In this document: positions 1 to 64,000 of the stretch, one piece after another
Numbering within the stretch: position 1 is the first letter of the stretch
Layout: each line of letters starts with the position of its first letter
Assembly (NCBI GenBank): GCA_017517685.1
Contig: JAFWYK010000003.1
Span: 4,860 to 68,859 of the forward strand
Direction: 5' to 3'
DNA: 64,000 nucleotides
Source of the DNA: Clostridia bacterium
Lineage (GTDB): Bacteria > Bacillota > Clostridia > TANB77 > CAG-508
The notes under the pieces: model-generated
Databases searched by the model: none
Told to the model about the DNA's origin: nothing
What the model saw: only the letters and a program-made list of their open reading frames with translations
Program-made: the position numbers and the translations under genes

Positions 1-2
1 TC

Positions 3-149
3 TTTGGACGTGAAGTGGAGACCCGTAAAAAGGTCAAAGCGGTAAAAGATCCGAAGAAAAAGAAAACCAAACAGAGAAAGAAGCCTGAAAAGAAAAGGCC
101 TCATAATTTTGGTGGACGAAACAAGAACAAAGGCTACAAGAAACATTAA
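3..149 (+). CDS. 3' end of an unidentified CDS with a Lys/Arg-rich C-terminal tail, truncated by the window edge
   Basis: Frame 3 is open from the window edge to TAA 147-149. Tail reads ...KKVKAVKDPKKKKTKQRKKPEKKRPHNFGGRNKNKGYKKH. Hand count of nt 1-60 gives 43% GC, unlike the AT-rich backbone. Confidence 0.4.
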   Translation, partial: FGREVETRKKVKAVKDPKKKKTKQRKKPEKKRPHNFGGRNKNKGYKKH

Positions 150-163
150 CAACCAAGCATCAA

Positions 164-195
164 GGGGCGAGGAACTATCCTCGCTCCTTCTTTAT
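164..195 (+). terminator. Rho-independent terminator
   Basis: GC-rich stem GGGGCGAGG (164-172) / CCTCGCTCC (179-187) with one mismatch and loop AACTAT, followed by a T-rich run. Confidence 0.6.
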
Positions 196-225
196 GCCAA
201 AACCCCTTATATATAAGTAATTTTA

Positions 226-254
226 TTGACTTTTTTTATATTTAGTAATATAAT
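226..254 (+). promoter_or_regulatory. SigA-type promoter
   Basis: TTGACT (226-231), 17-nt spacer, TATAAT (249-254), about 55 nt upstream of the HAD gene. Confidence 0.6.
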
Positions 255-309
255 TTTAGTGGTTAACATAATGGTAAAAATATGAAAAAATTATTGAAAA
301 GGATGAATT

Positions 310-903
310 ATGGTTATAGGGATTGATATAGATGATACAACTGTTGTTACAGTAGAATCAATGGTTAAATATGGAGATAAATATGATACTGAAGTTTTAA
401 ATCGAGAAGCTAAAAAAGATAATTTAGGTAGAATTAAAGATAGATATTATATGAAAGCGTTATATGGATGGACTGAAGAAGAAAAATTTGCATTCTTTGA
501 TATGTATTATAAAAATGTATTAGAAGAATGTTATCCACTTCCAAATGCTTCAGAAATAATAAATAAATTAAAACAAGAAGGAAACGAAATCATATTTATT
601 ACTGCAAGACTTACAAATATAAAGAATTGTGAAACAGAAAATATAACTAAAGAAACTTTTAGAAAATATAATATTCCTTATGATAAATTAATAATGAATG
701 TTGATGATAAGCTTAAGTTTTGCAAGGAAAATGATGTTGAAGTATTTATTGAAGATAGCTATGAAACATGTAAAAGTCTTCAAGAAAATGGAATTAAAGC
801 ATATTTAATGACAACAAAAATGAATAGAAACATTGTAGATGATAAAATAGAAAGAGTATCATCTTGGGATGAAGTATACGAAAAAATTACAAATTTAAAA
901 TAG
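310..903 (+). CDS. HAD-superfamily phosphatase / nucleotidase-like protein
   Basis: N-terminal DxDxT motif (GIDIDDTT); later IFITARL and FIEDS motifs typical of HAD motifs II-IV. Confidence 0.6.
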   Translation: MVIGIDIDDTTVVTVESMVKYGDKYDTEVLNREAKKDNLGRIKDRYYMKALYGWTEEEKFAFFDMYYKNVLEECYPLPNASEIINKLKQEGNEIIFITARLTNIKNCETENITKETFRKYNIPYDKLIMNVDDKLKFCKENDVEVFIEDSYETCKSLQENGIKAYLMTTKMNRNIVDDKIERVSSWDEVYEKITNLK

Positions 904-923
904 ATTAATAAAGGAAAAATTAA

Positions 924-1976
924 ATGGAAAATAGAAGAGTATTACTTGGAATGAGTGGTGGAGTAGATAGCTCTGTTGCTGCATTATTATTAAAAAATCA
1001 AGGATATGAAGTTGTAGGCACAACACTTGATTTATATTGTAAAGATGAAAGTCAAATGGAAAATACTGTATTAGATGCAAAATCTATGTGCGACCATTTA
1101 GGCTTAGAACATCATGCATATGATTTAAAAGAAGAATTTAAAACAAGAGTTATAAATGACTTTATTAATTGTTATGCAAATTGTAAAACTCCTAATCCAT
1201 GTATAGAATGTAATAAATATATGAAGTTTGGCGTAATGTTAAAAAAGGCACAAGAACTAAACTGCAACTTTATTGCGACAGGTCATTATGCAAAAACTGA
1301 ATATAGCGAGAAATACTCAAGATGGGTACTTAAAAAATCAAATGCTGGTAGAAAAGATCAAAGTTATGTTTTATGGAGTATTCCAAAAGAAATATTAGAA
1401 TTTATATTATTTCCACTTGCTGGATTTGAGACTAAAGATGAGATAAGAGCTATAGCAAAAAATAATGATTTAAATGTAGCATCAAAACCAGATAGTGAAG
1501 ATATTTGTTTTATACCAGATGGAAATTATAAGAAATTCTTAGAAGAAAATTCAAACATTAAACCAAAACAAGGAAATATTGTTAATAAAGATGGAAAAGT
1601 GATTGGAAAACATACAGGACTTTATAATTATACAATAGGCCAAAGAAAAGGACTTGGTATATCTAATCCAGTTCCACTATTTGTACTAGGATTTAATAGC
1701 GAAAAAAATGAAGTAATAGTAGGTGAAGAATCTGAGCTTTATACAAAAGAAATAGAAGTAGAAAACATTAATCTATTATTATTTGATGAAATAAATGACT
1801 GGATGGAAGTTAATGTTAAAACAAGATATTCAGCAAAAGAGGCAAAAGCAGAGATTAAACAATTTGGAAATAAAATTAAAGTTGTATTTAACGAGCCTCA
1901 ACGAGCTGTAACACCAGGACAATCAGCAGTATTTTATATTGATGATATAGTAGTTGGTGGTGGAAAAATTATTTAG
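924..1976 (+). CDS. mnmA: tRNA-specific 2-thiouridylase MnmA
   Basis: PP-loop MSGGVDSSVAA and catalytic Cys context NPCIECNKYMKF; length of 350 aa fits MnmA. Confidence 0.9.
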   Translation: MENRRVLLGMSGGVDSSVAALLLKNQGYEVVGTTLDLYCKDESQMENTVLDAKSMCDHLGLEHHAYDLKEEFKTRVINDFINCYANCKTPNPCIECNKYMKFGVMLKKAQELNCNFIATGHYAKTEYSEKYSRWVLKKSNAGRKDQSYVLWSIPKEILEFILFPLAGFETKDEIRAIAKNNDLNVASKPDSEDICFIPDGNYKKFLEENSNIKPKQGNIVNKDGKVIGKHTGLYNYTIGQRKGLGISNPVPLFVLGFNSEKNEVIVGEESELYTKEIEVENINLLLFDEINDWMEVNVKTRYSAKEAKAEIKQFGNKIKVVFNEPQRAVTPGQSAVFYIDDIVVGGGKII

Positions 1977-1984
1977 GAGAAAAG

Positions 1985-2827
1985 ATGAAAAGTAGTGAAG
2001 AAATAACAAAATCTATAACTAAAAGATTTCGTAAAGAAATTTGGAAGATGTTTGTTAAAGGTATATCTGAATATGAAATGATTTCAGACGGTGATAAAAT
2101 TGCTGTCTGTATTTCAGGTGGAAAAGATTCTATGCTAATGGCTAAATGTTTCCAAGAGATTCAAAAACATCAAAAGATGCATTTTGATTTAGAGTTTATA
2201 GTAATGAATCCGGGATACAATGAAGAAAATAAGCAAAAGATTATAGATAATAGTAAGTTATTAGATATTCCAATTACAATGTTTGAAACTGATATATTTA
2301 GTAGAGTAGTTAATATAGAAAACAATCCTTGCTATTTATGTGCAAGAATGAGACGTGGACATCTTTATGAAAAAGCAAAAGAACTTGGATGTAATAAAAT
2401 TGCATTAGGTCATCACTTTAATGATGTTATAGAAACAATTTTAATGGGGATGTTTTATGGCTCACAAATGCAAACAATGATGCCAAAAGTTTGTAGTACA
2501 TCACATCCAGGAATGGAACTAATAAGACCACTATATTTTGTTAGAGAAGAAGATATTATAGCTTGGAGTAAATATAACGATTTAGAATTTATTCAATGTG
2601 CATGTAAATTTACAGAAAAGTATGCACTAAGTAAAAATCCTGGTGAAGTTTCAAAAAGAGAAGAAATGAAAACTTTAATTAGAGAAATGAAAAAAGGATA
2701 TGATAAAATAGATATAAATATTTTTAATAGTGTACAAAACGTTAATTTAGATACAATTATTTCTTATCGAAAAGGAGATAAGTTCACTCATTTTCTAGAT
2801 GATTATGGAAGTAAGAAAGAAGAATAA
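1985..2827 (+). CDS. ttcA: TtcA-family PP-loop ATPase (tRNA thiolation)
   Basis: SGGKDS PP-loop, CYLCARMRRGHLY and GHHFNDVIETILM motifs. Confidence 0.7.
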   Translation: MKSSEEITKSITKRFRKEIWKMFVKGISEYEMISDGDKIAVCISGGKDSMLMAKCFQEIQKHQKMHFDLEFIVMNPGYNEENKQKIIDNSKLLDIPITMFETDIFSRVVNIENNPCYLCARMRRGHLYEKAKELGCNKIALGHHFNDVIETILMGMFYGSQMQTMMPKVCSTSHPGMELIRPLYFVREEDIIAWSKYNDLEFIQCACKFTEKYALSKNPGEVSKREEMKTLIREMKKGYDKIDINIFNSVQNVNLDTIISYRKGDKFTHFLDDYGSKKEE

Positions 2828-2839
2828 GAAGAGGTGTAA

Positions 2840-5515
2840 ATGCGCATGAAAAAAGTCAAATTTGATGTTTTCGGTATGACATGTTCAAGCTGCCAAGCTC
2901 ATGTAGATAAAGCAGTAAAAAATTTAGATGGTGTAAAAACAGTTAATGTTAATTTGTTATCAAATGAAATGGTAGTTGAGTTTGATGAAAATAAACTTCT
3001 TGATGCTGATATTATAAAAGCAGTAGTAGATGCTGGATATAATGCTGAAGTTAAAAAGAAAAAAGAAAATAAGAAAATAGATAATGCTTTAAAAAATATG
3101 AAGAAAAGACTTATAGTTTCTTTTATGTTTTTAATTCCACTTATGTATATAGCAATGCACCAAATGTTAAATGAAATGTTTGCTATTTCAGTACCTGAAT
3201 TTATAAAAAATGTATTTTCAGGAACAGAAAATGCACTTAATTTTGCGATAGCACAAATCATTCTTTTAATACCAATAGTGTATTTAAATAAATCATATTT
3301 TATAGTTGGATTTAAAAGATTATTTAAATTATCACCTAATATGGATTCACTTATTTCGCTTGGAAGCACAGCGTCAATTGTATATGGCTTTGTAGCAATT
3401 ACAATGATGATAAAAGGATTTAATAGTGGCGATTTAAATTTAGTAGCTAAATATTCAAAAGATATATATTTTGAATCAGCAGGAACAATTCTTACATTAA
3501 TAACACTTGGTAAATATTTAGAGACAAAATCTAAAGGTAGAACAAGTGAAGCAATTAGTAAACTTATAAACTTAGCACCAAAGACAGCAACAGTAATCGT
3601 TGACGGAAAAGAACTAGAGGTTAAGCTAGAAGATATAAAATATAATGATGTGCTTTTAATTAAACCTGGAGAATCAATTCCAGTAGATGGGTTAGTTATA
3701 GAAGGAAAAACATCAATTGATCAATCAAGTATTACAGGTGAATCAATTCCAGTTGAGAAAAAGTTTGGAGATAAAGTTATCTCTGGTACAATAAATAAAA
3801 ATGGCTCAATAAAAATTAGAGCAGATAAAGTTGGAGAGGATACAACTCTTTCACAAATTATAAAACTTGTTGAAGAAGCAAGTAATTCAAAAGCACCAAT
3901 ATCAAAAATAGCAGATAAGGTAAGTGGAGTATTTGTTCCAGTTGTTATATTAATTTCATTAATAACTTTAATTGTATGGCTTATTTTAGGACAAACTGCT
4001 GAATTTGCAATAACATGTGCAATAGCAGTCTTAGTAATATCTTGTCCATGTGCACTAGGACTTGCAACACCAGTTGCTATTATGGTTGGAACTGGAAAAG
4101 GTGCTGAAAATGGTATTTTAATTAAAGATGCAGAAAGTTTAGAAATGCTTCATAATATAGATACTGTTGTGCTTGATAAAACAGGTACTATTACAGAAGG
4201 TAAGCCAAAAGTTGTAGATATAATTACAAGTCAAAGTACTATTGGAAGTAACTTAAAAAATGTAAAAGTAATTAGAAATAAAAATAATGATTTAAAAGTT
4301 GAAAATGAACTTCTAAAAATAGCAGCAAGCTTAGAGAAAAAATCAGAACATCCACTGGCTGATGCAATACTTGAAAAGGCAAAAGAAAGAAATATTAAAC
4401 TATTAGATGTAACAAATTTTGAAGCAGTATCTGGAAGAGGTATTAAAGCTAAAATAGATAGTATAGAATACTTTGCTGGAAATATCGCTTTCATGAATGA
4501 AAATGATATTGACACTAGTATAGTAAAAGTAAAATCAGAAGCGCTTTCAAACGAAGGAAAAACATCTTTATATTTTGCTAAAGAAAATACTCTAATAGGA
4601 GTTATTGCTGTAGCAGATACATTAAAGCCAACTAGTATAGATGCAATAAAATCACTTCAAAATCAAAAGTTAGATGTAATCATGCTAACTGGTGATAATA
4701 AATTAACTGCTGAAGTTATAGCAGGTGCTATAGGCATTAAGAAAGTAATTTCAGAAGTTATGCCACAAGATAAAGAAAAAGAAGTTTCTAAACTTCAAAA
4801 AGAAGGTAAGAAAGTTGCTTTTGTAGGAGACGGAATTAATGATTCGCCAGCACTGGTTAGAGCAGATGTTGGTATAGCAATTGGATCAGGAACTGATATT
4901 GCAATTGAGTCAGCAGATATTGTATTAATGAAAGATGATTTATATGATGTTGATACTGCTATAAGATTAAGCAAAGCAACAATTAATAATATTAAAATGA
5001 ATTTATTTTGGGCATTTTTCTATAATATGATAGGTATTCCAGTTGCAGCAGGAGTATTTTACTTAAGTTTTGGATTAAAACTAAATCCTATGATAGGAGC
5101 AGCTGCAATGAGTTTTAGTTCAGTATGTGTTGTAACAAATGCATTAAGACTTAGAAAATTTAAAGGTAAAAATAAAGTAAAACAAATTGAAAATATAAAT
5201 GATAATAATTATAATTGTAGTAGTGATATGTGCAGCATAGAAAACGCTGAAAAAACAGAAAAAGAAGAAGCCTATGAAGAGTTAAATAAAGGAGATAAAG
5301 AAAATATGAAGATAATAGTAATTAATGGCATGGCTTGTAACCACTGCAAGATGACTGTAGAAAAAGTATTAGGTGCAATTGAAGGTGTTAAAAAAGCAGA
5401 AGTAAACTTAGAAGAAAAAGTAGCAAAAGTTACATTTATAAAAGAGGTTGAAAATGATGTATTAAAATCAGTTGTTGAAGAGGCTGGTTTTGAAGTAGTT
5501 GAAATTAAGGAGTAA
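2840..5515 (+). CDS. copA: Copper-translocating P1B-type ATPase with N- and C-terminal heavy-metal-binding domains
   Basis: HMA GMTCSSCQ at the N-terminus; SCPCALGLATP (CPC), DKTGT and GDGINDSPAL motifs; second HMA GMACNHCK in the last ~70 aa. The true start may be ATG 2846. Confidence 0.9.
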   Translation: MRMKKVKFDVFGMTCSSCQAHVDKAVKNLDGVKTVNVNLLSNEMVVEFDENKLLDADIIKAVVDAGYNAEVKKKKENKKIDNALKNMKKRLIVSFMFLIPLMYIAMHQMLNEMFAISVPEFIKNVFSGTENALNFAIAQIILLIPIVYLNKSYFIVGFKRLFKLSPNMDSLISLGSTASIVYGFVAITMMIKGFNSGDLNLVAKYSKDIYFESAGTILTLITLGKYLETKSKGRTSEAISKLINLAPKTATVIVDGKELEVKLEDIKYNDVLLIKPGESIPVDGLVIEGKTSIDQSSITGESIPVEKKFGDKVISGTINKNGSIKIRADKVGEDTTLSQIIKLVEEASNSKAPISKIADKVSGVFVPVVILISLITLIVWLILGQTAEFAITCAIAVLVISCPCALGLATPVAIMVGTGKGAENGILIKDAESLEMLHNIDTVVLDKTGTITEGKPKVVDIITSQSTIGSNLKNVKVIRNKNNDLKVENELLKIAASLEKKSEHPLADAILEKAKERNIKLLDVTNFEAVSGRGIKAKIDSIEYFAGNIAFMNENDIDTSIVKVKSEALSNEGKTSLYFAKENTLIGVIAVADTLKPTSIDAIKSLQNQKLDVIMLTGDNKLTAEVIAGAIGIKKVISEVMPQDKEKEVSKLQKEGKKVAFVGDGINDSPALVRADVGIAIGSGTDIAIESADIVLMKDDLYDVDTAIRLSKATINNIKMNLFWAFFYNMIGIPVAAGVFYLSFGLKLNPMIGAAAMSFSSVCVVTNALRLRKFKGKNKVKQIENINDNNYNCSSDMCSIENAEKTEKEEAYEELNKGDKENMKIIVINGMACNHCKMTVEKVLGAIEGVKKAEVNLEEKVAKVTFIKEVENDVLKSVVEEAGFEVVEIKE

Positions 5516-5517
5516 AA

Positions 5518-6222
5518 ATGGAAAATCAATTTTCTAGAACAGAATTAGTAATTGGTAAAGAAGCTTTAGAAATGTTAAAGAACGCAAAAGTTGCAGTTTT
5601 TGGCGTTGGTGGAGTAGGCTCATATGTAGTTGAAGGTTTAGCAAGAGCTGGAATAGGTTCATTTATTATTGTAGATAATGATGAAGTAAGTATATCTAAT
5701 ATTAATAGACAATTAATTGCAACTCATAAAACAGTAGGGAGACCTAAAGTAGAAGTTGTAAAAGAAAGAATACTTGATATTAATCCAGATGCTAAAGTAG
5801 AAATATTTAAAGAATTCTTTATGCCAGATACAAAAGATTTATTTGATGAGACTTGTAGTTATGTAGTTGATGCAATTGATACTGTTACAGCAAAAATTGA
5901 TTTAATCCAAAGGGCAAAAAGATTAAATGTTCCGATAATATCATGTATGGGAACAGGAAATAAACTTGATCCAACAAGATTTGAAATTACAGATATTAAT
6001 AAAACTTCAGTATGTCCACTAGCTAAAGTTATGAGAAAAGAATTAAAACAAAGAGGAATAAAAAAGGTAAAAGTTTTATATTCTAAAGAAGAACCAATTA
6101 AACTTGAGGCAAAAGAGGGAGAAAGAAGAGTACCAGGAAGTGTATCTTTTGTACCATCTGTTGCAGGTTTAATAATTGCTGGAGAAGTAATTAAAGATAT
6201 AATTAATAAAAATAATAATTAA
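5518..6222 (+). CDS. tcdA: ThiF/MoeB-family tRNA threonylcarbamoyladenosine dehydratase
   Basis: Rossmann motif VFGVGGVGSY...IVDNDEVSISNINRQ; size of 234 aa; AAGGAG RBS overlaps the copA stop. Confidence 0.75.
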   Translation: MENQFSRTELVIGKEALEMLKNAKVAVFGVGGVGSYVVEGLARAGIGSFIIVDNDEVSISNINRQLIATHKTVGRPKVEVVKERILDINPDAKVEIFKEFFMPDTKDLFDETCSYVVDAIDTVTAKIDLIQRAKRLNVPIISCMGTGNKLDPTRFEITDINKTSVCPLAKVMRKELKQRGIKKVKVLYSKEEPIKLEAKEGERRVPGSVSFVPSVAGLIIAGEVIKDIINKNNN

Positions 6223-6252
6223 AGTTAAATAAAAAATATGAATAAAAGAAGA

Positions 6253-6287
6253 AGCCAGTCAAGGGATATCCCAAGACTGGCTTTTTG
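6253..6287. terminator. Bidirectional GC-rich hairpin terminator
   Basis: Stem AGCCAGTC (6253-6260) / GACTGGCT (6275-6282) around the palindrome GGGATATCCC. T-run on the + strand and T-rich on the - strand. Lies between the convergent tcdA and the - strand AAA-M41 gene. Confidence 0.65.
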
Positions 6288-6307
6288 CGATTGCAAATTG
6301 TTGCTAG

Positions 6308-8491
6308 TTACTTATGGTCTCGTTTGGCTACGGTTTCTTTCCAAACTTTGTCCAAATCCTTTTCACTCATGATGCGATGTTTGAGAAGTGCTTCAACGAT
6401 GGCTTCAAGAACATCTCGGTTTTCTTCGAGAATTTGAGACGCACGTTCTTCAGCTTTCTTAACAAGCTTATTGACTTCTTCGTTGAGAGAGTCAATTACT
6501 TTTTCGGAATAGTTCGTGCTGTCACACTCATGGAGATATGCCCTGTTAGGACAATCATCACTAACCATGGCAAGTTTGCTTACGACGTAGTTCGCAACTC
6601 GGGTTGTAGTACGCAGGTCTGCACTCGCACCGCTAGTATAAACTTTGCGGAAGAGTTTTTCTGCCATACGTCCACCGAGGTGAAGTGCCAGATCATCGAT
6701 GTAGTAGTCAATGCTACAGAAAGGAACGACAGTGTCGTCATCTTCGTAGACAGTGACGCCGAGGTAATCCTCAGCAGGCATGATAGAAACAGCTTGCCAA
6801 ATATAGCGAGTGAGTCTACCAGATGCTTTACCAACGATGTAGTGGCCGGCCTCATGATAAGCAACCTCTTTGCGAGATTCGTCACTCATCTTATCCCACA
6901 TCTCAAAGAAAATGTCGAAAGTTCTGAGAATACAGGTCTTATCGACTTTCTTTTTGCCATGACGCTTAGCATATACCATTGCTCTATCAATCAGATCCAG
7001 AGTCTTGTCCGGATTCTTCTTCTCAAAAGCAAAGCAGCCTGCAATCATAACAGCGTAAGTAACCATATCGCGAGAAATAGTTACCTTGTGGAATTTAGAG
7101 AGTACCGCGATCTTGTTTTTGATCATCGGATATACTTTGTTTGCCAAAGGTTCTTTGACAACGACTTTTTCGAAACGTCTCGAAAGAGCGCCGTCACGCT
7201 GGAAGTACTTTTCGTATTCTTCCTGAGTGGTTGCACCAAGAACGATAGTATCGCCTCGGGCAAGGATCGGTTTGAGTGCATTTGCAAGATCCATTTCGCC
7301 TTCAAAGCAGGATCCAGCACCTAAAATGGTGTGAACTTCATCGATAAACAGAATGATATCATCATTATCCTGGAGGAACTGAATCAAATCTTTGATACGT
7401 TCTTCTGCGTCGCCGCGGTAGGATGTACCAGCGATCAGCGCGTTAACGTCAAGAACGACCATTTTGTGTTTCTTGAATTCAGGCGGACATTTGCCGCTAA
7501 CGATATCATAAGTCAGTTTTTCAATCAGTGCAGATTTACCTACACCGGGTTCACCGACGATGACCGCGTTACGTTTGTTTTTCTTGAGCATAATATTCCA
7601 AAGAATATCAGCCTCTTTGTCTCGACAGAGAATCTCACAAGGAGCTTTACCATCGATTTTTTCATTGAGTGTACTCAAGAATCCAGCAAGCTGGAACGGA
7701 ATTACTCCGTAAACGAGAATGCGATCAGGGTGGAAGTGCTTTTTAGCATCATCATAGTTACAACTGAGTACGCAGAAGAAATCGATGAAATCATCGTCAT
7801 CGGTCATGAACATAGCCGAAATGAAATGTAACGGCTCGATTTCAGTAATACCGAATTTTGCGATAATCTTAAACAATTCTTCGATAACTTTCTCAACGGC
7901 AGGATCAACCGGTACAACCAGTTCTTTTCCTTCGTGATCAGTAAACGTAATCAGAGTGACGATGTCGGGGATATCCTCGTCGGACTCATCAGAATCGGCA
8001 TCGGATTCATTATCTTTGCCTTTTTCAGATTCATCCAGAAGTTCTTCAACAGATACTTCTCCAGGAATTTCCTCAAGCTCTTCGCCAGAGTCTGTAGCAA
8101 TTTTCTTGCTGGGGTCATTGGCATCTGTCTGCTCACTGGTAGTAGTAGGTGCTGCTTCAGAAGCATCAGCTTCTTTTGCTTCAACCTTACCAGGTTCAGA
8201 TTTGCCGTCTTCGGGTTTGCCAGATGCATCTTCAGTTTTCTTCTTGGGCTCAGAATCACCAAATATGTCTGAGATTGCGTCTTCGATCTCCTTGGGAGTC
8301 ACACAATCATCAAGACCAAAAAGGTAATTTTCAAGAGCACTATATACGGAGCCTTCATCGCTCGTATCTACTGCGCCCCAGAGCAGAAGAGGAAAATTAA
8401 CCGAAGATAACTTCCGGTTTTGCATTTCTTCCAGAATGCTTTTAAACATTTCACTGGAAGCTGCAGATAACTTTTGCTCAAAATTTGCCAT
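6308..8491 (-). CDS. Soluble Clp-N / Clp-Hsp100 D1-type AAA+ ATPase fused to a C-terminal FtsH-like M41 zinc-peptidase domain
   Basis: - Two Clp_N-like repeats split by a ~110-aa acidic low-complexity insert.
- Walker A GEPGVGKSALIEKL, Walker B ILFIDEVHTILGAG, and Clp-D1 signature GDTIVLGATTQEEYEKYFQRDGALSRRFEKV.
- C-terminal HEAGHYIVG plus LGGRMAEKLF...SGASADL, as in FtsH peptidase M41.
- No TM segment.
- 40-43% GC in spot counts. Confidence 0.8.
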   Translation of the reverse strand: MANFEQKLSAASSEMFKSILEEMQNRKLSSVNFPLLLWGAVDTSDEGSVYSALENYLFGLDDCVTPKEIEDAISDIFGDSEPKKKTEDASGKPEDGKSEPGKVEAKEADASEAAPTTTSEQTDANDPSKKIATDSGEELEEIPGEVSVEELLDESEKGKDNESDADSDESDEDIPDIVTLITFTDHEGKELVVPVDPAVEKVIEELFKIIAKFGITEIEPLHFISAMFMTDDDDFIDFFCVLSCNYDDAKKHFHPDRILVYGVIPFQLAGFLSTLNEKIDGKAPCEILCRDKEADILWNIMLKKNKRNAVIVGEPGVGKSALIEKLTYDIVSGKCPPEFKKHKMVVLDVNALIAGTSYRGDAEERIKDLIQFLQDNDDIILFIDEVHTILGAGSCFEGEMDLANALKPILARGDTIVLGATTQEEYEKYFQRDGALSRRFEKVVVKEPLANKVYPMIKNKIAVLSKFHKVTISRDMVTYAVMIAGCFAFEKKNPDKTLDLIDRAMVYAKRHGKKKVDKTCILRTFDIFFEMWDKMSDESRKEVAYHEAGHYIVGKASGRLTRYIWQAVSIMPAEDYLGVTVYEDDDTVVPFCSIDYYIDDLALHLGGRMAEKLFRKVYTSGASADLRTTTRVANYVVSKLAMVSDDCPNRAYLHECDSTNYSEKVIDSLNEEVNKLVKKAEERASQILEENRDVLEAIVEALLKHRIMSEKDLDKVWKETVAKRDHK

Positions 8492-8539
8492 AAGAATCGC
8501 CTCCTTAAATGCCTATAATATAGGTTTTTTGGCTTTTAT

Positions 8540-8568
8540 ATTATAATACGGTTTTGGTGTTATGTCAA
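8540..8568 (-). promoter_or_regulatory. Perfect-consensus SigA-type promoter for the AAA-M41 gene
   Basis: The - strand reads TTGACA (8568-8563), 17-nt spacer, TATAAT (8545-8540). Downstream lie the palindrome CCTATAATATAGG (8512-8524) and an AAGGAGG RBS before ATG 8491. Confidence 0.65.
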
Positions 8569-8609
8569 TTAAAATGCCGAAAAAAGTTAGAAATAAAGCG
8601 TTTCTTTTA

Positions 8610-8638
8610 TTGATTTTTAGATATATTTATAATATAAT
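8610..8638 (+). promoter_or_regulatory. SigA-type promoter
   Basis: TTGATT (8610-8615), 17-nt spacer, TATAAT (8633-8638), upstream of the CNNM gene. Confidence 0.6.
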
Positions 8639-8678
8639 CACAAATATAATAGAATAGTTATGGAGGAACATTTTAAAT

Positions 8679-10013
8679 ATGTCAGAATTAATTTTATTAT
8701 TTGTATTAATTTTAGCTAATGCTTATTTTGCTGCAGCAGAGATAGCATTTATATCATTAAATGATGCTAAACTTGATGTGCAAGTGAAAGAAGGAAATAA
8801 AAAAGCTAAATCAATTAAGAAAATATTAGAAAATCCAAGTAAGTTTTTAGCAACAATTCAAATTGGAATTACTCTTGCAGGATTTTTATCAAGTGCGTTT
8901 GCATCTGAAGCTTTTGCAAGTGAACTTGCACCAATACTATATGGATGGATGCCATTCTTTACTGTAGAAGTATGGAATAGTATATCAATTGTATTAATTA
9001 CAATTATTCTTTCATATTTTACATTAGTACTTGGAGAATTAGTTCCAAAAAGAATTGCAATGAAATATTATGAGAAAATTGCATTTAGTACAGTTAGAGT
9101 TATTAGAACAATAGCTATAGTAGCTTCACCATTTGTTAAATTCTTAACTTTTTCAACAAACGTTGTTTCTAAATTATTTGGTGTATCTGAAATAGAAGAA
9201 GAAACAGTAACTGAAGAAGAAATTAGAATGATGGTTGATGTTGGTGAAGAAAAAGGTGCAATTGATAAAGAAGAAAAAGAAATGATCAATAACGTTTTTG
9301 AATTCAATGATAAAGTTGTTTCAGAAATCATGGTTCCAAGAACTGAAATATATGCTGTTGATATGAACTTATCAATTTCTAAAGTATTAGAAGAAATTAC
9401 AGATGATGATGATTTTAGATATAGTAGAATTCCAGTATATGATGAAACAATAGATGAAATCAAAGGTGTTGTTTATATCAAAGATATCTTACTTTCAACA
9501 AAAAACAAAAATGTTAAAATTAAAAATTTAGTTAAAGAAGCTTATTATGTACCTGAAACTAAACCACTTAATGAATTATTTAATGAACTTAGAAAAAATA
9601 GAAAACAAATCGCAATCGTTGTTGACGAGTACGGTGGAACTGCCGGTGTAGTTACAATGGAAGATATTCTAGAAGAAATCGTTGGTGAAATCTATGACGA
9701 ATATGATGAAGTAGAAAAGATATTCGAAAAAATAGATGAAAATACATTTAGACTAAGTGGAAGTATGTCAGTATCAGATGTTGAAAAAGTATTAGACACA
9801 GCAATTCCTGAAGGAGACTATGATACATTATCTGGATATTTAGTTGAACTATTAGGAAGAATTCCAGATGATAAAGAAAGATCAACAATTGAAACTCCTG
9901 GTGTTACATATAAAATAGAAAAAGCAGAAGACATGAGAATTGTAAGTGTTAAAGCTACAAAAATAGTTGTTGAAGAGCCAGAAGACGAAGAAGATTTAGA
10001 AGATGAAGAATAA
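8679..10013 (+). CDS. CNNM/DUF21-CBS-CorC_HlyC family transporter (hemolysin-like, TlyC/CorC type)
   Basis: N-terminal four-TM DUF21-like region; CBS pair (VSEIMVPRTEI ... IPVYDE ...); C-terminal CorC/HlyC-like domain; acidic tail. Confidence 0.8.
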   Translation: MSELILLFVLILANAYFAAAEIAFISLNDAKLDVQVKEGNKKAKSIKKILENPSKFLATIQIGITLAGFLSSAFASEAFASELAPILYGWMPFFTVEVWNSISIVLITIILSYFTLVLGELVPKRIAMKYYEKIAFSTVRVIRTIAIVASPFVKFLTFSTNVVSKLFGVSEIEEETVTEEEIRMMVDVGEEKGAIDKEEKEMINNVFEFNDKVVSEIMVPRTEIYAVDMNLSISKVLEEITDDDDFRYSRIPVYDETIDEIKGVVYIKDILLSTKNKNVKIKNLVKEAYYVPETKPLNELFNELRKNRKQIAIVVDEYGGTAGVVTMEDILEEIVGEIYDEYDEVEKIFEKIDENTFRLSGSMSVSDVEKVLDTAIPEGDYDTLSGYLVELLGRIPDDKERSTIETPGVTYKIEKAEDMRIVSVKATKIVVEEPEDEEDLEDEE

Positions 10014-10022
10014 TAAAAGTTG

Positions 10023-10051
10023 AAGACGCTAAAAAACTAGCGTCTTTTTTA
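10023..10051 (+). terminator. Rho-independent terminator
   Basis: Stem AAGACGCT / AGCGTCTT followed by T6. Confidence 0.75.
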
Positions 10052-10188
10052 TGCCTTGAAAACATTGATATATAAAGGTTGTTAATTTTGGTTGACAAAT
10101 TTATAAGTAAAATTGGTAGAAAAAATAAGTTAGTAAATATATAATTAATTTAAGATAATTATCTATATATAAATGAGAGGAGATATAT

Positions 10189-11157
10189 ATGATATTTAAA
10201 GAAAAATTATTAGAGTTAAGAAAACAAAAAGGTTGGTCACAAGAAGAATTAGGATATAAATTAGATGTTTCAAGACAAACTATTTCAAAATGGGAATCAG
10301 GACAAAGCAGTCCTGAAATGGAAAAGTTAGTAAAGCTTTCTGAAATTTTTGAAATATCACTTGATGATCTTATAAAAGGAATTAAAATAGAAACTAAAAT
10401 AGATAAATCGCAATCAGTAGAAGAGAATAAAGAAGATAAAAATATTCAAAACACACAAATTAATAAAGTATGTAAAATAATATTTATTTTTGCTTTAACT
10501 GCTGCTTTTATTTTTTTAGGAATAGTTCTAATTAGAATGGCAAAATTAAATAGTATAAATAATGCACTTAATCACTTATGTGATAGTACAAATTATAGAA
10601 TTACAGAAAATAGTGATGTTATAAATGGTGGTATGAATCAAATTGATGATGGATATGTTTTAGAGTATTATTCTTATGGAAATAATAAAATGGTTCAAGA
10701 TGGAACTATTTTTCCTGAGTCATTTAAAAAATATTTTATTGCTGAAGAGAATGCTTATTATGAATTTAATATAGAATCTAAATCTTATAATAAAGTCTTA
10801 ATTGATACAATTGAAAACGAAGAAAAATATTTAACATTTAATAATAAAAATTATAATGTTTATAGATTAGTAGTAGATAATATTAATTTAGCATCTTCTT
10901 TAAATAGATTTAAAATTGCAATTGATTTTTCATATAAAATTAATTTATTAGGACAAAGAATTTCTATACTTAGAAATAATGTAAAATATGATGTTATGGT
11001 AGATAAAGATAATAAGGATATTGTATTATACGTATTTGAATATGATGAAAAGAATAAAAGTAATTATAAAATGATTTCTTATATTGTTAATTATGATTTG
11101 GTAACAGAAGAAATATTAAAATTACCAGATTTAAATGAATATACACTTGTTCAGTAA
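10189..11157 (+). CDS. XRE-family HTH regulator with one TM helix and an extracytoplasmic domain
   Basis: HTH_3 signature [45 protein letters not shown]; hydrophobic segment [22 protein letters not shown]; C-terminal domain shared with the next ORF. Confidence 0.75.
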
Positions 11158-11265
11158 AATTATATAATAAAGAGCTGATAAAAAAGTTTTAGATTTTTAT
11201 TAATATGTGGAAAAAAGTTATAAGTATATGTATAATTAATTTAGATTACAAAGGAGGAATCTAGT

Positions 11266-11985
11266 ATGGAATCTAAAAAGAAATCTAAAAAATCACTATT
11301 AATTGTACTAGTTATATTTGTTGCTATAGTATTTGTAATTTTTACTGGCACGGTTATATTTAGAATGGTAAAGATTAATATTATAGCAGACAAAATAGAA
11401 ATATTATGGGATAATACAGGAAAGATGAATTATCGAATTGATGAGATTTATAGTATTTCTAATATAGATATAGAAAAAACAAAAGATAGCTATTATAGAG
11501 AGTATTATTCATATGGACTAGATAAGATGATGATACCTAAAAATTTATCATTAGATACAGTAACATATGTAAATTTAGAACAAGCTAAAGTTCAAGAGTT
11601 TAATAATTTAACGAAAGAATATAAAGAGATTCCACTACTAGAAGCTGATCAAGCATTAGTAGAAAATGTTTCCAATAAACATATACAAATGTATAGATCA
11701 ATTACAGAAAATATAAAAATGCGTAGTTTTGAAGAAAAACTTAAAATCGCACTTGATTTTTCATATAAAATTTCTAAAAAAGGACTTGGTTTTATAGTAG
11801 AAAAGAATAATGTTATGTTTGATTTAGTAATAACTAATGATGATAAAATAAGGTTTACAAGAACCGTGTATGATATAGAAAACAGAGCTAATTATAAATT
11901 ATTTGAATATAATATTACATTAAATATTGTTTCTGAATCAATTATGAAAAGACCAGATATAAATGAATATACTAAAGTTGAATAA
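11266..11985 (+). CDS. Membrane-anchored paralog of the C-terminal domain of the preceding XRE protein
   Basis: N-terminal TM helix. Motifs shared with 10189-11157: EYYSYG.(N/D)KM, (K/F)KIA(I/L)DFSYKI, NYK and PD(L/I)NEYT.V at the C-terminus. Confidence 0.6.
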   Translation: MESKKKSKKSLLIVLVIFVAIVFVIFTGTVIFRMVKINIIADKIEILWDNTGKMNYRIDEIYSISNIDIEKTKDSYYREYYSYGLDKMMIPKNLSLDTVTYVNLEQAKVQEFNNLTKEYKEIPLLEADQALVENVSNKHIQMYRSITENIKMRSFEEKLKIALDFSYKISKKGLGFIVEKNNVMFDLVITNDDKIRFTRTVYDIENRANYKLFEYNITLNIVSESIMKRPDINEYTKVE

Positions 11986-12081
11986 TAAATTTTAATATGA
12001 TAATATAAATAAAAATATGGTATTAGTTTTAATATCATATTTTTAATTTTTGAAAATAAACTATAGATGGAGGAAATGATA

Positions 12082-12705
12082 ATGAAAGTTTTATTAATAA
12101 ATGGAAGTTCAAAAGAAGGGTGTACTTTTACTGCACTTTCTGAAGTTGCAAGAAGTTTAAATGAAGAGGGGATTGAAACAGAAATAATTAATCTTGGACC
12201 AAATGCAGTAAGAGATTGCGTTGGCTGTGGAATGTGCTCTAAAAACGGTAATGCAAGATGCATTTTTGATGATGATATAGTAAATAGAATTATTGAGAAG
12301 GCTGAAGAGGCTGATGGTTTTGTATTTGGAACACCAGTATATTATGCTCATCCAACAGGAAGAATACTATCAGTACTTGATAGAGCATTTTATGCAGGAA
12401 AGAAAGTATTTCAATTTAAACCAGGAGCAAGTATTGCTAGTGCTAGACGTGGAGGAACAACAGCATCATTTGATGTTTTAAATAAATACTTTACAATTAG
12501 TCAAATGCCAGTAGTATCTTCTACATATTGGAACAATGTTCATGGAAATACTCCAGAAGAAGTAAAACAAGATTTAGAAGGTATGAGGACAATGTATAAT
12601 CTTGGAAAAAATATGGCATGGCTTTTAAAATGTATTAAGTCAGGAAAAGAAAATGGAATTAATACACCTGAAAACAAAGTTGAAAGAACAAATTTTATAA
12701 GATAA
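12082..12705 (+). CDS. NADPH-dependent FMN reductase / iron-sulfur flavoprotein family
   Basis: MKVLLINGSSKEGCT flavodoxin-like start; Cys cluster RDCVGCGMCSKNGNARC. GGAGG lies 8 nt before ATG 12082, while the ORF-track start 12067 lacks an RBS. Confidence 0.7.
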   Translation: MKVLLINGSSKEGCTFTALSEVARSLNEEGIETEIINLGPNAVRDCVGCGMCSKNGNARCIFDDDIVNRIIEKAEEADGFVFGTPVYYAHPTGRILSVLDRAFYAGKKVFQFKPGASIASARRGGTTASFDVLNKYFTISQMPVVSSTYWNNVHGNTPEEVKQDLEGMRTMYNLGKNMAWLLKCIKSGKENGINTPENKVERTNFIR

Positions 12706-12716
12706 AAGAGTAAGTT

Positions 12717-12877
12717 TACAAAAATGTGATAAATTCACTCTAAAATGCTTGCAAAAATGTGATAAATTTGCTAAAAAATGCTGCAAAAATGTGATTTTTT
12801 CGTTAAAAAACGTTGCAAAAACGTGATAAAAAACTCTAAAATACTTGCAAAAACAAGTAAAAATGGGTATAATATAA
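12717..12877 (+). repeat. Five tandem, degenerate ~32-bp repeats (T[G/A]CAAAAA[T/C]GTGATAAA...)
   Basis: Units start at 12717, 12750, 12782, 12814 and 12846 (period 32-33). The last unit supplies TTGCAA (12845-12850), then 17 nt, then TATAAT (12868-12873). Confidence 0.85.
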
Positions 12878-12903
12878 TTAAGGATATATAATATAGTGAT
12901 GAG

Positions 12904-14232
12904 GTGATTGAATTGCGTAGATATATAATGGATAAATTAATTGATTGGAAAAAAAGAGCCAATAGAAAACCATTAATATTAAAGGGTGCAAGACAAGTTG
13001 GAAAGACATATATATTAAAGGAATTTGGTAAAGAAAATTATGAAAATATAGCTTATTTTAACTTTGATCATGATGAAGCATTAAAAGAATTGTTTTTAAA
13101 TACAAAAGATCCAAAAAGAATTTTAGAGCAATTGGTTTTTGCTACAGGTAAGTTAATAAAACCAGAAAAGACTTTAATAATTTTGGATGAAATACAAGAA
13201 TGCTCAGAGGCGGTAACATCGCTTAAGTATTTTCAAGAAGATGCAAATGAATATCATATTGTGTGCGCAGGAAGTTATTTAAATGTAAAACAGTTACATA
13301 CATCATTTCCTGTAGGAAAAGTAGATTTTTTAGAAATGTTTCCAATGACATTTTCGGAATTCTTATTAGCTGATGGACAAGAAAATTTAGTAAGTTATAT
13401 GGAATCGATTAATAAAATAGAAAAAATACCAGATATAATTTTTAATCAATTAAATGAAAAGATAAAGTCTTATTTTATAATTGGTGGTATGCCTGAAGTT
13501 GTAAAAACTTGGGTTGCAACAAAAGATATACAAGAAGTTAATAGAATTCAAAAACAAATATTAAAAGGTTATGAAGATGATTTTGGAAAACATGTAGATA
13601 TAACAAGTTTACAAGCAAAGATATCAATTATATTGGATAGTATAGTATCTCAACTTGCAAAAGAGAATAAAAAATTTTTGTATCAAGTAGCTAAAGATGG
13701 AGCTAGAGCAAGAGAATATGAAGATGCTGTAAATTGGTTAAATAATTCAAATATAGTTAATAAAGTATTTAATGTAACAAAACCAGATTTTCCACTTAAT
13801 GCATATACAGATTTAAGTAGTTTTAAATTATATATGTTAGATGTTGGACTATTAAGAAGAAAAGCAAATCTTGATTCAAGAATTGTTATAGAAGGTAATA
13901 GATTATTTGAAGAATTTAAAGGAGCTTTAACAGAGAATTTTGTTTTAAATATGCTTATTTCTAAATTTGAAGAAAAACCAAATTATTATACTTTTGATAG
14001 AAGTGAAATTGATTTTGTTATACAAAATAAAAATGAAATAATACCAGTTGAAGTTAAATCAGGTGAGAACATTAATAATATTAGTTTAATAAAATTTAAT
14101 GAAATAAATGGTAATAAGATTTCTGTAAGATTTTCTACTAAAAATTTAGATAAAAGTGGAAAAATATTAAATATTCCGATATTTATGGTCGAATATATTG
14201 ATAAATTAATTGATATTGGAATAGAAGAATAA
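12904..14232 (+). CDS. AAA-family ATPase of the DUF4143-containing type
   Basis: Walker A ILKGARQVGKTY and Walker B LIILDEIQ. The C-terminal EIDFVI...IPVEVKSG nuclease-like fold signature is typical of this family (recollection). The start may be TTG 12913, after GAGGTG. Confidence 0.7.
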   Translation: MIELRRYIMDKLIDWKKRANRKPLILKGARQVGKTYILKEFGKENYENIAYFNFDHDEALKELFLNTKDPKRILEQLVFATGKLIKPEKTLIILDEIQECSEAVTSLKYFQEDANEYHIVCAGSYLNVKQLHTSFPVGKVDFLEMFPMTFSEFLLADGQENLVSYMESINKIEKIPDIIFNQLNEKIKSYFIIGGMPEVVKTWVATKDIQEVNRIQKQILKGYEDDFGKHVDITSLQAKISIILDSIVSQLAKENKKFLYQVAKDGARAREYEDAVNWLNNSNIVNKVFNVTKPDFPLNAYTDLSSFKLYMLDVGLLRRKANLDSRIVIEGNRLFEEFKGALTENFVLNMLISKFEEKPNYYTFDRSEIDFVIQNKNEIIPVEVKSGENINNISLIKFNEINGNKISVRFSTKNLDKSGKILNIPIFMVEYIDKLIDIGIEE

Positions 14233-14237
14233 GTTTT

Positions 14238-14263
14238 AATAGCGGCTATGAATAGCCGCTATT
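14238..14263. terminator. Bidirectional hairpin terminator
   Basis: Near-perfect palindrome AATAGCGGCTAT-GA-ATAGCCGCTATT between convergent genes. Confidence 0.7.
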
Positions 14264-14271
14264 TTGGTTAT

Positions 14272-14892
14272 TTAATTATTGCATCCACAACCGCAATCAT
14301 TAGTATTTGAATTCATAAAGAATTTATTTCTTTGGTACATTTTTTCTTGAATATCATTTAAAGTTTCACCAAATCTTTGGAAGTGAACAACTTCACGTTG
14401 TCTTAAATATTTTAAAACATCTACAACATCTTTTTCATCTTTAGATAAGTCTATAAGTTTTTCATAAGTTGCACGAGCTTTTTGCTCAGCAGCTAAATCT
14501 TCTGTTAAATCAGCAATTGGATCACCTTTTACAGCAATTGATGCAGCTGAAAAAGGAAAACCACTAGCTGCTTGAGGATAAACACCCCAGCCATGATCTG
14601 TATAGTATGAGTCAAGACCAGCTTCTCTCATTTCTTCTGGCGAAGCACCATCTGTTAATTGATGAAGAAGGGTGCCTACCATCTCCAAGTGAGAAAGTTC
14701 TTCAGTGCCTATATCGTTAAGAACAGCTTTACCTTTTTGATCTGGCATACCAAATCTTTGTGATAAATAACGAAGTGATGCACCAAGTTCTCCGTCAGGA
14801 CCACCATATTGGCTGATGATTACTTTAGCAAGTTTTGGATTTCTATGCTTGATATTTATTGGATATTGTAAGCTTTTTACATAGTTATACAT
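14272..14892 (-). CDS. cotJC: Spore coat protein CotJC (manganese-catalase family)
   Basis: Starts MYNYVKSLQYPINIK; di-metal motifs ELSHLEMVG and EVVHFQRF. The start ATG overlaps the cotJB stop (TTAATG). Confidence 0.85.
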   Translation of the reverse strand: MYNYVKSLQYPINIKHRNPKLAKVIISQYGGPDGELGASLRYLSQRFGMPDQKGKAVLNDIGTEELSHLEMVGTLLHQLTDGASPEEMREAGLDSYYTDHGWGVYPQAASGFPFSAASIAVKGDPIADLTEDLAAEQKARATYEKLIDLSKDEKDVVDVLKYLRQREVVHFQRFGETLNDIQEKMYQRNKFFMNSNTNDCGCGCNN

Positions 14893-15173
14893 TAATAAGC
14901 ACCCCTTTCCCAAGGCCATGGATTATTAATCCAGTTCCATTCATTGGAGTTTGAATCAATATTAGTAAGTGGCCCATAATTTTCTTGATATTCATCAGTT
15001 AGATTTTGCATTTTCATGCTATATTCATTATGAAGAGCTAAAGCTTTTCTATCACAAGGGTGAGTATCTAAATAAAGAGCTAAGTCATTAACGCTAAATG
15101 CTAGACTCATTATTTCGTGAAGTAATTCATCTTTTGATAAATCTGGTTTTCCTTCTAAACAATTACATTCCAT
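14892..15173 (-). CDS. cotJB: Spore coat protein CotJB
   Basis: LLHEIMSLAFSVNDLALYLDTHPCDRKALALHNEY is the typical CotJB core; position between cotJA and cotJC. Confidence 0.8.
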   Translation of the reverse strand: MECNCLEGKPDLSKDELLHEIMSLAFSVNDLALYLDTHPCDRKALALHNEYSMKMQNLTDEYQENYGPLTNIDSNSNEWNWINNPWPWERGAY

Positions 15174-15435
15174 TTTGGCAACCTCCTTGTTTTAGATAAT
15201 TTATAAAACGAATAGAGTCATCTGGCTCATAAGGACTAACAAGTTCAGGAAATATAGTTCCGTTTCTTAAACCGCATGATGGCTCAAAGGTTTCATTAAT
15301 TTGTTGGTTTGGAGTATAGGCATATCCATAAAGATAATTTTCTGGAAATGCACCAAATCTATTTGGAATAGATGAACAAGCTTTTTTTATGCATCTACAC
15401 GAATTTTCTTTTGGTTTACAACATTTTCTACACAT
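15163..15435 (-). CDS. cotJA: Spore coat-associated protein CotJA
   Basis: YGYAYTPNQ...GTIFPELVSPY matches the CotJA signature; first gene of the operon with a GGAGG RBS. Confidence 0.75.
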   Translation of the reverse strand: MCRKCCKPKENSCRCIKKACSSIPNRFGAFPENYLYGYAYTPNQQINETFEPSCGLRNGTIFPELVSPYEPDDSIRFINYLKQGGCQNGM

Positions 15436-15590
15436 AAAAACCTCCTTTTTGAAATATTTATATTATAGTATATTAAAAACAAGCCTTAGGGTTGACATAA
15501 ATGTTGAAAAATACTTAAAAATGTGATATAATAAAGGAGTATGGTGCTTTTTATTTTACATAAAGTTAAAAAGCCCAAGGAAGGTTATAT

Positions 15591-16394
15591 ATGGAAAGTA
15601 AAATTAGTATAGAAACAAATGATAATTTCTTAAATTTTTTAATACTTGTATTAAGTGAATTTGAATCTAAAAAGATACAAGAAGACTTAGATAAAGTAAA
15701 GAAAATAGACTCAAATCACTATACAAAAAAATTAGAAATTGAAAGCTTAAGAAGTATTATTAAAAGTTATAAAGATGAAAAAAGAGATAAAGAAAATTCT
15801 ATCGAAAAACTTCTTGTATTAACACCAGGAAATCCAGATGTAGTGTTTAGTCTTTGTATAGAATGCTATAGACTAGATTTAGATATGGAAATTGTTATAG
15901 AAGACTTTTGTCTTGCTCAAAATATGTTAGTAGTAGAAGTGTTTAATAATATTTTTGAAAATATGAAATTTAAAAGAAGAATAAAACTGTTAAATAATAT
16001 TCCAGATAAAGATATTATCCATGAATCAATTAAGTTTGATAAGACAGTAGTCGTAGGAAATAGTAATCTTTATAGTAGACTAGAAAACGAAATGAAAATT
16101 AGTTTTTATCCATATGGAATATTTGAAATATATTCAGATACTGAAGAATTTGATGAACTAAAAGAAAAAATATATAGCATTTTAGATGAGAATATGTTTG
16201 AAGTAGAAGAATATGATGATGTGGTAAAAGAAAAAGTAATAGATAACTTAAATAAAACAAGTTATAAATTCTGTACACTTATATTAAGTAAAGATAAAGA
16301 ATTTGAAAAGAAAGCAAAAGAATCTTTAAATGCTAAATATGTAATAGTAAATAAAAATCCATTTAAAGAAATTAAATTTAAGTTAGAGATTTAA
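15591..16394 (+). CDS. Hypothetical protein
   Basis: Long ORF with an AGGAAGG RBS; no recognisable motif. Confidence 0.5.
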   Translation: MESKISIETNDNFLNFLILVLSEFESKKIQEDLDKVKKIDSNHYTKKLEIESLRSIIKSYKDEKRDKENSIEKLLVLTPGNPDVVFSLCIECYRLDLDMEIVIEDFCLAQNMLVVEVFNNIFENMKFKRRIKLLNNIPDKDIIHESIKFDKTVVVGNSNLYSRLENEMKISFYPYGIFEIYSDTEEFDELKEKIYSILDENMFEVEEYDDVVKEKVIDNLNKTSYKFCTLILSKDKEFEKKAKESLNAKYVIVNKNPFKEIKFKLEI

Positions 16395-16493
16395 TAGCTT
16401 TGAATAGATTGATAAACAATAAAAAAATAAAACTAAATAGTAAAAACAAAATAAGATAAAATAAAAATATTTATGAAGGGTTAAGTAGAGTAT

Positions 16494-19292
16494 ATGGGAG
16501 AAAGAAGAAGATTAAATATAGCGGATGTTATAGCATCACCAGTATTAGTAGGAAAAAATGATAAGTATATGTGGACAGGTGTGGTAAAATCAAGCGATAT
16601 AGATCCATACTTAATTAATGATGATAAAATAAGAGAACGTTTTACAAAACTTGTCAGAGAATATGAAAATGCAATACTAGAATATAGACGTATGGCAAGT
16701 AGTGCAATGGGACCAAAATTAAAAATGAATCCACTATCTATTTTAGACTTAGGAGAACAAGAAGCAAAAATAAAAGAACTAGGTGCTAAAATAAAAGAGT
16801 ATTTAGGTAATCCAGATGCATATGATTTGGATTTTGACTTATTCTTGGTTCAAGTTTGTAGAGACTACGAAGAAATTAAATCTAAAAATCCAGATGAATT
16901 TAAAGCAATGAGAAAAGAAGATAGAAAAACTTTAGAAGAATTATATGATTATATTTCATCTGAACCATCAATTAGAGAAGTATATAATGATGAAGAAAAT
17001 AAATATTATGCATATATGTTTTTAACACGTAAACAAGAAAAGTTATATTCTAAAGATACTCAAGATAGTACTAAAAAATTATTAAAAGTTTTAGAAGCAA
17101 TAGCTGGTAAAAGTGATTTATCTAAAGAAGAAGGTATAGAAATATTAAAAGAGATTGGAGCGCCAATTACACTTATTGACCTTCATGATATATTCCCATG
17201 TGCTAAATATGCTGATGTACAATATGTAACTGTATTTAAAAATTATCTTTTACAAAAAGGGTTTTCTCAAGAAGAAGTACAAAACATGGACCCTGATACA
17301 ATAATGGAAGAAGCAATGAAAACATATAATTCAGATTCAATTGATTTTCATTCAAGTATGATGGCAGATGTAATAGTAAATGGTATTAAGTATATTGATG
17401 TAGAAAAATTAATGTTATTATCAGCAATAAGAACAATAGAAGCATATGACATGATGTTACCAAAAGTAGAAGATCATGAAAAAGCAGCTGAAATAGATCT
17501 AGATGCAATAAGAGAAATGGAAGAACTAGAAAAAGGTGCTGAAGAATTATCAGATAAGTTTATAAGACAAGAAGCATCTATTGACTCTGTATTAGAAAAA
17601 ACAAGAAGATCAGAATTTATAATTAGAAAAATGATTGAATCAGGAGTAATCTCACCAAAAACAAGATTTACATCAAGACTAGAAGATAAAGGTGAAATAT
17701 CACTTAGAGTATTAGAGAAAAAATGTGAGAATTTCTGTGATGGTATATATTTAACAGATATTATAAAATCAAATTTAATTTATAAAGCATTTATTAATCC
17801 AGATGAAATGAGCACATGGTCAGATGAGCTTATGGATAGAATGAGCTTTACTGAAAATGATATTAAAATTTTATCTTTAATTAGCTTTGATAATATGAAA
17901 AGATTCTATGAAACAGGAAGATTAAACTTCGAATCTATTGGAGACTTTTTAGGAACAAGTGGTTCAAGAGAAAAAGCATCTCGCTCAATAATTGAAAGTG
18001 AAGATGAAATGGAAGCAAATAGAAGAGAAGTAATGCTTACAAATGCTGATAATGTATTAATCAATCTTTATAAATCAGGAATAACAAGTACTGAAGATTT
18101 AAGATATTACTTCCAAGGTGCTGCAATAGATGCTAAAGATATTATAAAACTTGAAGAATCACTTGAAGGTGAAGAACTTGCAAAATTTAAAGAAGAAATG
18201 AAAGAACATTTCGACTCAGAGCTTTTACTAGAAAGCTATAAAGAATATGTTGAAAAATATTTAGAATTTAAAGATTTTGAAGAAAAGAATCCAGAAGCAT
18301 TAGAAGAAATAGAAGCAAAAAGAAAAGCATTAAATAAAATGAGACTTGTTAAAGAAGAAACAAGAAGCTTGTATGCAAGATACACTGAAGTTCCAGAAGA
18401 CAAAAAAGAATTTGGAAATGACCTATTAGATATGTATTATGTAGGTATGGGCGTTGAAGATGATAAAATACTTCGTGAAACATTAAAACTACTTTACGAA
18501 GATGGATTAATAGGCCTAGAAAACATTGCATACTTAGAACCAAAATATATAAGACCAATGTTTGATAAATTATCTTTAGATGATGCTATGAAAGTAAAAC
18601 AGTCAATGAGCTTTGAAACATTAACAGAAATGTTTGATGATATATTTATTGATCCAGAGTTTACTGATGAAAGAAGATTTATAGCAGTAATGAACTTCTT
18701 TGGTGACGATACTAAAGAAGATGGTGATGCAAGAGAGTTTTATCTTGGTATGCTAGAAAATGATGCGAAAGAAAAGAAAGCAAGACCATCAGGTAAGAAA
18801 CGTGAAAAAGGTGATAATACATATGCACCAGGTAATAAATATGTATATCCAGATTTTGTTAAATGGAAATTCTATAAAGCAATAGATAAAGATTGTAGAG
18901 TAACAAGATATGCAAACGGATTTGTTGAATTTGCATCAAGTAAACTAGGAGCAAGAATTATAGAAAAATATTATGATGGTGATAAACCAGCATATGGTAC
19001 AGCAACATATATTCTATCTGAACAAGACTATAGAATGAACGAAGGCGACTTAATTACTATCGGACATTCTGGAGATGTAATGGAAAGTTCAGTACTAAGA
19101 GAAATTACACCAAGAAAAGATAGAATAGCTCATAGAACTCAAAGTGAAAATAGAACTTGGATGCATGATATGATAAGACACTTTGGAATCGATTTAGAGA
19201 AAATGCAAGATTCAAGATATAGCCAAGAAGAACTAAAAGAATTAAAATCAGTTCTAGAAAGATATAAAACAGAATACGAACTATTAGCTTAA
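16494..19292 (+). CDS. Large hypothetical protein (932 aa), acidic and helix-rich, with no recognisable catalytic motif
   Basis: Uninterrupted 2.8-kb ORF in backbone composition. No P-loop, TM or signal peptide seen. Confidence 0.55.
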   Translation: MGERRRLNIADVIASPVLVGKNDKYMWTGVVKSSDIDPYLINDDKIRERFTKLVREYENAILEYRRMASSAMGPKLKMNPLSILDLGEQEAKIKELGAKIKEYLGNPDAYDLDFDLFLVQVCRDYEEIKSKNPDEFKAMRKEDRKTLEELYDYISSEPSIREVYNDEENKYYAYMFLTRKQEKLYSKDTQDSTKKLLKVLEAIAGKSDLSKEEGIEILKEIGAPITLIDLHDIFPCAKYADVQYVTVFKNYLLQKGFSQEEVQNMDPDTIMEEAMKTYNSDSIDFHSSMMADVIVNGIKYIDVEKLMLLSAIRTIEAYDMMLPKVEDHEKAAEIDLDAIREMEELEKGAEELSDKFIRQEASIDSVLEKTRRSEFIIRKMIESGVISPKTRFTSRLEDKGEISLRVLEKKCENFCDGIYLTDIIKSNLIYKAFINPDEMSTWSDELMDRMSFTENDIKILSLISFDNMKRFYETGRLNFESIGDFLGTSGSREKASRSIIESEDEMEANRREVMLTNADNVLINLYKSGITSTEDLRYYFQGAAIDAKDIIKLEESLEGEELAKFKEEMKEHFDSELLLESYKEYVEKYLEFKDFEEKNPEALEEIEAKRKALNKMRLVKEETRSLYARYTEVPEDKKEFGNDLLDMYYVGMGVEDDKILRETLKLLYEDGLIGLENIAYLEPKYIRPMFDKLSLDDAMKVKQSMSFETLTEMFDDIFIDPEFTDERRFIAVMNFFGDDTKEDGDAREFYLGMLENDAKEKKARPSGKKREKGDNTYAPGNKYVYPDFVKWKFYKAIDKDCRVTRYANGFVEFASSKLGARIIEKYYDGDKPAYGTATYILSEQDYRMNEGDLITIGHSGDVMESSVLREITPRKDRIAHRTQSENRTWMHDMIRHFGIDLEKMQDSRYSQEELKELKSVLERYKTEYELLA

Positions 19293-19418
19293 AGTTAATT
19301 ATTAACAACAAAGAATAGATTTATTTAAAAAAATATAAAGCAGGCTGCTATAAAAGTGGCTTGCTTATATTTTTTATTAAAAAGATAATAAAATATAAGT
19401 AAATTTTTAATAAAGCTG

Positions 19419-19447
19419 TTGATTTTTATTTTTTCTTATGGTAAACT
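19419..19447 (+). promoter_or_regulatory. SigA-type promoter (extended -10)
   Basis: TTGATT (19419-19424), 17-nt spacer, TGgTAAACT (-10 at 19442-19447), upstream of secG. Confidence 0.5.
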
Positions 19448-19486
19448 AAAGTAGTTAATAGACAGAAGAAAATTGGAGGTTTTACA

Positions 19487-19735
19487 ATGGAAGTATTAAA
19501 ATATATCGTAATGGCAATTTATGCAGTAGTTTGCGTAGCCTTAATAATTTTAGTAACAAAACAAAATAAAGAAGATAGTGGAGCTTCTGGAACTATCGTT
19601 GGTGCCTCTGCTAATAATTTTTATGAAAAAAATAAAGGAAAAACAGCAGAAGGAAAAATGAAAAGAGCAACTATTATATTAATGATCGCTTTTGCAGTAC
19701 TTACAATTGCATTAGGAATTTTATATGTTGTTTAA
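19487..19735 (+). CDS. secG: Preprotein translocase subunit SecG
   Basis: 82 aa with two TM helices flanking a Gly/Ser-rich loop (SGASGTIVGASANNFY); conserved position immediately upstream of rnr. Confidence 0.7.
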   Translation: MEVLKYIVMAIYAVVCVALIILVTKQNKEDSGASGTIVGASANNFYEKNKGKTAEGKMKRATIILMIAFAVLTIALGILYVV

Positions 19736-19754
19736 TAAAAAAGATAGATAGATT

Positions 19755-19783
19755 AAGGGGCAGTATTATACTGCCCTTTTTAA
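19755..19783 (+). terminator. Rho-independent terminator
   Basis: Stem AAGGGGCAGTA / TACTGCCCCTT followed by a T run. Confidence 0.8.
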
Positions 19784-19822
19784 GTGTTTAGATAGAGTTA
19801 AGTTATTTTTGAAAGGATAAAA

Positions 19823-21895
19823 ATGAGTAAAAAGAAAAATCAAAAGATAGAAGGTATCTTTAGAGCAAATGAAAGAGGATATGGATTTGTAGAGGTAGAG
19901 GGAATGGATGAAGATTTATTTGTTCCAGCTGGCTCTACTAATCGTGCGCTAAATGGAGATACAGTACAAGTATGTATTTTTAAGAAAAAAGAAGGAACAA
20001 AAAGAGCTGAAGCTAAAGTTGTTAAAATAGTAAAAAGAGAAAAAGAAACAGTAGTTGGTATTTTCCAAAAATCTAAAAACTTTGGATTTGTTGTTCCAGA
20101 TGATAAAAGATTTGGAACAGATATCTTTATTTCAAAAGCTAAATGTAAAGAAGCAAAAACAAACGATAAAGTAATTGCTAAAATTTTAAGATATCCTGAA
20201 AGAGGAAAAAATGCTGAAGGTGAAATAGTAGAAATCTTAGGAAATATTAATCAAGCAGGAGTTGATCTATTAAGCGTAGCAAGAGAATATAATCTTCCAA
20301 GTGAGTTCCCAATCTATGTTAAAGAAGAGGCAAAAAGGATAAGTCAAACAATTGATGAAAAAGAAATAGCAAAAAGAAGAGACTTAAGAAGCGAGACAAT
20401 CTTTACAATAGATGGAGAAGATGCTAAAGACTTAGATGATGCTATAGTAGTTAAGAAAACAAAAGATGGAAACTATATATTAGATGTTCACATCGCAGAT
20501 GTTAGCTACTACGTAAAAGAAAACTCAGAACTTGATAAAGAAGCTTCTCATCGTGGTACAAGCGTGTATATGTTTGATAGAGTTATACCAATGCTACCAT
20601 TTGAATTATCTAACGGTATCTGCTCACTTAATGCTGGACAAGATAGATTTGCTATGACTTGTTCTATGGAAATAGATCCAAAAGGAAATGTAATTTCTAG
20701 TGATGTATTTAAATCTGTAATTAGAGTAACTCAAAGAATGAGTTATACAAATATAAATAAAATACTAAATAATTTAGATGAAGAGTTATCTGCAAGATAT
20801 GCTCCTTATTTAGAATCATTTAAGTTAATGGAAGAACTAGCGTTAATATTAAAGAAAAGAAGATTAAATCAAGGGTATTTAAATCTAGATATTCCAGAAA
20901 GTATGATTATTTTAGATGAAGAGGGTAAAGTAATTGATGTTAGAAAATATGAAACAACATTTGCAAATGAAATAATTGAACAATTCATGTTAACTGCAAA
21001 TGAATCAATTGCAGAAAAATTCTATTGGCTTGAAGCACCATTTATCTATAGAGTACACGAAGAACCTGATATAGAAAAAATAGAAGAAACAAATAAATTT
21101 TTATTTAATATTGGTGAAAAGATAAAGGCTTCTAAAGATAATATAAAACCTAGAGCATTTTCTGATGTGTTAGAAAAACTAAAAGGTACAGAATATGAAA
21201 AAGTAATCTCAACATTAATATTAAGAACATTAAAGATTGCAAGGTACGAATGTGAGAATAAAGGCCACTTTGGTATAGCAAGTAAATATTATTGTCACTT
21301 TACTTCACCAATTAGAAGATATCCAGATCTATTTATCCATAGAGTAATTTCTGAATACTTAGCAGGTGGCTATAACTTATCCGAAGAAAGAACTAATATA
21401 TTATTTGATAAAGCTAAAAAGTATGCTGAAACTTCTAGTGATGCAGAGAAAAATGCAACTAAAGCAGAAAGAGATGCAGAAGATATTAAAAAAGCAGAAT
21501 TTATGGAAGATAAAATTGGAAATGAATACATGGGTATCGTATCTTCTATTACAAACTTCGGTATGTTTGTTGAGTTAGAATCTACAGTAGAAGGATTAAT
21601 TAGATTCGAAAACATGGGATCAAATGAATACTTTGTATATGATGAAAATAGAAAAACATTAGTTGGTGAAAGAACTGGTAGAATCTTTAAGATTGGTGAT
21701 CAAGTTAAAATAAGAGTAATTGAAGCTAATAAACAATTAAGAAAAGTTGCTTTTGAACTTGTAGCTGATAAAAACAAAGTAGAACATGACTTCTTCTTTG
21801 TGAATGGTGAAGAAGAACAAAATGAAAAAGAACAAGAAAATAAAGATGTTCAAAATAAAACAAATGAACCATCAATAGAAGAAAAATATTTTTAA
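19823..21895 (+). CDS. rnr: Ribonuclease R
   Basis: N-terminal OB/CSD region, RNB catalytic motif FTIDGEDAKDLDDAI, C-terminal S1 domain (GIVSSITNFGMFVEL) and a basic/acidic tail. Confidence 0.9.
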   Translation: MSKKKNQKIEGIFRANERGYGFVEVEGMDEDLFVPAGSTNRALNGDTVQVCIFKKKEGTKRAEAKVVKIVKREKETVVGIFQKSKNFGFVVPDDKRFGTDIFISKAKCKEAKTNDKVIAKILRYPERGKNAEGEIVEILGNINQAGVDLLSVAREYNLPSEFPIYVKEEAKRISQTIDEKEIAKRRDLRSETIFTIDGEDAKDLDDAIVVKKTKDGNYILDVHIADVSYYVKENSELDKEASHRGTSVYMFDRVIPMLPFELSNGICSLNAGQDRFAMTCSMEIDPKGNVISSDVFKSVIRVTQRMSYTNINKILNNLDEELSARYAPYLESFKLMEELALILKKRRLNQGYLNLDIPESMIILDEEGKVIDVRKYETTFANEIIEQFMLTANESIAEKFYWLEAPFIYRVHEEPDIEKIEETNKFLFNIGEKIKASKDNIKPRAFSDVLEKLKGTEYEKVISTLILRTLKIARYECENKGHFGIASKYYCHFTSPIRRYPDLFIHRVISEYLAGGYNLSEERTNILFDKAKKYAETSSDAEKNATKAERDAEDIKKAEFMEDKIGNEYMGIVSSITNFGMFVELESTVEGLIRFENMGSNEYFVYDENRKTLVGERTGRIFKIGDQVKIRVIEANKQLRKVAFELVADKNKVEHDFFFVNGEEEQNEKEQENKDVQNKTNEPSIEEKYF

Positions 21896-21902
21896 AAATT
21901 AA

Positions 21903-21947
21903 TCTAGAGAAGAAATACAGTTTTTATGTATCTTCTCTAGATTTTTT
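21903..21947 (+). terminator. Rho-independent terminator
   Basis: Stem TCTAGAGAAGA (21903-21913) / TCTTCTCTAGA (21931-21941) followed by T6. Confidence 0.8.
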
Positions 21948-22002
21948 AAAGGTTATATATTAAAATGATATTGTAATATATAAATCAAAAGAAGGTTTTG
22001 TT

Positions 22003-22476
22003 ATGGAAAATAAAGATAAGAAAAAACGTGATACTTTTATTCAAAAATTATTAGACAGAATGAAGAAAAAAGAAGACTCTGAAGAAATTAAAGAACTAAA
22101 AAAGATAAAAAAGATGGTTAAAGATATTAAAACAGTTGAAGAACTAGAAGCATTAGAAGAAAAACTGTCTGAGATTGGTATAGAGATTAATAAAGAATAT
22201 CTTGAAAAATTAAAGAAGAAAAAGAGAAAGAAAAAATCAAAACAAGGGAACACTTCTTTTGAAGAACGTGTTAGAGTTGATCTAGAAACAGTAAATAAAA
22301 TTATTGCTATCGGTAAAGCGTATAAAGAAAAAGAAAGGGTTCGCACCGAAAAAGAACTCCTTCAAGCAAGAGAAGAAAGAGAAAAATCAGGCGGCGTGAA
22401 AGATAAAGAACGTGAAAAAGGTAAAGGCGAAAGATTAAAATCTAGTGGCGGAAGAAGTAGAGATTCAAGACATTAA
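22003..22476 (+). CDS. Hypothetical Lys/Glu-rich protein
   Basis: 157-aa ORF with a highly charged, low-complexity sequence; coding status uncertain. Confidence 0.4.
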   Translation: MENKDKKKRDTFIQKLLDRMKKKEDSEEIKELKKIKKMVKDIKTVEELEALEEKLSEIGIEINKEYLEKLKKKKRKKKSKQGNTSFEERVRVDLETVNKIIAIGKAYKEKERVRTEKELLQAREEREKSGGVKDKEREKGKGERLKSSGGRSRDSRH

Positions 22477-22527
22477 ATTCTAATTTTTTTAAAAAAGCTA
22501 AACTAAAAAATTAATGAGGGAAAAGAT

Positions 22528-23880
22528 TTGAAAAAGAACGAAGAATATTTAGTAGAAATAATAGATAATGGATTTCAAGGAGAAGGTATTGCTAAAATTG
22601 ATGGTATGGCAGTATTTATTCCAGGTACTATTAAAGGTGAGAAAGTTAAGATTAAAATATTAAAAGTTACATCATCACACGCATTTGGAAAAATATTAGA
22701 GATAGTAGAAAAAGCAAGCTGTAGAATTGAATCAGATTGCGATACATATTCAAGATGTGGTGGCTGCGTAATGAGACACATTAATTATGATGACACAATT
22801 GCTATGAAGAAAAATGCAGTTGAGTCTACTTTAAAGAAAGCTCTTGGTAGAGACGTTACTATAGATGATGTTTTAAAGATGGATGAGCCTTATTACTATA
22901 GAAACAAGCTTCAATATCCAATTGGAATGGGTGAAGATGGAAGTCCAGTTATGGGAGTATTTGCTGAAAGAACTCATAGAATTATTCCTACTTTTGAGTG
23001 TAAGATTCAAGATAAGAAAAGCCAAGAAATAGCAAACGATATTTTTGAATTTATAAAAGAAAATAAAGTATCTGTATATAACGAAAAAACACTTAAAGGT
23101 GCTCTTCGTCATTTGGTGATAAGAAGAGGTAAAAAGACAGATGAAGTAATGGTTACTTTAGTTACAAATCAAAAAAATATTGAGAATGAAAAAGAGTTAG
23201 TAGCTTTTATTACTAAAAAACACCCTGAAATAAAAACTGTAGTGAAAAATATTAATGATAAAAATACTAACGTAATACTAGGAAAAGAAAATATTGTTTT
23301 ATATGGTGATGGATATATTACTGACTACCTTGGAGAATATAAATTTAAAATATCACCAATGTCTTTTTATCAAGTAAATCCAGTGCAAACTGAAAAACTT
23401 TATTCAAAAGCAGTAGAGTATGCAGAGTTAACAGGAAACGAGACTGTATTTGACTTATATTGTGGCATTGGAACTATTGGTATATTTGCATCTAAAAATG
23501 TTAAAAACCTTTATGGTATTGAAACAGTTCCTGAGGCAATTAAAGATGCTAAAGAAAATGCAAAAGAAAATAACTTGGATAATGCAGAGTTCTTTGTTGG
23601 TGATGTAGAAAAAGCGTTACCTGAATTTATTAAAGAAAGAGCTGTTACTCCTGATGTAGTATTTGTTGATCCACCAAGAAAAGGTTGTGATAAAACTGCT
23701 ATAGAAACACTACTAAGTTTAGAACCTAAGAAAATAGTATATGTAAGTTGTAATCCTGCGACACTTGGAAGAGACTTAAAACTATTTGAAGAAAAATATG
23801 ATATAAACCGCTTAGCAATCTGCGACATGTTCCCATATACACACCATATAGAAAGTATTGCGATGCTAAATTTAAGATAG
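22528..23880 (+). CDS. rlmD: 23S rRNA (uracil-C5)-methyltransferase, RumA/RlmD family
   Basis: TRAM domain; Fe-S cysteines CRIESDCDTYSRCGGC; FYQVN; SAM motif DLYCGIGTIG; VDPPRKG; TTG start after GAGGGA. Confidence 0.85.
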   Translation: MKKNEEYLVEIIDNGFQGEGIAKIDGMAVFIPGTIKGEKVKIKILKVTSSHAFGKILEIVEKASCRIESDCDTYSRCGGCVMRHINYDDTIAMKKNAVESTLKKALGRDVTIDDVLKMDEPYYYRNKLQYPIGMGEDGSPVMGVFAERTHRIIPTFECKIQDKKSQEIANDIFEFIKENKVSVYNEKTLKGALRHLVIRRGKKTDEVMVTLVTNQKNIENEKELVAFITKKHPEIKTVVKNINDKNTNVILGKENIVLYGDGYITDYLGEYKFKISPMSFYQVNPVQTEKLYSKAVEYAELTGNETVFDLYCGIGTIGIFASKNVKNLYGIETVPEAIKDAKENAKENNLDNAEFFVGDVEKALPEFIKERAVTPDVVFVDPPRKGCDKTAIETLLSLEPKKIVYVSCNPATLGRDLKLFEEKYDINRLAICDMFPYTHHIESIAMLNLR

Positions 23881-23895
23881 TTAAGATAGAGAAAG

Positions 23896-23922
23896 AAGAG
23901 GCTAGATTTATTCTAGCCTCTT
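23896..23922. terminator. Bidirectional hairpin terminator
   Basis: Stem AAGAGGCTAGA / TCTAGCCTCTT between convergent genes, with a T run on the + strand. Confidence 0.75.
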
Positions 23923-23942
23923 AACTTTTTTAAAATTATTAA

Positions 23943-24464
23943 TTATTTTTTGCGTTCTTTTAAAATTTCTTCTAGTCTTTCATCTGATATTTGACCGTTT
24001 ACATATCTTGGGAAAATATCAGTTCCAATATCGTAGTCTTTGTATGAGAATATTATCCAATGAGTTTTTGTAGTTCCATCAACGTAATCTACAGTTGTTG
24101 AAGTTACGCCATATGCTAAACAATTATAATGAGTTGTATTAGAACCACATTGGCATGTTGGAGTTATGTATAAGTAAAACATAGGTGGTTTGCTATTTTT
24201 TACTAAAGAAATATTTATTATTACTGTTGCAATATAGAATAATAGCAGTAAAGATGCTGCTACAATTATAATCATTCTTACTTTAGGTTTTGCTTTTCTT
24301 AAATATAAACCTAAATAGATTACTATTGCTAATAATATAATATTTATTATTGTTGATAGTCTAATTTCTGTATGAATAGCAAGCATTAATCCTAAAAATA
24401 GTAATAAAAAAACAAACATGATAATTAGTATAACTAACAATATTTTTTTAAACAATTTTTTCAT
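23943..24464 (-). CDS. Hypothetical membrane protein
   Basis: Three hydrophobic helices followed by a Cys-containing soluble C-terminal domain. Confidence 0.5.
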   Translation of the reverse strand: MKKLFKKILLVILIIMFVFLLLFLGLMLAIHTEIRLSTIINIILLAIVIYLGLYLRKAKPKVRMIIIVAASLLLLFYIATVIINISLVKNSKPPMFYLYITPTCQCGSNTTHYNCLAYGVTSTTVDYVDGTTKTHWIIFSYKDYDIGTDIFPRYVNGQISDERLEEILKERKK

Positions 24465-24589
24465 ATTTTATCTCCTTGATAAAATCATATAGATAATAGG
24501 AAAAATTGTCAATAAAATAGGAAAAAGTTTGACAATGGCTGAATAGAGAATATAAAATAAAAATGGATTATAATAAAAAGGAGAATAAG

Positions 24590-25870
24590 ATGAAGATTGG
24601 GTTTGCTACTGATACAAATATGATAAAATTAAATGATAAAGATTTAAATAGTGATGTAGATTTTTTGAAAAATACAAGATTTTATATAGATTATATAGAG
24701 TCTTTGGAAAGATTGGATATAAAGACACAATTGGTTTATATAATGCCATCAATTATCGTTGAAGAATTATATAATCAAAAGCTTAGTGTGTTTAATAAAA
24801 GGTATGAGAGTTTTCAAAATAATTATAATGAGATTTGTTTTGGATTGTCTGGAATATTGCCTAAAAATATTTATAAAAAAGAATTAAATATACAAAAAGC
24901 TAAAAAAAGAAATTTTTTAGTTGTAAAACCTTTAATAACTGCTGATGAATTTGAAAAAGTTATGAATGATGCTTTAAATAAAGTTCCACCATTCAATAAG
25001 GAATTTTATGGGAAAAAAAGTGATGCAGGCTTTAAAGATTATATGATCTGGAGAACATTAGTCAATAATAAATTTGAAGATTTTGATAAAATATATTTTT
25101 TTACGGGAGATAAAGTTTTTTATGAAAATAAAGAAATGCTAGAAAAACAATTTAATAAAAAACATAAAAAAGTAAAAGTTTCAATAGTTTATATTAATCC
25201 AGAAAGTTCAGATAAAATTAAAGAAAGTCTAGAAATGATTATTGATGATTATAATTTACCTGAAACGGATGTTGTAAAACTATATGATTATGAAATGAAT
25301 TTAAATAATATTAAGACGATAGATATAAAATTGAAAAAAGATATGAGGTTTTTGACAGTTACTAATCGAATGGTCAAGATTGAAGAGATAGAATTTTCTA
25401 AGTTTGAAATGAATGATATTGTAATAAATGAAGTGTATAAGCAAAGTAATGATTATTGTGTAAAAATAGGGTTTGATACTTTGAAATATATTACAGATAA
25501 AAGTGTTGAAGAAAAAGAGAAAGTAGATTTAATCGGAACAATCATACTAACATATAAGAAAAATGGTATGAATTATGAAATTAAACAATGTGATATGGAA
25601 AATATTACATTTGAATTTTCAAAGGATAACTTGGAGAATCTTGTTAATTATTTTGAATTTTCAAGTGAGTTGAAAGAAAGTTTGACGGATTTAAAGAAAT
25701 TCATAATTATAAATGATATTGAAATATATAAAAAGAATTTAGAAAATACATTAAAATATTTTAATTATTATATAGATAAGAGTGATATAAAAAAAAGTTG
25801 GCTTAAAAAATATAAAGATAAAAAAAATGAAAACGAGAACAATGATGAAAGTGAGAGTAAAAAAGTTTGA
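24590..25870 (+). CDS. PIN-like (DUF4935-type) domain protein with a long uncharacterised C-terminal region
   Basis: Starts MKIGFATDTNMI (first acidic PIN residue), then IMPSIIVEEL and SDAGFKDYMIWRTL. The family assignment is recollection. AGGAGA RBS precedes ATG 24590. Confidence 0.4.
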   Translation: MKIGFATDTNMIKLNDKDLNSDVDFLKNTRFYIDYIESLERLDIKTQLVYIMPSIIVEELYNQKLSVFNKRYESFQNNYNEICFGLSGILPKNIYKKELNIQKAKKRNFLVVKPLITADEFEKVMNDALNKVPPFNKEFYGKKSDAGFKDYMIWRTLVNNKFEDFDKIYFFTGDKVFYENKEMLEKQFNKKHKKVKVSIVYINPESSDKIKESLEMIIDDYNLPETDVVKLYDYEMNLNNIKTIDIKLKKDMRFLTVTNRMVKIEEIEFSKFEMNDIVINEVYKQSNDYCVKIGFDTLKYITDKSVEEKEKVDLIGTIILTYKKNGMNYEIKQCDMENITFEFSKDNLENLVNYFEFSSELKESLTDLKKFIIINDIEIYKKNLENTLKYFNYYIDKSDIKKSWLKKYKDKKNENENNDESESKKV

Positions 25871-26134
25871 TAAACTATTAAATAATATAAAATATATGTA
25901 ATTTTGTTGTATGGTTTTGTTTTTTAATATAAGAAGAAAAATATGGAAAAATACTATTAAAATGACTTGTAATATGCTTAAAATAAAGCAAAACTTAGAA
26001 TGTGAAAAAAAGATGAAAAAAGTCGATTTTTCCTTGAAATATAATAGGTGCTATGTTATAATTAAAATGTTAAAATAATATGGATTTTAACGTTTAAGAA
26101 AATGTAAAGTATAAATTTTTATGGGGGATGTAGA

Positions 26135-27496
26135 ATGGATAAACATGAAATAGCTATACCATTTGATGTTGAAGCTATACATGAGGATTCACTAAAAAGA
26201 TTATTAAGAAAATTAAATATATTTGCAAAAACATTAGTAGCAAGATTCTTTGAAATTATAGTTTCTATTATAGGAATTATATCTTTAATTCCACTTTCAA
26301 TAGTTATTTATTTTCAAAACTTAAAAAATGGAGATCAAGGACCAATATTCTATACTCAAGATAGAATAGGTAAAGATGGTAAAGTCTTTAAAATGTACAA
26401 ATTCAGAACAATGGCTAAAAATGCTGATGAGATTTTAGCTGCTATGCTACAAAATGAAGAAAACAGAGAAGAGTATAGTACATATAGAAAGTTTAGACAT
26501 GATCCAAGACTTACTAAATTCGGTGAAATTTTAAGAGAAAAATCTTTAGATGAGTTTCCTCAATTTATAAATGTTTTAAAAGGTGATATGACAATAGTAG
26601 GACCACGTCCTTATATGCCAGAAGAAAAAGAAAAGATGGGTGAATACTATGATAGAATAGTAAGTCATAAACCTGGTATGACAGGAGTGTTCCAAATATC
26701 AGCTAAAGAGAGAGTAACATTTGCTGAAAGATTAGATATGGATATTAAATATCATTATAGAAAATCTTTAAAAGTAGATTTAAAGATTGCTATAATTACT
26801 CTTTTAGTTACTTTTGTTAGAAAAGAAACATATAACTTAGGTGAAATAACAGCAGATACTGCTGGATACATATCAAGATTATTAACATTATTTGTTAAAA
26901 GAATAATAGATATAATCGGAGCTATAGTTGGAATAATAATTTTAGTTCCATTAACGGCTATAGTTTGGATTGTAAATAATTTATCTGGAGATCATGGGCC
27001 ACTTTTCTATTCACATGAAAGAATAGGGAAAAATGGAAAACATTTCAAAATGTATAAATTCAGAAGTATGTGTATGAATTCTCAAGAGATTCTAGAAAAA
27101 CTGCTTGCTGAAGATGAAGAGGCTCGTAAAGAGTGGAATGATACAATGAAATTAAGAAATGATCCTAGAATAACAAAAATAGGAAAAATTTTAAGAAAAA
27201 CAAGTTTAGATGAATTTCCACAATTTATAAATGTTCTTAAAGGTGAGATGAGTCTTGTTGGACCAAGAGCTGTTATAGATGGCGAAATAGAAAAATTTGG
27301 AATATATAAAGATACTGTTTTAAGTGTTAGACCAGGTATAACTGGTAATTGGGCTGCGAATGGTAGAAGTGATATTCCTTATGAAGAAAGAGTAGAACTT
27401 GAAAGATATTATGCAGAAAATGTTTCGTTGTGGTTTGATATAGAAATATTATTTAAGACTGTAATATCTGTTATAAAAAAAGAAGGGGCTGTTTAA
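26135..27496 (+). CDS. Tandem-duplicated bacterial sugar transferase (two monotopic phosphoglycosyl-transferase modules in one polypeptide)
   Basis: Two ~220-aa repeats, each with a hydrophobic re-entrant helix, KMYKFR(T/S)M, DPR(L/I)TK.G..LR..SLDEFPQFINVLKG.M..VGPR. Confidence 0.85.
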   Translation: MDKHEIAIPFDVEAIHEDSLKRLLRKLNIFAKTLVARFFEIIVSIIGIISLIPLSIVIYFQNLKNGDQGPIFYTQDRIGKDGKVFKMYKFRTMAKNADEILAAMLQNEENREEYSTYRKFRHDPRLTKFGEILREKSLDEFPQFINVLKGDMTIVGPRPYMPEEKEKMGEYYDRIVSHKPGMTGVFQISAKERVTFAERLDMDIKYHYRKSLKVDLKIAIITLLVTFVRKETYNLGEITADTAGYISRLLTLFVKRIIDIIGAIVGIIILVPLTAIVWIVNNLSGDHGPLFYSHERIGKNGKHFKMYKFRSMCMNSQEILEKLLAEDEEARKEWNDTMKLRNDPRITKIGKILRKTSLDEFPQFINVLKGEMSLVGPRAVIDGEIEKFGIYKDTVLSVRPGITGNWAANGRSDIPYEERVELERYYAENVSLWFDIEILFKTVISVIKKEGAV

Positions 27497-27498
27497 GA

Positions 27499-28611
27499 AT
27501 GGAGCAAAAACCGATAAGAGTTGCTCAAATAGTAGGAAAATGGTTAGGTGGTGGAGTAGAATCTTTTATAATGAATTATTATAGAAATATTGATAGAGAA
27601 AAAATACAATTTGATTTCATTATAGATTCAGATTCAACAGTTGTTCCTAAAGAAGAAATAGAAAAAATGGGTGGAAGAATTATAAAAATACCACCATATC
27701 AAAATTTAATAAAATATATGATATCTTTGATAAAGATATTTAAAGAAAATAATTATAAAATTGTACATTCGCATTTAAATTCTTTAAGCGTGTTTCCATT
27801 GTTTTGTGCATATGTATCTAATGTTCCAGTGAGAATTGCACATTCGCATTCAACAACAAATAGAAAAGAATGGAAAAAAAATATAATAAAAATGATTTTA
27901 AAACCTTTTTCAAAAGTGTTTGCAACAAATTATTTCGCGTGTACAGCACATGCAGCAAAATGGTTGTTTGGAAAAAAATGCTTTAAGGATGGAAAAGTAA
28001 GAATTATAAACAACGCTATAAATATAAGAAAATTTACTTATGACGAAATGGTAAGAGAAAAAATTAGAAAAGAATTGCAAATAGAAAATAAAGTTGTATA
28101 TGGACATGTTGGAAGATTTGTAAAGCAAAAAAATCATATTTTTTTAATTAATGTTTATAAAGAGATATTGCAACAAAATGAAAATTCGATGCTATTATTA
28201 ATTGGTGATGGTCCATTGGAAGAAAAAATCAGAAAAATAGTAAAAGAATATGAAATAGATAATAAAGTAATGTTTTTAGGAATTAAAGAAAATGTTAATG
28301 AAATAATGCAAGCATTAGATTATTTTATATTTCCAAGCTTGTATGAAGGGTTGGGGATGGTAGCTATTGAAGCACAATGTTCAAATTTACCGGTTATTGT
28401 TTCAGATAAAGTTCCAAAAGATGTGTTTATTACGGACAATATTATATCTATACCATTGAGTTTTAAAAAAGAGATATGGGCAGAAATAATATTAAAAAGA
28501 AATTTTCAAAGTAGAAATGATATGAAAGTAAAAATTGCAAGTTCTGGGTTTGATATTACAGTAGAAAAGAATAGATTGCAAGAAATATATTTAGAATTAG
28601 TTAGGAAATAG
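27499..28611 (+). CDS. Glycosyltransferase family 4 (GT-B)
   Basis: C-terminal EX7E region PSLYEGLGMVAIEAQCSNLPVIVSD. Confidence 0.8.
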   Translation: MEQKPIRVAQIVGKWLGGGVESFIMNYYRNIDREKIQFDFIIDSDSTVVPKEEIEKMGGRIIKIPPYQNLIKYMISLIKIFKENNYKIVHSHLNSLSVFPLFCAYVSNVPVRIAHSHSTTNRKEWKKNIIKMILKPFSKVFATNYFACTAHAAKWLFGKKCFKDGKVRIINNAINIRKFTYDEMVREKIRKELQIENKVVYGHVGRFVKQKNHIFLINVYKEILQQNENSMLLLIGDGPLEEKIRKIVKEYEIDNKVMFLGIKENVNEIMQALDYFIFPSLYEGLGMVAIEAQCSNLPVIVSDKVPKDVFITDNIISIPLSFKKEIWAEIILKRNFQSRNDMKVKIASSGFDITVEKNRLQEIYLELVRK

Positions 28612-28617
28612 ATTAAA

Positions 28618-29718
28618 ATGAATGTTTTAATGGTTGTTAAAAACTTAAGATTATCGAATGGTGTATCAAGTTATGTAATGAATTATTATAGAAAATTAAT
28701 TAAGTGTGACGATATTAATATTGATTTTTTAGTAGTATCAGATGTTGGATCTTCTTATTATGATGAAATATATAATAATGGAAGCAAAATTTTTTTTATG
28801 CCTAAATTAAAAAATATTTACAAATGTTATAAGTATTTGGAAGAGATTTTTTCTAATAATAAATATGACATATTACATTCTAACGTTTTAAATAGTGATG
28901 CGATTATTGCTATAGTTGCAAAAAAATATGATGTACCTGTTAGAATTTTACATAGTCATGCTACACAAAATGGAGATCGTTTTTGGAAAAAAATTATAAA
29001 TTGGCCATTTTTTCAAATAGCAAAGAAATGTTCTAATGTTTTTTTTGCTTGTTCAAAAAAAGCGGGTGATAATCTTTTTAAAAAAAGTGATTATCACTTA
29101 ATATATAATTCAATTGATTATGAAAAATTTAAGTATTCGGAAGAATTTAGAAAACAGATTAGAAAAGAAAATAATGTAGAACAAGGAACATTAGTATTAG
29201 GTACTATAGCTAGAATTACTAAACAAAAAAATCCTTTTTTTATAGTTGATATCATAGAAATGCTAAAAAAACAAAATGTAAATTTCGTTTTTTGGTGGCT
29301 AGGAAATGGTGATTTAGATGATGAAATTAAAATGTATGCAAATAGTAAGAATGTTGCTGATAAAATAAAATTTTTTGGAGCGACGGATGATATTTATAAA
29401 TATTATTCAGCTTTAGATATGTTTTTGCTGCCATCTTTTTATGAAGGATTACCGGTAGTTGGTATTGAAGCACAAATAAATGGCTTATTATGTATGTTTT
29501 CTACTAATATAAGCGAAGAAGTTAAATTAAATAATAATGTGTTTTTTTTGAACATAAATAATCCAAGTATATGGTATGATAATATTTTAAGTAAAGAATG
29601 TTATGAACATATCAACGTGAGATATGATGATATAAAAAAATATAATATAGATGATTCTGCTGAGGATTTGAAAAAGATATACATACAGTTATGTAATAAA
29701 TATAGAAAGGAAATGTAA
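28618..29718 (+). CDS. Glycosyltransferase family 4 (GT-B)
   Basis: PSFYEGLPVVGIEAQINGL motif; paralogous layout to the preceding gene. Confidence 0.8.
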   Translation: MNVLMVVKNLRLSNGVSSYVMNYYRKLIKCDDINIDFLVVSDVGSSYYDEIYNNGSKIFFMPKLKNIYKCYKYLEEIFSNNKYDILHSNVLNSDAIIAIVAKKYDVPVRILHSHATQNGDRFWKKIINWPFFQIAKKCSNVFFACSKKAGDNLFKKSDYHLIYNSIDYEKFKYSEEFRKQIRKENNVEQGTLVLGTIARITKQKNPFFIVDIIEMLKKQNVNFVFWWLGNGDLDDEIKMYANSKNVADKIKFFGATDDIYKYYSALDMFLLPSFYEGLPVVGIEAQINGLLCMFSTNISEEVKLNNNVFFLNINNPSIWYDNILSKECYEHINVRYDDIKKYNIDDSAEDLKKIYIQLCNKYRKEM

Positions 29719-30482
29719 TGCGAAAATTAGAGTTACAGGAAATAAAAACGATAGAAATAGACATTTTAAAAGCATTTGTTGAATTTTGTGATAAGAATAA
29801 TTTAAAATATTATATTTCATATGGTACTTTATTGGGAGCTGTAAGACATAAAGGATTTATTCCTTGGGATGATGATATTGATGTTCTTATGACGAGAGAT
29901 GATTATAATAAGTTTGTTGATATGATGAAGAAACAAAGTATTAATAATGAAATTGATTTTATTTGTGTACAAAATGATACATGGTATGAACCAATTGGTA
30001 AGTTAATTAATAATAAAACTTATGTAGATTGTGATAAAAAATATAGATGTGGAGTTTGGATTGATATTTTTCCAATAGATAATTATTGTGAAAAAACATT
30101 TAGACTTAATAAATTTTTAAGAAATGTTTTAATTTCAAAAGAAACTAAAAAAATTAATTTCAAGAACAAAAAAGATTATGTAAAATTGTTTTTGAAATTA
30201 TTATTTTTATGGGTGTCGAAGCTAAAAATTGCTAAATATATTGATAAAAGAACTTTAGAGATTAGTGAATCTGGAGAGTATGGTCAGATGACGTTTGCAA
30301 TAAAACCGATAAAAATATATAAAGAAAACTTAAAAGGTGATTATATTGAATTTGAAGGGATGTTATTAAGAACATTATCTAATTATAAAGATTTTTTAAA
30401 GAGAACTTATGGAGATTATATGGTTTTGCCACCAGAGAATAAAAGAAAAAATCATATGATTGATGCATATATAGATGATTAA
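29718..30482 (+). CDS. licD: LicD-family phosphotransferase (transfers a phospho-alcohol from a CDP donor)
   Basis: YGTLLGAVRHKGFIPWDDDIDVLM signature of LicD. Confidence 0.8.
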   Translation: MRKLELQEIKTIEIDILKAFVEFCDKNNLKYYISYGTLLGAVRHKGFIPWDDDIDVLMTRDDYNKFVDMMKKQSINNEIDFICVQNDTWYEPIGKLINNKTYVDCDKKYRCGVWIDIFPIDNYCEKTFRLNKFLRNVLISKETKKINFKNKKDYVKLFLKLLFLWVSKLKIAKYIDKRTLEISESGEYGQMTFAIKPIKIYKENLKGDYIEFEGMLLRTLSNYKDFLKRTYGDYMVLPPENKRKNHMIDAYIDD

Positions 30483-30496
30483 GAAAGAGGATCAAG

Positions 30497-31600
30497 ATGA
30501 AAATTATATATATAGTGAAATCAAGATTGCATTTTTATCCACCTTGTGTCTCTCAAATTAGGATGATAAAAGATTTAGGGTTTGATATTGATGTGTTGTA
30601 TGGAACTTGTGATGATAATACGTTAAAATTATTAGAAGAAGAAAATATAAATACAATCAAAGTATCAAATATTAAAGAAGAATACTTTGGTAAATTAAAT
30701 AAGTTGATTGGCTGGTTGAAATTTAGATTAGATTTAAAAAAATATTTATCTAAAAATTATAATAAAGAAGATATATTATGGTTTGGTAATGCAGAAACGG
30801 TTATTCCAATGAAGTTTTTATTGAAGGGTAAAAAATATATAGTCTCATTACTCGAATTATTAGATGAGGCTCCATTAAAAAGATTTTTATTACATGGTAT
30901 TCTTGAAAATGCAAGAAGAGTTACTTGTTGTGAAGAAACTAGAGCTTATATAATAAAATATTGGTATTCATTAAAGTATTTACCAGATGTTTTACCAAAT
31001 AAAGCATATAAACAAATAACACAAAAATGTATTGAGCCTTCTAATATAATAACTAAAAAAATTATTGATGAAATTAAAGGTGAAGATATTATTATATATC
31101 AAGGGTATTTGCAAAATACGGAAGAATTGCTTGAGATTGCATACGCATTAAAGATGTGTAAAAAGAAATATAAATTTGTTTTGATGGGAATAGATGAATA
31201 TAATAGTTATTCAAAAATAAAAGATATATTTTCTAATACGGTATTTTATGAATATGTTCCAGCACCACTACATTTAGAAATAACAAGTTATGCTAGAATT
31301 GGAATATTGTTTTATAGACCTACTATTCTAAATAAAGCTTTTTGCGCACCTAATAAAATATTTGAGTATAGCGGATTTGGAATCCCTATGATAGGTAATG
31401 ATATTCCAGGTTTAAACAATACTATTGGAATTTCAAGAGCTGGAAGATGTATTACTCTAGAAAGAAATAATGTTTTGCAAATAATTGAAGAGATTGAAGA
31501 AAATTATGAAGAGTATAAGAATAACGCTTTGAAGTTTTTTGATTCTGTAAATAATAAAGATGTTATAGAAAAAATTTTAATAGCATTAAAAGAAAAATAG
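30497..31600 (+). CDS. Putative glycosyltransferase (GT-B-like)
   Basis: Size, locus context and C-terminal ...NKIFEYSGFGIPMIGNDIPG... resemble a GT-B nucleotide-sugar binding region. Confidence 0.45.
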   Translation: MKIIYIVKSRLHFYPPCVSQIRMIKDLGFDIDVLYGTCDDNTLKLLEEENINTIKVSNIKEEYFGKLNKLIGWLKFRLDLKKYLSKNYNKEDILWFGNAETVIPMKFLLKGKKYIVSLLELLDEAPLKRFLLHGILENARRVTCCEETRAYIIKYWYSLKYLPDVLPNKAYKQITQKCIEPSNIITKKIIDEIKGEDIIIYQGYLQNTEELLEIAYALKMCKKKYKFVLMGIDEYNSYSKIKDIFSNTVFYEYVPAPLHLEITSYARIGILFYRPTILNKAFCAPNKIFEYSGFGIPMIGNDIPGLNNTIGISRAGRCITLERNNVLQIIEEIEENYEEYKNNALKFFDSVNNKDVIEKILIALKEK

Positions 31601-31647
31601 AAAGGATCAAGTTAAGGTTTCCTTAAGATAAAACCATATAATTTGAT

Positions 31648-32874
31648 GTGGATAAAATGAGAGAATTTAAAATTAAAAAGAACGATTTATTATTATGGCT
31701 GTTAGTTTTTTTTAGTATTAAAATAACATGTATATCATATGTTTCGGATTTTTTAAATATACTTTGGTATATTTTTACAATAATTTCTATAGCAATATCA
31801 ATTTTTTATTTAAGTAATAATAAAAGGCTTACAAAATTTGATTATGGGATTGTATTGTTTTATATTATATTGCTTATGGCTACTTTAAAAAATGGTGTGT
31901 CTTTATATAATTATATTAAGGATATTATATATTTCTTTTCGATTTATTTAACGATGAGAGTTGGAATTGAAATGAATTTTAAAAAATATATAAAATATTC
32001 AACATTTTTTCTTAATTTATATACAATAATAAATACTTTAACAACTATTATTTATTATCCTAATGCTATGTTTAGAGATAATTTAAACCCAATATTCTTT
32101 TTAGGTGGGGATAATACATCGGTAAGATTGTATGTGTTATGTATTGGTTTTAATGTCTTAAACAATTTTTATAAAACAGAAAAAATAAAATTTCCGATTG
32201 TTTCTTTAACGAATCTTTTAGTGTTTTCAATGATTAGAGATTTAGGAGGAGGAAAAGGATGTTTTTTAATAATGTTTGTAACTATTATTTATTTTTTATA
32301 TGTAAAAAAAGAAAATAATAGAATTATGAGAAATATTATAATAATTAATATAATATTGTTTTTTATGTTAGTAATATTTAATAATATTGAAATATTTAAA
32401 TTTATTATTGTAAACATATTGCATAGAAATTTATCTTTAACTGATAGAACCATTATTTGGGATATCACAATACAAGAAATTATAAAACAACCAATTTTGG
32501 GACATGGATTTGTTAATGGATTAGAATTTCAAGCTTTATTACCACATCTAATTGGTATCAATGCGCATAATACATATTTAATGATTTTGTTTACAGGTGG
32601 AATATTATTAATGGCGTCTTTCTTATGGATTGTTTATACTACTGTAAAAGAATTTGATAATAAGTATCATTATTCAAAAGTGATTTATATAATTCCTGTT
32701 TGTTTATTTACATTATTAATTAGAGGTCAAATTGAAGGTTGGGATGTTTCATTAATATTTTTACTATTAGCAATGTGTAATTATTATAAGTTGATAGAAG
32801 AAGATATAAAAAGTAATAATATTAGTAGGAAAGAAAAGGATGAAAAAAAATTTTTTAAAATATATAAATTCTAA
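31648..32874 (+). CDS. wzy: O-antigen polymerase/ligase (Wzy) family membrane protein
   Basis: About 10 TM segments; Wzy_C-like loop GHGF...INAHNTYLMILFTGG. Confidence 0.7.
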   Translation: MDKMREFKIKKNDLLLWLLVFFSIKITCISYVSDFLNILWYIFTIISIAISIFYLSNNKRLTKFDYGIVLFYIILLMATLKNGVSLYNYIKDIIYFFSIYLTMRVGIEMNFKKYIKYSTFFLNLYTIINTLTTIIYYPNAMFRDNLNPIFFLGGDNTSVRLYVLCIGFNVLNNFYKTEKIKFPIVSLTNLLVFSMIRDLGGGKGCFLIMFVTIIYFLYVKKENNRIMRNIIIINIILFFMLVIFNNIEIFKFIIVNILHRNLSLTDRTIIWDITIQEIIKQPILGHGFVNGLEFQALLPHLIGINAHNTYLMILFTGGILLMASFLWIVYTTVKEFDNKYHYSKVIYIIPVCLFTLLIRGQIEGWDVSLIFLLLAMCNYYKLIEEDIKSNNISRKEKDEKKFFKIYKF

Positions 32875-34117
32875 AATTGTAAAAAATAGCTTTTGGTTAA
32901 GCATTTTACAAATTGTAAATACAATTATTCCGATGATAACAATTCCATACATAACAAGAACTCTAGGTGCAGAACAGTATGGTAATTTTTCAATTGCGTT
33001 GAATTGGATCGTTTATATTCAAGTTTTGGTTGAATTTGGATTTGCTTTAAATGGAGCTCGAAAAGTTGCGGTATTTGAAAATGTTAAAGAAGAAATAGAG
33101 AAATTATTTAATAATATAATATCATCAAGAATTTTGTTACTTGTTATTTCATTTATTTTATTGAATATTTTAACGATTGTTTTTAATTATAGTGAAGTTA
33201 TTTATATATGTATGTTGTTATTATTTACTATGATAATAGGTGTGGCGTTTCAACTAACATGGCTTTTTCAAGGGAAACAAGATATGAGATTTATTACTAT
33301 AATAAATCTTATTGGTAGAATGATTTCTGTAGTATTAACGTTTGTTTTTGTGAAGAGTAGCAAAGATATTTATTTGTATTGCTTCTTTTACGCTCTTACA
33401 ACTATTATTTCGAGTATAATAAGTTTAATTGTTGTATATAAAAAATATAATTTGAAATTTAAGTTTAGTAAATTTGAAGATATAAAGAATGAAATTTCGG
33501 AAGGAAAATATTTATTTATTTCAGCGGCTATGATGAAGATTTTTAGTGGATTTGGCATTACAGTTTTAGGATTTGTTGAGTCTTCTGCTAAAGTAGGAAT
33601 TTATTCTGCAATTTATAAAATTCCTTATATTTTAACGTTGTTTTTTTCTGCAATTTCACAATCTATATATCCTTATGTTAGTGTAGAATTTAATAAAAGT
33701 TATAATAATGGTATAAAAACTGTAAAAAAATTATTTTTTCCGATATTTTTTATGTTTTTTATAATGTCAATAATAATAATATTTTTAAAAGATTTTATTA
33801 TTGACATATTATTTGGAAGAGAATATTTATTATATTCTGATATAGTAGTTCCATTAATAATACAGTTTTTATTTGCAATAGTAAATAATTTTGTTGGGGT
33901 TCAAATTTTACTTGCTAGTAATAAACAAAAAATTTATACTAAAAGTTTTACAATTAGTTGTATATGTATAGTGATTTGTAATGTTATATTAGGAAAAATG
34001 TTTGGATTATTTGGAATTGCATATGCTGCGTTAATAGGTGAAATGATACTGTGTATAACTTTATTAATTGCAATGAAGTTTTTTATAAAGAGAAAGGATG
34101 TCAAAGAAAATGATTAA
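32840..34117 (+). CDS. wzx: Polysaccharide flippase (Wzx, MOP superfamily)
   Basis: 425 aa and polytopic; N-terminal ...IPMITIPYITRTLGAEQYG typical of Wzx; overlaps the wzy stop. Confidence 0.75.
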   Translation: MKKNFLKYINSKIVKNSFWLSILQIVNTIIPMITIPYITRTLGAEQYGNFSIALNWIVYIQVLVEFGFALNGARKVAVFENVKEEIEKLFNNIISSRILLLVISFILLNILTIVFNYSEVIYICMLLLFTMIIGVAFQLTWLFQGKQDMRFITIINLIGRMISVVLTFVFVKSSKDIYLYCFFYALTTIISSIISLIVVYKKYNLKFKFSKFEDIKNEISEGKYLFISAAMMKIFSGFGITVLGFVESSAKVGIYSAIYKIPYILTLFFSAISQSIYPYVSVEFNKSYNNGIKTVKKLFFPIFFMFFIMSIIIIFLKDFIIDILFGREYLLYSDIVVPLIIQFLFAIVNNFVGVQILLASNKQKIYTKSFTISCICIVICNVILGKMFGLFGIAYAALIGEMILCITLLIAMKFFIKRKDVKEND

Positions 34118-35213
34118 AATACTAAGTATTTTTGGAACAAGGCCAGAAGCTATAAAAATGGCTCCGTTAATAAAAGAATTAGAAAGTAGAAAAGAAATAA
34201 AAAGTTATGTTTGCGTTACAGCACAACATAGAGAAATGTTAGATCAGGTATTAGATACATTTAATATAAAACCAGATTTTGATTTAAATATTATGAAAAG
34301 CGGACAAACGTTAGTTGATATTACTTGTGAAGTAATGAAAAAATTAAATGAAGTCCTAGTTAAATTAAAACCGGATATGGTTCTTGTACATGGAGATACA
34401 TCAACAACTTTTTCTTCAACTTTAGCTGCTTATTATAATCGAGTTAAGATTGGACATGTTGAAGCTGGATTAAGAACGTGGAACAAATATTCACCTTTTC
34501 CTGAAGAAATGAATAGACAAATGGTTGATTGCTGTACTGATTTATATTTTGCGCCCACACAAACGAGCAAAAATAATTTAATAAAAGAAGGTAAAGACGT
34601 ATCTAAAATTGTAGTTACTGGAAATACAGCGATTGATGCGATGAAATTAACAATAGATGAAAAATATAATAATAACTTAATTGAGGATGGAAATGGTGAA
34701 AGAATAATATTATTAACGGCTCATAGAAGAGAAAATTGGGGCGAACCTATGAAAAATATTTTTAGAGCTATTTCACGAATAATTGAAGAATATGATGATA
34801 TTAAAGTTATATATCCAATTCACAAGAATCCTATAGTTAGAGAATGTGCAGAAGAGATTTTTGGAAAAAATTCGAAAGTAAAAATTATCGAACCATTGGA
34901 AGTTTATGATTTTCATAATTTTATGAATAAATCATTTTTGATATTAACAGATAGTGGAGGTATTCAAGAAGAAGCTCCATCACTTGGAAAACCGGTTTTA
35001 GTACTTAGAGATACAACTGAAAGACCTGAAGGAATTGAAGCCGGTACATTAAGATTAGTTGGTACTAATGAAGAAACTATATATGAAAACATTAGAGAAT
35101 TATTAGATAATAAAGATAGTTATTTAAAAATGAGTCAAGCATCAAATCCATATGGAGATGGATTTGCTAGCAAGTATATTGTTGATTCTATTATTAATTA
35201 TTTCTCAAAATAA
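34098..35213 (+). CDS. wecB: UDP-N-acetylglucosamine 2-epimerase (non-hydrolysing)
   Basis: IFGTRPEAIKMAP, HVEAGLRT and DSGGIQEEAPSLGKPVLVLR motifs. The start may be ATG 34110. Confidence 0.9.
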   Translation: MSKKMIKILSIFGTRPEAIKMAPLIKELESRKEIKSYVCVTAQHREMLDQVLDTFNIKPDFDLNIMKSGQTLVDITCEVMKKLNEVLVKLKPDMVLVHGDTSTTFSSTLAAYYNRVKIGHVEAGLRTWNKYSPFPEEMNRQMVDCCTDLYFAPTQTSKNNLIKEGKDVSKIVVTGNTAIDAMKLTIDEKYNNNLIEDGNGERIILLTAHRRENWGEPMKNIFRAISRIIEEYDDIKVIYPIHKNPIVRECAEEIFGKNSKVKIIEPLEVYDFHNFMNKSFLILTDSGGIQEEAPSLGKPVLVLRDTTERPEGIEAGTLRLVGTNEETIYENIRELLDNKDSYLKMSQASNPYGDGFASKYIVDSIINYFSK

Positions 35214-35228
35214 AGTAGGAGAATTAAA

Positions 35229-35951
35229 ATGATAAAAAATATTATTAACAAGTTGATTTATGGATACAAAGCAACAAGTGAAAGCTATATTAAATATTTA
35301 AAAAATAATAATGTTAAGGTAGGAGAAAATGTAAGAATATTTATGCCAAAACAAACTACCATAGATACTTTAAATGCTCATCTTTTAGAAATTGGTGATA
35401 ATGTTTGTTTAACTGGTCCTGTTACGATATTGACACATGATTACTCAACTCATGTTTTAAATTTGTATTCTCAAAATGTTTTAGGAAAACAAAAAAAAGT
35501 TAAAATCGGTAATAATGTTTTTTTAGGATATGGTTGTACAATTTTGTGTGGAACTACTATAGGAAATAATTGTATAATTGGAGCTGGAGCAGTAGTAACA
35601 GGAAATGTAGAAGATAATTCTGTATATGCTGGAAATCCTGCCAGAAAAATAATGACGTTAGATTCTTATTATGAAAAAGTAATAAATAATCAATTAAAAG
35701 ATGCTGTTAATATATATGTATCTTATAAAGAAAGATTTAATAAAGTTCCACCAATTGAATTATTTCATGAATATTTTCTTTTATTTATACAAGATTATAA
35801 GGAGGCTCAAAAATATTTTAAAAATAAGTTAATTGAAGAGAATTTTACAGAAGAATTGTTTGGTAAATATTTAATAAATAATAAGAATAAATTTGATAAT
35901 TATAGTGTTTTTTGTAATTATTGTGAAGAACAAATAAATAATAGGAGATGA
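35229..35951 (+). CDS. Left-handed beta-helix (hexapeptide) acyl/acetyltransferase
   Basis: Hexapeptide repeats IGNNVFLGYGCTILCGTTIGNNCIIGAGAVVTGNV...AGNPARKI. Confidence 0.8.
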   Translation: MIKNIINKLIYGYKATSESYIKYLKNNNVKVGENVRIFMPKQTTIDTLNAHLLEIGDNVCLTGPVTILTHDYSTHVLNLYSQNVLGKQKKVKIGNNVFLGYGCTILCGTTIGNNCIIGAGAVVTGNVEDNSVYAGNPARKIMTLDSYYEKVINNQLKDAVNIYVSYKERFNKVPPIELFHEYFLLFIQDYKEAQKYFKNKLIEENFTEELFGKYLINNKNKFDNYSVFCNYCEEQINNRR

Positions 35952-35955
35952 ATAT

Positions 35956-37014
35956 ATGTATATTTTAAATGAAAACATAAAAAAATTAGATAGAATATTT
36001 GATCAACATAAAAGAGCTGGATATTTAAGGTTAGATTTAAATGAAAATCCTGTTGGATTACCAGAAGAGTTTATAAAAAAAGTTTTAGGTACGATAGATC
36101 AAGAATTTGTATCACAATATCCTGAGACTCTTGAATTTACAGAATGTTTAGCAAAATATTTAGGTGTGGAAATAAGTAATATTAATTTAGTAAATGGTTC
36201 TTCTGAAGGAATTAGAAATATAATACAAGCTTATACTTCTGAAAATGGAAAAATTGTAGGTGTGACACCAACATATGCAATGTTTGAAGTATATTGTAAA
36301 ATGTATAATCGTAATTTTATTCCAGTAAAATATACTGAAGATTTGAAAATGCCAATAGAAAATATATTGAAAGAAATGACTGATGATGTACAATTATTGA
36401 TAATTGTTAATCCTAATAATCCTGTTGGAAATGTATATTCAAAAGAAGAAATGGAAATTATTATTAATAAAGCTAAAGAAAATGAAATTACTGTTTTAAT
36501 TGATGAAGCTTATATTGATTTTGATCCTAAAACATTTATAAATTTTGCTTTAGAAAATGAAAATATTTTTGTTACTAGAACGTTTTCAAAATTATTTTCT
36601 TTAGCAGGATGTAGATTAGGGTATGTTATAGGATGGCCAGAAGGTATTAAAATGATACAAAAATTATGTACACCACATAATGTTAATGCATTTTCAATGA
36701 AATTTGCTCAAGCGATTATAGAAACACCTGGCATGGTTGATGAATTAAGAAAAAAACAATTAGATGGAAAACAATATTTAATAAAAATGTTGGAAGAAAA
36801 TCAGTATGAATTTAATGCTGGTGGTGGGAATTTTATTTTTATAAAACCTAAAACTAATGCAAGTGATATTGTAAAAAAGATGAAAGATATAAAGCAAATA
36901 TTAATTAAGCAATATAGTGGAATTGGAGTTCTAGGAAATTGCTTAAGAGTAACAACTGGAGAAAAGAGTGCAATGGAAAAATTTGTACAAGCTTTATTAG
37001 AATTAGATAAATAG
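35956..37014 (+). CDS. PLP-dependent class I/II enzyme of the HisC/CobD type (aminotransferase or phospho-amino-acid decarboxylase)
   Basis: NPNNPVG motif and PLP-lysine context RTFSKLFSLAGCRLGY. Confidence 0.75.
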   Translation: MYILNENIKKLDRIFDQHKRAGYLRLDLNENPVGLPEEFIKKVLGTIDQEFVSQYPETLEFTECLAKYLGVEISNINLVNGSSEGIRNIIQAYTSENGKIVGVTPTYAMFEVYCKMYNRNFIPVKYTEDLKMPIENILKEMTDDVQLLIIVNPNNPVGNVYSKEEMEIIINKAKENEITVLIDEAYIDFDPKTFINFALENENIFVTRTFSKLFSLAGCRLGYVIGWPEGIKMIQKLCTPHNVNAFSMKFAQAIIETPGMVDELRKKQLDGKQYLIKMLEENQYEFNAGGGNFIFIKPKTNASDIVKKMKDIKQILIKQYSGIGVLGNCLRVTTGEKSAMEKFVQALLELDK

Positions 37015-37025
37015 AGGTGTTAAAG

Positions 37026-37520
37026 ATGGTAAGAATTCAACAATTATCAATAGATGATGGAATTGATATTTATAATATGTTAAAGATGATTGCTAGTAAT
37101 GAAAATGAATTTACTAATCCAGTACAGGAGATGTCTTTTGAACAGTATAAAGAGTGGTTGATATTAATGGATAAATGGTCAAGAGGTGAAGGGTTAAAAG
37201 AAGGATATGTTTCTCAAACAATATACTGGTTATATGATGAAAATATACCTATAGGTATTGGAAAGATTAGACATGCTTTAACAGAATCATCACGTAAATT
37301 TGGTGGAAATATTGGATATGCAATTTCAAAAGAATTTCGTGGTAAAGGATATGCAACAGTCTTCCTTAAAATGTTGTTATCAGAAATGAATAAAATGAAT
37401 ATAACAGAAAGGGTATTAACTGTTGAAAAAAATAATCCATCTTCCAAAAGAGTGATAGAGAAAAATGGTGGCAAGGTTATAGAAGAAAATTCGGATAGAT
37501 GGATTTTAGAAATTGAATAG
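37026..37520 (+). CDS. GNAT-family N-acetyltransferase
   Basis: Acetyl-CoA motif FRGKGYATVFLKMLL; GAGGTG RBS 7 nt before ATG 37026. Confidence 0.75.
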   Translation: MVRIQQLSIDDGIDIYNMLKMIASNENEFTNPVQEMSFEQYKEWLILMDKWSRGEGLKEGYVSQTIYWLYDENIPIGIGKIRHALTESSRKFGGNIGYAISKEFRGKGYATVFLKMLLSEMNKMNITERVLTVEKNNPSSKRVIEKNGGKVIEENSDRWILEIE

Positions 37521-37536
37521 TAATAGGTGATTTTTT

Positions 37537-38865
37537 ATGAAAAAAGTAATAACATATGGTACTTATGATTTATTACATTATGGACATATTAGATTATTAG
37601 AACGAGCTAAAGCGTTAGGTGATTATTTGATTGTTGGCGTAACAGCAGACGATTTTGATAAGACAAGAGGAAAAATTAATGTACAACAATCATTAATGGA
37701 AAGAATTGAAAATGTAAAAGCAACAGGTTTAGCCGATAAAATTATAATAGAAGAATATGAAGGTCAAAAAATTGATGATATAAAAAAATATGGCATTGAT
37801 GTATTTACAGTTGGTTCTGATTGGCAAGGAAAATTTGATTATTTAAAAGATTATTGCGAAGTTATATATCTAGAAAGAACTCAAGGGGTATCAAGTTCTA
37901 AAATTAGATCTGAAAAAAGAGCTATACGAATGGGGATTGTTGGAGATTATGCACCAACAATGAATAAATTTCAAAGCGAAGATATATATGTAAATGGTAT
38001 AGAGATTACATCAATTTGTACACAAAATATTGATGAAATGAGTGATTCAATAAAATCGTTAGAATTAGTAACTACAGATTTTGATGTTATGATTAAAGAA
38101 GTTGATGCTGTATATATACGTTCTAAATATGAAAAACATTATGAACATATAAAAAAAGCATTGATTTTAGGCAAACACGTGCTTTGTGAATCGCCAATAT
38201 GTTTGTCATGTAAAGAGTATGATGAATTGGTTAAATTGGCTGAAGAAAAAAAATGTATACTTATGGATGCAATTAGAACAGCATATTCTACAGCATATTC
38301 GAGATTGTTATTATTATTAAAATCTGGTAAAATAGGAAGAATTGTATCTGTTGATGCTGTTTGTTCAAGTATAAAATATACAGAAAAAGCAGAAATGATT
38401 AATAGTTTGAAGGATTGGGGACCAACAGCGTTATTACCAGTTTTTCAAATATTAGGAGTAGATTATGAAAAGAAAACTATTATTTCAAATTTTTATAATT
38501 TAAATGATAAAAATGATGGTTTTTCAAAAATAGATTTTATTTATGAAAATGCTGTTGCATCAATCAAAGTTGCTGAAAAAGCAAAATCAGAAGGACATAT
38601 GATAATAACAGGAACAAATGGATATGTATATATACCTGCACCATGGTGGAAAACTGATTATTTTGAGATAAGATTTGAAAATCCTAATGATAATAAGAGA
38701 TATTTTTATCAATTAGATGGAGAAGGTGTAAGATATGAACTAGTTACTTTTGTTCGTTCAATTCAAGAGCAAAAGAATTTAAGTAATATTGATTCAAAAG
38801 TGAGTCATGCTATTTGTAAAATTATGGAAGATTTTCAAAATGGAATTGATTTAATAAAAATTTAA
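37537..38865 (+). CDS. TagD-like cytidylyltransferase fused to a Gfo/Idh/MocA-type oxidoreductase
   Basis: N-terminal KVITYGTYDLLHYGHIRLLERAKALGDYLIVGVTAD (HxGH cytidylyltransferase). The rest has a Rossmann-type start IRMGIVGDY and a dehydrogenase-like C-terminal half. Confidence 0.75.
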   Translation: MKKVITYGTYDLLHYGHIRLLERAKALGDYLIVGVTADDFDKTRGKINVQQSLMERIENVKATGLADKIIIEEYEGQKIDDIKKYGIDVFTVGSDWQGKFDYLKDYCEVIYLERTQGVSSSKIRSEKRAIRMGIVGDYAPTMNKFQSEDIYVNGIEITSICTQNIDEMSDSIKSLELVTTDFDVMIKEVDAVYIRSKYEKHYEHIKKALILGKHVLCESPICLSCKEYDELVKLAEEKKCILMDAIRTAYSTAYSRLLLLLKSGKIGRIVSVDAVCSSIKYTEKAEMINSLKDWGPTALLPVFQILGVDYEKKTIISNFYNLNDKNDGFSKIDFIYENAVASIKVAEKAKSEGHMIITGTNGYVYIPAPWWKTDYFEIRFENPNDNKRYFYQLDGEGVRYELVTFVRSIQEQKNLSNIDSKVSHAICKIMEDFQNGIDLIKI

Positions 38866-38878
38866 AGAGGTTTTATAA

Positions 38879-39832
38879 ATGCAAAAAAATAAAAAAGTAG
38901 TATTATTAGGTGGTGGAACAGGAACATCATTTGTTGTAAAAGGGTTAAAGTATTTTCCAATAGATTTAACCTGTGTTATAACAGTATCAGATGATGGATC
39001 AAGTACAGGAAGATTAAGAAAAGAATTTGCTACACCAGCAGTTGGTGATATAAGAAAAGTTTTAAGTAATCTTTCAACACTTCCTGATGAAATAAGAGAT
39101 GTAATGGAATATAGATTAAAAGCGCATTCTGATTTAAATGGACATGCACTTGGTAATCTTGTTCTAACATCATTAATTAAAGAGACAGGAAGTCTACAAA
39201 AAAGTATTAAATACTTAAGTAAAATATTAGATGTTAAACAAACAGTTCTTCCTTTATCAGAAGATTATTTAACATTAATGGGAGAAACATTAGATGGCGA
39301 AGTAATTGAGGGTGAAGAAGAAATAACAAAAGCTCATAGAAAATATAAAGAGTTTTTCTATAAAGAAGAACCTCATGTTTTACCAGAAGTATTTGATGCT
39401 ATTAAAGATGCAGATTTGATTATATTAAGTACAGGAAGTTTATATACTTCTGTTATGCCACATATCATTTGTAAAGATGTTGCTAAAGCAATAAGAGAAT
39501 CTAGTGCTAAAGTAATGTATATATGTAATGTTATGACACAACCAGGAGAAACAGATGGATTTGGAGTGTCAGATCATGTTAATGCGTTAGAACATTATTT
39601 AGGAAAAGATGAAATAGATGTTGTTATAGCAAGTAATACAAGAATTTCATATGAAATGTTAAAAAAATATGAGACAGAAGAACAAAAAGATCAAGTTATG
39701 ATTGACTATGATAATATAAGAAAAGGTAAATATGAATTTATTGAAGATGATTTAATAACAACTGCTGATGGAACAATAAAACATAATAGTCTAAAATTAA
39801 GTTCAGTAATATTCTCTTATTTAATGAGATAG
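38879..39832 (+). CDS. yvcK: YvcK/GlmR-family (CofD-like, UPF0052) protein
   Basis: VVLLGGGTGTS and VSDDGSSTGRLR motifs. Confidence 0.85.
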   Translation: MQKNKKVVLLGGGTGTSFVVKGLKYFPIDLTCVITVSDDGSSTGRLRKEFATPAVGDIRKVLSNLSTLPDEIRDVMEYRLKAHSDLNGHALGNLVLTSLIKETGSLQKSIKYLSKILDVKQTVLPLSEDYLTLMGETLDGEVIEGEEEITKAHRKYKEFFYKEEPHVLPEVFDAIKDADLIILSTGSLYTSVMPHIICKDVAKAIRESSAKVMYICNVMTQPGETDGFGVSDHVNALEHYLGKDEIDVVIASNTRISYEMLKKYETEEQKDQVMIDYDNIRKGKYEFIEDDLITTADGTIKHNSLKLSSVIFSYLMR

Positions 39833-39857
39833 TATTTTAAAAGTGTAGGAGGATGTT

Positions 39858-40832
39858 ATGATTATTAATGGTGAAGAACAATATGTAATTACTTTGATTA
39901 TGGCTGCTGGTAAAGGTACTAGAATGAAGTCAGATAAATCAAAGCTAGTACATAAAATATTTGATAAAGAACTTGTAAAAAGAGTTGTTGAACTTGCAAA
40001 TGATATTGGTTCAGATGATATTGTTGCAGTAGTAGGATATTTAAAAGAACAAGTAATTGATGTTTTAAAAGATTCAGTAAAATATGCATATCAAGAAGAA
40101 CTATTAGGTACTGGTCATGCTGTAATGCAAGCAACTGAATATTTAAAAAATATAAAAGGAAAAGTAGTTATTCTTTATGGAGATGTTCCTGCAATTAGAA
40201 AAGAAACATTAGAAACTCTAATAGAGAAAAGTGTAAGAGATAAAGAATATGCTACACTATTAACTGCTATATATGAAAATCCAACAGGATATGGAAGAAT
40301 TATTCGTGATGTTGGTGGAAATATAAAAGCAATTGTAGAAGAAAAAGATGCTGACATTAATCAAAAACAAGTAAAAGAAATTAATTCAGGAATCTATTGT
40401 TTTGATATTGAAGAACTTGTAGATGCACTTCAATATATTAAGCCTAATAATGCTCAAGGTGAGTATTATTTAACTGATGTTATTAAAATAATGAACGACA
40501 AAGGATTAAAAACTGGAGCTGTTATTGTTGAAGATAATACAGAAATATTAGGTGTTAATGATAGAAAACAATTAGAACAATTAACAAGTATTTTACAAAA
40601 AAGAATTAATGAAATGCATATGAAAAATGGAGTAACAATAGAATCATCTAATACAACATATATTCATGATAATGTAAAGATTGGTAGAGATACTGTTATT
40701 CATCCAAATACAGTTATAAAAAGTGGAGCTGTAATTGGAGATAATTGCGAGATTGGACCATTTGCATTTATTGGAGAAGATACTATTATTAAAGATAATA
40801 CTGTTATTAAAGAATTTGAAAAAATCAAATAG
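39858..40832 (+). CDS. GlmU-like sugar-1-phosphate uridylyltransferase with only a stub of the C-terminal LbH acetyltransferase domain
   Basis: LIMAAGKGTRMKSDKSKLVHKI and LYGDVP motifs. It is 324 aa against about 455 aa for bifunctional GlmU; only ~65 aa of hexapeptide repeats precede the stop. Confidence 0.7.
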   Translation: MIINGEEQYVITLIMAAGKGTRMKSDKSKLVHKIFDKELVKRVVELANDIGSDDIVAVVGYLKEQVIDVLKDSVKYAYQEELLGTGHAVMQATEYLKNIKGKVVILYGDVPAIRKETLETLIEKSVRDKEYATLLTAIYENPTGYGRIIRDVGGNIKAIVEEKDADINQKQVKEINSGIYCFDIEELVDALQYIKPNNAQGEYYLTDVIKIMNDKGLKTGAVIVEDNTEILGVNDRKQLEQLTSILQKRINEMHMKNGVTIESSNTTYIHDNVKIGRDTVIHPNTVIKSGAVIGDNCEIGPFAFIGEDTIIKDNTVIKEFEKIK

Positions 40833-40843
40833 ATATAAAAGAT

Positions 40844-40892
40844 AAAGAGATAGATTGTTCATGAAAGCATGAATAAATCTATCTCTTTTTGT
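40844..40892 (+). terminator. Rho-independent terminator
   Basis: 13-bp stem AAAGAGATAGATT / AATCTATCTCTTT followed by a T run. Confidence 0.8.
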
Positions 40893-41389
40893 TTGATTAT
40901 TAAATTATTTTAGCACGTTAATTTTATCATTTTGCGTATAAAAAGTAAAGAATAGTTTGATTAATATATTAATTAAGAATTTAATAAAGAATGTTTTTTA
41001 TTTAGTGCTTTGGTAATTATACTTTTGATAATAATTACTATATAATAATAGATATAAATAATTTATTAGATAAAATATATAGTAATTGAAATTTATATAA
41101 AAGTTTGAAGATATTTTAAAATAAAAGGTATAAAAACGTTAATCTTATATATAGAGTATTGAATTTTAGAAATTTTCTAAGTGTAAATATTAATGCGCAT
41201 AAGCCTTATGAGGATTGAAAATAAGCTGCTTTTATAAAATAAACAATAAATTAACTTGTTGCTGCAGTATATTTTAAATATGATGATTCTCACTCGTTTT
41301 GTGAAAAATAACATAAATAGAATGCTAGTTGTAATATTTTAAGAAATTTTAATGTAATTATTATTATATAAATTTATGGAGGTATAAAG

Positions 41390-41629
41390 ATGGATAATAA
41401 TAAAAGTCAAGAAGATATTAAAGAATTATATGAGATAATAAATAAAGATGAAGATTTAAAAAAATGTAGAGAATATATTATACGAGTAGAAAATAATGAA
41501 GATATATTAGTAGAAGTAATGGACTTTTCAAGAAATAGGGTTATGGAAATAACAATTAAAGATCTAGATGTTATATTAGCTAATAGAGTATATCTTTTAA
41601 ATGAACCGCTTTCTAAAATTCTGTATTAA
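41390..41629 (+). CDS. Small hypothetical protein (79 aa)
   Basis: ORF with a GGAGG RBS; no motif recognised. Confidence 0.4.
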   Translation: MDNNKSQEDIKELYEIINKDEDLKKCREYIIRVENNEDILVEVMDFSRNRVMEITIKDLDVILANRVYLLNEPLSKILY

Positions 41630-41937
41630 TTACATTAAGAACATTTGAGAAATTAATAATAGATGCAATAATAAAAGAGTTTTTGGAAGATAGAAATAGA
41701 GATGATAAAAACTAATTATGTATTTGTAAGTTTGCGAGAACTAAAAATAGAGGAAAATATGAATATTAAATTTAATAAAGAAGTGATGATGGTTTTAAAC
41801 AGAATTATCTTCTTTTTTGTTAGTGAAAAGGTTGTATACGTACTTACGTTAATGTGAAGATATAAGAATAAAAAATAGATACAATGGAGAAAATAAAAAC
41901 AAAATGAAACATTTTGTTTCGATTTTATAAAAAACTA

Positions 41938-41966
41938 TTGATTTTTAAAAATAAAAATAATATAAT
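41938..41966 (+). promoter_or_regulatory. SigA-type promoter
   Basis: TTGATT (41938-41943), 17-nt spacer, TATAAT (41961-41966), 25 nt upstream of the ATPase gene. Confidence 0.6.
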
Positions 41967-41990
41967 AGTACTAAATGAGGAGGTATTCTT

Positions 41991-43370
41991 ATGAGAAAAT
42001 CGATTGTAAGAATAGAAAGAATTGAGTTAATAAATTTTAAAAATGTTGAAAATGGATGTGTTGAATTTGAAAATTCTAAAGATAGTAATTTCTTATCTCA
42101 AATAATGGGGATATACGGTCAAAACGGATCTGGAAAGACAGCTTTAGTAAACGCGTGTGATTTTTTTAAAAAGATGTTAGAAGGTTTATCGATTCCGGAT
42201 GATGCTTATAATTATATTAATATTAATTCAGAAGAATCAACATTAAAGTTCGATTTATATGCAAGTTTTCAAAAAAATGAGTATAAAATTACTTATGAGT
42301 TTACATTTAAAAAATGCGAAGATAAAAAATTTGTAATTAGTAAAGAAAAGCTATCGGCAGCCAAAAGAAAAGAAAATGAATGGTCATCTAAAGTGGCGAT
42401 AATAGATTATGATATAGATAATCAAGAAGAATTATTTACGCCTAAATGGAGATATAACGAGATATTATCTAATAGTAAAGATAATATAGTAAATCTAAAA
42501 GTGGCTCAAAAAATTACTATTGAAAAATGTTCATCTTTTATCTTTTGTGATGAATTTAAAAATATTATAAATAGAGTTGAAAGTCAGCAAGATTTAATAA
42601 ATATACTTGATGTTTTAAAATATTTTGGTAGATACAATTTATTTGTTATAAGTAGTAACCATACTGGATTTATAAATATGAACATTTTAATGCCATTATC
42701 ATTTAGATTAGAAGAGAACGAACATATTTCTTCAGGGGATATTGCTGTTAGATTAGATAATATTTCAATAGTAAAAAAACCGATATTTGATTTAGCTAGT
42801 AATATTATAAAACAAATGGATGTTGTTTTAAAATATATTGTTCCTTCTTTAAAAATTGAATTATATAATTATGGAGAGCAACTTGATGAAAAAGGTGATA
42901 AAGGTGTAAAAGTTGAATTGGTATCAAAAAAGAACAATTGTAATTTGCCATTAAAATATGAATCAGAAGGTATTAAAAAAATAATATCAATATTAAGTGC
43001 ATTAATTGCAATGTATAATAATCCTTCAATTTGTATGGTTGTTGATGAATTAGATTCTGGTATATTTGAGTTTTTGTTGGGTGAAATGTTGAAGGTTATT
43101 GAAAATGGTGGTAAAGGACAATTGTTATTTACTTCACACAATTTGAGACCTTTAGAAGTTTTATCAAAGAATTCATTGTTCTTTACGACAACGAATTCTA
43201 AAAATAGATATATAAAACTTACTAACATAAAGAATAATAATAATTTAAGATCTGTTTATATAAGAAGTATAAATCTTGGTGGACAAAAGGAAGAATTGTA
43301 TGATGAAACTGATGCTTTAGAAATACAAAGAGCATTTAGATTGGCTGGTGATAAGTTAAATGCAAGATAA
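41991..43370 (+). CDS. ABC/SMC-like (AAA_15/AAA_21-type) ATPase
   Basis: Walker A GIYGQNGSGKTALV; signature-like ESEGIKKIISIL; Walker B ICMVVDELDSGI; H-loop LLFTSHN. Confidence 0.8.
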   Translation: MRKSIVRIERIELINFKNVENGCVEFENSKDSNFLSQIMGIYGQNGSGKTALVNACDFFKKMLEGLSIPDDAYNYININSEESTLKFDLYASFQKNEYKITYEFTFKKCEDKKFVISKEKLSAAKRKENEWSSKVAIIDYDIDNQEELFTPKWRYNEILSNSKDNIVNLKVAQKITIEKCSSFIFCDEFKNIINRVESQQDLINILDVLKYFGRYNLFVISSNHTGFINMNILMPLSFRLEENEHISSGDIAVRLDNISIVKKPIFDLASNIIKQMDVVLKYIVPSLKIELYNYGEQLDEKGDKGVKVELVSKKNNCNLPLKYESEGIKKIISILSALIAMYNNPSICMVVDELDSGIFEFLLGEMLKVIENGGKGQLLFTSHNLRPLEVLSKNSLFFTTTNSKNRYIKLTNIKNNNNLRSVYIRSINLGGQKEELYDETDALEIQRAFRLAGDKLNAR

Positions 43371-44037
43371 AAAAGTTGTATTATTTATTGTAGAAGGAAT
43401 TACTGATGAAACAGCTATAGGTCATATTGTAAAAAAATTAAATAAAGATAAAAAAGTATTTTTTCAAATAGTTCGTACAGATATTACTACACAAGATTCT
43501 AGTAATGTAGCAAATATTGAAGTAAAAATTAATAAACAAATTGAATTGTGTATGGAACAAATGCATTTTAAAATTAAAGATATTATAAAAATAATTCATT
43601 TAGTAGATTTGGATGGAGCTTTTGTAGGAGAAGATGTAGTTGTGTATAAAAATATACCTCAAATAGAGTATGATTTAGAACATATTTATACTTCTAATAT
43701 AGAGTTTATACGAAAAAGAAATCAAAAGAAAAAACAAATATTGAATAGATTAAGTTCAACCCAAAGAATTAGAGGTATTCCTTATAGTATTTATTATTTT
43801 TCAACTAATATGGAACATGTTTTTCATAATCAACAAAATGTAAAAGATGATGAAGAAAAATTTAATCTAGCCAATGAAATTCAAGATAAATTTTATGATA
43901 ATCCAGTAAATTTTATTGAATTTATTAACGATGATAAATATGCATTAAAGGATACATATGAGAATACTTGGGAATTTATAAAAAAAGGTAATAATTCATT
44001 AAAAAGATATACTAATTTCAACTTGTATTTTGAATAA
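43360..44037 (+). CDS. Toprim-like protein (RloB / DUF4435 / DUF4276 class)
   Basis: Conserved Glu in VVLFIVEGITDE and DxD in IIHLVDLDGAF give a Toprim E...DxD pattern. An 11-nt overlap with the ATPase gene implies translational coupling. Confidence 0.6.
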   Translation: MQDKKVVLFIVEGITDETAIGHIVKKLNKDKKVFFQIVRTDITTQDSSNVANIEVKINKQIELCMEQMHFKIKDIIKIIHLVDLDGAFVGEDVVVYKNIPQIEYDLEHIYTSNIEFIRKRNQKKKQILNRLSSTQRIRGIPYSIYYFSTNMEHVFHNQQNVKDDEEKFNLANEIQDKFYDNPVNFIEFINDDKYALKDTYENTWEFIKKGNNSLKRYTNFNLYFE

Positions 44038-44191
44038 AGAATATAGGTTTTAATATGATCTAAGAGTATAAGTTAAAATAAATACAAATGATAATTTTAC
44101 ATGAAATACTAAAGAGAAAGCAAATTATTAATGATTTTTTTGCATTAATATTTTGCTTTTTTATATGAAATAAAAAATAGGAGGAATAAAT

Positions 44192-44788
44192 ATGACAAAT
44201 TATCATTATATGACATCAAATGCGAGAATATCAGAAATGTTTGAAAAGATTCAAACAGCTGCACAACCAGCAAAATTTACTCATGAAGTTTTGAAAAATA
44301 TGGGGTTTGCGAGTTCTAATGACAGAGGTTTTATAAATGTTCTAAAAAATTTGCAATTTTTAAATAGTGATGGGGTTCCAACTTCAAATTATAATTTATT
44401 AAGAGATACTAATAAATCAAAGAAAGTGGTCGGAAAACAAATAAAAGAATATTATAAAGAATTATTTGATATTAATGTTAATATGAATAATGCTAGTGAA
44501 GATGAGGTAAAGGGCGTTATTTCTAGAGTTACAGGAAAAGAAGAAAAAGAAGTTAAAAGAATGTATTTAACGTTTAAAGCTTTATGCCAATATGGAGATT
44601 TTTCTGGATTAGAAGATGATAAAAAAATAACAGAAGAAACTCAAGCAATTCCTATAGATAATAAATTGAATGCAGTTGAATTTTCACCTGATTTTCATTA
44701 TAATATCCAAATTCATTTACCTGCTACTACTGATATAACTATTTATAATGCAATATTTAAAAGTATAAAGGAGAATTTATTTAACTAG
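44192..44788 (+). CDS. Hypothetical protein, possibly DUF5343 family
   Basis: N-terminal ...KIQTAAQPAKFTHEVLKNMGFASSNDRGFINVLKNLQFLNSDGVPT resembles my recollection of DUF5343. Its stop lies 1 nt before the next gene. Confidence 0.4.
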   Translation: MTNYHYMTSNARISEMFEKIQTAAQPAKFTHEVLKNMGFASSNDRGFINVLKNLQFLNSDGVPTSNYNLLRDTNKSKKVVGKQIKEYYKELFDINVNMNNASEDEVKGVISRVTGKEEKEVKRMYLTFKALCQYGDFSGLEDDKKITEETQAIPIDNKLNAVEFSPDFHYNIQIHLPATTDITIYNAIFKSIKENLFN

Positions 44789-44789
44789 C

Positions 44790-45368
44790 ATGGATAAGAG
44801 AAGGAAATTAAAAGAATTTGTCTTTAATGGAATGTTAATAAAAGATTCATTAAATGATTTGAAAAAACAAGGAATTAGAGTATTTGAAGATAAAGAAGAT
44901 ATAGATATTGACAAAAGTATGGAAAAAGATTTTAATCCTAAATTATGGTTTGCTGCAAATCAAATGGCTTCAATATATATAGCGTTATATTGTGCAGAAA
45001 ATATGCTTAGAGAATTTATAGTAGATAGATTATCAGAGAGTTATGGAGTTGAATGGTGGGATAAATGTGTTCCCAAAAAAGTTAAAGATGAAGTTCAAAG
45101 ATTAAAAAGCAAAGAAGAAAAAAATAAATATTCATCAAATAGATCTAATAGTAATATTGGATATACGATGTTAGGAAATTTAACTCAGATTATAATTACT
45201 AATTGGGATTATTTTTCAGATATTATTCCTACCCAAGCATGGATTACTTCTAGAATGGAAGATTTAGAGATGTCGAGAAATGTTATTATGCACACTGGAG
45301 TGCTACCGGATATTGAAAGAGAAAGAATTGAAAGTATTGTGCGAGATCTAGTAAAACAATTAGGATAA
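44790..45368 (+). CDS. HEPN-domain protein (Swt1-like type), predicted RNase
   Basis: Rx4H motif in LEMSRNVIMHTG near the C-terminus. An alpha-helical sequence with WW.K.VP..VK is typical of Swt1-like HEPN (recollection). Confidence 0.6.
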   Translation: MDKRRKLKEFVFNGMLIKDSLNDLKKQGIRVFEDKEDIDIDKSMEKDFNPKLWFAANQMASIYIALYCAENMLREFIVDRLSESYGVEWWDKCVPKKVKDEVQRLKSKEEKNKYSSNRSNSNIGYTMLGNLTQIIITNWDYFSDIIPTQAWITSRMEDLEMSRNVIMHTGVLPDIERERIESIVRDLVKQLG

Positions 45369-45461
45369 AAGAATTGAAAAAGTTTGTAAAATTTTAATAT
45401 TATAAATTGCTTGACAAGAAAAAATATAATTAAAATAAAAGATTAAAATAGGAGGATTAAA

Positions 45462-45875
45462 ATGGACTTATTAAAAGAAATGATGCCATATATAGTCTCT
45501 ATTATGACTGCAATAATATCTGGATTATGTTCATATAATGCGTCAAAGAAACAATTTAATCATGAATTGGATGTGATTAAAACTAATAATAAACATGATA
45601 TTAATAAATTGATGGAACAACATAAAATTGATATAGATAATTTAAAAGAAAAACATAAATTAGAAATGGAAATAAAAGAAAAAGAATACCAACATGAAAA
45701 AGAAATGATTGCGTTAAAAAGTAAAGTGTTAATGGATGAAAAAAATCAAGATGTAATGAATAATGCTATGTCAGGGATTCTTGAAAATATTTTTAATGAT
45801 ATTATAACAGGAAAAATGACAGCTAAAGATTTAGAAAATATATCAAAGCAATTTCCTTCACAAGATAAAAAATAA
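45462..45875 (+). CDS. Small membrane-anchored coiled-coil protein
   Basis: N-terminal hydrophobic helix PYIVSIMTAIISGLCSY followed by charged heptad-like repeats. Confidence 0.45.
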   Translation: MDLLKEMMPYIVSIMTAIISGLCSYNASKKQFNHELDVIKTNNKHDINKLMEQHKIDIDNLKEKHKLEMEIKEKEYQHEKEMIALKSKVLMDEKNQDVMNNAMSGILENIFNDIITGKMTAKDLENISKQFPSQDKK

Positions 45876-45882
45876 ATTGTAA

Positions 45883-46446
45883 TATAAATTAAGAACCAAC
45901 TGGAGAGCATTTCAAAACAGATGTGTTAAAGATTTAAATAATCCATTCTATTTAGATGTTGCTATGTTAAATCCAAGTGTAGAAGAAGTAATAGATCTAA
46001 TTCATAGTATGGGAGGAAAAGCATATCTTGCTCATCCATCATCATATTTTGCTAAAGTAGGAACTAAAGAAGAAGTAAAACTAGCATATGATAATACAAT
46101 TAAGTTTGTAAAAGATTTCTTAGCTAAGTTTTCTCCAAAGGTAAATAAGAAAACTCCTATAGATGGAGCTGAAATATATCACCCATCATATTTAGGAAAT
46201 ATAGATGTAATAAGTGAGATAAAAGAGTTAGTACAAGCTTATAGAATAGCATCATCAGGTGGTACTGATATACATGTAGATAAGACACTAGGTAAAGGTG
46301 AAACAGTAAGTTCTGATAGTTTAGATGGAACAGTAGTAAGAAATAAATTACGTAAGTTTAGATTATTAAGAAGAAAAGCAGTAAGTATAAGAGATTTAAA
46401 AAGTAAAGTAATAGATATTAAAGCTAAAGGTAAAGAAAGAGAATAA
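45883..46446 (+). pseudogene. 5'-truncated remnant of a PHP-domain phosphoesterase gene
   Basis: The frame is open from 45883, directly after the stop of the preceding gene, with no RBS. The sequence ...NPFYLDVAMLNPSVEEVIDLIHSMGGKAYLAHP...GAEIYHPS...GGTDIH is a C-terminal PHP half. Confidence 0.55.
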
Positions 46447-46528
46447 AGATTATGTAATCAAAAATAGGAATGAATATCGATTTGCTTTAAGAAAAAATGT
46501 TTGTAGTATATAAATTTTTGAAAATGAA

Positions 46529-46568
46529 AACAGGCAATTATCTAAGAAAATTGCCTGTTGATTTTTTT
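46529..46568 (+). terminator. Rho-independent terminator
   Basis: Stem AACAGGCAAT / ATTGCCTGTT followed by a T run. Confidence 0.75.
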
Positions 46569-46775
46569 CTTGAGAAATGCTAAAATACTTTTGTGAATTG
46601 ACTTTATATTTTAGCAAGTATTATTATGTTATTTCCTATCCTCATAATAACATTTGCTAAGAGCTTTGTGAATTGTTTTAATCAACTTTTAATTTAAAAG
46701 ATATATTTTTGTTAAAATGTAATCAAAATGATAAAGAAAATTCATAGAATGCGAATGAAAAGGAGGTAAAGAAAC

Positions 46776-46994
46776 ATGAAAAAATTAATGGAAGTAACAA
46801 AAGAAACAAAAACAGGAAGAAACATTAGCTTTAGAGATGTTAAAACAAATGAGAAAATGACAAGAACAGAAGTTGTTAGAAAAATTGAAAAAAATTTATC
46901 TCATTATGGTGAAAACTATTATGTTAGAAAACAAAATGGTTTAAAAACACCAGTATCAAAACCAGATGCAAAAACTAAAAATAATTTAGATTAA
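46776..46994 (+). CDS. Small basic protein (72 aa), possibly DUF3892-like
   Basis: AGGAGG RBS. The C-terminal ...YYVRKQNGLKTPVSKPDAKTKNNLD resembles my recollection of DUF3892; weak. Confidence 0.4.
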   Translation: MKKLMEVTKETKTGRNISFRDVKTNEKMTRTEVVRKIEKNLSHYGENYYVRKQNGLKTPVSKPDAKTKNNLD

Positions 46995-47001
46995 CATTAT
47001 A

Positions 47002-47041
47002 AAAGTAACCACAATTGTTATTGCGGTTACTTTTGGTTTTT
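47002..47041 (+). terminator. Hairpin terminator or attenuator between the small ORF and the large ORF
   Basis: Stem AAGTAACC / GGTTACTT followed by TTTGGTTTTTT. Confidence 0.6.
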
Positions 47042-47065
47042 TATAATAGAAAGAGAGGTACTAAT

Positions 47066-48721
47066 ATGGCTAATATTGATATTAACATTTTTAAAGCAGA
47101 AAAATTTTTTTCATATGAAGAAATTATTAGAAACATAAAAGAAAAATTATTTAGAAAGACAACAGATGTTGGAGAATGGAATGGCGAAGTTGCCATAGGA
47201 CATAATGTATTTAAATTATGCGCATTATATGGACATACAACCAATTCGATTGATGATAAAACATGGGAGAAAGGTTTTAAAGAAAATTTTGGATTAGAAA
47301 GTTCTACAGAAAAGAATTCAAATTCTTGCTATGGATATATAATAATTAATAATTCCAAAAATAGATATATATTAACTTTTGGTAGAGGAAATTCGAACAT
47401 AACAGAGTTAATAGATTATGAATTTGGACTTATTATGGCATCAAAAATGCTAAATGAATATAAATTAAAACTACAATCATCAAAATTTTATGGATTAGAT
47501 AAGAATAAATCTATTACGGAGTTTTCATTAGCTCAATTTAGAGGTACTATTGGAGAATCAGTAGATGCTTTAATAGGAGAAGTAGTAGAATACCCAGGAA
47601 GACATTGTATTGAAAATTTACAGGATATTATAGGTAAAGAAGTAAAATTTACAACAAGTGTATTTGTTGATGTTAAATCAGAAAACTTTGATATTGAGAA
47701 TATTTGCAAAATTATTTTAAATATAGAGGAAATTTATAATATATATGGTGAACGTGTATCAATTCCAAGACTTATACGCGTTAAGGAAAGAGAAATAGAA
47801 TTATTAACAGAATTAAATAATAAAGTTAATGAAAAAATAGCATCTAGAGATTTTGAGGATGGTAAAATGTGGATTTCCTTTTATGAAGTAAAAAATTCTC
47901 AAATTTATTTTAGAGATAATATTGATGGTTATAAAATTATGGAGGGAAGAAAAATTTTAGATGAATTGGATAGCATTTCTTTAGATAATATTTCTAATAT
48001 ATTAGAAGATAATAATATTCAAGACATTAATAAAATAAATGTTGTTGTTACTGATTCAGCAGGAAATAATTATAAATGTAAAATTTATGATTTATTAGAA
48101 TATACACTTAATTTGGAAGATCCTAATATTTATTATACATTATCAAGTGGAGTATGGTACAAGTATAATAAAGTATATATGGATACAATAAATCATGAAT
48201 TAGAAAAAATTAAAAGTATTACACAATTTGATGAAAGATATGACTATATAACAGAAGATATAGAACGTTATTCGTCACAACACATTGAGGAGCTTAAAAG
48301 AATTGTTGATCCTCCATATCCGGAATTAAAATATAACTATAAATATGCAAAAGAAAATGATGGAGTTTTATGTGATAGGAATACATCAAGTGGAATTGAA
48401 GTGTGCGATGTATATACAGAATATAACGGATTAACTCATGTGAAAATTGGACAACCTTCAGATTTTATCACTTGTATTAATCAATCAATAGATGGTCTAA
48501 CAGAATATACAGGGAATAAAGTTGCCGTACAGGATTCGTTAAATATTGGTGATACCAATAAAGTAACATTATTGTTAATTACTAAGAATAGAAGTGTTAT
48601 TAGTTCAGAAGATATTACAAAATTTGATTCTTTAAAATTTAAAATAAGATTAATAGAATGGGAAAAATTTGTAAGTGGACATCAATACAATGCTAAAATT
48701 ATAATTGCAAAAAAAGTATAA
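47066..48721 (+). CDS. Large hypothetical protein (551 aa), possibly the TIGR04141/DUF6119 sporadically distributed family
   Basis: AGAGAGG RBS before ATG 47066. The family guess rests only on size, the N-terminal pattern and the defence-island context. Confidence 0.35.
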   Translation: MANIDINIFKAEKFFSYEEIIRNIKEKLFRKTTDVGEWNGEVAIGHNVFKLCALYGHTTNSIDDKTWEKGFKENFGLESSTEKNSNSCYGYIIINNSKNRYILTFGRGNSNITELIDYEFGLIMASKMLNEYKLKLQSSKFYGLDKNKSITEFSLAQFRGTIGESVDALIGEVVEYPGRHCIENLQDIIGKEVKFTTSVFVDVKSENFDIENICKIILNIEEIYNIYGERVSIPRLIRVKEREIELLTELNNKVNEKIASRDFEDGKMWISFYEVKNSQIYFRDNIDGYKIMEGRKILDELDSISLDNISNILEDNNIQDINKINVVVTDSAGNNYKCKIYDLLEYTLNLEDPNIYYTLSSGVWYKYNKVYMDTINHELEKIKSITQFDERYDYITEDIERYSSQHIEELKRIVDPPYPELKYNYKYAKENDGVLCDRNTSSGIEVCDVYTEYNGLTHVKIGQPSDFITCINQSIDGLTEYTGNKVAVQDSLNIGDTNKVTLLLITKNRSVISSEDITKFDSLKFKIRLIEWEKFVSGHQYNAKIIIAKKV

Positions 48722-48750
48722 ATTTTGGATATCAAATTTGAAAAAATCAT

Positions 48751-48785
48751 TTAGAGCTTTTGCAGGTGTAAGAGCTCTAATTTTA
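48751..48785 (+). terminator. Rho-independent terminator
   Basis: Stem TTAGAGCT / AGCTCTAA followed by a T run. Confidence 0.65.
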
Positions 48786-49061
48786 TGTCTTTTATTGTTT
48801 ATTTTACAATTTTAAACATATTTAATGTTTTAGCATATTCTAAAATGATTGAATTAGGAATGGTTTTGATATGTAATAAGGTACTATGAAGTTAAAATAT
48901 GAGATAAGTCAGGTAACAATATTAAAAATGTTTTGTTGTGAAGTATATTGCGATAAAACCGAAAAAATGTTCGCAAAACTCTTGAATAAGAAAATTGTTT
49001 GTGCTAATATGTAATTGGAGTATTGTAAGAGAAAAAATGTATTAAAAAAGGTGGTTATTAA

Positions 49062-50003
49062 ATGGATAAAGAGAAAAACGAAATAATTATATTTGAAAAT
49101 CAAGATGTAAAGTTAGAAGTTAATTTAAAAGAAGAAACAGTTTGGCTTACACAAGCACAAATGGAAATATTATTTGATGTAAAACATGCTACTATAAGTG
49201 AACATATTAGTAACATTTTTAAAGAAGGAGAATTGGATGAAAAAACTTCTGTCGGAATTTCCGACAAAAGTTCAGGAGGAAGAAAAGCTAAAATTTATAA
49301 TCTTGATGTAATTATAAGTGTTGGTTATCGTGTAAAATCAAAAAATGGTACTATTTTTAGACAATGGGCTAATAAAGTATTAAAGGATTATATGTTAAAA
49401 GGTTATGCAGTAAACCAAAGAAGATTAGAGTATTTAGAAAAAACTATTAAATTAATTGATATAGCAAATAGAATTGATGAAAAATTAGAAAATAATGATG
49501 CTAAAGAAATATTAAAAGTAATTGGTGAATATTCAAAAGCATTAGACTTATTAGATGATTATGATCATAAAACATTAAAGAAAATTAAAGGGAATATTGA
49601 TGAAAGAAAAATTGAATATAGTGAATGTGTAAAAATAATAAATACACTAAGATTTAAAGAAGAAAGTCAATTATTTGCAATAGAAAGAGATAAAGGATTA
49701 GAATCTATTATAGGAAATATATATCAAAGTTTTGCTGGACAAGATATTTATAAAAGTATTGAAGAAAAAAGTGCAAACTTTTTATATTTAATAGTAAAAA
49801 ATCATGTGTTTACAGATGGAAACAAGAGAATTGCAGCAACATTATTTATATACTTCTTAAACTTTTATGGAATACTATATAAAAATGAAAAACAAGTTAT
49901 TGATAATAATACATTAACAGCACTTACGTTATTAATTGCTGAATCAAATCCAAGAGAAAAAGAAGTAATTATAGATTTAGTAATGAATTTTTTAAATAAT
50001 TAG
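49062..50003 (+). CDS. RhuM-family N-terminal domain fused to a Fic/Doc domain
   Basis: RhuM core VWLTQAQMEILFDV...ISEHISNIFKEGELDE...YNLDVIISVGYRVKSKNGTIFRQWA. C-terminal Fic/Doc motif HVFTDGNKRIAA. Confidence 0.8.
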   Translation: MDKEKNEIIIFENQDVKLEVNLKEETVWLTQAQMEILFDVKHATISEHISNIFKEGELDEKTSVGISDKSSGGRKAKIYNLDVIISVGYRVKSKNGTIFRQWANKVLKDYMLKGYAVNQRRLEYLEKTIKLIDIANRIDEKLENNDAKEILKVIGEYSKALDLLDDYDHKTLKKIKGNIDERKIEYSECVKIINTLRFKEESQLFAIERDKGLESIIGNIYQSFAGQDIYKSIEEKSANFLYLIVKNHVFTDGNKRIAATLFIYFLNFYGILYKNEKQVIDNNTLTALTLLIAESNPREKEVIIDLVMNFLNN

Positions 50004-50014
50004 TAATAGAAAAT

Positions 50015-50049
50015 AAAAGAGTGGTATAAAAATACCACTCTTTTATTTT
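50015..50049 (+). terminator. Rho-independent terminator
   Basis: 12-bp stem AAAGAGTGGTAT / ATACCACTCTTT followed by a T run. Confidence 0.8.
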
Positions 50050-50068
50050 TACAATTATTATTGTTTTG

Positions 50069-50097
50069 TGAAATATTTTGAGATTTTTATGGACTCT
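50069..50097 (+). promoter_or_regulatory. ECF-type promoter-like motif, copy A (orphan)
   Basis: TGAAATATTTTGA (from 50069) and GGACTCT (50091-50097), offset 22 nt. No ORF follows for ~530 nt. Confidence 0.5.
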
Positions 50098-50629
50098 AAT
50101 ATATGTAGGAAAAAAAGGAAAATAAAATTGAGTTTGCTATAATTATTTATAGTAATACATTGTAAGAAAAAGATAATCATGATTTATATAGAGTAATACC
50201 TATATTTAAAAGTGATAACTTATTAACATCTGGAGTATTAATATAGGCAAAAGATGTTGAAGTTAATGAAGAAGAAATAGAAATTTGCGTTAATTGGATA
50301 CAACTATTGCACAAACAATAAAAAAAGAATAAACAAGTACAAATTCATCTAGTTCTTTAACATAAACTAAAACTAAGCTTGCTACTATAATTAAACTATC
50401 TAAAACACTAGAAACTACCGCAATTCAATTAGCATTAGTAGTGCTAGTGCCTGTTTTTACATTAATAGTAAACACAAAAATGTTTTAGATTTTAAGAACT
50501 GGTAAAAAGTTTCATAATAATCCATGATGTAGAGTAATATGAATGATTCATTACAAGTTACTAGATTGCAAGCAGAAGCTAACGAATTTAGTGCGTGTAA
50601 AAATGTTATTAAAAGGGGGAAATGTAAAA

Positions 50630-53275
50630 ATGGAACATCTTAATTTACCATCAAGAATTTTTATGTATTCGATTTGTGCATCAATCGAATATGATTTAAA
50701 AGTTCATATACTATCATATTGCGAAGGAAAAATAAATTTTTCACAAGGTATGATAGATAAAGCTTATCAAAGATTAAATAGTAAGGATGAAAAAAGTGAT
50801 GAAAATATTTTAAATATGTTAGATTTATCAGATTATATATGCATATTAGTAGATAATCCCGTAAAGTATAAATTAAATAATTCTAATGTAGCAAAAATTA
50901 TTAAATATTTCGAAAAAATAATACCTATTAGAAATAGAGTAATGCATATTAAACCGTTAGAATTGGGGGATAAGGCAACATTACAAGAAGTAATGGAAGG
51001 TATTGATAAGGATATAAAATTTATTAATTGGGTAGAAGTAATAAAAAATAGAAAATTATTAGATAATAGTCCTGAAGAATTATTAATAAAATTTAAACCA
51101 AATAAATTTAATGATAATTATTATCATAATTTACCTGAAGCTGAATTTGACGATACAGGATATATTGGAAGAAAAAAAGAGCGAGCAGAGATTAAAGAAC
51201 TACTATTACAAGATAAATATCCAGTAATATCAATAATAGGAAATGGTGGAATAGGTAAGACAGCAATAATAGTAAAAACATTATATGACTTAATCGATGA
51301 TGCTAGTAATCCATATGAAGCAATAATTTGGATATCATTGAAAGCAAGAACTTTGTCTAATGGTGATTTCGTTGAAATTAAAGACTCTATAAAAACTACA
51401 ACTGAATTTATAAAAAATGCGGAGAAAGAGGTTGTAATGAATGAGAATTTATCTGCTGAAGATAATATTTTGAACTTTATGAAAACTTTTAAAACTTTGC
51501 TAGTAATAGATAATTTAGAAACAATTAATGATCAAGAAATAAATACATTTATAAAGAAAATTCCAAAAGAATCTAGAGTTTTGATCACCTCTAGAACAGG
51601 TTTAGGGGAATTAGAATGTAGATACAAGTTAGAAGGAATGAATAAAAAAGATGCAATACAGTATTATAGAGAACTTTCTAAGTATTATGGATTAAAATTA
51701 CATAATAAAACAGATGAAGATATAAGCTTAATCGTTGAAAAAGTATTATATTCAAATCCTTTATCAATAAAATGGTATATAACTGGCGTATATAATGGTA
51801 TTAGAGAAGAAGAAATTCAAAATAATAAAGAAAGTTTAATCGAATTTTGCATGTCAAATGTTTATGATAAATTATCGGATGAATCAAAAGAAATTTTGAG
51901 ATTATTTCAAATAGAAGATTATGAAATGTCTTATGGTGAAATTTCATATTATATTGATGGAGAAGAAATTGCAATGAAGAAAGCAATTAATGAGTTAAGT
52001 GCAACAAATATGATAACCTTAAAAGATGGTTGTTATCAAATTAATATGATGGCTAAAGATTATTTAAGAATAATACAAAAAATTGATTCTGAATTTATGA
52101 ATGTTATTAAAGATAAAAGATTAAAACTAAATGGAATGCTTCAAAATATAACCGTAAAAAAAGAAAATTCTAAATTAAACCCTGGCACAATAAGTTATGA
52201 TTATAATGACAAAGATCAAAAAATTGCAGCTATATATTTGTATAAAGCTTTAGAATATGGAAAAGAAAGAGATTCGGAAAATGCGTTGAAATTTGTAAAT
52301 AAAGCAGAAGAAATAGCTCCGAATTTTTCAGAATGTTATAAAGTTAAAGCGTTTTTATATGCTAATTTTGATAATTTGTCAGAGGCGATTAAAAACTATC
52401 AGATTGCGGTAAATAAATGTAAAACAGACTTAGAGTTTAGTACAGTGTATTATGCATATGCTTCATTTTATACTGTTGTTATGAATGATAACCAAAAAGC
52501 TCTTGAATTAATTAAATTAGCAGAAAACTACATGAAAGATGATATAGAAATAAGTTTACAAAAAGCAAGAATATTATCGAGATTAGGAAGATTTCAAGAA
52601 TCAGAAGATATATTAATAAAAACAGATTATAAAAATATAAATGCTGATAAAATTAGAAATGTTAGAGCTAAAGCTATAGGTGATTTATATAGATTATGGT
52701 CTGAGATATATGGATATAGGGACGATGATCAAAAATTAGATAAGTTAAAAAAAGGTATAAACGGAGTAATAGAATTAAATAATGTAGGAAATATTGATAA
52801 AAAAACTTATGCCACATTATTAGAGTTATTAAAGGAATTATCATATATGTTTTATAATAATGATGCGATGAAACTATTGCTACAAGTATTATCAGAATAT
52901 AAGAGTCAATTAAAGTCTTTAACTGGAAATACAATGAAAAGTATTGAAAAAATAATACTATCTCATAAAAATGAAATTAATAGTGATATATATAAGGAAT
53001 TGGAAAAAATAGTAATAGATTATAATAGAATAGCTAAAAAAATTGAGAGTGTAAATAAAGGTATTGTTGCATATATAAATGATAAATATGGTTTTATTTC
53101 TAATAGTATAAATAAATCAATATTTTTTATAAGAAATAATTTGAAAGAAAATGTTAATGTAGGAGACATTGTTAAATTTGATAGTTATGTTAGTAGCAAA
53201 GGAATTGGAGCGATGAATATAAGAAAAACTGGCGAAAATTTGATGGATTTTTATGATATCGAAGAAAATGATTAA
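50630..53275 (+). CDS. STAND NTPase: N-terminal HEPN-like domain, NB-ARC ATPase, TPR-like repeats and a C-terminal cold-shock-like OB domain
   Basis: - HEPN: Rx4H motif (IPIRNRVMH).
- NB-ARC: P-loop ISIIGNGGIGKTAI, Walker B LLVIDNLE, RVLITSRT and NPLSIKW.
- Sensor: helical repeats of about 350 aa.
- C-terminus: GIVAYINDKYGFISNS...FFIRNNL...VGDIVKFD...AMNIRK.
- Start: GGGGGA RBS before ATG 50630. Confidence 0.75.
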   Translation: MEHLNLPSRIFMYSICASIEYDLKVHILSYCEGKINFSQGMIDKAYQRLNSKDEKSDENILNMLDLSDYICILVDNPVKYKLNNSNVAKIIKYFEKIIPIRNRVMHIKPLELGDKATLQEVMEGIDKDIKFINWVEVIKNRKLLDNSPEELLIKFKPNKFNDNYYHNLPEAEFDDTGYIGRKKERAEIKELLLQDKYPVISIIGNGGIGKTAIIVKTLYDLIDDASNPYEAIIWISLKARTLSNGDFVEIKDSIKTTTEFIKNAEKEVVMNENLSAEDNILNFMKTFKTLLVIDNLETINDQEINTFIKKIPKESRVLITSRTGLGELECRYKLEGMNKKDAIQYYRELSKYYGLKLHNKTDEDISLIVEKVLYSNPLSIKWYITGVYNGIREEEIQNNKESLIEFCMSNVYDKLSDESKEILRLFQIEDYEMSYGEISYYIDGEEIAMKKAINELSATNMITLKDGCYQINMMAKDYLRIIQKIDSEFMNVIKDKRLKLNGMLQNITVKKENSKLNPGTISYDYNDKDQKIAAIYLYKALEYGKERDSENALKFVNKAEEIAPNFSECYKVKAFLYANFDNLSEAIKNYQIAVNKCKTDLEFSTVYYAYASFYTVVMNDNQKALELIKLAENYMKDDIEISLQKARILSRLGRFQESEDILIKTDYKNINADKIRNVRAKAIGDLYRLWSEIYGYRDDDQKLDKLKKGINGVIELNNVGNIDKKTYATLLELLKELSYMFYNNDAMKLLLQVLSEYKSQLKSLTGNTMKSIEKIILSHKNEINSDIYKELEKIVIDYNRIAKKIESVNKGIVAYINDKYGFISNSINKSIFFIRNNLKENVNVGDIVKFDSYVSSKGIGAMNIRKTGENLMDFYDIEEND

Positions 53276-53299
53276 TTTTTTAAAATAGGGTATTAGGAT

Positions 53300-53355
53300 G
53301 GGCTACTGTATCGAAAGGTATGCTGTTAAGAGTGATACAGTAGCCCTCTTTTTTT
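53300..53355 (+). terminator. Rho-independent terminator
   Basis: 13-bp stem GGGCTACTGTATC / GATACAGTAGCCC followed by T7. Confidence 0.85.
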
Positions 53356-53492
53356 AGATTAGTCACCAACTGAACTAAACTTTGTGTATAATAATATAGA
53401 AAATCAGATTTGTAAAGAAAAATCTGATTTTTTTACTATTTTTCCTATAGATTTATAAAATTTAGAAAAAAATTCAATTTTTTGAAAAAAAT

Positions 53493-53521
53493 TGAAATAT
53501 TTTGAATACTATAGGGACTCT
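53493..53521 (+). promoter_or_regulatory. ECF-type promoter-like motif, copy B
   Basis: TGAAATATTTTGA (from 53493) and GGACTCT (53515-53521), offset 22 nt, 40 nt upstream of ATG 53561. Confidence 0.55.
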
Positions 53522-53560
53522 TTAATATTTGTGTAAAAAAATATAAAGGAGGAAAAGAAA

Positions 53561-54079
53561 ATGGTTGCAACGCAACAAAAAGTTTATTTTAGTTATTCTC
53601 ATAGGGAAGGAAAGAAGTTTAAAGTATTCTTAGAAGAAAATTTTAAGGACTTAATTTCAAACAAAACAGTAAGTGATGATGAGCTTAATCCAAAAAGAGG
53701 AGCAGACTACAGAGAAAAATTAGTTAATGAGGAGTATATTGACGAAAATACTTTACTTATAGTATTAGTAGGAAAAAGTACAAGATGTAAAAAACATGTA
53801 GATTGGGAAATATATACAGCCTTAAAAAATAATTGTTATGTAATTGGTGTAATATTACCAGAAATAAAAATGCCAAACGGAAGACTTGTATATGGTGATA
53901 TTCCAGCAAGACTTGCTGATAATGTTAAAAGTGGTTATAGTAAATTATATACATGGAATTATTTTATAAACTATTTTGAAGAAATTTTAGATACAGCTTA
54001 TCAAAACAAAATTGATTTAAAAGATAATATTAATAATAAAAGATCAATTTGGTTAACAACTGATGAAGAATACTGTTAA
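53561..54079 (+). CDS. TIR-like domain protein (DUF1863 / ThsB-like type)
   Basis: KVYFSYSH start and KKHVDWEIYTAL motif typical of the bacterial TIR-like DUF1863 family (recollection); AAGGAGG RBS. Confidence 0.55.
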   Translation: MVATQQKVYFSYSHREGKKFKVFLEENFKDLISNKTVSDDELNPKRGADYREKLVNEEYIDENTLLIVLVGKSTRCKKHVDWEIYTALKNNCYVIGVILPEIKMPNGRLVYGDIPARLADNVKSGYSKLYTWNYFINYFEEILDTAYQNKIDLKDNINNKRSIWLTTDEEYC

Positions 54080-54126
54080 AATAACATAAGAAAAAAGTAT
54101 TATAAATTTTTAAATGGAGGGTTTTT

Positions 54127-54222
54127 ATGGTTATTTTTATAATAGGAGCAAAAGAACTTCATAATGAAAAAATAAGGAACAAAAATTTAATAAATACAGA
54201 AAGATATAAGAAAAGAAACTAG
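54127..54222 (+). CDS. Possible 31-aa small ORF (MVIFIIGAKELHNEKIRNKNLINTERYKKRN)
   Basis: GGAGGG RBS 8 nt upstream; it ends inside the terminator stem. It could be a gene fragment. Confidence 0.25.
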   Translation: MVIFIIGAKELHNEKIRNKNLINTERYKKRN

Positions 54223-54253
54223 TATTAATTTTTAATTAGTACTAGTTTTTTTG
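54216..54253 (+). terminator. Rho-independent terminator
   Basis: Stem AAACTAGTA / TACTAGTTT followed by a T run. Confidence 0.7.
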
Positions 54254-54298
54254 TTTGTAAAAAAGTATTTTTTAATATATGATAAAATTAAATTTTAA

Positions 54299-54327
54299 TG
54301 AAATATATTAAACTATTTTAGGACTCT
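54299..54327 (+). promoter_or_regulatory. ECF-type promoter-like motif, copy C (upstream of the sigma gene)
   Basis: TGAAATATATTAA (from 54299) and GGACTCT (54321-54327), offset 22 nt, 45 nt upstream of GTG 54372. Confidence 0.6.
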
Positions 54328-54371
54328 TTATAGGTGAAAGAGTTAAATAGAGAGAAAGGAGGTAATAAATT

Positions 54372-54899
54372 GTGGAAGAGTTAATTAAACGTGCTCAAAA
54401 AGGTGATCAAGAAGCATTTACAGCATTAGTAAAATCGATGAAAGATGACTTATATAAAATTGCAAAGACGAGAATATCTAATGAAGATGATATGCAAGAT
54501 GCAATACAAGAAACGATGCTTGAAATGTTTAAATCTATTAAGAAACTGCGAGATCCGAAATTATTTAAGAAATGGATTATTACTATTCTAATTAATAAGT
54601 GTAATAGAATTTATAGAAGAAAATACAAGACTGATTTATCATATGAAGAATTAAATTTTGAAGATTTTATAACGGCAACATCAAATGATGTAGAAAGTGA
54701 CTTAGAATTCTATGAACTACTAAAAGATTTAAAATATGAAGAAAGAATAATTCTGATTCTATATTATAAAGAAGAATATACTGTTAAAGAGATTAAAAGT
54801 ATATTAAATATGAAAGTGAGTACAATAAATACACATTTATTCAGAGCGAGAGTTAAGCTGAAGGAAAAATTAGAGAAAGGTGGTGAGCTACATGGATAA
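54372..54899 (+). CDS. ECF-type (group 4) sigma-70 family sigma factor
   Basis: Region 2 (DDMQDAIQETMLEMFKSIKKLRDPKLFKKWIITILINKCNRIYRR) and region 4 HTH (YTVKEIKSILNMKVSTINTHLFRARVKLKE); 175 aa; GTG start after GGAGG. Confidence 0.85.
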   Translation: MEELIKRAQKGDQEAFTALVKSMKDDLYKIAKTRISNEDDMQDAIQETMLEMFKSIKKLRDPKLFKKWIITILINKCNRIYRRKYKTDLSYEELNFEDFITATSNDVESDLEFYELLKDLKYEERIILILYYKEEYTVKEIKSILNMKVSTINTHLFRARVKLKEKLEKGGELHG

Positions 54900-56040
54900 T
54901 TATGAAAAACGAATAAAAGAAATTTTAGATAGACCTATAACCGTAAGTGCACAATTTGAATATGCAATTGATACAGCATTTTTAAATAAAGCTAAAAAAT
55001 CAAATAATGTTTTTAATAATTTTTCTTTAAAATTTGCAACAACAGTAGTATGTTTACTATTAACATTTTCTACAGCGGTATTTGCAGCATATATGATTTA
55101 TGAAAATATATGGAAAGATCCAGAGAGAACTTCAAGAAAACAAAGAGAAGAAAGTGTGTTAGCTCCTATCGATGAAGAAGAGTTAAATAATATTATTAGC
55201 GAAGAAAAAGCTAAAACAATTGCTACTACAATTATTGGAAATTTAGGTTATGAGAATACAACAATTTCTGAAATTAAAATAAATAGAAGTTATGAAAATA
55301 ATGAAGATTTATATTATCATATAGTATTTGATAACATAACAATTCAATTAGATGCTAAGACTGGTGTAATTGATTATATTGAAAACAGAGAAACTAAGAA
55401 TATGATTAAAGAGAATGATCTAATTGATAAAGCTGAGGCGGTAGAAATTGCTAATAGTATTTATAAGAAAGTAGGAATTGGAAATATTGATAATTATATA
55501 GTTTTATCTAGTGAAGAAAGAGATGGCCTAGATGATACATATAAAAACAAATATTGGAAAGTAATATATGGTCTTGCGGAAGATGATATAAAATTAGATG
55601 ATAAAATATTTATGATAACATTTAAGATTATTGATGGGAATGCTTATATATACAAACTATCTTATAGAAGATTAAATGATTTGGTTAACAATCCAATTGT
55701 AATTACAGAAGATGAAGCAATAAAAATTGCTATTGAAAAAGAGAAAGAGTTTAGCAATTTAGAAATATCAAAAGTGAGTGCAGAATTAGATATGGAAATG
55801 ATGAATGAATTTATTTATATATTGGAAAACGAGAAAGAAAACGATAGTGGAAATGTACATGTAGAAGATGTAATAAGAAATGTATGGGTTGTCTATATTG
55901 AACATAAAAAAGATAATAAACCGAGAAATACGAATTTATTAACGGTTAGACAAGAATTTAATAAGAAATATTATATTGATGCAACTACTGGAGAAATAAT
56001 TGGTGGAAAAGAAATGGAATATTTTAATAGAAAAAAATAG
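54892..56040 (+). CDS. Putative anti-sigma factor: short cytoplasmic N-terminus, one TM helix and extracytoplasmic PepSY-like repeats
   Basis: The start overlaps the sigma stop by 8 nt. TM helix is FSLKFATTVVCLLLTFSTAVFAAYMIY. PepSY-like endings are LDAKTGVIDYIE and YYIDATTGEIIGG. No zinc-binding HxxxCxxC motif. Confidence 0.65.
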   Translation: MDNYEKRIKEILDRPITVSAQFEYAIDTAFLNKAKKSNNVFNNFSLKFATTVVCLLLTFSTAVFAAYMIYENIWKDPERTSRKQREESVLAPIDEEELNNIISEEKAKTIATTIIGNLGYENTTISEIKINRSYENNEDLYYHIVFDNITIQLDAKTGVIDYIENRETKNMIKENDLIDKAEAVEIANSIYKKVGIGNIDNYIVLSSEERDGLDDTYKNKYWKVIYGLAEDDIKLDDKIFMITFKIIDGNAYIYKLSYRRLNDLVNNPIVITEDEAIKIAIEKEKEFSNLEISKVSAELDMEMMNEFIYILENEKENDSGNVHVEDVIRNVWVVYIEHKKDNKPRNTNLLTVRQEFNKKYYIDATTGEIIGGKEMEYFNRKK

Positions 56041-56062
56041 TTTTATTACTAAATAATAAAAA

Positions 56063-56087
56063 AAGTGGCCACTTATAGAGGCCACTT
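56063..56087 (-). terminator. Rho-independent terminator of the - strand secreted-protein gene
   Basis: Stem AAGTGGCC (56063-56070) / GGCCACTT (56080-56087). The U-run is on the - strand only (A7 on the + strand side). Confidence 0.7.
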
Positions 56088-56088
56088 C

Positions 56089-56104
56089 GAAAGACAAGAA
56101 GGAT
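56089..56104. repeat. Left arm of a perfect 16-bp inverted repeat
   Basis: GAAAGACAAGAAGGAT is the exact reverse complement of 56633-56648. Confidence 0.95.
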
Positions 56105-56137
56105 TGCGTTAATTAGTTATGCTGCTTGTAAAAGGGT

Positions 56138-56605
56138 TTAGTAAATTTCGTGTCCATAATCCACATCTGCTACTCTATAGTTTCCGTTAGGATTGTAGGA
56201 AACACTGCTGATGTCAAAAAAGATTTGAATCTTTTGGCCGGCAGTTACAGGAAGATTGATGTGAACTTGAGGGACAGCAGCTTCTTCACTAACCGAACCA
56301 CTGGCAAGAACGTTACCGTTCAAATCACGAACTTGCACGGTAAGCTTTACTGGCGGGCAACCAGAAGGTTCCATGTCGGAACGACCATACACTTCTGCAA
56401 CAAGATGAAGCGTGCCGCTCACACCCATTGTTTTAACAGGAGTGAGATTGTTGTTGGTTACAGTGATGGTTCCTTCTTCAACCCAACCGCTATACCAGGT
56501 TTCAACACCGGCAGCAAAAGCCTGGGTAGAGAAGGCGGTGATAGCCATAACTGTGACAAGCACGAAGGCTAAGAGTTTTCTCGGAATACTAGAAGTTTTC
56601 GTCAT
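56138..56605 (-). CDS. Small secreted protein of unknown function (155 aa)
   Basis: Signal peptide MTKTSSIPRKLLAFVLVTVMAITAFSTQAFA|AG; beta-rich mature part; AAAGGAG RBS; 48% GC in a spot count. Confidence 0.7.
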   Translation of the reverse strand: MTKTSSIPRKLLAFVLVTVMAITAFSTQAFAAGVETWYSGWVEEGTITVTNNNLTPVKTMGVSGTLHLVAEVYGRSDMEPSGCPPVKLTVQVRDLNGNVLASGSVSEEAAVPQVHINLPVTAGQKIQIFFDISSVSYNPNGNYRVADVDYGHEIY

Positions 56606-56632
56606 GATTGCATCTCCTTTATTATCTCAGAT

Positions 56633-56648
56633 ATCCTTCTTGTCTTTC
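56633..56648. repeat. Right arm of a perfect 16-bp inverted repeat
   Basis: ATCCTTCTTGTCTTTC lies 28 nt upstream of the - strand start codon. Confidence 0.95.
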
Positions 56649-56775
56649 TAATCAAAAATCACGTGTAGTTACTCGTGATATTGATTTCATATCATGCTAA
56701 AAGCATATTGCTATTATAAAAGATTTCTTATTTTTATTCTCAAAATAGGAAAAAAAGGAAAAAATTGTAAATTTT

Positions 56776-56804
56776 TGAAATATTTTGATATCATTATGGA
56801 CTCT
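56776..56804 (+). promoter_or_regulatory. ECF-type promoter-like motif, copy D
   Basis: TGAAATATTTTGA (from 56776) and GGACTCT (56798-56804), offset 22 nt, 18 nt upstream of ATG 56822 with GGAGG in between. Confidence 0.55.
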
Positions 56805-56821
56805 AATAAACGGAGGTTATA

Positions 56822-57535
56822 ATGAAGAATTGTTTAATAATAGCAGATAATAATGCAAACGTAGTAAATTTAATTAATTTTTTTGCTTGTAAGAAGTTAG
56901 ATATTAAAATATTAGGAATAACTCTTAGTATAGAAAAGAGTATTAATATTATAAAAGAAAATAAAGTTGATATGATTATTATTGATTATTCAAATAATAG
57001 ATTTGATTTAAGAGAATTATTTTCTGAACTAGAAAAAATGAATTCAACTCTTTTAAAGAAATCTATAATAGTAATTAATGATGATAATAAACTTAAAGCG
57101 GAGTTAGAATCTAATAAATACATTAATGCATTTTTAATAAAACCAGTACTATATAAGGAATTATATAAAATTATTATAAAAATGTTTAACACATATAATA
57201 GTAAAGACTTATATCAAAGTATTTTAAATGAATTATCTAAACTTTCATTTAAAACAAAATATGCAGGTACGAAATATATGGGTGAGTGTATATATGAAGT
57301 ATTCATTTCGGGAAAATATTATGAATATAGTTTCTTTAATGAGATATTACCGATTATAGCAAAAAGATATAATAAATCAGAAGACAGTATATATGGAAAT
57401 ATAAAACAGTCAATTAAAAAGATGACAAATGTTTGTGATCAAGATGTAATTGTAGACTATTTTAAATTTTGTGAATTTGAAAGGCCAAAGCCTAAACAAA
57501 TCATAGATAGAGTTATAGAAAACATTAAAAAATAA
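56822..57535 (+). CDS. Spo0A-like orphan regulator: degenerate receiver domain plus Spo0A_C-type DNA-binding domain
   Basis: - Receiver-like IIADNNAN (DN instead of DD), MIIIDYS and FLIKPV.
- The C-terminal half follows the Spo0A_C pattern (KYAGTKYMGECIYEV...ILPIIAKRYNKSEDSIYGNIKQSIKK...RPKPKQIIDRVIENI).
- 237 aa. Confidence 0.6.
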   Translation: MKNCLIIADNNANVVNLINFFACKKLDIKILGITLSIEKSINIIKENKVDMIIIDYSNNRFDLRELFSELEKMNSTLLKKSIIVINDDNKLKAELESNKYINAFLIKPVLYKELYKIIIKMFNTYNSKDLYQSILNELSKLSFKTKYAGTKYMGECIYEVFISGKYYEYSFFNEILPIIAKRYNKSEDSIYGNIKQSIKKMTNVCDQDVIVDYFKFCEFERPKPKQIIDRVIENIKK

Positions 57536-57600
57536 GAGATATATTAATATGAATGAAGTTGGAGCTTTTTGCTCCACATATTAATATGTCTCTTATTTTT
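57534..57600 (+). terminator. Long compound hairpin terminator
   Basis: 18-bp outer stem AAGAGATATATTAATATG / CATATTAATATGTCTCTT with one G-U pair, enclosing GGAGC-TTTTT-GCTCC, followed by a T run. Confidence 0.8.
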
Positions 57601-57800
57601 TATAATATTTAATTTTTATTAGAAAAAAGGAACAGATTAATAGGCGCTACCAGAAGTAGGATAATGCATAGTGCCCACAAGCCTATTCCCTTTTTGACTC
57701 TCATAGGAGTCATTTAGTTTAAACAAACCAAATCTGTTATAGATATTAACATTGCTTTTTTATGATGTAAAGCATTTTTTATAAAAATCTTAAAAAACTA

Positions 57801-57820
57801 GTCGACAAAATTCGACAAAA
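57801..57820. promoter_or_regulatory. Two tandem 0A-box-like sites at 10-bp spacing
   Basis: GTCGACAAAA (57801-57810) and TTCGACAAAA (57811-57820). TTCGACA is the reverse complement of the Spo0A box TGTCGAA. Confidence 0.4.
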
Positions 57821-58023
57821 GAAAGATGATGTTCAGTTGTAAGAATGGCTTTGCGATTTTGCGATGGTGGATTGAAAGATAAATAATAAACATATTATTT
57901 GAAAGTTTATGAGAAAAATTGGAAAAAAATAACATTATATTGAGATTTATGTATGATAGACAAATGTTTATAGATATGATAATATTTGAGTGTAAAGATT
58001 TGTTTTTAAAGTGAGAAGAAAAA

Positions 58024-58467
58024 ATGAAAATAGAAAAAGTAATAGATAATAAAGAAAATTATTTAGAGTTATTATTAGAAGCAGATCCAGAAGTAGATGT
58101 TGTTAAACAATATATAAACTGTGGTGAAATGTATATTCTTTTTGATGAAGAAAAAGTAGCTTCTATTGCTATAGTTATTAAAGTAAATGATGAAGAATGT
58201 GAACTAAAAAATATAGCAACAGATAAAACTTGTCGTGGAAAAGGATTTGCTGGAGAATTAATTAAATATATATTCGAAGAATATAAAGATAAATTTAAAA
58301 GGATGATAGTTGGTACTACTGAAAATATGATACCATTTTATGTATTAAATGGTTTTACTAAATATCATCATACAGTAAAAAACTTCTTTGTTGATAATTA
58401 TGAAGAAGAAATATGGGATGGAGACTTACATTGTATAGACATGTATTACTATTATAAAAATTTATAA
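58024..58467 (+). CDS. GNAT-family acetyltransferase
   Basis: Acetyl-CoA motif CRGKGFAGELIKYI. Confidence 0.75.
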   Translation: MKIEKVIDNKENYLELLLEADPEVDVVKQYINCGEMYILFDEEKVASIAIVIKVNDEECELKNIATDKTCRGKGFAGELIKYIFEEYKDKFKRMIVGTTENMIPFYVLNGFTKYHHTVKNFFVDNYEEEIWDGDLHCIDMYYYYKNL

Positions 58468-58483
58468 TATGGAGGTGGTTGTT

Positions 58484-58987
58484 ATGCCAAACTTATATGT
58501 TGTTACAGGACCAGCAGGAGTTGGAAAAAGTACTATTTCAAGAAGACTAGCTACAATTAAAGAAAAATCAGTGCTAATTGAGGGAGATACTATCTACAGT
58601 CAAGTTGTAGGTGGATATGTTAGTGCTTGGAAAGAAGGAAATCATTTAAAGATATTCTGGAAGATATGTTTGGATATGATTGAAAGTTACTTATCAGAAG
58701 GATATGATGTAGTATTTAATTATATTGTTAATCCAGAACATTTAGAAATGATTAAAGAAAGATTTTCAAATGTTAAATTCATAATTTTAATAGCTGATGA
58801 AGATGAACTATTAAAAAGAGATTTATTAAGACCAGAAAATTGTCAAATGAGAGATAGATGTTTGGTTTTATTAGAAAGTTTTAAAAATAAAGATTATGGT
58901 AAAAATTATATGTTAGATACTACAAATCTATCTATGGGTGAAATAATAGATGTGTTTGAATCTGATGATAGATTTTTAGTAAATTAG
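58484..58987 (+). CDS. P-loop kinase-like protein (AAA_33 / small-molecule kinase type)
   Basis: Walker A VTGPAGVGKSTIS; 167 aa; GGAGG RBS 8 nt before ATG 58484. Confidence 0.6.
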   Translation: MPNLYVVTGPAGVGKSTISRRLATIKEKSVLIEGDTIYSQVVGGYVSAWKEGNHLKIFWKICLDMIESYLSEGYDVVFNYIVNPEHLEMIKERFSNVKFIILIADEDELLKRDLLRPENCQMRDRCLVLLESFKNKDYGKNYMLDTTNLSMGEIIDVFESDDRFLVN

Positions 58988-58997
58988 GGGAACTATT

Positions 58998-59756
58998 TTG
59001 AAAGAATATGAATTTTATAATAATATAAAAAACTGGGACTTCTCTATGATCAATTATGAAGAAGAAGTCTTATCGTCATGGGATTTATATAAAATATTAA
59101 AAGAATATGTAACTGTAGAATCTAAAGTTTTAGATCTTGGTACTGGTGGTGGAGAAAAAGTAATTAAGTTTTTCCCTGAAGTAAAAGAAATTGTTGCAAC
59201 AGATTTTTCGGAGTCAATGATAAATACTGCAAAAAATAATTTAAAAAAATCTGGTAGGTCTAATATAACATTTAGACAAATGGATAATTTAAATATGGAT
59301 ACTGAAGATGAATATTTTGATGTAGTTGTTGCTCGCCATACTGTTATTGATGCAAAAGGAATTTATAAAACATTAAAACCTGGTGGAGTACTTTTAGTGC
59401 GTGGCGTAGATAAAGAAGATTCAATAGAACTTAAAGATTTATTTGGATATGGACAAGCATATTTTGATCCAAAAGCAATTAGTGAAATTGATTTAGAAAA
59501 TATTAAATCAGCAGGCTTTAAAGAAGTAAGTTTAACTGATATTTATATAAACGACTATTATAAAACAAAAGAAGATTTAATAGCACTTCTTCTTAAAGTT
59601 CCAATATTAGATGATTTTTCTGAAATAGAAGAAAATACGAGTTTAAAAAAGAAAGATTTAGATTTTAATTTGCTTGATGAATATATAAAGGATAATACTA
59701 CTGAAAGAGGAATCCTTTTAAAAAGAAAATATTATGGCATTATAGCTAAAAAATAA
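58998..59756 (+). CDS. Class I SAM-dependent methyltransferase
   Basis: Motif I VLDLGTGGGE; acidic loop ATDFS; FDVVVARH; TTG start. Confidence 0.75.
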   Translation: MKEYEFYNNIKNWDFSMINYEEEVLSSWDLYKILKEYVTVESKVLDLGTGGGEKVIKFFPEVKEIVATDFSESMINTAKNNLKKSGRSNITFRQMDNLNMDTEDEYFDVVVARHTVIDAKGIYKTLKPGGVLLVRGVDKEDSIELKDLFGYGQAYFDPKAISEIDLENIKSAGFKEVSLTDIYINDYYKTKEDLIALLLKVPILDDFSEIEENTSLKKKDLDFNLLDEYIKDNTTERGILLKRKYYGIIAKK

Positions 59757-59771
59757 ATTTTGGAGGAAAAT

Positions 59772-60221
59772 ATGAGACTACCAAAACAAGTATTAGTTAT
59801 TCCTTATAAAATAGAAAAGGAAGATGTAAAATATTGCGTATTTAAAAGAGCAGATTTAGATGTGTGGCAGTTTGTTGCAGGTGGACAAGAAGATTTTGAT
59901 AAAACCATATTAGATGCTGCAAAAAGAGAATTTTTTGAAGAAACAGGTATAGTGCCTAAAACGATTGTAAGTTTAGAAGAATATACAAAAATACCAGTTG
60001 TAAATGTTGTAAAAGATTTTTTATGGGGAGATGATGTATATTATTCAGAAGAATTTGCATTTGCTGTAAAAATAGATAAAGAAGAAATAAAATTAAGTGT
60101 TGAACATAAAGAGTATAAATGGCTTGAATATGATGAAGTAAGAAAATTATTAAAATATGATAGTAATAAAAGTGCTCTTTGGGAATTGAATACAAAAATT
60201 AAAAGAGGAATTATTAGTTAG
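59772..60221 (+). CDS. NUDIX hydrolase
   Basis: Nudix box ...GGQEDFDKTILDAAKREFFEETGI (slightly non-canonical spacing); GGAGG RBS before ATG 59772. Confidence 0.75.
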   Translation: MRLPKQVLVIPYKIEKEDVKYCVFKRADLDVWQFVAGGQEDFDKTILDAAKREFFEETGIVPKTIVSLEEYTKIPVVNVVKDFLWGDDVYYSEEFAFAVKIDKEEIKLSVEHKEYKWLEYDEVRKLLKYDSNKSALWELNTKIKRGIIS

Positions 60222-60232
60222 TAGGAGTAAAA

Positions 60233-61456
60233 ATGAAGTTAGTCAAAATTCCAGATGATAAATATCAAGAATATAGATTAAATTTAATGTTCGATTGTTA
60301 TAAATGGGATCCACAATTTTTGGATAATAATACTGTTGCAAAATATGCATTAGTACTTACAGAAAAAGAACATGAAGAATTAGTAAAAATAACAGAAAGC
60401 ATAGACAAAGAAACAATTGAAGCAGAAAATTATTTGAATAATAATTTAAAGCTTGCAAAACCTTTAGCTCTTCCAACGAAGATTTATGGTGAGCTAAAAA
60501 GAATGAATAATTATGAAAGTGATAAACATGTTCGTTTAATGAGATATGATTTCCATCCAACAATGGATGAAAAGTGGTGCGTTAGTGAGGTAAATTCTGA
60601 TGTTCCAGGTGGATTTGCAGAAAGCTCATTAATGCCAAATGAAGCTATAAAGGCAATCGGAATAGAAGATTATACATTTATAAATTTTGGTGATATTTTA
60701 GCTAAAGCAATAAAAGAAAAGATAAAAGAAAATGGAACAATATTTTTTGTTCATTGTACTTGCTATAGTGATGATAGACAAGTTATGCAATATTTAGGCG
60801 ATAAGCTTAAAAAAGATGGCTATAAAATAATCTATGGAGCGGCAGATCATATAAGATTTGAAAATAAGAAAGCATATTCTATATTAAGTGGAAACGAATG
60901 TGAAATTGATGCTATTTTTAGATTTACACCACTAGAGTGGCTTAAAGATATGAAACCTAAATTTTGGGATGGATATTTTGATACTACAACTGTGTCATGC
61001 AATCATCCAATAGCAATCTTTGCTCAAACTAAAAGATTTCCTTTAATATGGAGCTCGCTTGAAAAAGAAGGACTTAGCTTAGAAAATTGGAAAAAATATT
61101 TACCAGAAACTATTGAAGTATCAAAAGCAAAAGGAAAAGAAGGATACATATATAAACCAGCATGTGGTAGAGTTGGAGAAAAGATTTCAATTAAAGAAGC
61201 ATGTTCTAAAGAAGAGTATAAAGAAATATTAAAAGATGTAAAAAAACATCCAAAAGAATATTTAGCTCAAAAGAAATTTATTAGCAAACCATTAATATCT
61301 GATGATGGAAAAGAATACCATGTTTGTCTTGGTTCTTATACTGTTAACGGAAAACAAAGTGGTTATTATGCAAGAATAAGCCATCTTCCAAGAATTGATT
61401 CAAATGCAGCAGATATTCCTGTATTAATAGAAAGGAGCAAAAAAGATGAAAACTAA
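60233..61456 (+). CDS. Glutathionylspermidine-synthetase-like ATP-grasp amide ligase (YgiC/YjfC type)
   Basis: VRLMRYDFHPTMDEKWCVSEVNSDVPGGFAES resembles the GSP-synthase core (R.D......llE.N.DtP....E). Confidence 0.6.
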   Translation: MKLVKIPDDKYQEYRLNLMFDCYKWDPQFLDNNTVAKYALVLTEKEHEELVKITESIDKETIEAENYLNNNLKLAKPLALPTKIYGELKRMNNYESDKHVRLMRYDFHPTMDEKWCVSEVNSDVPGGFAESSLMPNEAIKAIGIEDYTFINFGDILAKAIKEKIKENGTIFFVHCTCYSDDRQVMQYLGDKLKKDGYKIIYGAADHIRFENKKAYSILSGNECEIDAIFRFTPLEWLKDMKPKFWDGYFDTTTVSCNHPIAIFAQTKRFPLIWSSLEKEGLSLENWKKYLPETIEVSKAKGKEGYIYKPACGRVGEKISIKEACSKEEYKEILKDVKKHPKEYLAQKKFISKPLISDDGKEYHVCLGSYTVNGKQSGYYARISHLPRIDSNAADIPVLIERSKKDEN

Positions 61457-62096
61457 TAAAGAAGTTTATAAAATTTGGGCTCCTGAAAATATTATTTGGT
61501 CAGGTTGGGTAAGACCAGTTCCTTTTATAGGTATTAATGAAAATTTAAGGGTTCAAGAATATGAAGAATTTTCTATTCCAGAAGTGTTATATATTAAAGA
61601 ATACCAAAATGATACTGCAATTATTTTAGATCTTCCAGGAAGCTCTGCTATAAAAGAAGGACTAGCACTTGCAAAACTTGGATATAGACCAATTCCAATA
61701 TATAATGGAACAGATGAGCAAGAAGGATCTTCATGTTTAGTTGATAATCATGGTATAGAGTATTCACTTATGCTAGCAGCAGATGTTTTAGATCAAATGG
61801 ATTTTAAAAGTGATGCTGCACCAGTATTTTTAACAGATAGTAATAGAATGAATAGCCAAAAAATGTCTGTTAAAATATTTGATAATAGCTGGGATGTATA
61901 TTCTCAAGATTTACCAACACCAGAATATTTAAAAAGTCATGGTATAGATAAAGTAATTATTAGAAGTGATATGATAAGAAAAGATATAAATAAAATATTC
62001 TATAAATTTCAAAAAGAAGGAATAAAAATATATTTTACTGAAGGGTATGAAGAACCTAAAATTATAAAGCTTAAAAATATACGTTATAAAAATTAG
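61446..62096 (+). CDS. Hypothetical protein, translationally coupled to the ATP-grasp ligase
   Basis: 11-nt overlap with the upstream gene; no motif recognised. Confidence 0.5.
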   Translation: MKTNKEVYKIWAPENIIWSGWVRPVPFIGINENLRVQEYEEFSIPEVLYIKEYQNDTAIILDLPGSSAIKEGLALAKLGYRPIPIYNGTDEQEGSSCLVDNHGIEYSLMLAADVLDQMDFKSDAAPVFLTDSNRMNSQKMSVKIFDNSWDVYSQDLPTPEYLKSHGIDKVIIRSDMIRKDINKIFYKFQKEGIKIYFTEGYEEPKIIKLKNIRYKN

Positions 62097-62145
62097 TTTT
62101 TTATTATTTAAAGGATGTTATAGCGTATTTATAAGGAGAAACAAA

Positions 62146-63612
62146 ATGATAAAGTTTGACAAAAGAATAGTTCAATTTGGGTTTGGAGCAGTTGGAAAAA
62201 GCTTTTATGAAAAAGTAACTAAAGAAATAGATTTTGATGAAAATAAGTATTATGTAATAAGTAGAGACAGTTTTGAATTTGAAGCATTTATTAATATGGG
62301 TGGAATGACAGAAAACTTTATTGTTCAAGATATTAATAAAGATAACTTTAAAGAAGTATTTGAAAAATACTTAGATGAAGGAGATCTTTTAATAGATTTT
62401 GCAGATACTGTTGGAACAAGAGATATTCTTACTTGGTGCGTGAGTAAAAATGTTATGTACATAAACACTGGCGAAGCAGATTGGCCAGAAAATTGGTACA
62501 GTATTTTTAACGAAAATGAACTAAAATGCAAAATAAGAGAAGAGATAGAAAGTAATAAAGATGTTAACAAATACCCTGTTATTTTGCAACATGGTAACAA
62601 TCCAGGGCTTGTTTCACACTTTGTTAAAGCGGGACTGGAATATATTGTAAAACATCAATTTAAAAAAGATAAAGCTATTCAAAAATTATTGAAAGAGAAT
62701 AAGTTTAACGAGCTAGCAAAATCTATAGGCTTAAAAATGGTACATGTAAATGATATAGATACTCAAAAAGTAGTAGGTGATTATAAAGAAGATACTTTAT
62801 ATAGCACTTGGTGTATAGATTCATTTTGGTTTGAAATGCTTAGTGAAGCAACAATGAATGTTGGTACACATGAAAATATAGATTATGAGAATAAGTGTAA
62901 ATATTTTGATAAAGAAAAAGGATATTTAGAATTTAAATCTTTAGCAGTAAATACTAAATGTCGTACATATTATCCAGGTGGAGAATTTGATGCATTTTTA
63001 GTCCCACATGAAGAAACAATAACTATTGCCAAAGGTTTAGAAGTAAAAGAAAATGATGCTACTGTATATAGACCTTCGGTAATGTTTTTGTATTTACCTT
63101 GTGAATTTGCAACTAGATATTTAGAAAATGCAAAATTAAATGAATATCCAGATGTAGATCCAGATAAACCACAAGATTGTGAAACTAAAGATTTAATTAT
63201 AACAAGAGGATATTTATATCCAAAGAATGCAGAAATATTATATAAAGAAAAAATTGCTTCAGGTACTGAATATGTTGGAGTATTATTAATTGGTGATAAT
63301 TTTAATCCGGTTTGGGTAGGAAATAGAGTAGAGAAGTCATTTTTATATAAAAGTAAAAAAGGTTCTTATTGGCAAACACCAACAATCACACCAGTTGCTA
63401 TGTCAGCACTTGCTGCTATAAAATGGATGATAAAAAATAAAGATAAAGGTGGAATATATTTTCCTGATGATATATTAGATTATAAAGATATAATAAAAAG
63501 TGCAGAAAAATATATCTCAAAAACAATTTATAAAACATTTAAAAAAGAAGAATTAGAAAGTAAAACAAATATTAATTTTTCTAATATTCAATTTAAAGAT
63601 ATATGGATTTAA
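62146..63612 (+). CDS. hss: Homospermidine synthase
   Basis: Collinear similarity to my recollection of bacterial HSS:
- Rossmann motif FGFGAVGKS.
- HGNNPGLVSHFVK (HSS: GANPGMVSWFVK).
- VHVNDIDTQ, STWCIDSFWFE, FLVPHEETITIA, VYRPSVMFLYLPC and GVLLIG...WVG. Confidence 0.8.
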   Translation: MIKFDKRIVQFGFGAVGKSFYEKVTKEIDFDENKYYVISRDSFEFEAFINMGGMTENFIVQDINKDNFKEVFEKYLDEGDLLIDFADTVGTRDILTWCVSKNVMYINTGEADWPENWYSIFNENELKCKIREEIESNKDVNKYPVILQHGNNPGLVSHFVKAGLEYIVKHQFKKDKAIQKLLKENKFNELAKSIGLKMVHVNDIDTQKVVGDYKEDTLYSTWCIDSFWFEMLSEATMNVGTHENIDYENKCKYFDKEKGYLEFKSLAVNTKCRTYYPGGEFDAFLVPHEETITIAKGLEVKENDATVYRPSVMFLYLPCEFATRYLENAKLNEYPDVDPDKPQDCETKDLIITRGYLYPKNAEILYKEKIASGTEYVGVLLIGDNFNPVWVGNRVEKSFLYKSKKGSYWQTPTITPVAMSALAAIKWMIKNKDKGGIYFPDDILDYKDIIKSAEKYISKTIYKTFKKEELESKTNINFSNIQFKDIWI

Positions 63613-63632
63613 AATAAGAAGTAAATTTTTAA

Positions 63633-63680
63633 AACCCAAATTATTAGAACTATCCTAATAATATGGGTTTATTTTATTTT
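63633..63680 (+). terminator. Rho-independent terminator
   Basis: 15-bp stem AACCCAAATTATTAG / CTAATAATATGGGTT with one mismatch, followed by a T-rich run. Confidence 0.75.
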
Positions 63681-63699
63681 TTAAATTTTTTATAAAAAG

Positions 63700-63728
63700 T
63701 GAAACATTTTTTGTAAAAATAGACATTA
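63700..63728 (+). promoter_or_regulatory. Related ECF-type promoter-like element
   Basis: TGAAAC (63700-63705) with GAC at 63722-63724, one nt closer than in copies A-D; upstream of the second sigma gene. Confidence 0.35.
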
Positions 63729-63761
63729 TGTATATAAAGATGTCTTACAAAGGAGGGAGCA

Positions 63762-64000
63762 ATGGAAACAAAAAAACATTCAATACAAGAATATCAAAAA
63801 GATGGAGAACTTGATATAGATAGATTAATGGATGATTTGTCACAATATATTAAAACAATAATAAATAACATGACAAACAACAATATAAGCTATGAAGATA
63901 AGGAAGAAATTTTGTCAGATGTGTTTTTTGTTATATGGAAAAACAAAGACAAAATAGATTCTACAGTGGAAGCATATGCATCTGGTATTACAAAGATCTT
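63762..64000 (+). CDS. 5' part of a second sigma-70/ECF-family sigma factor, truncated by the window edge
   Basis: AAGGAGGG RBS. Open frame METKKHSIQEYQKDGELDIDRLMDDLSQYIKTIINN...ILSDVFFVIWKNKDKI resembles sigma region 2. Confidence 0.55.
   Translation, partial: METKKHSIQEYQKDGELDIDRLMDDLSQYIKTIINNMTNNNISYEDKEEILSDVFFVIWKNKDKIDSTVEAYASGITKI

Follow-up and report, generated by a model that had tools for sequence, protein, structure and literature searches.

The window analysed here is a 64 kb stretch of DNA from a MAG of an uncultured gut Clostridium, and it carries a defence island in which four bipartite, promoter-like sites (copies A–D) lie on the plus strand, close to an ECF sigma factor gene and its anti-sigma gene. 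The RhuM-Fic gene at 49062 is a member of this island. Beyond it, copy A (50069–50097) is followed by a polypurine module, TAGGAAAAAAAGGAAAA (50106–50122, plus strand), by the remnant of an Endonuclease_NS pseudogene (50164–50612, plus strand) and by the gene for an 881-residue protein combining a HEPN-like (Rx4H) domain, an NB-ARC STAND NTPase, TPRs and a C-terminal cold-shock domain (50630–53275, plus strand). The true start of this gene is the ATG at 50630, which has the ribosome-binding site AAGGGGG in front of it; the gene calls in L043, L045 and L048 are likewise 881 residues long. Copy B (53493–53521) precedes the gene for a 172-residue ThsB-type TIR protein with a DWEI motif (53561–54079, plus strand), which matches PF08937 (2.9e-11) and ThsB models and for which no ThsA partner was found. 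A 31-codon ORF with a GGAGGG ribosome-binding site follows (54127–54222, plus strand) and has a terminator hairpin behind it at about 54218–54253; it is called in all strains, a second species retains it as an ORF that shares the C-terminal pattern IRNKNLIN.ERY.KR, and it looks to be co-transcribed with the TIR gene.

Copy C (54299–54327) lies in front of the gene for the 175-residue ECF sigma factor (54372–54899, plus strand; Sigma70_r2, r4_2 and Sigma70_ECF), which contains sigma2 and sigma4 domains only and whose best NCBIfam match, TIGR02954, reaches 125 bits, below the 188.5-bit cutoff. The start of the anti-sigma gene (54892–56040, plus strand) overlaps the sigma stop codon. On the minus strand, p155 (56138–56605) encodes a secreted 155-residue jelly-roll protein, and the divergent intergenic region between it and the next gene contains the polypurine module once more, again in its exact form (56746–56762, plus strand), upstream of the −35 box of copy D (56776–56804). 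Copy D in turn precedes the gene for a 237-residue orphan response regulator with a Spo0A_C DNA-binding domain (56822–57535, plus strand; Spo0A_C 2.1e-8, Response_reg 0.003), in which D9, D55 and K107 are present and the second acidic residue is N10. The gene assignments of the preliminary description hold throughout: RhuM-Fic, NB-ARC/TPR STAND, ThsB-type TIR, ECF sigma, PepSY anti-sigma and Spo0A_C-type regulator.

A pattern search of the window for TGAAATATWTTRA-N9-GGACTCT gave exactly four matches, all on the plus strand, against none in 100 dinucleotide-preserving shuffles, and TGAAA-N17-GGACTCT at one mismatch returned the same four sites with 0.21 expected. In a weight-matrix scan of the 64 kb, with spacer variation of one base permitted, the four sites scored about 24–28 bits (28.4 for A and D, 26.4 for B) and the next best site, at 10.3 bits, did no better than chance (a shuffle yields 2.4 hits of 10 bits or more), so that only these four exceed chance. 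The sites first noted are real, and the distances given for them are correct: the TIR, sigma and Spo0A_C-type genes begin 40, 45 and 18 nt, respectively, past the last base of GGACTCT. Each site has TGAAAT as its −35 box, followed by a T-tract, and GGACTCT as its −10 box, with a spacer of 16 nt between the two; the spacers are unlike among the four copies, and the flanks can be aligned only at the boxes and an upstream T-rich stretch. Counted against a promoter reading were a −10 element differing from the usual CGTC/CGTA, a −35 element ending in AAT and not AAC, and, at copy D, the shortness of the leader, some 10 nt ahead of the ribosome-binding site. The weight-matrix scan placed no motif at the other defence genes of the island (AbiL/AriA-like at 41991, PDC-M34 at 44192/44790, DUF6119 at 47015 and RhuM-Fic at 49062).

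Across related loci, TGAAAT-N16-GGACTCT is found 35–68 nt 5′ of sigma orthologues in eight clades (the window, L015, L029, L009, L032, L019, L035 and L023) spanning 60–100% protein identity, which supports the proposal that copy C is an autoregulatory promoter; in the alignment of these sigma promoters nothing but TGnAA and G(A)CTCT is the same throughout. The motif also stands 15–22 nt 5′ of the orthologous Spo0A_C-type gene in five clades, as expected if copy D is the promoter of this regulator, and this remains so in L009 and L010, in which the gene lies on the other strand. Three clades (L029, L032 and L019) retain the motif together with sigma and anti-sigma genes and have no regulator nearby. 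The assignment of copy B to the TIR gene is likewise upheld, since this promoter keeps its place in a second species (L015–L018; TGAAATATTTTGAATAACATAGTGACTCT), whose TIR protein is 62% identical, compared with 99–100% in conspecific strains. Like its statistics, conservation, orientation and position, and like the domain architectures and the strain polymorphism, the co-variation of the motif is a computational result: in L035, the sigma promoter and the regulator promoter alike have TGTAAT, and the recognition helix of sigma4 in that sigma factor is uniquely altered (ENNIRTYLYRAR versus ENTINTHLFRAR); a paralogous factor of sibling strains, sigma2 (53% identical), comes with a motif of its own, TGCAAC-N17-TACTCT. 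When 341,625 nt from 22 non-redundant loci were scanned on both strands at a threshold of 14 bits, all matches were intergenic and each faced a downstream gene; no copy was found within genes or in reverse orientation in these 342 kb. In three public collections the exact motif gave chance matches only and is not a repeat there.

Copy A had been described as lying between the RhuM-Doc terminator and the HEPN-STAND gene. It reads toward that gene but is not a promoter dedicated to it: a decayed Endonuclease_NS gene intervenes. In the sibling strain L002 the Endonuclease_NS gene is intact, and its promoter and leader match positions 50069–50176 at 90% identity; the remnant, about 450 nt of internal and 3′ pieces, has blastn matches to L002 (3347–3479 and 3588–3900) and to L015–L018. 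The nuclease, whose gene is intact in sibling strains, has two TM helices and a PF13930 domain and is membrane-anchored and extracellular. In the window, the old stop codon lies at 50610–50612 and the STAND gene begins 18 nt past it. On this homology, copy A is best described as the putative promoter of a gene for a membrane nuclease, now decayed in the window. Between copy A and the STAND gene lie some 530 nt of pseudogene with a weak terminator-like hairpin at 50432–50460, and a candidate extended −10 sigma-A promoter, TGCTATAAT (50135–50143), could supply STAND expression alone.

In sibling strains, the motif is found with unlike spacers at the head of swappable defence cassettes: AriA/AriB-like (PARIS-like; L004 and L007), PDC-S06 (L003), PDC-S53 with PDC-S49 (L005), PDC-M49A/B (L040), ThsB-TIR with a caspase (L001, as a GGATTCT variant), and a membrane nuclease with a Hachiman-like pair behind it, including a HamB-like helicase (L002). 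At least seven distinct defence-type cassettes have their own promoter copy, 48–135 nt before the first gene, and as the spacers differ between copies, a single fixed promoter in the flank does not simply serve them all. The promoter head of copy A is common to different cassettes in L005, L002 and L017; together with the polypurine tract, which is conserved after the promoter in the window and these three loci in the initial transcribed region of cassette-type promoters, it spans about 55 nt, and homology between the window and L005 stops just past it. The preliminary description had rightly noted the exact copies of TAGGAAAAAAAGGAAAA at 50106 and 56746 and a reverse-complement copy near B, which lies on the minus strand at 53431–53447 with two mismatches. 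In L015, L023 and L035, similar purine-rich tracts precede the regulator promoter. The module was rejected as part of the promoter because its placement is inconsistent, being downstream of A, upstream of D and antisense near B.

The anti-sigma factor has N-terminal helices, one TM helix (about residues 45–74) and three extracellular PepSY-type modules. Its structural model (pLDDT 79) matches the C-terminal triple PepSY of YpeB (5boi, E = 2.8e-8), and the ectodomain is accordingly modelled as a YpeB-like triple PepSY array. The p155 model (pLDDT 84) gave generic fold matches only. Comparison of conspecific strains revealed a hyper-divergent mosaic block (55300–56580) that covers the anti-sigma ectodomain, the terminator and the p155 gene, with 51–90% nucleotide identity against 96–100% in the flanks and dS of 0.3–2.1 against 0.03–0.1. 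The ectodomain, of which there are at least seven alleles, is hypervariable together with the adjacent p155, whereas the sigma-binding N-terminus is 99–100% identical. p155, itself a conserved part of the module, is unusually GC-rich (45%; GC3 40%).

Phylogenetic footprinting and strain comparison strongly support the view that the neighbouring ECF sigma uses all four sites as promoters and is thereby linked to its own operon, to the Spo0A_C-type regulator and to defence-type genes. As promoters of this type also precede other defence cassettes, in the corresponding variable region of sibling strains, the sigma (54372–54899) probably forms with its anti-sigma an envelope-level switch that raises expression of part of the defence island. 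At rest, the short cytoplasmic N-terminus of the anti-sigma, which would be co-translated with sigma, may hold sigma at the membrane; a signal at the extracellular triple-PepSY domain, in whose sensing the adjacent secreted p155 may join, would lead to proteolysis of the anti-sigma and free the sigma. Free sigma would then transcribe its own operon through copy C (positive feedback), the Spo0A_C-type response regulator through copy D (a second regulatory tier), the ThsB-type TIR gene with the 31-codon ORF through copy B, and through copy A the cassette of the decayed surface-nuclease gene and the HEPN-STAND NTPase. Sigma-dependent transcription, the mode of release, the kind of signal sensed and a benefit against phage are all inferred.

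The sites could instead be genuine promoters of this sigma within an ordinary cell-envelope stress or MGE-maintenance regulon, the defence genes being there through an adjoining recombination hotspot and with no dedicated immune gating; we regard this as rather unlikely. An additional motif in L019 precedes a VanY-type carboxypeptidase, a cell-wall enzyme, and the fetched DNA of L029, L032 and L019 contains the sigma promoter (and in L019 the VanY site) and no defence gene with the motif, from which the ancestral role of the sigma may be envelope maintenance. The ancestral first gene at copy A likewise encodes an envelope protein, several island defence genes carry no motif, and in L009–L014 the module lies, together with RhuM, within a serine-recombinase element splitting murA. 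However, the separate promoter copies of the defence-type cassettes, with their unlike spacers, and the retention of the TIR promoter in two species speak for defence genes as targets, and a hypervariable sensor ectodomain is the pattern expected at an arms-race interface.

Readings in which the motif is not a sigma-specific promoter fare worse. That the motif is an operator, bound by a DNA-binding protein such as the Spo0A_C-type response regulator encoded alongside, is improbable: this regulator belongs to the module in five clades with the motif on its own gene, so that autoregulation is possible, and some copies are accompanied by polypurine tracts, but the motif is kept 5′ of sigma in clades lacking the regulator at the locus, is unlike the 0A box, and changes in its −35 box accompany changes in sigma4. 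In addition, the recognition helix of the regulator, as read from its sequence, differs from that of Spo0A, and asymmetric boxes with a fixed 16-nt gap, one orientation and a constant short distance to the start codon are the geometry of a promoter. Least probable of all is a dispersed repeat or recombination site at cassette boundaries (integron attC-like or MITE-like) whose position in front of genes is a by-product of insertion. The motif does lie at the 5′ edge of swappable cassettes, and the shared head of about 55 nt may well be a substrate of homologous recombination; yet, in line with the original argument for a promoter, only two short boxes are conserved around a free spacer and all matches in related loci are intergenic and gene-facing. 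Inverted symmetry and an adjoining integrase are lacking, the public collections gave no sign of a repeat, and the motif is kept at the non-mobile sigma and regulator genes of clades with 60% protein identity.

In conclusion, the switch proposed here has relatives among known systems. The geometry of the motif is that of the Bacillus ECF promoter class, tGAAACnTTTt ... CG(A/T)C, including its −35-proximal T-tract (PMC5758882), and by this analogy the additional conservation in block 1 (TGAAAT-A-TTTT-GA) fits that T-tract. The anti-sigma ectodomain resembles the C-terminal triple PepSY of YpeB. In Myxococcus xanthus, the ECF sigma DdvS, paired with the transmembrane anti-sigma DdvA, drives four promoters in a defence island (PMC11506125), a precedent in view of which the earlier statement that such an architecture is undescribed was too strong. 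Common to both systems is an ECF sigma/membrane anti-sigma pair acting on defence-island promoters, in the present case as predicted from sequence.

The preliminary description had proposed four copies of a bipartite motif, and the pattern TGAAATATWTTRA-N9-GGACTCT was indeed matched exactly four times in the window, at 50069, 53493, 54299 and 56776 (copies A–D), always on the + strand, with no match in 100 dinucleotide-preserving shuffles; a search with the looser TGAAA-N17-GGACTCT, one mismatch being allowed, returned the same four sites. The copies can be aligned only in the two boxes and in a T-rich stretch upstream. Using a weight matrix constructed from 18 non-redundant sites of the window and related loci, with the spacer free by one base, copies A–D scored 24–28 bits, whereas no further site of the 64 kb exceeded 10.3 bits, the level of the shuffles. 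When 341,625 nt from 22 non-redundant loci were scanned on both strands, all matches of at least 14 bits were intergenic and faced the downstream gene. The exact 20-base pattern was also searched for in the GTDB species representatives, the JGI metagenomes and IMG/VR (the looser pattern in IMG/VR too), where the lineage itself is absent; the six matches are attributed to chance because all of them lie in unrelated contigs (32–46% GC) with no sigma homologue.

The sigma gene downstream of copy C (54372–54899) encodes a protein of 175 aa with matches to Sigma70_r2 (2e-12), Sigma70_r4_2 (1.7e-10) and Sigma70_ECF (1.2e-7), no match to region 3, and a score of 80.5 bits against a cutoff of 42.9 with TIGR02937, the sigma70-ECF superfamily model. 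The protein is accordingly predicted to be of the ECF (group 4) type, with sigma2 and sigma4 domains only. It falls below the cutoff of every named NCBIfam family, including TIGR02954 (Sig70_famx3; 125.3 versus 188.5) and the models for Bacillus SigV (78 versus 190), SigW (78 versus 209) and SigM (85 versus 190), and judged by these scores it is related to TIGR02954 and to the named Bacillus ECF sigmas (SigV, SigW, SigM, SigX and SigY) and a member of none of them.

Contigs carrying orthologues of the sigma were fetched at 99, 68, 67, 65, 65, 62, 61 and 60% identity, representing eight clades. In all eight the sigma/anti-sigma pair is present (with the anti-sigma gene immediately downstream; in the window the two genes overlap, the anti-sigma starting with the ATG at 54892 and the sigma stopping at 54899), and TGAAAT-N16-GGACTCT is located 35–68 nt upstream of the sigma start codon, in agreement with the proposal that the sigma is autoregulated. 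The minor variants of this promoter motif are TGAAAG, TGTAAT, TGACTCT and GGCTCT, the last with a spacer one base shorter, and the invariant positions of the alignment are TGnAA and G(A)CTCT only. Five clades retain a four-gene module of sigma, anti-sigma, the secreted protein p155 and a Spo0A_C-type regulator, an orphan response regulator with a Spo0A_C DNA-binding domain (56822–57535 in the window), and in each of the five the motif is found 15–22 nt upstream of the regulator gene, including L009/L010, loci of another sigma clade in which the regulator is oppositely oriented. The co-occurrence of motif and genes in related genomes, suggested earlier as a check, is thus observed with the sigma in eight clades and with the regulator in five. 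In L009–L014 (sigma 65% identical), the sigma/anti-sigma/Spo0A_C module travels with RhuM in a large-serine-recombinase element, which splits a murA (EPSP_synthase-family) gene into pieces of 245 and 127 aa.

The motif is read as a sigma promoter rather than as an operator because it is retained where no regulator is nearby (L029, L032 and L019, from other sigma clades), because motif and sigma co-vary in a further clade, L035, where both promoters carry TGTAAT and the sigma carries unique substitutions in the sigma4 recognition helix, and because a paralogous sigma/anti-sigma pair of the sibling strains (53% identical) has a related motif of its own, TGCAAC-N17-TACTCT. This second ECF sigma, of 172 aa, is encoded together with a 246-aa anti-sigma in a variable region (L001 3395–3969, also in L002–L007), and the pair is absent from the window. 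A sigma-A promoter was considered since TTGAAA resembles a −35 element, but was rejected: no TATAAT-like box is found 17 nt further on, and the GC-rich GGACTCT is the most conserved block. The consensus sequences of sporulation sigmas and of sigma-54 do not fit the motif. The Spo0A 0A box, TGTCGAA, is no more frequent in the window than chance predicts and was rejected as an explanation; the one tandem 0A-box-like pair, TGTCGAA-TTT-TGTCGAC at 57801–57817 on the minus strand (10 nt start to start, intergenic after the Spo0A_C-type gene), is not linked to the motif. An integron or attC cassette array was likewise rejected, as there is no integrase in or beside the window array, no inverted repeat inside the motif and no shared 3′ site on the cassettes. 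The geometry of the promoter, hereafter P_sigma, fits the Bacillus ECF class, with a −35-proximal T-tract and a spacer of ~16 nt, and the T-tract accounts for a first block of 13 nt instead of 6 nt (PMC5758882). As far as sequence can indicate, the assignment of copies A–D as promoters of an ECF regulon appears real and is well supported.

The defence island occupies 41.9–54 kb of the window, and the genes for the sigma, the anti-sigma, p155 and the regulator lie to its right. Among conspecific strains (sigma 98–100% identical), the core of TIR gene, 31-codon ORF, sigma, anti-sigma, p155 and regulator is constant, whereas the DNA upstream of the TIR gene consists of variable cassettes. In the sibling strains the cassettes carry P_sigma copies with differing spacers, 48–135 nt ahead of the first gene, and comprise an AriA/AriB-like (PARIS-like) pair (L004 and L007), PDC-S06 (L003), PDC-S53 with PDC-S49 (L005), PDC-M49A/B (L040), a ThsB-TIR/caspase/ThsB set with the variant GGATTCT (L001) and a membrane-anchored Endonuclease_NS followed by a Hachiman-like pair (L002); the promoter ahead of the TIR gene is kept in a second species. 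The weight-matrix scan of the window found no motif at the island genes between 41991 and 50003, which include an AbiL/AriA-like ATPase with a 225-aa partner, PDC-M34A/B (DUF5343 with HEPN_Swt1), DUF6119 and RhuM-Fic (PDC-S23). In L019 (sigma 62% identical), a gene for a VanY-type D,D-carboxypeptidase lies just ahead of the sigma and is itself preceded by TGAATA-N16-GGACTCT (5045–5079, 17 bits), a site that hints at an ancestral cell-wall role of the regulon. Because some island genes lack the motif and this additional target is of the VanY type, the link to defence is lineage-specific, and the ancestral role may be envelope-related.

Copy A does lie between the RhuM-Doc terminator and the HEPN-STAND gene (50630–53275), as had been described, but as a promoter it belongs to a decayed nuclease gene. 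By blastn, 50069–50176 corresponds to the promoter and leader of an intact nuclease gene in the sibling strain L002, 50164–50296 to an internal piece of that gene and 50299–50612 to its 3′ end. On the basis of these three correspondences, 50164–50612 is identified from sequence as a decayed Endonuclease_NS pseudogene, whose intact form encodes a membrane-anchored extracellular protein. The intact L002 protein has 493 aa and two TM helices, with homologues in L015–L018 of the second species, and in the relatives Endonuclease_NS is the first gene after the cassette promoter. The start codon of HEPN-STAND, ATG at 50630, is located 18 nt past the old nuclease stop, and the gene callers give a protein of 881 aa. 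Read-through from copy A into this gene is subject to two caveats: a weak terminator-like hairpin at 50432, and the extended −10-like TGCTATAAT at 50135–50143, ~40 nt downstream of copy A and kept as TGTTATAAT in L017, which could act in tandem with the ECF promoter as a constitutive sigma-A promoter. The STAND protein has an NB-ARC match (4.4e-11), TPR matches, an Rx4H HEPN-like motif (IRNRVMH) and a C-terminal cold-shock domain; with respect to the Avs definition, it matches no PADLOC Avs model, only CSD_V (6.7e-5). The second module shared by copies A and D, a polypurine tract at 50106 and 56746, is a conserved transcript start in cassette-type promoters. The idea that it forms part of the promoter was not borne out, since the tract has no fixed place with respect to the boxes, being downstream in copy A and upstream of the −35 element in copy D.

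The TIR protein (53561–54079) matches PF08937 (2.9e-11) and the PADLOC ThsB models (1e-7 to 1e-4), and contains a DWEI motif with a catalytic-type Glu. No ThsA model, of either the SIR2 or the Macro/SLOG type, matched among the scanned island proteins, and the operon between copy B and its terminator comprises the TIR gene and the 31-codon ORF only. Because the TIR gene has no ThsA partner, the gene content sets the locus apart from canonical Thoeris systems. The 31-codon ORF (54127–54222), between the TIR gene and the terminator, has a strong ribosome-binding site, is kept as an ORF in the second species and has a conserved basic C-terminal half, IRNKNLIN.ERY.KR; the small peptide that it encodes may partner the TIR protein.

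The structure of the anti-sigma (54892–56040) was modelled with a pLDDT of 79, giving N-terminal helices, a single TM helix and three alpha/beta modules. The best fold match of the ectodomain by Foldseek is the C-terminal triple PepSY of YpeB (5boi, E=2.8e-8), followed by a vibriolysin propeptide (1.4e-4), whereas the Pfam PepSY match is borderline (24.7 bits versus a cutoff of 24) and occurs in two of eight orthologues; KKYYIDATTGEIIGG is invariant. The modelled ectodomain accordingly corresponds to tandem PepSY/YpeB-like modules, in which an alpha-helix packs against a 4-stranded sheet and a ...D..TGE-type motif stands at the end. No HxxxCxxC motif is present in the sequence of the N-terminal 45 aa. 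Conspecific strains are hyper-divergent, in mosaic fashion, over a stretch of ~1.3 kb (55300–56580) that spans the PepSY ectodomain, the terminator and p155, a pattern resembling pherotype or phage-receptor loci: nucleotide identity in this stretch is 51–90% with dS of 0.3–2.1, against 96–100% and 0.03–0.1 in the flanks. At least seven ectodomain alleles are found, and the sigma-binding N-terminal 75 aa of the anti-sigma are 99–100% identical in these strains. The divergence of p155 co-varies with that of the ectodomain (Mantel r = 0.78), a value in which co-evolution is inseparable from linkage.

The p155 gene (56138–56605, minus strand) is a conserved part of the sigma module and encodes a secreted jelly-roll protein of 155 aa; it has 45% GC and a GC3 of 40% compared with 12–19% in its neighbours. 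Three clades retain this high GC, and a fourth has a lower value. No Pfam domain was detected in this small family (47 clusters), and the fold search returned generic jelly-roll matches only, with TM below 0.5 and no detectable similarity to RseB. In five clades the gene is flanked by a 13–19-nt inverted repeat, with arms at 56086–56104 and 56633–56651 in the window, 7760–7774/8305–8319 in L015, 7777–7794/8321–8338 in L023, 7691–7703/8238–8250 in L035 and 7883–7898/8429–8444 in L010. The repeat sequence differs per clade, with both arms changing together, and all contigs are seen in one orientation; the repeat is either a DNA-inversion site or a site of mRNA pairing between the 5′UTR and the 3′UTR, one arm being purine-rich and SD-like and the other pyrimidine-rich. 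Between the p155 promoter and the ribosome-binding site, the leader (56658–56679, in the minus-strand sense) contains a hairpin and U-run, ATCACG-N10-CGTGAT-TTTT, which shows a compensatory change in L015 (ATCACC/GGTGAT) and has analogues in L023 and L035. RNAalifold on four leader sequences gave weak support, and the hairpin may be an attenuator.

The window, from an uncultured 'Clostridia bacterium' MAG, has ~25% GC. A megablast search of 49000–58000 against PLSDB and INPHARED gave no match to a plasmid or phage, and neither Rfam at gathering thresholds nor ARAGORN detected RNA genes in the window. The gene at 6308–8491 (minus strand) encodes a 727-aa AAA+/Peptidase_M41 (FtsH-like) protein in a segment of 40–43% GC.

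From the computed motif, its conservation, co-variation and orientation, the domains and the polymorphism, we infer a mechanism in which the sigma would be sequestered by the anti-sigma until a signal led to proteolysis of the latter and release of the sigma. The free sigma would then transcribe from copies A–D with positive feedback, the Spo0A_C-type regulator would act as a second regulatory tier and the defence genes would be primed by transcription from P_sigma. A broader reading, offered as speculation and rather improbable, sees the module as a strain-specific extracellular sensor of the defence island, in which the hypervariable triple-PepSY ectodomain and the co-diversifying p155 would form a polymorphic receptor–partner pair sensing phage particles, phage lytic enzymes or a kin signal at the cell surface. 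Via the dedicated ECF sigma and the second-tier regulator, the pair would pre-arm interchangeable cassettes, each joined to the circuit by the portable ~55-nt promoter head that it carries. Were this correct, immunity genes would share a modular, plug-and-play transcriptional bus whose input has been shaped by an arms race, a combination not described for DdvS/DdvA or any other system found. To our knowledge, the triggers for expressing bacterial defence islands are largely unknown, and the known phage cues are nearly all sensed in the cytoplasm. Envelope-level sensing has been named as an open problem (PMC11506125). The hypervariable PepSY ectodomain with p155 provides a concrete candidate sensing interface, and the locus suggests a general rule by which cassettes enter a regulon by bearing its promoter. 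Its natural target cassettes number at least eight, so that it lends itself to direct tests in a heterologous host, and low-GC Firmicutes may gain an orthogonal expression part in the promoter and sigma pair.

ECF promoters of Bacillus subtilis (sigma W, X, M and V) follow tGAAACnTTTt-N-CG(A/T)C, with a −35-proximal T-tract (PMC5758882). P_sigma shares with them the TGAAAc-type −35 element, the T-tract directly after it (TGAAAT-A-TTTT), the spacer of ~16 nt, a short GC-containing −10 element (GGAC, compared with CGAC at sigX) and an autoregulated sigma/anti-sigma operon, but its −35 element ends in AAT instead of AAC and its −10 block, GGACTCT, is longer and without the CGT core, the usual −10 consensus being CGxC. 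Two of the variants, TGTAAT and TGCAAC, are reminiscent of sigma X and sigma M. In the sigma E system, RseB, which is secreted and encoded beside the membrane anti-sigma RseA, binds the extracytoplasmic domain of RseA and controls its cleavage, and the tandem PepSY domains of YpeB work by binding a partner enzyme, SleB. By analogy, p155, encoded next to a membrane anti-sigma, could bind the ectodomain and control its cleavage; p155 is a jelly-roll protein, however, and its link to the anti-sigma is drawn only from conserved synteny and from joint hypervariability, the latter being confounded by linkage.

The sigma X-dependent phage tolerance of Bacillus subtilis reportedly has as its output cell-surface modification, not the transcription of TIR, STAND or nuclease-type defence genes. 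As in the present proposal, an ECF sigma is activated amid phage attack and cells are protected (bioRxiv 10.1101/2021.02.16.428622). In CalpL–CalpT–CalpS and the craspase-associated pairs of type III CRISPR systems, an ECF-like sigma/anti-sigma pair is likewise wired into anti-phage immunity; a cytoplasmic immune protease cuts a soluble anti-sigma after infection has been sensed, and the targets of the sigma are unknown (10.1101/2024.05.08.593097; cited in PMC11506125), whereas the present anti-sigma is a sensor in the membrane, and the defence genes are themselves the candidate targets of the sigma.

The closest precedent comes from Myxococcus xanthus, whose DdvS/DdvA pair of ECF sigma and transmembrane anti-sigma drives four promoters in a CBASS/CRISPR island and confers phage resistance (PMC11506125), and the architecture, which had been thought undescribed, thus has a forerunner of the same logic. 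Both systems encode, within a defence island, an autoregulated ECF sigma together with an anti-sigma that crosses the membrane once, have four sigma-type promoters at the sigma operon and neighbouring defence operons (here deduced from the motif only) and are proposed to give an extracytoplasmic early warning that primes intracellular immunity. However, DdvS/DdvA belongs to Myxococcota, its anti-sigma has a zinc-binding (HxxxCxxC) domain and a periplasmic TPR-CHAT, and its cargo is CBASS and type III-B CRISPR, whereas the present pair, known from sequence alone, comes from Clostridia, combines a YpeB-like triple PepSY with no zinc domain and is associated with a ThsB-type TIR, HEPN-STAND and swappable candidate systems. 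Furthermore, a Spo0A_C-type regulator is in the regulon here, the promoter is carried on interchangeable cassettes, and hypervariability between strains marks both the sensor domain and a secreted protein linked to it. The two pairs are analogous, not homologous. The locus therefore represents an independent second case, from a Gram-positive lineage, that is small and completely specified (one sigma, one anti-sigma and a 29-nt promoter), and what it adds to DdvS/DdvA is the cassette-borne promoters and the hypervariable sensor.

Follow-up and report, generated by a model that had tools for sequence, protein, structure and literature searches.

Bacterial STAND, or NLR-like, proteins are a central theme of innate immunity, and the triggers characterised for them to date are all phage proteins. 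The Avs/AVAST proteins (Avs1-5, Gao et al.; Avs7-24, Lee et al. 2026, PMC13581612) combine in a single chain an N-terminal effector, a STAND NTPase and a C-terminal sensor of helical repeats, and work by trigger-induced oligomerisation of the effectors, and Lee et al. recognise 198 defence-associated STAND clades (PMC13581612). HEPN is listed among the effectors of antiphage bacterial NACHT (bNACHT) proteins by Kibby et al. (bioRxiv 10.1101/2022.07.19.500537). Closest in layout are proteins catalogued by Anantharaman, Makarova, Burroughs, Koonin and Aravind in 2013 (Biol Direct 8:15, PMC3710099), who placed 'STAND-ATPase, TPR, S1' fusions under Swt1-like HEPN and described Bacillus cereus proteins in which an N-terminal HEPN domain and a STAND NTPase are joined "in some cases" by a C-terminal cold-shock OB fold; examples are Npun_F6454, MED222_16016, Desac_1927 and B. 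cereus gi 229028907. The authors predicted a defensive RNase system from comparative genomics, without experiments. Known computationally since then, the architecture is absent from PADLOC v2, and our literature search found no experimental study of the HEPN-STAND-TPR-CSD family.

We analysed a 64-kb stretch of DNA from a Clostridia bacterium (the window) and find that the gene at 50630..53275 on the + strand encodes an 881-aa protein with this layout, in which HEPN, NB-ARC, TPR-like and cold-shock (CSD) parts almost certainly follow one another in that order. A preliminary description of the sequence had taken the combination for a class not yet described, a claim that fails because HEPN, STAND, TPR and OB-fold fusions are catalogued in PMC3710099. 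Like those proteins, the window protein carries an apparently active Swt1-type HEPN domain, a STAND ATPase, TPRs and a C-terminal OB fold (S1 or cold-shock) in the same order and with the same predicted role, although we infer family identity from architecture and taxon and not from sequence. Homologues of the window protein in the Bacillus cereus group share 44-46% identity, are 865-871 aa long and in some cases have a Pfam CSD match.

The gene is real and monocistronic, with open reading frame, translation, homologues and AlphaFold2 model in agreement; a chance frame is far from plausible because some 900 codons stay open within DNA of 24% G+C. The longest frame (50543..53275, +) gives 910 aa counted from the first ATG and was rejected as the coding sequence, since homologues and the ribosome-binding site favour the ATG at 50630. 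This ATG is the start of a 100%-identical database protein (P0001) and of all homologues, which begin M-x-x-L-N-L, and a ribosome-binding site read from the sequence (AAGGGGG, 50613..50619, +) lies 10 nt upstream. With its own ribosome-binding site and a strong terminator on each side, the gene stands alone. The terminator that closes the upstream RhuM/Fic gene (50009..50050, +) is intrinsic, a perfect hairpin of 19 bp with a T run behind it (-23.3 kcal/mol, z = -9.3), and marks the 5' boundary of the STAND gene's transcription unit. The gene's own intrinsic terminator (53295..53357, +) has a 14-bp stem within an extended hairpin and likewise ends in a T run (-25.9 kcal/mol, z = -4.7). An Rfam search returned no RNA family anywhere within the 64-kb window, and therefore no riboswitch or ncRNA tied to the 620-bp spacer upstream of the STAND gene.

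Every motif quoted in the preliminary description is present in the translation at the aa positions given below, and its four-domain reading is upheld by Pfam, family profiles, hhalign, AlphaFold2 and Foldseek. The full-length AlphaFold2 model (pLDDT 84) runs from a helical bundle through an alpha-beta NTPase, helical domains and helical hairpins to a five-stranded barrel. Residue conservation was read from an alignment of 36 homologous sequences with identity down to 41%. Mean pairwise identity is lowest in the TPR region, the most variable part (40%), compared with 58% in the nucleotide-binding domain (NBD); the presumed sensor is thus the fastest-evolving region. Profile searches bore out the proposed domains unevenly: NB-ARC exceeds its Pfam cut-off, whereas HEPN and CSD stay below theirs in the window copy and draw their support from family profiles.

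The N-terminal region (aa 1-155; 50630..51094, +) is a predicted RNase effector of the Swt1-like HEPN type, as judged from an all-alpha model (pLDDT 86), profile similarity and the published classification. Its predicted catalytic Rx4H motif, R-N-R-V-M-H (aa 101-106; 50930..50947, +), had been picked out earlier within IPIRNRVMH (aa 98-106) and is confirmed by conservation: R101, N102, R103, V104 and H106, five of its six residues, are invariant in the 36 homologues, M105 is at least 90% conserved, a polar residue follows the Arg, and RNRVMH recurs in most of 63 genome loci across phyla. Pfam yields no HEPN match for the window copy itself; HEPN_Swt1 is matched by 16 of 24 family members (best 1.1e-4), all under the 27.5-bit cut-off. 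When a diverse N-terminal profile of 108 sequences was compared with the PF18731-positive family of the neighbouring HEPN gene, hhalign returned a probability of 95.4% (E 2e-8, 115 columns); narrow alignments reached just 29% and 5%, the latter against the Swt1-HEPN family, and BLASTP of the region against the neighbouring HEPN protein was too weak (E 0.13). The predicted HEPN assignment thus rests on the diverse profile, the sub-threshold Pfam matches and the motif. Foldseek searches of the N-terminal model against the PDB and BFVD found nothing significant (Csm6 4rgp at E = 7); structure prediction and comparison, proposed earlier as a check, delivered NTPase and TPR matches and a five-stranded barrel but no significant HEPN match. 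We do not count this null result against HEPN because the method resolves small helical bundles poorly, and it lends no support either. One match of the N-terminal profile among PDB sequences, to Cmr7 (E 0.011), was rejected as spurious.

The neighbouring HEPN protein (44790-45368) is a Pfam HEPN_Swt1 and PADLOC PDC-M34B member, and the likeness to it that had been suggested is real at the level of the two families. It belongs to PDC-M34 (DUF5343 plus Swt1-family HEPN; 44192-45368), a two-gene candidate system in the same island that shares the homologous HEPN domain and an RN-x-x-MH-T motif with the window protein, but whose 192-aa HEPN protein lacks NTPase, repeats and CSD.

A conserved linker (YHNLPEAEFDDTGYIGR) leads into the NB-ARC nucleotide-binding domain (together aa 165-335; 51122..51634, +), which is defined by Pfam, invariant residues, an alpha/beta model and Foldseek. 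Pfam NB-ARC matches aa 214-352 of the 910-aa frame with 43 bits (cut-off 23.5; E 4.4e-11), and the precomputed annotation of nearly all homologues includes PF00931. The motif set named in the preliminary description is complete: GNGGIGKTAI (aa 204-213), with the P-loop GNGGIGKT at 51239-51262 (+); Walker B LLVIDNLE (aa 290-297; 51497-51520, +); RVLITSRT (aa 316-323); and NPLSIKW (aa 376-382). Among the 36 sequences, invariant positions comprise G204, G206, G207, G209, K210 and D294 of Walker A and B, T320, S321 and R322 of the sensor-1-like TSR (aa 320-322, RNBS-B type), and P377, L378, I380, K381 and W382 of the GxP-type (GLPL) motif SNPLSIKW. The second acidic position of Walker B is Asn (DNLE) and E297 is invariant, and therefore ATP may be hydrolysed slowly or with the help of E297. 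The helical and winged-helix domains of the STAND module follow (aa 336-485; 51635..52084, +), supported by invariant residues, alignment with CED-4 and plant NLRs, and a model of helices with a beta hairpin at 462-471. By sequence, the element nearest to an MHD-type motif is M474-A-K-D-Y478, without His, in which M474 and Y478 are at least 90% conserved.

For the NBD-HD-WHD fold, Foldseek retrieved STAND-TPR 6mfv (1.5e-12), CED-4 2a5y (1.2e-8) and ZAR1 6j6i (9e-8), with further matches to Sr35, RPP1 and Roq1. On this model-based comparison the NTPase appears closest to the AP-ATPase/NB-ARC group of CED-4 and plant NLRs; within the 50 best Foldseek matches it groups with these and not with Avs proteins of solved structure. 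The antiphage bNACHT proteins are, like the window protein, STAND-based and have HEPN RNase among their listed effector classes, but they belong to the NACHT clade and no CSD is described for them in the accessible text of Kibby et al., whereas the window protein scores 43 bits for NB-ARC and 23 bits for NACHT, under the NACHT cut-off. Membership of a named Avs family finds no support in PADLOC-DB v2, where no AVAST model matches and the only matches are CSD_V and a weak PDC-M13B (the Avs7-24 models lie outside this comparison).

Beyond the NTPase, TPR-like helical-hairpin repeats form a presumed sensor scaffold of ~270 aa (aa 528-800; 52211..53029, +). The repeats proposed in the preliminary description find support in the model, which has regular helix pairs at aa 528-802 in about seven hairpins (pLDDT ~90), in Pfam TPR models below their cut-offs (TPR_19 at 6e-4, TPR_15, TPR_14) and in Foldseek matches to Tom70/71, OGT and APC/C TPR subunits at 1e-4.

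The C-terminal CSD (aa 806-868; 53045..53233, +) is identified by Pfam, PADLOC, NCBIfam, a PDB profile and the model, and an acidic tail (aa 869-881) extends beyond it. Its motif string, GIVAYINDKYGFISN...FFIRNN...VGDIVKFD...AMNIRK, spans aa 811-866, with G811, G821, I823, N825 and F833 invariant and F822 near-invariant in the 36 sequences. The window copy is sub-threshold for Pfam CSD (PF00313; 1.1e-3, 19.2 bits against a cut-off of 27) and matches PADLOC CSD_V (7e-5) and, in NCBIfam, the retron Se72 effector (1.2e-4); many homologues carry a precomputed PF00313 annotation. The terminal cold-shock/OB pattern that had been proposed is borne out by the family profile, which matches 44 solved CSD sequences with Unr/CSDE1 the best (Unr 5.8e-14, CSDE1 9e-9, CspB ~1e-5), and by the modelled five-stranded barrel (strands 810-816, 820-824, 831-834, 847-855 and 858-866; pLDDT ~87). 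Alignment with CspA and CspB shows RNP1 (K-G-F-G-F-I) kept as (Y/F)-G-F-I, one residue shorter, and RNP2 (V-F-V-H-F) with one Phe kept as the invariant F833 and with the His and second Phe replaced; this loss leaves nucleic-acid binding plausible, not assured. CSD-type OB folds also serve defence in retron Se72 (type V) and in CoCoNuT type IV restriction, with RNA or ssDNA as the predicted target and, in CoCoNuTs, with HEPN nucleases at their side; the partners in those systems are reverse transcriptase/msDNA and McrBC GTPase, and only the CSD, at E ~1e-4, is in common with the window protein.

The 2013 catalogue recorded the cold-shock fold in some cases, whereas it is nearly universal in the homologues sampled here: all Bacillota homologues examined retain it, as do nine of ten distant homologues from Bacteroidota, Proteobacteria and Acidobacteriota (five above cut-off), and some homologues have two. 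We consider the CSD integral to function, not accessory, because it is kept across phyla. Its role may quite possibly be to hold or recruit RNA substrate for the HEPN domain; somewhat more tentatively, it might form part of the sensor with a nucleic-acid trigger; another role, for instance in autoinhibition or in bringing the protein to transcripts or ribosomes, is less likely.

This retention bears on a variant of our best explanation that is nevertheless mechanistically distinct, in which the CSD, with the TPRs, is the primary sensor of phage ssRNA or ssDNA and not of a phage protein. Candidate ligands would be intermediates of phage replication or packaging, or phage transcripts present in abundance, and bound RNA would nucleate oligomerisation and HEPN activation. 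The RNP1 aromatics and the RNP2 Phe are conserved, the top solved matches are RNA-binding Unr/CSDE1 domains and the msDNA-based retron Se72 has a CSD protein as effector or partner, yet the RNP2 His and Phe are lost and a CSD beside an RNase suits substrate recruitment equally. The sensor is also short (~270 aa of repeats, ~395 aa for the whole post-NTPase region), compared with at least 400 aa in the protein-detecting sensors of the Avs proteins that Lee et al. analysed (PMC13581612), but all bacterial STAND sensors characterised to date recognise proteins. CSDs moreover bind single strands with low sequence specificity, which leaves self/non-self discrimination unexplained. On balance we regard nucleic acid as the primary trigger as unlikely, and it is rather unlikely that the cross-phylum family as a whole consists of NLR-like receptors in which a CSD-centred sensor of phage ssRNA or ssDNA, not of phage protein, triggers an oligomerisation-activated HEPN RNase.

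The gene lies in a dense chromosomal defence island, and the defence-island setting is borne out by its neighbours in the window: within 9 kb on either side are an AbiL-like pair (AbiLi-like ATPase and DUF4276), PDC-M34A/B, PDC-S23 RhuM/Fic and a ThsB-like TIR protein. Its distribution is patchy and cross-phylum, with length and architecture fixed. Our searches found 684 homologues, most of those listed being full length (~860-880 aa), and 433 clusters at 50% identity in 1.84 billion representatives; full-length homologues of ~850-960 aa occur in Bacillota, Bacteroidota, Proteobacteria, Acidobacteriota and Chloroflexota. Scanning ~185,000 species genomes for the pattern gave 63 loci, and 50,697 phage genomes held no homologue.

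Neighbours of homologues support a defence setting in part, with defence-type or mobile genes at some loci and ordinary metabolic genes at many, in what is a plain neighbour listing. The Clostridium muellerianum homologue adjoins an AAA_15/AAA_21 ATPase pair in an element that also encodes serine recombinases and D5-type primases, the Priestia homologue adjoins an AAA ATPase and DUF6414 pair, and the Planococcus homologue is plasmid-borne beside RelE and MazE modules; other neighbours include MazF toxins, integrases, resolvases, transposases and AriA/AbiL/PtuA/GajA-type ATPases. Many homologues sit beside ribonucleotide reductase, urocanase or purine biosynthesis genes. These metabolic surroundings would suit a housekeeping or stress function, in which cellular RNA or translation stress (cold shock, stalled transcripts), and not invaders, regulates the RNase; CSDs are classical cold-shock RNA chaperone modules, and eukaryotic Swt1, Las1 and Ire1 are HEPN domains in RNA quality control (PMC3710099). 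Such RNA surveillance is nonetheless improbable given the patchy distribution, the absence of conserved synteny among the homologous loci examined, the plasmid and integrative-element copies and the placement of the window copy inside a dense defence island.

No gene family recurs more than five times among the 120 nearest neighbours of 50 homologous loci, and a multigene system was rejected for want of a conserved partner. The same neighbours bear on whether the protein is a selfish addiction module, a STAND/TPR-restrained HEPN RNase toxin that stabilises island or plasmid and is not antiphage. HEPN domains are common as toxins of toxin-antitoxin systems (PMC3710099), and MazF, RelE and MazE modules, recombinases and transposases are found nearby, but no antitoxin gene conservedly adjoins the family, an ATP-driven sensor apparatus of ~700 aa would be excessive for mere addiction, and tested effector-bearing STAND proteins behave as inducible immune receptors; we judge this reading highly improbable.

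We therefore favour, as the probable explanation, a stand-alone NLR-like immune sensor, encoded by one gene and belonging to the AP-ATPase/NB-ARC branch of STAND NTPases, that defends by abortive infection through an oligomerisation-activated RNase. HEPN RNases need two facing Rx4-6H motifs, as in RNase L, Ire1, Csm6 and Cas13, and so induced proximity would activate the effector. By analogy with other STAND proteins, the resting state would be a closed nucleotide-bound monomer, and the TPR-CSD module would bind an infection-specific ligand, either a phage protein on the TPR surface, ssRNA or ssDNA on the CSD, or both. The NB-ARC module, which retains an intact P-loop, Walker B, sensor-1 arginine and GxP motif, would then oligomerise in an ATP-dependent manner upon ligand binding, pairing the N-terminal Swt1-like HEPN domains and switching on a metal-independent endoribonuclease; cutting of cellular and/or phage RNA would stop growth and abort the infection. 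The eukaryotic KEN-type HEPN RNases RNase L and Ire1, discussed in PMC3710099, offer a parallel in antiviral RNA decay, joining a repeat or sensor domain and a nucleotide-binding regulatory domain to a HEPN RNase active only upon ligand-induced dimerisation or oligomerisation, although their regulator is a (pseudo)kinase and not a STAND ATPase, their HEPN domain is the C-terminal one of the KEN family and they have no OB fold.

The effector-NTPase-sensor logic recognised at the outset as Avs/NLR-like is upheld by the domain evidence, as a single polypeptide in a defence context. Like Avs proteins, the window protein is located in a defence island and would be expected to respond to its trigger by oligomerising; in contrast, its effector is a predicted HEPN RNase where the Avs papers feature DNases (in vitro DNA-cleavage assay) with SIR2, TIR or nuclease alternatives, and its sensor is short and ends in a CSD predicted to bind nucleic acid. 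What sets the family apart is a predicted metal-independent RNase as effector, where a DNase, SIR2 or TIR domain is usual, together with a compact sensor and an almost universally retained CSD. It offers a clean single-gene candidate for asking if bacterial NLRs are able to read nucleic acid, and by what means oligomerisation licenses a HEPN RNase. Should it prove to be an Avs that senses protein and has a tail for tethering RNA, it would add one more effector and sensor combination to a known class; if nucleic-acid sensing is true, it would be analogous in function to antiviral RNA decay of the RNase L type and, to our knowledge, the first prokaryotic STAND immune receptor to sense nucleic acid.

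The STAND gene comprises 881 codons at positions 50630-53275 of the forward strand, and the open reading frame and peptide motifs quoted in the preliminary description are all present in the translation, an observation correct in every particular. A mechanically called 910-residue frame from an upstream in-frame ATG at 50543 was rejected in favor of the start at 50630: this MEHLNL start is used by P0001, a 100% identical database protein, and by every homologue (M-x-x-L-N-L), and a ribosome-binding site (AAGGGGG, +) lies 10 nt upstream of the ATG. The gene lies between two strong intrinsic terminators, that of the preceding RhuM/Fic gene (50009-50050, +; z = -9.3) and one 3′ of the STAND gene itself (53295-53357, +; z = -4.7), and is therefore predicted from sequence to be a separate transcription unit. 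The upstream spacer of 620 bp gave no match in an Rfam scan.

In the encoded protein, effector, NTPase and sensor follow one another as is classical for NLR-like immune receptors. The NB-ARC domain scores 43 bits against a Pfam cut-off of 23.5, and the P-loop GNGGIGKT, Walker B LLVID, sensor-1-type TSR and GxP-type SNPLSIKW motifs are invariant or near-invariant across 36 homologues with identities as low as 41%. Foldseek comparison of an AlphaFold2 model of the full-length protein (pLDDT 84.3) identified the STAND-TPR protein 6mfv as the closest solved structure (1.5e-12), with further matches to CED-4 (1e-8) and the plant NLRs ZAR1, Sr35, RPP1 and Roq1, and the modeled NTPase is assigned to the AP-ATPase branch. 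The Walker B motif (51497-51520, +) reads hhhhD-N-L-E: Asn stands where a second acidic residue is usual, and three residues after the Asp comes an invariant Glu, a combination suggestive of slow or otherwise unusual ATP hydrolysis by this STAND clade. Residues 528-802 are modeled with high confidence as regular helical hairpins resembling Tom70, OGT and APC/C by Foldseek, and Pfam TPR matches in this region are all sub-threshold. These repeats evolve faster than the NTPase, with a mean pairwise identity of 40% versus 58% within the family.

The N-terminal region is confidently modeled as an all-alpha domain, for which Foldseek returned no significant structural match in PDB or BFVD and Pfam no HEPN match in the window copy. 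Its preliminary assignment as HEPN is upheld by the RNRVMH motif, invariant in the 36 homologues except for M105 (at least 90% conserved), and by below-threshold matches to Pfam HEPN_Swt1 in 16 of 24 family members. When the N-terminal profile was broadened to take in more remote family members (108 sequences, Neff 6.4), hhalign matched it across 115 columns to the PF18731-positive family to which the stand-alone HEPN protein (44790-45368) belongs (probability 95.4%, E 2e-8), bearing out the likeness proposed between the two proteins.

At the C terminus, the cold-shock domain (CSD) of the window copy scores 19.2 bits, under the Pfam cut-off, and five strands are visible in the AlphaFold2 model. 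A profile built from the C-terminal 70-80 residues of the family matches 44 solved CSDs, from Unr/CSDE1 (5.8e-14) to CspA/CspB (~1e-5), and alignment to CspA/CspB reveals that the RNP1 core (Y/F-G-F-I) and RNP2 Phe are retained, with substitutions at the His and second Phe of RNP2. Of ten distant homologues, nine match the Pfam CSD at their C-termini; five of these matches exceed the threshold, and two of the proteins have a second CSD. Alphaproteobacterial homologues from Bradyrhizobium and Microvirga (945-951 aa; 9983-12820 in homologous locus L022 and 9740-12595 in L037) apparently carry two tandem C-terminal CSDs, since Pfam marks two CSD stretches in these proteins. In the clostridial subgroup (53% identity or more to the window protein), the CSD is followed by an extra acidic tail (window 53234-53272, +; columns 921-939 of family alignment A1) bearing a conserved (I/L/M)-x-(D/E)-F element, such as NLMDFYDIEEND, KVEDFYSED or AIEDFMDT; Bacillus-type members lack this tail. 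The acidic tail might serve as an autoinhibitory nucleic-acid mimic or bind a partner.

A word-indexed search recovered 684 relatives, the best 120 of which, spread over Clostridia, Bacillus, Priestia, Halobacillus, Macrococcus and others, measure 860-880 aa with few exceptions and carry no database name beyond 'NB-ARC domain-containing' or 'tetratricopeptide repeat' protein; Bacillus homologues include WP_098379243.1, and the 90% cluster of the window protein includes MBR3881837.1, a 'hypothetical protein' from a Clostridia MAG. Scanning one genome per species identified 63 loci, with full-length Bacillota proteins at 39-59% identity and proteins from Bacteroidota, Alpha- and Gammaproteobacteria, Acidobacteriota, Chloroflexota and Myxococcota at 24-35%. 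Nearly all intact proteins from these loci span 850-960 aa, with RNRVMH ~110 residues from the N-terminus and the P-loop ~100 residues further. An exhaustive search with the HEPN-domain profile matched 433 cluster representatives (50% identity level) in 1.84 billion, all with an N-terminal HEPN domain and with full-length proteins of 780-1045 aa. Because lengths, motif spacing, the CSD and the N-terminal HEPN recur across phyla, the four-part architecture is old, fixed and cross-phylum, and the CSD is a core component of the family and not an occasional add-on.

The architecture was initially thought undescribed, which is wrong: it was catalogued by Anantharaman et al. 2013 (PMC3710099), who placed fusions to STAND ATPase, TPR and S1 under Swt1-like HEPN and also described Bacillus cereus proteins in which an N-terminal HEPN precedes a STAND NTPase and, in some cases, a cold-shock-like OB fold at the C terminus. 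Kibby et al. (10.1101/2022.07.19.500537) place HEPN among effectors of bacterial NACHT proteins, Kaur et al. 2020 count cold-shock and S1 domains as RNA-binding modules of NTP-dependent conflict systems, and Lee et al. 2026 (PMC13581612) presented a STAND phylogeny of 589 clades, defined 198 defence-associated STAND clades and named Avs7-24. PADLOC v2 has no model for the STAND protein beyond its CSD, and we found no experimental study of the family in the literature. The gene is a new member, from a Clostridia MAG, of a family so far described computationally, and reading its product as an Avs-like antiviral STAND with a predicted RNase effector is a reasonable hypothesis.

No neighbor is conserved at 50 homologous loci: even the most frequent Pfam or PADLOC family is represented in at most 5 of the 120 flanking proteins. 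The neighbors include defence-type ATPases (AriA, AbiL, PtuA and GajA), methyltransferases, MazF, integrases, resolvases and transposases, and ordinary metabolic genes also occur. The Clostridium muellerianum homologue adjoins an AAA_15/AAA_21 pair on a recombinase/primase-bearing element, the Priestia homologue adjoins an AAA ATPase and DUF6414 pair, and the Planococcus homologue lies on a 65-kb plasmid beside RelE and MazE modules; no homologue was found in 50,697 phage genomes. Together these contexts fit a mobile accessory gene that stands alone and has an apparent association with defence.

The window derives from the chromosome of a sporulating, low-G+C Firmicute, to judge by its genes for RNase R, a tRNA methyltransferase and a Spo0A-like protein and by its polysaccharide cluster, and the STAND gene sits inside a defence island at 41.9 to 54.1 kb. 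The island opens with what looks like an AbiL/OLD-type pair (41991-44037, +): the stop of an AbiLi-like AAA_21 ATPase gene (PADLOC AbiLi 2.7e-28) overlaps the start of the next gene, for a 225-aa protein that weakly matches DUF4276. The two-gene candidate system PDC-M34 (44192-45368, +) comprises PDC-M34A (DUF5343; 7e-66) and, 2 nt after it and 5 kb upstream of the STAND gene, PDC-M34B (1.5e-64), the stand-alone 192-aa Swt1-family HEPN protein. PDC-M34B HEPN is homologous to the STAND N-terminal domain, and the island therefore holds two predicted RNase effectors of paralogous class. Unassigned small ORFs at 45462-46994 and a mid-island 568-aa DUF6119 protein (47015-48721, +; Pfam 1.4e-30) with no PADLOC match are possible uncatalogued defence genes. 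The RhuM/Fic-domain gene PDC-S23 (49062-50003, +; PADLOC 1e-118) lies directly upstream of the STAND gene with the strong terminator between, and immediately past the STAND gene's own terminator is an orphan 172-aa ThsB-like TIR protein (53561-54079, +; Pfam ThsB_TIR 2.9e-11; PADLOC PDC-M50B/ThsB), with no ThsA-like gene among its annotated neighbors and an ECF sigma factor gene next downstream. Outside the island, a 727-aa AAA+/peptidase M41 (FtsH-like) gene (6308-8491, -), which also matches a TniB-like ATPase, is the window's sole large gene on the minus strand and occupies a 2-kb stretch of 41% G+C, versus 22-32% elsewhere, that looks like horizontally acquired DNA. A 932-aa ORF at 16494-19292 (+) has no Pfam match at E <= 1e-5.

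HEPN RNases, including RNase L, Ire1, Csm6 and Cas13, require face-to-face dimers to form a composite active site. The STAND protein combines intact ATP-binding motifs, the conserved HEPN catalytic motif and a conserved terminal OB fold, an anatomy on which we propose that a ligand bound by the TPR-CSD module would release autoinhibition. The NB-ARC module would then oligomerize with ATP, as Avs proteins do (Lee et al. 2026, PMC13581612), bringing the N-terminal HEPN domains face to face as dimers, and the resulting RNA cleavage would arrest the cell and abort infection. The CSD may either supply single-stranded RNA to the nuclease or itself belong to the sensor, a role that stays plausible because the repeat region is short and the CSD is near-universally kept. 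The interest of the family lies in this conserved CSD and in the possible sensing of nucleic acid by a bacterial NLR.

Follow-up and report, generated by a model that had tools for sequence, protein, structure and literature searches.

An inverted repeat bracketing a secreted-protein gene of gut Clostridia is probably the DNA footprint of a helix joining the 5' and 3' UTRs of its mRNA

Introduction

Why should a perfect 16-bp inverted repeat bracket a single GC-rich gene in the DNA of an uncultured, very AT-rich gut Clostridia bacterium? The question was raised by a 64-kb stretch of DNA, referred to here as the window, for which an original prediction offered three readings of the repeat: an invertible segment, a small mobilised cassette, or pairing between the 5' UTR and the 3' UTR of one mRNA. 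Very few bacterial 5'UTR-3'UTR interactions are known (hbs, icaR, and RNAIII), and in 2021 a review was still asking whether other genes use the mechanism (PMC7821165). We consider it probable that the inverted repeat reflects, at the DNA level, an RNA helix joining the two UTRs and stabilising the mRNA of a small secreted protein, and we regard the locus as a new, comparatively well supported candidate for this known but rare type of clamp.

Results and discussion

Placing and chance level of the inverted repeat

Direct reading of the sequence confirmed a perfect 16-bp inverted repeat around the minus-strand gene 56138-56605: GAAAGACAAGAAGGAT occupies 56089-56104 on the plus strand, and 56633-56648 reads as its exact reverse complement. 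The repeat lengthens to 19 nt with one mismatch (56086-56104 and 56633-56651), and no further copy of the 16-mer was found in the 64-kb window with up to two mismatches allowed. The spacings of 28 and 34 nt given originally correspond to 27 nt (to the ATG) and 33 nt (from the stop codon) in our count, which is the same placing under another counting convention, and the far arm does lie directly before a terminator stem, as the 3' arm abuts the hairpin at 56051-56087.

The claim that such a repeat is very unlikely to arise by chance could be upheld only in part. About 0.2 perfect 16-mer inverted repeats less than 1 kb apart are expected per window at such AT-rich composition, and 14% of Markov-simulated windows contained one. 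None of 300 simulated windows contained a 16-mer repeat carrying at least 6 G/C, and the expectation for such a pair placed in both UTRs of one gene is about 0.001 per window.

Layout of the predicted transcript

The elements of the locus are listed below in the direction of transcription.

56742-56771, minus strand: phased direct repeats of T-tracts (TTTACAATTTTTTCCTTTTTTTCCTATTTT), lying ahead of the promoter and seen in the sequence itself
56713-56718, minus strand: putative -10 hexamer TATAAT, 6 nt before hp1
56694-56706, minus strand: hp1, a short stem-loop (ATGCT-TTT-AGCAT) at the 5' terminus, on or beside the predicted +1, present in the MFE and centroid folds
56650-56686, minus strand: hp2, a long hairpin with outer stem AATCAA/TTGATT and inner stem ATCACG/CGTGAT, ending at the 5' arm
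56633-56651, minus strand: 5' arm of the predicted long-range helix, UUAGAAAGACAAGAAGGAU in mRNA sense, purine-rich, with the perfect 16-mer at 56633-56648, ending 27 nt before the AUG
56614-56620, minus strand: Shine-Dalgarno sequence AAAGGAG, free, 12 nt outside the long-range helix
56138-56605, minus strand: CDS of a 155-aa secreted protein with a signal peptide and a beta-sandwich (jelly-roll) domain, enriched in GC and C3
56086-56104, minus strand: 3' arm of the predicted long-range helix, AUCCUUCUUGUCUUUCGAA in mRNA sense, with the perfect 16-mer at 56089-56104, beginning 33 nt past the stop codon
56051-56087, minus strand: intrinsic terminator with stem AAGUGGCC / GGCCACUU, a 9-nt loop, and a U-run, beginning 0-1 nt after the 3' arm

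With transcription predicted to start at about 56705-56706, both arms sit between a putative sigma-A-type promoter and the terminator, the hairpin of which (56051-56087) reads as AAGTGGCC-N9-GGCCACTT followed by the U-run. The long-range helix is recovered in the whole-transcript MFE and centroid structures alike (z = -5.25), and hp2 is present in the whole-transcript fold of the window locus as well as in the per-locus folds of its relatives. Two other promoter candidates were rejected: a promoter-like TAGAAA-18-GATAAT within the leader (56650-56621) lacks conservation among orthologs and would have the RNA begin at the Shine-Dalgarno sequence, and for an ECF-type promoter upstream GAAC repeats are present, but without a conserved CGT-type -10. 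A scan of 55900-56900 against Rfam 15 revealed no RNA family (best scores 11-21 bits versus thresholds of 39-59 bits).

The order of promoter, 5' hairpin(s), purine-rich 5' arm, free Shine-Dalgarno sequence, CDS, 3' arm, and terminator hairpin is found family-wide. A -10-like hexamer lies 6-8 nt ahead of the first hairpin in orthologs, L027 (TTGACA-17-TATAAT), L045, and L025 have clear consensus sigma-A promoters ahead of hp2 and the 5' arm, and the Shine-Dalgarno sequence is kept among orthologs as GAAAGGAG. At the hp1 site, ATGCGC...GCGCAT in L001 and GTAG...CTAC in L005 represent compensatory replacements. For hp2, z was below -1.5 in 33 of the 42 non-redundant loci (mean z -3.2, per-locus folds), and its inner stems vary with complementarity kept (ATCACC/GGTGAT, ATCATAG/CTATGAT, ACACA/TGTGT, and AGAGGT/ACCTCT across loci). 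RNAalifold on the 5' leaders of 11 orthologs recovered only 5 hp2 pairs, the MAFFT anchors being out of register, and the conservation of hp2 was judged from per-sequence folds instead of the leader alignment. Among 11 orthologs the terminator helix has been retained through compensatory changes, and the hairpin begins 0-4 nt past the 3' arm in 36 of 40 non-redundant loci.

The gene and its neighbourhood

The homology and structure search proposed for the 155-aa protein was carried out and led to an unnamed family. No Pfam-A entry matched above its gathering threshold, the sole match being Big_6 with 14.7 bits versus 27.6, and none of the homologous clusters (47 at 90% identity, 239 at 50%) bears a name. 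The AlphaFold2 model (mean pLDDT 86) has a jelly-roll-like domain, for which Foldseek against the PDB returned a generic beta-sandwich/jelly-roll resemblance with TM below 0.5 and without functional assignment.

The GC patch, put at 48% against 25-30% in the flanks originally, is real, with the arms near its compositional edges: GC amounts to 45% in the CDS and up to 50-51% in 100-nt windows, compared with 14-27% in the flanks and 26.5% in the whole window. The GC3 of the gene is 0.40, versus 0.06-0.20 in 52 of the 53 other window ORFs. From GC3, the enrichment of C-ending codons, and the quality of the promoter, we infer that the gene may be highly expressed, while codon optimisation is unproven because G-ending codons are used too. 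Another GC-rich gene of the window, the FtsH-like gene 6308-8491, has a consensus promoter and a terminator, and no 5'/3' complementarity was seen there by eye.

The gene was correctly placed between an anti-sigma and a Spo0A-like gene, and relatives between 92% and about 30% identity keep this order (ECF sigma, anti-sigma, secreted-protein gene, Spo0A_C regulator). The anti-sigma is of the PepSY type, and the four-gene module recurs across uncultured gut Clostridia. In 46 loci the anti-sigma gene converges on the secreted-protein gene at a distance of 70-194 nt. The hairpin shared between them, when read on the plus strand, is not followed by a U-run. The secreted-protein gene has been flipped in place in the L020 and L026-L028 clades, and the orientation of the Spo0A_C gene varies too.

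Conservation and covariation of the pairing

We compared about 80 homologous loci from uncultured gut Clostridia, and nearly all of them carry a complementary 5'UTR/3'UTR pair at the matching two places, with differing sequences. Arms at the same place in syntenic orthologs include GAGAGACAAGAAGGA (L001), AATGAGAGAAAATA (L005), CTCTAGAAAGAAT (L009), GAGAAACTAGGAAGGA (L069), and AAAGGGGCGAGAGAA (L062), and those of more distant members include GGTTAGAAATAGGA, TTACAAGGTCAGAAA, and GGAAACTAGAGGTCT. Duplex energies range from -16 to -26 kcal/mol family-wide. Most members have perfect 12-16-bp repeats with sharp ends, bulges or internal loops occur in the helices of L020, L012, L016, and L021, weak helices in L015, L022, and L054-L056 are no better than at least a fifth of their own shuffles, and L010 and L049 have no helix. 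The 5' arm has a mean purine fraction of 0.74 (sense strand, family) and is often SD-like, as with AGAAAGGA in L013/L017 and AAGAAGGA in the window. It ends 14-54 nt ahead of the start codon across the family, and the helix is therefore compatible with translation.

Cognate 5'/3' UTR pairs outscored non-cognate ones in 10,000 of 10,000 permutations. When RNAalifold was applied to an unfitted MAFFT alignment of 11 orthologs, it recovered both the helix and the terminator, with double changes at 21 of 23 pairs. Within the long-range helix, all 12 pairs were changed on both sides, and none of 500 shuffles reached the observed values. Paired cells made up 90.8% of this alignment, compared with 55-64% when the partners were slid. 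Together, the double changes in the helix, the shuffles, and the permutations support selection on the pairing, and we infer that the arms would pair in vivo.

On the sense strand, the counts of non-Watson-Crick positions lean towards G·U. Non-Watson-Crick cells in register comprised 25 G·U versus 4 A·C, with about 1.4:1 in slid controls, and lenient Smith-Waterman helices, tallied by hand with near-identical loci collapsed, gave about 32 versus 14 (about 36 versus 14 with added loci). The strict test, confined to isolated mismatches with at least 3 matches on each side, gave 5 G·U versus 2 A·C and was not significant; neither were positions flanking perfect runs (11 versus 12). Since it is seen only in lenient helices and in-register alignment counts, the lean is supportive and not decisive. 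A comparison of RNAduplex energies in sense and antisense over 80-nt UTR windows (26 versus 19) was confounded by spurious terminator pairings and was discarded. The closest relative clade (L077-L081, 92% identity) shows a single C-to-T change relative to the window in the 3' arm, by which a G-C pair becomes G·U. This change, the lean towards G·U, the purine-rich sense strand of the 5' arm, and the bulged helices are signs in favour of RNA.

Possible inversion or mobility of the DNA

In a phase-variable segment, a recombinase encoded elsewhere would flip the Shine-Dalgarno sequence and the CDS relative to a fixed promoter and turn the protein off or on. The locus resembles invertons in that inverted repeats lie a few hundred bp apart around a secreted or surface gene of a gut bacterium, and invertons are described as common in gut bacteria near such functions (PMC11892184, PMC11602134). 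Moreover, the repeats are perfect and sharp-ended in most members and bracket a promoterless Shine-Dalgarno sequence and CDS, the strict G·U versus A·C test is not significant, and genes of the module have flipped in place in evolution. We nevertheless regard inversion as very unlikely. The native junction is CACTTCGAAAGACAAGAAGGATTGCGTTAATTAG and the junction expected after inversion is CACTTCGAAAGACAAGAAGGATATCTGAGATAA. A repeat-bounded inverted junction occurred in 0 of about 80 independent contigs, assemblies reporting the majority state only, and gene orientation is fixed within each clade. L074, with a different gene past the terminator, was considered as an inversion junction and rejected, since its collinearity with the window extends across the two arms and the terminator. 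In the flipped clades the promoter and hp2 moved along with the gene, so the break points lie outside the arms. Promoter candidates likewise lie outside the arms, on the hp1/hp2 side, in contrast to classical invertons as described, in which the promoter is inside. The statement that no invertase is visible in the window proved correct insofar as none of the 29 window proteins scanned against Pfam has a recombinase domain, and the called genes of related loci likewise contained no resolvase or integrase domain. Arms of close orthologs have no conserved core and differ freely between close species, some contain bulges, internal loops, or G·U-type mismatches, and the purine bias of the 5' arm is strand-specific. 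Finally, each arm stays within 0-4 nt of an RNA landmark, hp2 or the terminator, for which DNA inversion offers no reason. A horizontally acquired GC-rich cassette with terminal inverted repeats would account for a GC of 45% between flanks of about 25%, for arms near the compositional edges, and for a gene on the strand opposite to nearly all its neighbours, but this reading is refuted by the family comparison, and we see almost no chance for it. Relatives retain the gene order even at about 30% identity, the arms change together with their locus and are not common between loci, the 16-mer has no second copy in the window, and no target-site duplication or direct repeat is visible beside the arms. 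Besides, in every locus examined the homolog exceeds its own AT-rich flanks in GC (0.34-0.47 versus 0.22-0.29), which argues for maintained selection and not for recent import.

Similarity to known UTR pairings

Pairing between the UTRs is thus the one of the three readings that is supported, by arms lying between promoter and terminator, by compensatory changes, and by a layout like that of the hbs mRNA. For the hbs mRNA of Bacillus subtilis, Braun, Durand & Condon describe 14 nt directly following hp2 that pair with a fully complementary stretch directly preceding the terminator; the duplex energy is -19 kcal/mol, and compensatory mutagenesis proved the pairing (2017, PMC5737220). As far as that description goes, the two messages agree closely: both are short and monocistronic with two 5' hairpins (hp1 and hp2), both have complementary arms just after hp2 and just before the intrinsic terminator, both leave a strong Shine-Dalgarno sequence outside the helix, and the helices are similar in size and energy (14 bp with -19 kcal/mol for hbs, against 16-19 bp with -25 kcal/mol for the present helix). 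At the window locus the arms lie in both UTRs of one predicted transcript and adjoin hp2 and the terminator. However, hbs encodes the HU nucleoid protein, whereas the gene here encodes an unrelated secreted beta-sandwich protein, the host here belongs to the uncultured gut Clostridia and has very AT-rich DNA, the arms have no sequence similarity to those of hbs, and the support is comparative (natural compensatory changes in dozens of lineages) instead of experimental.

The icaR mRNA of Staphylococcus aureus shares the 5'UTR-3'UTR pairing and a pyrimidine-rich 3' element. Its 3' UCCCC motif is summarised as pairing with the ribosome-binding site, which blocks translation and creates an RNase III substrate, so that the device is repressive (Ruiz de los Mozos 2013, summarised in PMC7821165). 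In contrast, the Shine-Dalgarno sequence 56614-56620 is free, 12 nt outside the helix, and the 3' arm is no anti-SD element. The S. aureus RNAIII/hld is likewise closed by long-range 5'/3' pairing, a helix of about 7 bp with a proposed role in delaying translation, but it is a regulatory RNA, and no 5'-hairpin-to-terminator architecture is described for it in that summary (PMC7821165).

Known 5' stabilisers of Firmicutes mRNAs include the 5'-terminal stem-loops of the ermC and aprE leaders and the STAB-SD of cryIIIA, which act alone, via sequestration of the 5' end or 30S binding. The leader studied here likewise has a stem-loop at or near +1 and, well ahead of the actual Shine-Dalgarno sequence, a purine-rich, SD-like segment, in a message that is probably stable and highly expressed, but this segment, unlike those elements, has a conserved, covarying partner in the 3' UTR.

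Possible roles of the paired mRNA

According to the reading we favour, both arms would be transcribed into one monocistronic mRNA of about 650 nt, in which a long-range helix of 16-19 bp (about -25 kcal/mol) would join the 5' UTR to the 3' UTR. As the helix would be wedged between hp2 and the terminator hairpin, the RNA would close into a panhandle: a junction of three helices would bury its two ends, and the loop would contain the Shine-Dalgarno sequence and the entire CDS. Such a clamp, by analogy with hbs, would most likely limit endonucleolytic entry in the leader (by RNase Y, then RNase J1) and also 3' exonucleolytic decay, and would probably stabilise the mRNA, giving a long-lived, heavily translated message for the small secreted protein.

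The pairing might also be real and serve another end than passive stabilisation, which we judge unlikely. The covariation, permutation, and G·U evidence applies to this reading too. The helix could be an RNase III substrate, in the manner of rRNA processing stalks or of the icaR duplex, and hp2 and the terminator stacked on it could give a long, quasi-continuous duplex. However, typical RNase III substrates are longer than the 13-19 bp of these helices. It could instead be a regulated switch, opened by a protein, by a 30S subunit bound at the SD-like purine-rich arm, or by transcription reading through in antisense from the sigma/anti-sigma operon that converges on the gene. In a further version, the stop codon would be held near the start codon as an aid to re-initiation. 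The frequently SD-like 5' arms (L013/L017 and the window), the convergent anti-sigma gene at 70-194 nt in 46 loci, and the lack of a U-run on the plus strand of the shared hairpin speak for such active roles, but no trans factor is directly evidenced. The icaR duplex is reported as an RNase III target (PMC7821165), but the position of the Shine-Dalgarno sequence outside the helix speaks against an icaR-like role here, and the layout is that of hbs, in which the effect reported as measured is protection from RNase Y (PMC5737220). That the junction of hp2, long-range helix, and terminator forms a dedicated, evolvable end-clamp module acting as a switch instead of a passive stabiliser is, in our opinion, quite improbable. 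If true, the mRNA could be functionally circularised, with terminating ribosomes re-initiating as in a bacterial closed loop, or the clamp could be opened on demand, for instance by antisense read-through from the convergent operon, in which case the output of secreted protein would be coupled to the state of the four-gene module.

Wider occurrence and upstream elements

The hbs layout recurs at this locus in an unrelated gene of a distant lineage, where compensatory evolution has kept it in dozens of lineages. This recurrence suggests that Firmicutes can reuse the end-clamp as a design for mRNAs that are stable and highly expressed. The family also offers a natural series of variant helices for studying how clamps block RNases. 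Many of its helices are perfect Watson-Crick runs with sharp edges, and DNA-level inverted repeats would look no different. That repeats bracketing a gene can be RNA helices is a practical warning for inverton finders that use inverted repeats alone.

The host module of ECF sigma, PepSY anti-sigma, small secreted beta-sandwich protein, and Spo0A_C regulator is itself uncharacterised. The phased T-tract repeats upstream of its secreted-protein gene are candidate activator sites, possibly for the adjacent Spo0A_C regulator, or possibly an UP-like element. Orthologs carry analogous repeats (GAACTTTTT / TACTTTTTT), and in more distant members the same position is occupied by tandem TGTCGAA boxes.

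Placement of the inverted repeat

The perfect 16-bp inverted repeat that the original prediction placed around a minus-strand gene is present and exact, with the 16-mer GAAAGACAAGAAGGAT at 56089-56104 and its reverse complement at 56633-56648, and the complementarity of the arms reaches 19 nt with one mismatch. Read in mRNA sense, the predicted transcript carries the following elements in this order:

56694-56706, minus strand, leader hairpin hp1
56650-56686, minus strand, long leader hairpin hp2, ending at the 5' arm; outer stem conserved, inner stems variable but complementary
56633-56651, minus strand, 5' arm
56614-56620, minus strand, free and strong Shine-Dalgarno (SD) sequence
56138-56605, minus strand, short ORF (155 aa; signal peptide at the N-terminus)
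56086-56104, minus strand, 3' arm
directly continuing from the 3' arm, minus strand, terminator hairpin AAGUGGCC-N9-GGCCACUU, then a U-run

The AUG lies 27 nt past the end of the 5' arm, and the 3' arm begins 33 nt beyond the stop codon. The repeat had been called very unlikely to arise by chance, which does not hold for just any 16-mer pair, as a window of the same AT-rich composition would by chance contain about 0.2 perfect inverted repeats of this length within 1 kb. It does hold for a pair with at least six G/C (0 of 300 simulated windows) or for one placed in both UTRs of a single gene (expectation about 0.001 per window). Only one other perfect inverted repeat of at least 16 nt occurs in the window, a compact palindrome at 50010-50049 (AAAATAAAAGAGTGGTAT..., arms a few nt apart) just after a RhuM/Fic gene (end 50003), and it is most likely a terminator hairpin.

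Covariation among related loci

Homologs of the small protein form 47 clusters at 90% identity and 239 at 50%, and 81 homologous loci were collected from MAGs of uncultured gut Clostridia and from gut metagenomes of humans, chickens and rabbits. In almost every locus a complementary pair occupies the same two places, while its sequence differs from locus to locus.

Sense-strand sequence of the 5' arm in related loci
Syntenic orthologs: GAGAGACAAGAAGGA; AATGAGAGAAAATA; CTCTAGAAAGAAT; AAAGGGGCGAGAGAA; GAAAAGGTGAAGTGAGAAAT; GAGAAACTAGGAAGGA
More distant members: GGTTAGAAATAGGA; ACTAGAAAGGAAAA; TAGAAAACTAGTATT; TTACAAGGTCAGAAA; GGAAACTAGAGGTCT

The pairing score of cognate 5' and 3' UTRs exceeded that of permuted ones in 10,000 of 10,000 permutations. 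CDS-deleted mini-transcripts of 11 orthologs were then aligned with MAFFT, unfitted to any structure, and in this alignment RNAalifold found the long-range helix as well as the terminator, with double changes in 21 of 23 pairs. Within the long-range helix, 90.8% of cells were paired, compared with 55-64% with slid partners, and all 12 pairs covaried; none of 500 shuffles matched the observed values.

The base of the helix (56086-56089/56648-56651) has a conserved 5'-UUAG...CGAA-3' sequence, with CGGA or CGAG in some orthologs; an A·G mismatch is conserved in the window and two related loci (L009, L067), with variants in three others (L001, L065, L069). This sequence may be a specific junction or recognition motif. 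A strain variant (L074, positions 2064-2517) is collinear with the window over the gene, the two arms and the terminator. Immediately after the terminator it diverges completely, a different plus-strand ORF replacing the anti-sigma gene, which may reflect a rearrangement in the strain or a chimeric assembly.

RNA or DNA level

Because recombination sites would also be expected to covary, features that discriminate between RNA and DNA were sought. The predicted transcription unit encloses both arms, with its promoter upstream of the 5' arm and the terminator after the 3' arm. Clear sigma-A promoters precede the 5' arm in three related loci (L027, TTGACA-17-TATAAT; L045; L025), and the window has TATAAT at 56713-56718, 6 nt ahead of a small stem-loop. 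Both arms keep their place beside RNA landmarks: the long hairpin hp2 was found in 33 of 42 non-redundant loci (mean z -3.2), and in 36 of 40 loci only 0-4 nt separate the 3' arm from the terminator hairpin. Throughout the family, purines dominate the 5' arm in sense orientation (mean 0.74), a strand-specific property. Among in-register non-Watson-Crick cells, G·U outnumbered A·C by 25 to 4 on the sense strand, versus about 1.4:1 in slid controls; a hand tally of lenient Smith-Waterman helices with near-identical loci collapsed gave about 32 versus 14, or about 36 versus 14 with later-added loci, and two stricter tests revealed no significant excess. One C-to-T substitution in the 3' arm sets the nearest clade (92% identity) apart from the window and converts a G-C pair to G·U. 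Several helices contain bulges or internal loops (10 bp, loop, 14 bp in L020), and the helix appears in both the MFE and the centroid fold of the whole transcript. Of the three explanations in the original prediction, the evidence supports the third, 5'UTR-3'UTR pairing within one mRNA, and we consider it likely that the repeat acts as an RNA clamp like that of the Bacillus subtilis hbs mRNA.

That the arms are instead DNA repeats bounding an invertible segment seems improbable. An inverted junction bounded by the repeat was seen in none of about 80 contigs, although assemblies show the majority orientation only. Two clades have the gene in the opposite orientation with respect to the sigma operon, and there the promoter and hp2 have moved along with it. 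In line with the earlier remark that no invertase is visible, no recombinase domain was found in the 29 window proteins scanned, nor among the neighbours of related loci. Terminal repeats of a mobilised cassette are effectively excluded, because gene order is conserved from 92% to about 30% protein identity and the GC patch is family-wide. The patch itself is real: GC content is 45% in the CDS (peak 50-51%), 14-27% in its flanks and 26.5% over the window, and the CDS has a GC3 of 0.40 and a C/(C+T) of 0.52 at two-fold pyrimidine-ending codons, where all other window ORFs but one range from 0.02 to 0.30. Since every homolog is likewise enriched (0.34-0.47 versus 0.22-0.29 in its own flanks), it is no sign of recent import.

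A candidate end clamp

The pairing mechanism between bacterial 5' and 3' UTRs is known from a few cases only (PMC7821165). In the hbs mRNA (PMC5737220), 14 nt immediately 3' of hp2 are fully complementary to, and pair with, a segment immediately 5' of the terminator (-19 kcal/mol); compensatory mutagenesis established this pairing in vivo, and it limits leader cleavage by RNase Y and influences decay from the 3' end. The window duplex is similar in size and energy, with 16-19 bp and -25 kcal/mol (family range -16 to -26 kcal/mol). Given the hbs-like layout and the comparable duplex, we propose that both mRNA ends would be joined in a three-helix junction, which would hinder entry of RNase Y/J1 as well as 3' exonucleases, while the CDS and the SD, which is separated from the helix by 12 nt, would stay accessible. 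We infer a stabilising role for such a clamp; the quality of the promoters, the strength of the SD and the C3/GC enrichment of the codons would fit a highly expressed message. A device of the type found in Staphylococcus aureus icaR, where the 3' UTR pairs with the SD, was ruled out, as the SD lies unpaired outside the helix. Other RNA-level roles, possibly RNase III processing, regulated opening or ribosome recycling, are less likely than an hbs-like clamp by a wide measure, yet more plausible than either DNA-level reading. The element matched no Rfam family, and we found no published description of it; as a likely further case of this mechanism it has unusually strong comparative support.

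The hairpin region 56041-56104 is common to the small gene and the convergent anti-sigma gene (end 56040). As a U-run follows it when read on the minus strand but not on the plus strand, transcription of the sigma operon may read through, antisense to the small gene.

The protein and its gene neighbourhood

Homology and structure searches with the 155-aa protein returned many unnamed homologs, no Pfam family and no named relative in any source. The AlphaFold2 model (mean pLDDT 86) comprises a signal helix followed by a beta-sandwich, with generic PDB matches only (TNF/C1q-like, GOLD, CBM and phage tail domains; TM < 0.5). In seven giant proteins of 1,200-7,000 aa (P0058, P0074, P0116, P0123, P0128, P0190 and P0191), segments that match residues ~75-130 of the small family recur 10-18 times in tandem, so part of the fold is also found repeated in very large proteins that probably lie at the surface.

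The position noted earlier, between an anti-sigma and a Spo0A-like gene, recurs across the family (window 54372-57535; loci L001-L081) in the order ECF sigma, anti-sigma with a PepSY domain, small gene and Spo0A_C-type response regulator. Individual genes flip orientation between clades with the order kept, and in 46 loci the small gene and the anti-sigma gene are convergent, the latter lying 70-194 nt downstream. Upstream of the small gene's promoter, the window clade has phased T-tracts, TTTTTTCC/TACTTTTTT/GAACTTTTT, at ~10-nt spacing (window 56742-56771). Nine distant members (L018, L019, L021, L022, L044, L057-L060) carry a tandem TGTCGAAAAATGTCGAA (TGTCGAA) ~90-130 nt 5' of the 5' arm, which resembles two Spo0A '0A boxes'. 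Judged from these motifs, the small gene may be controlled by Spo0A or the adjacent Spo0A_C paralog; together with the constant neighbours, the repeats suggest that the protein is part of an extracytoplasmic signalling module with Spo0A-type regulation.

A second GC-rich outlier (6308-8491, minus strand, 43% GC, GC3 0.41) encodes a 727-aa FtsH-like AAA + Peptidase_M41 protein behind a perfect TTGACA-17-TATAAT promoter; inspection by eye revealed no complementarity between its UTRs. A homolog directly adjoins the sigma/anti-sigma pair in two related loci (L067/L068), which hints at a functional link with the module.

Just upstream of the module lies an apparent defence island (window 41991-54079), with these members:

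AAA_21 (AbiEii-like ATPase)
DUF5343, then HEPN_Swt1
DUF6119
RhuM/Fic
NB-ARC/NACHT STAND protein, 910 aa, with TPR repeats
ThsB-like TIR protein

The TIR gene also adjoins the module in four related loci (L001-L004).
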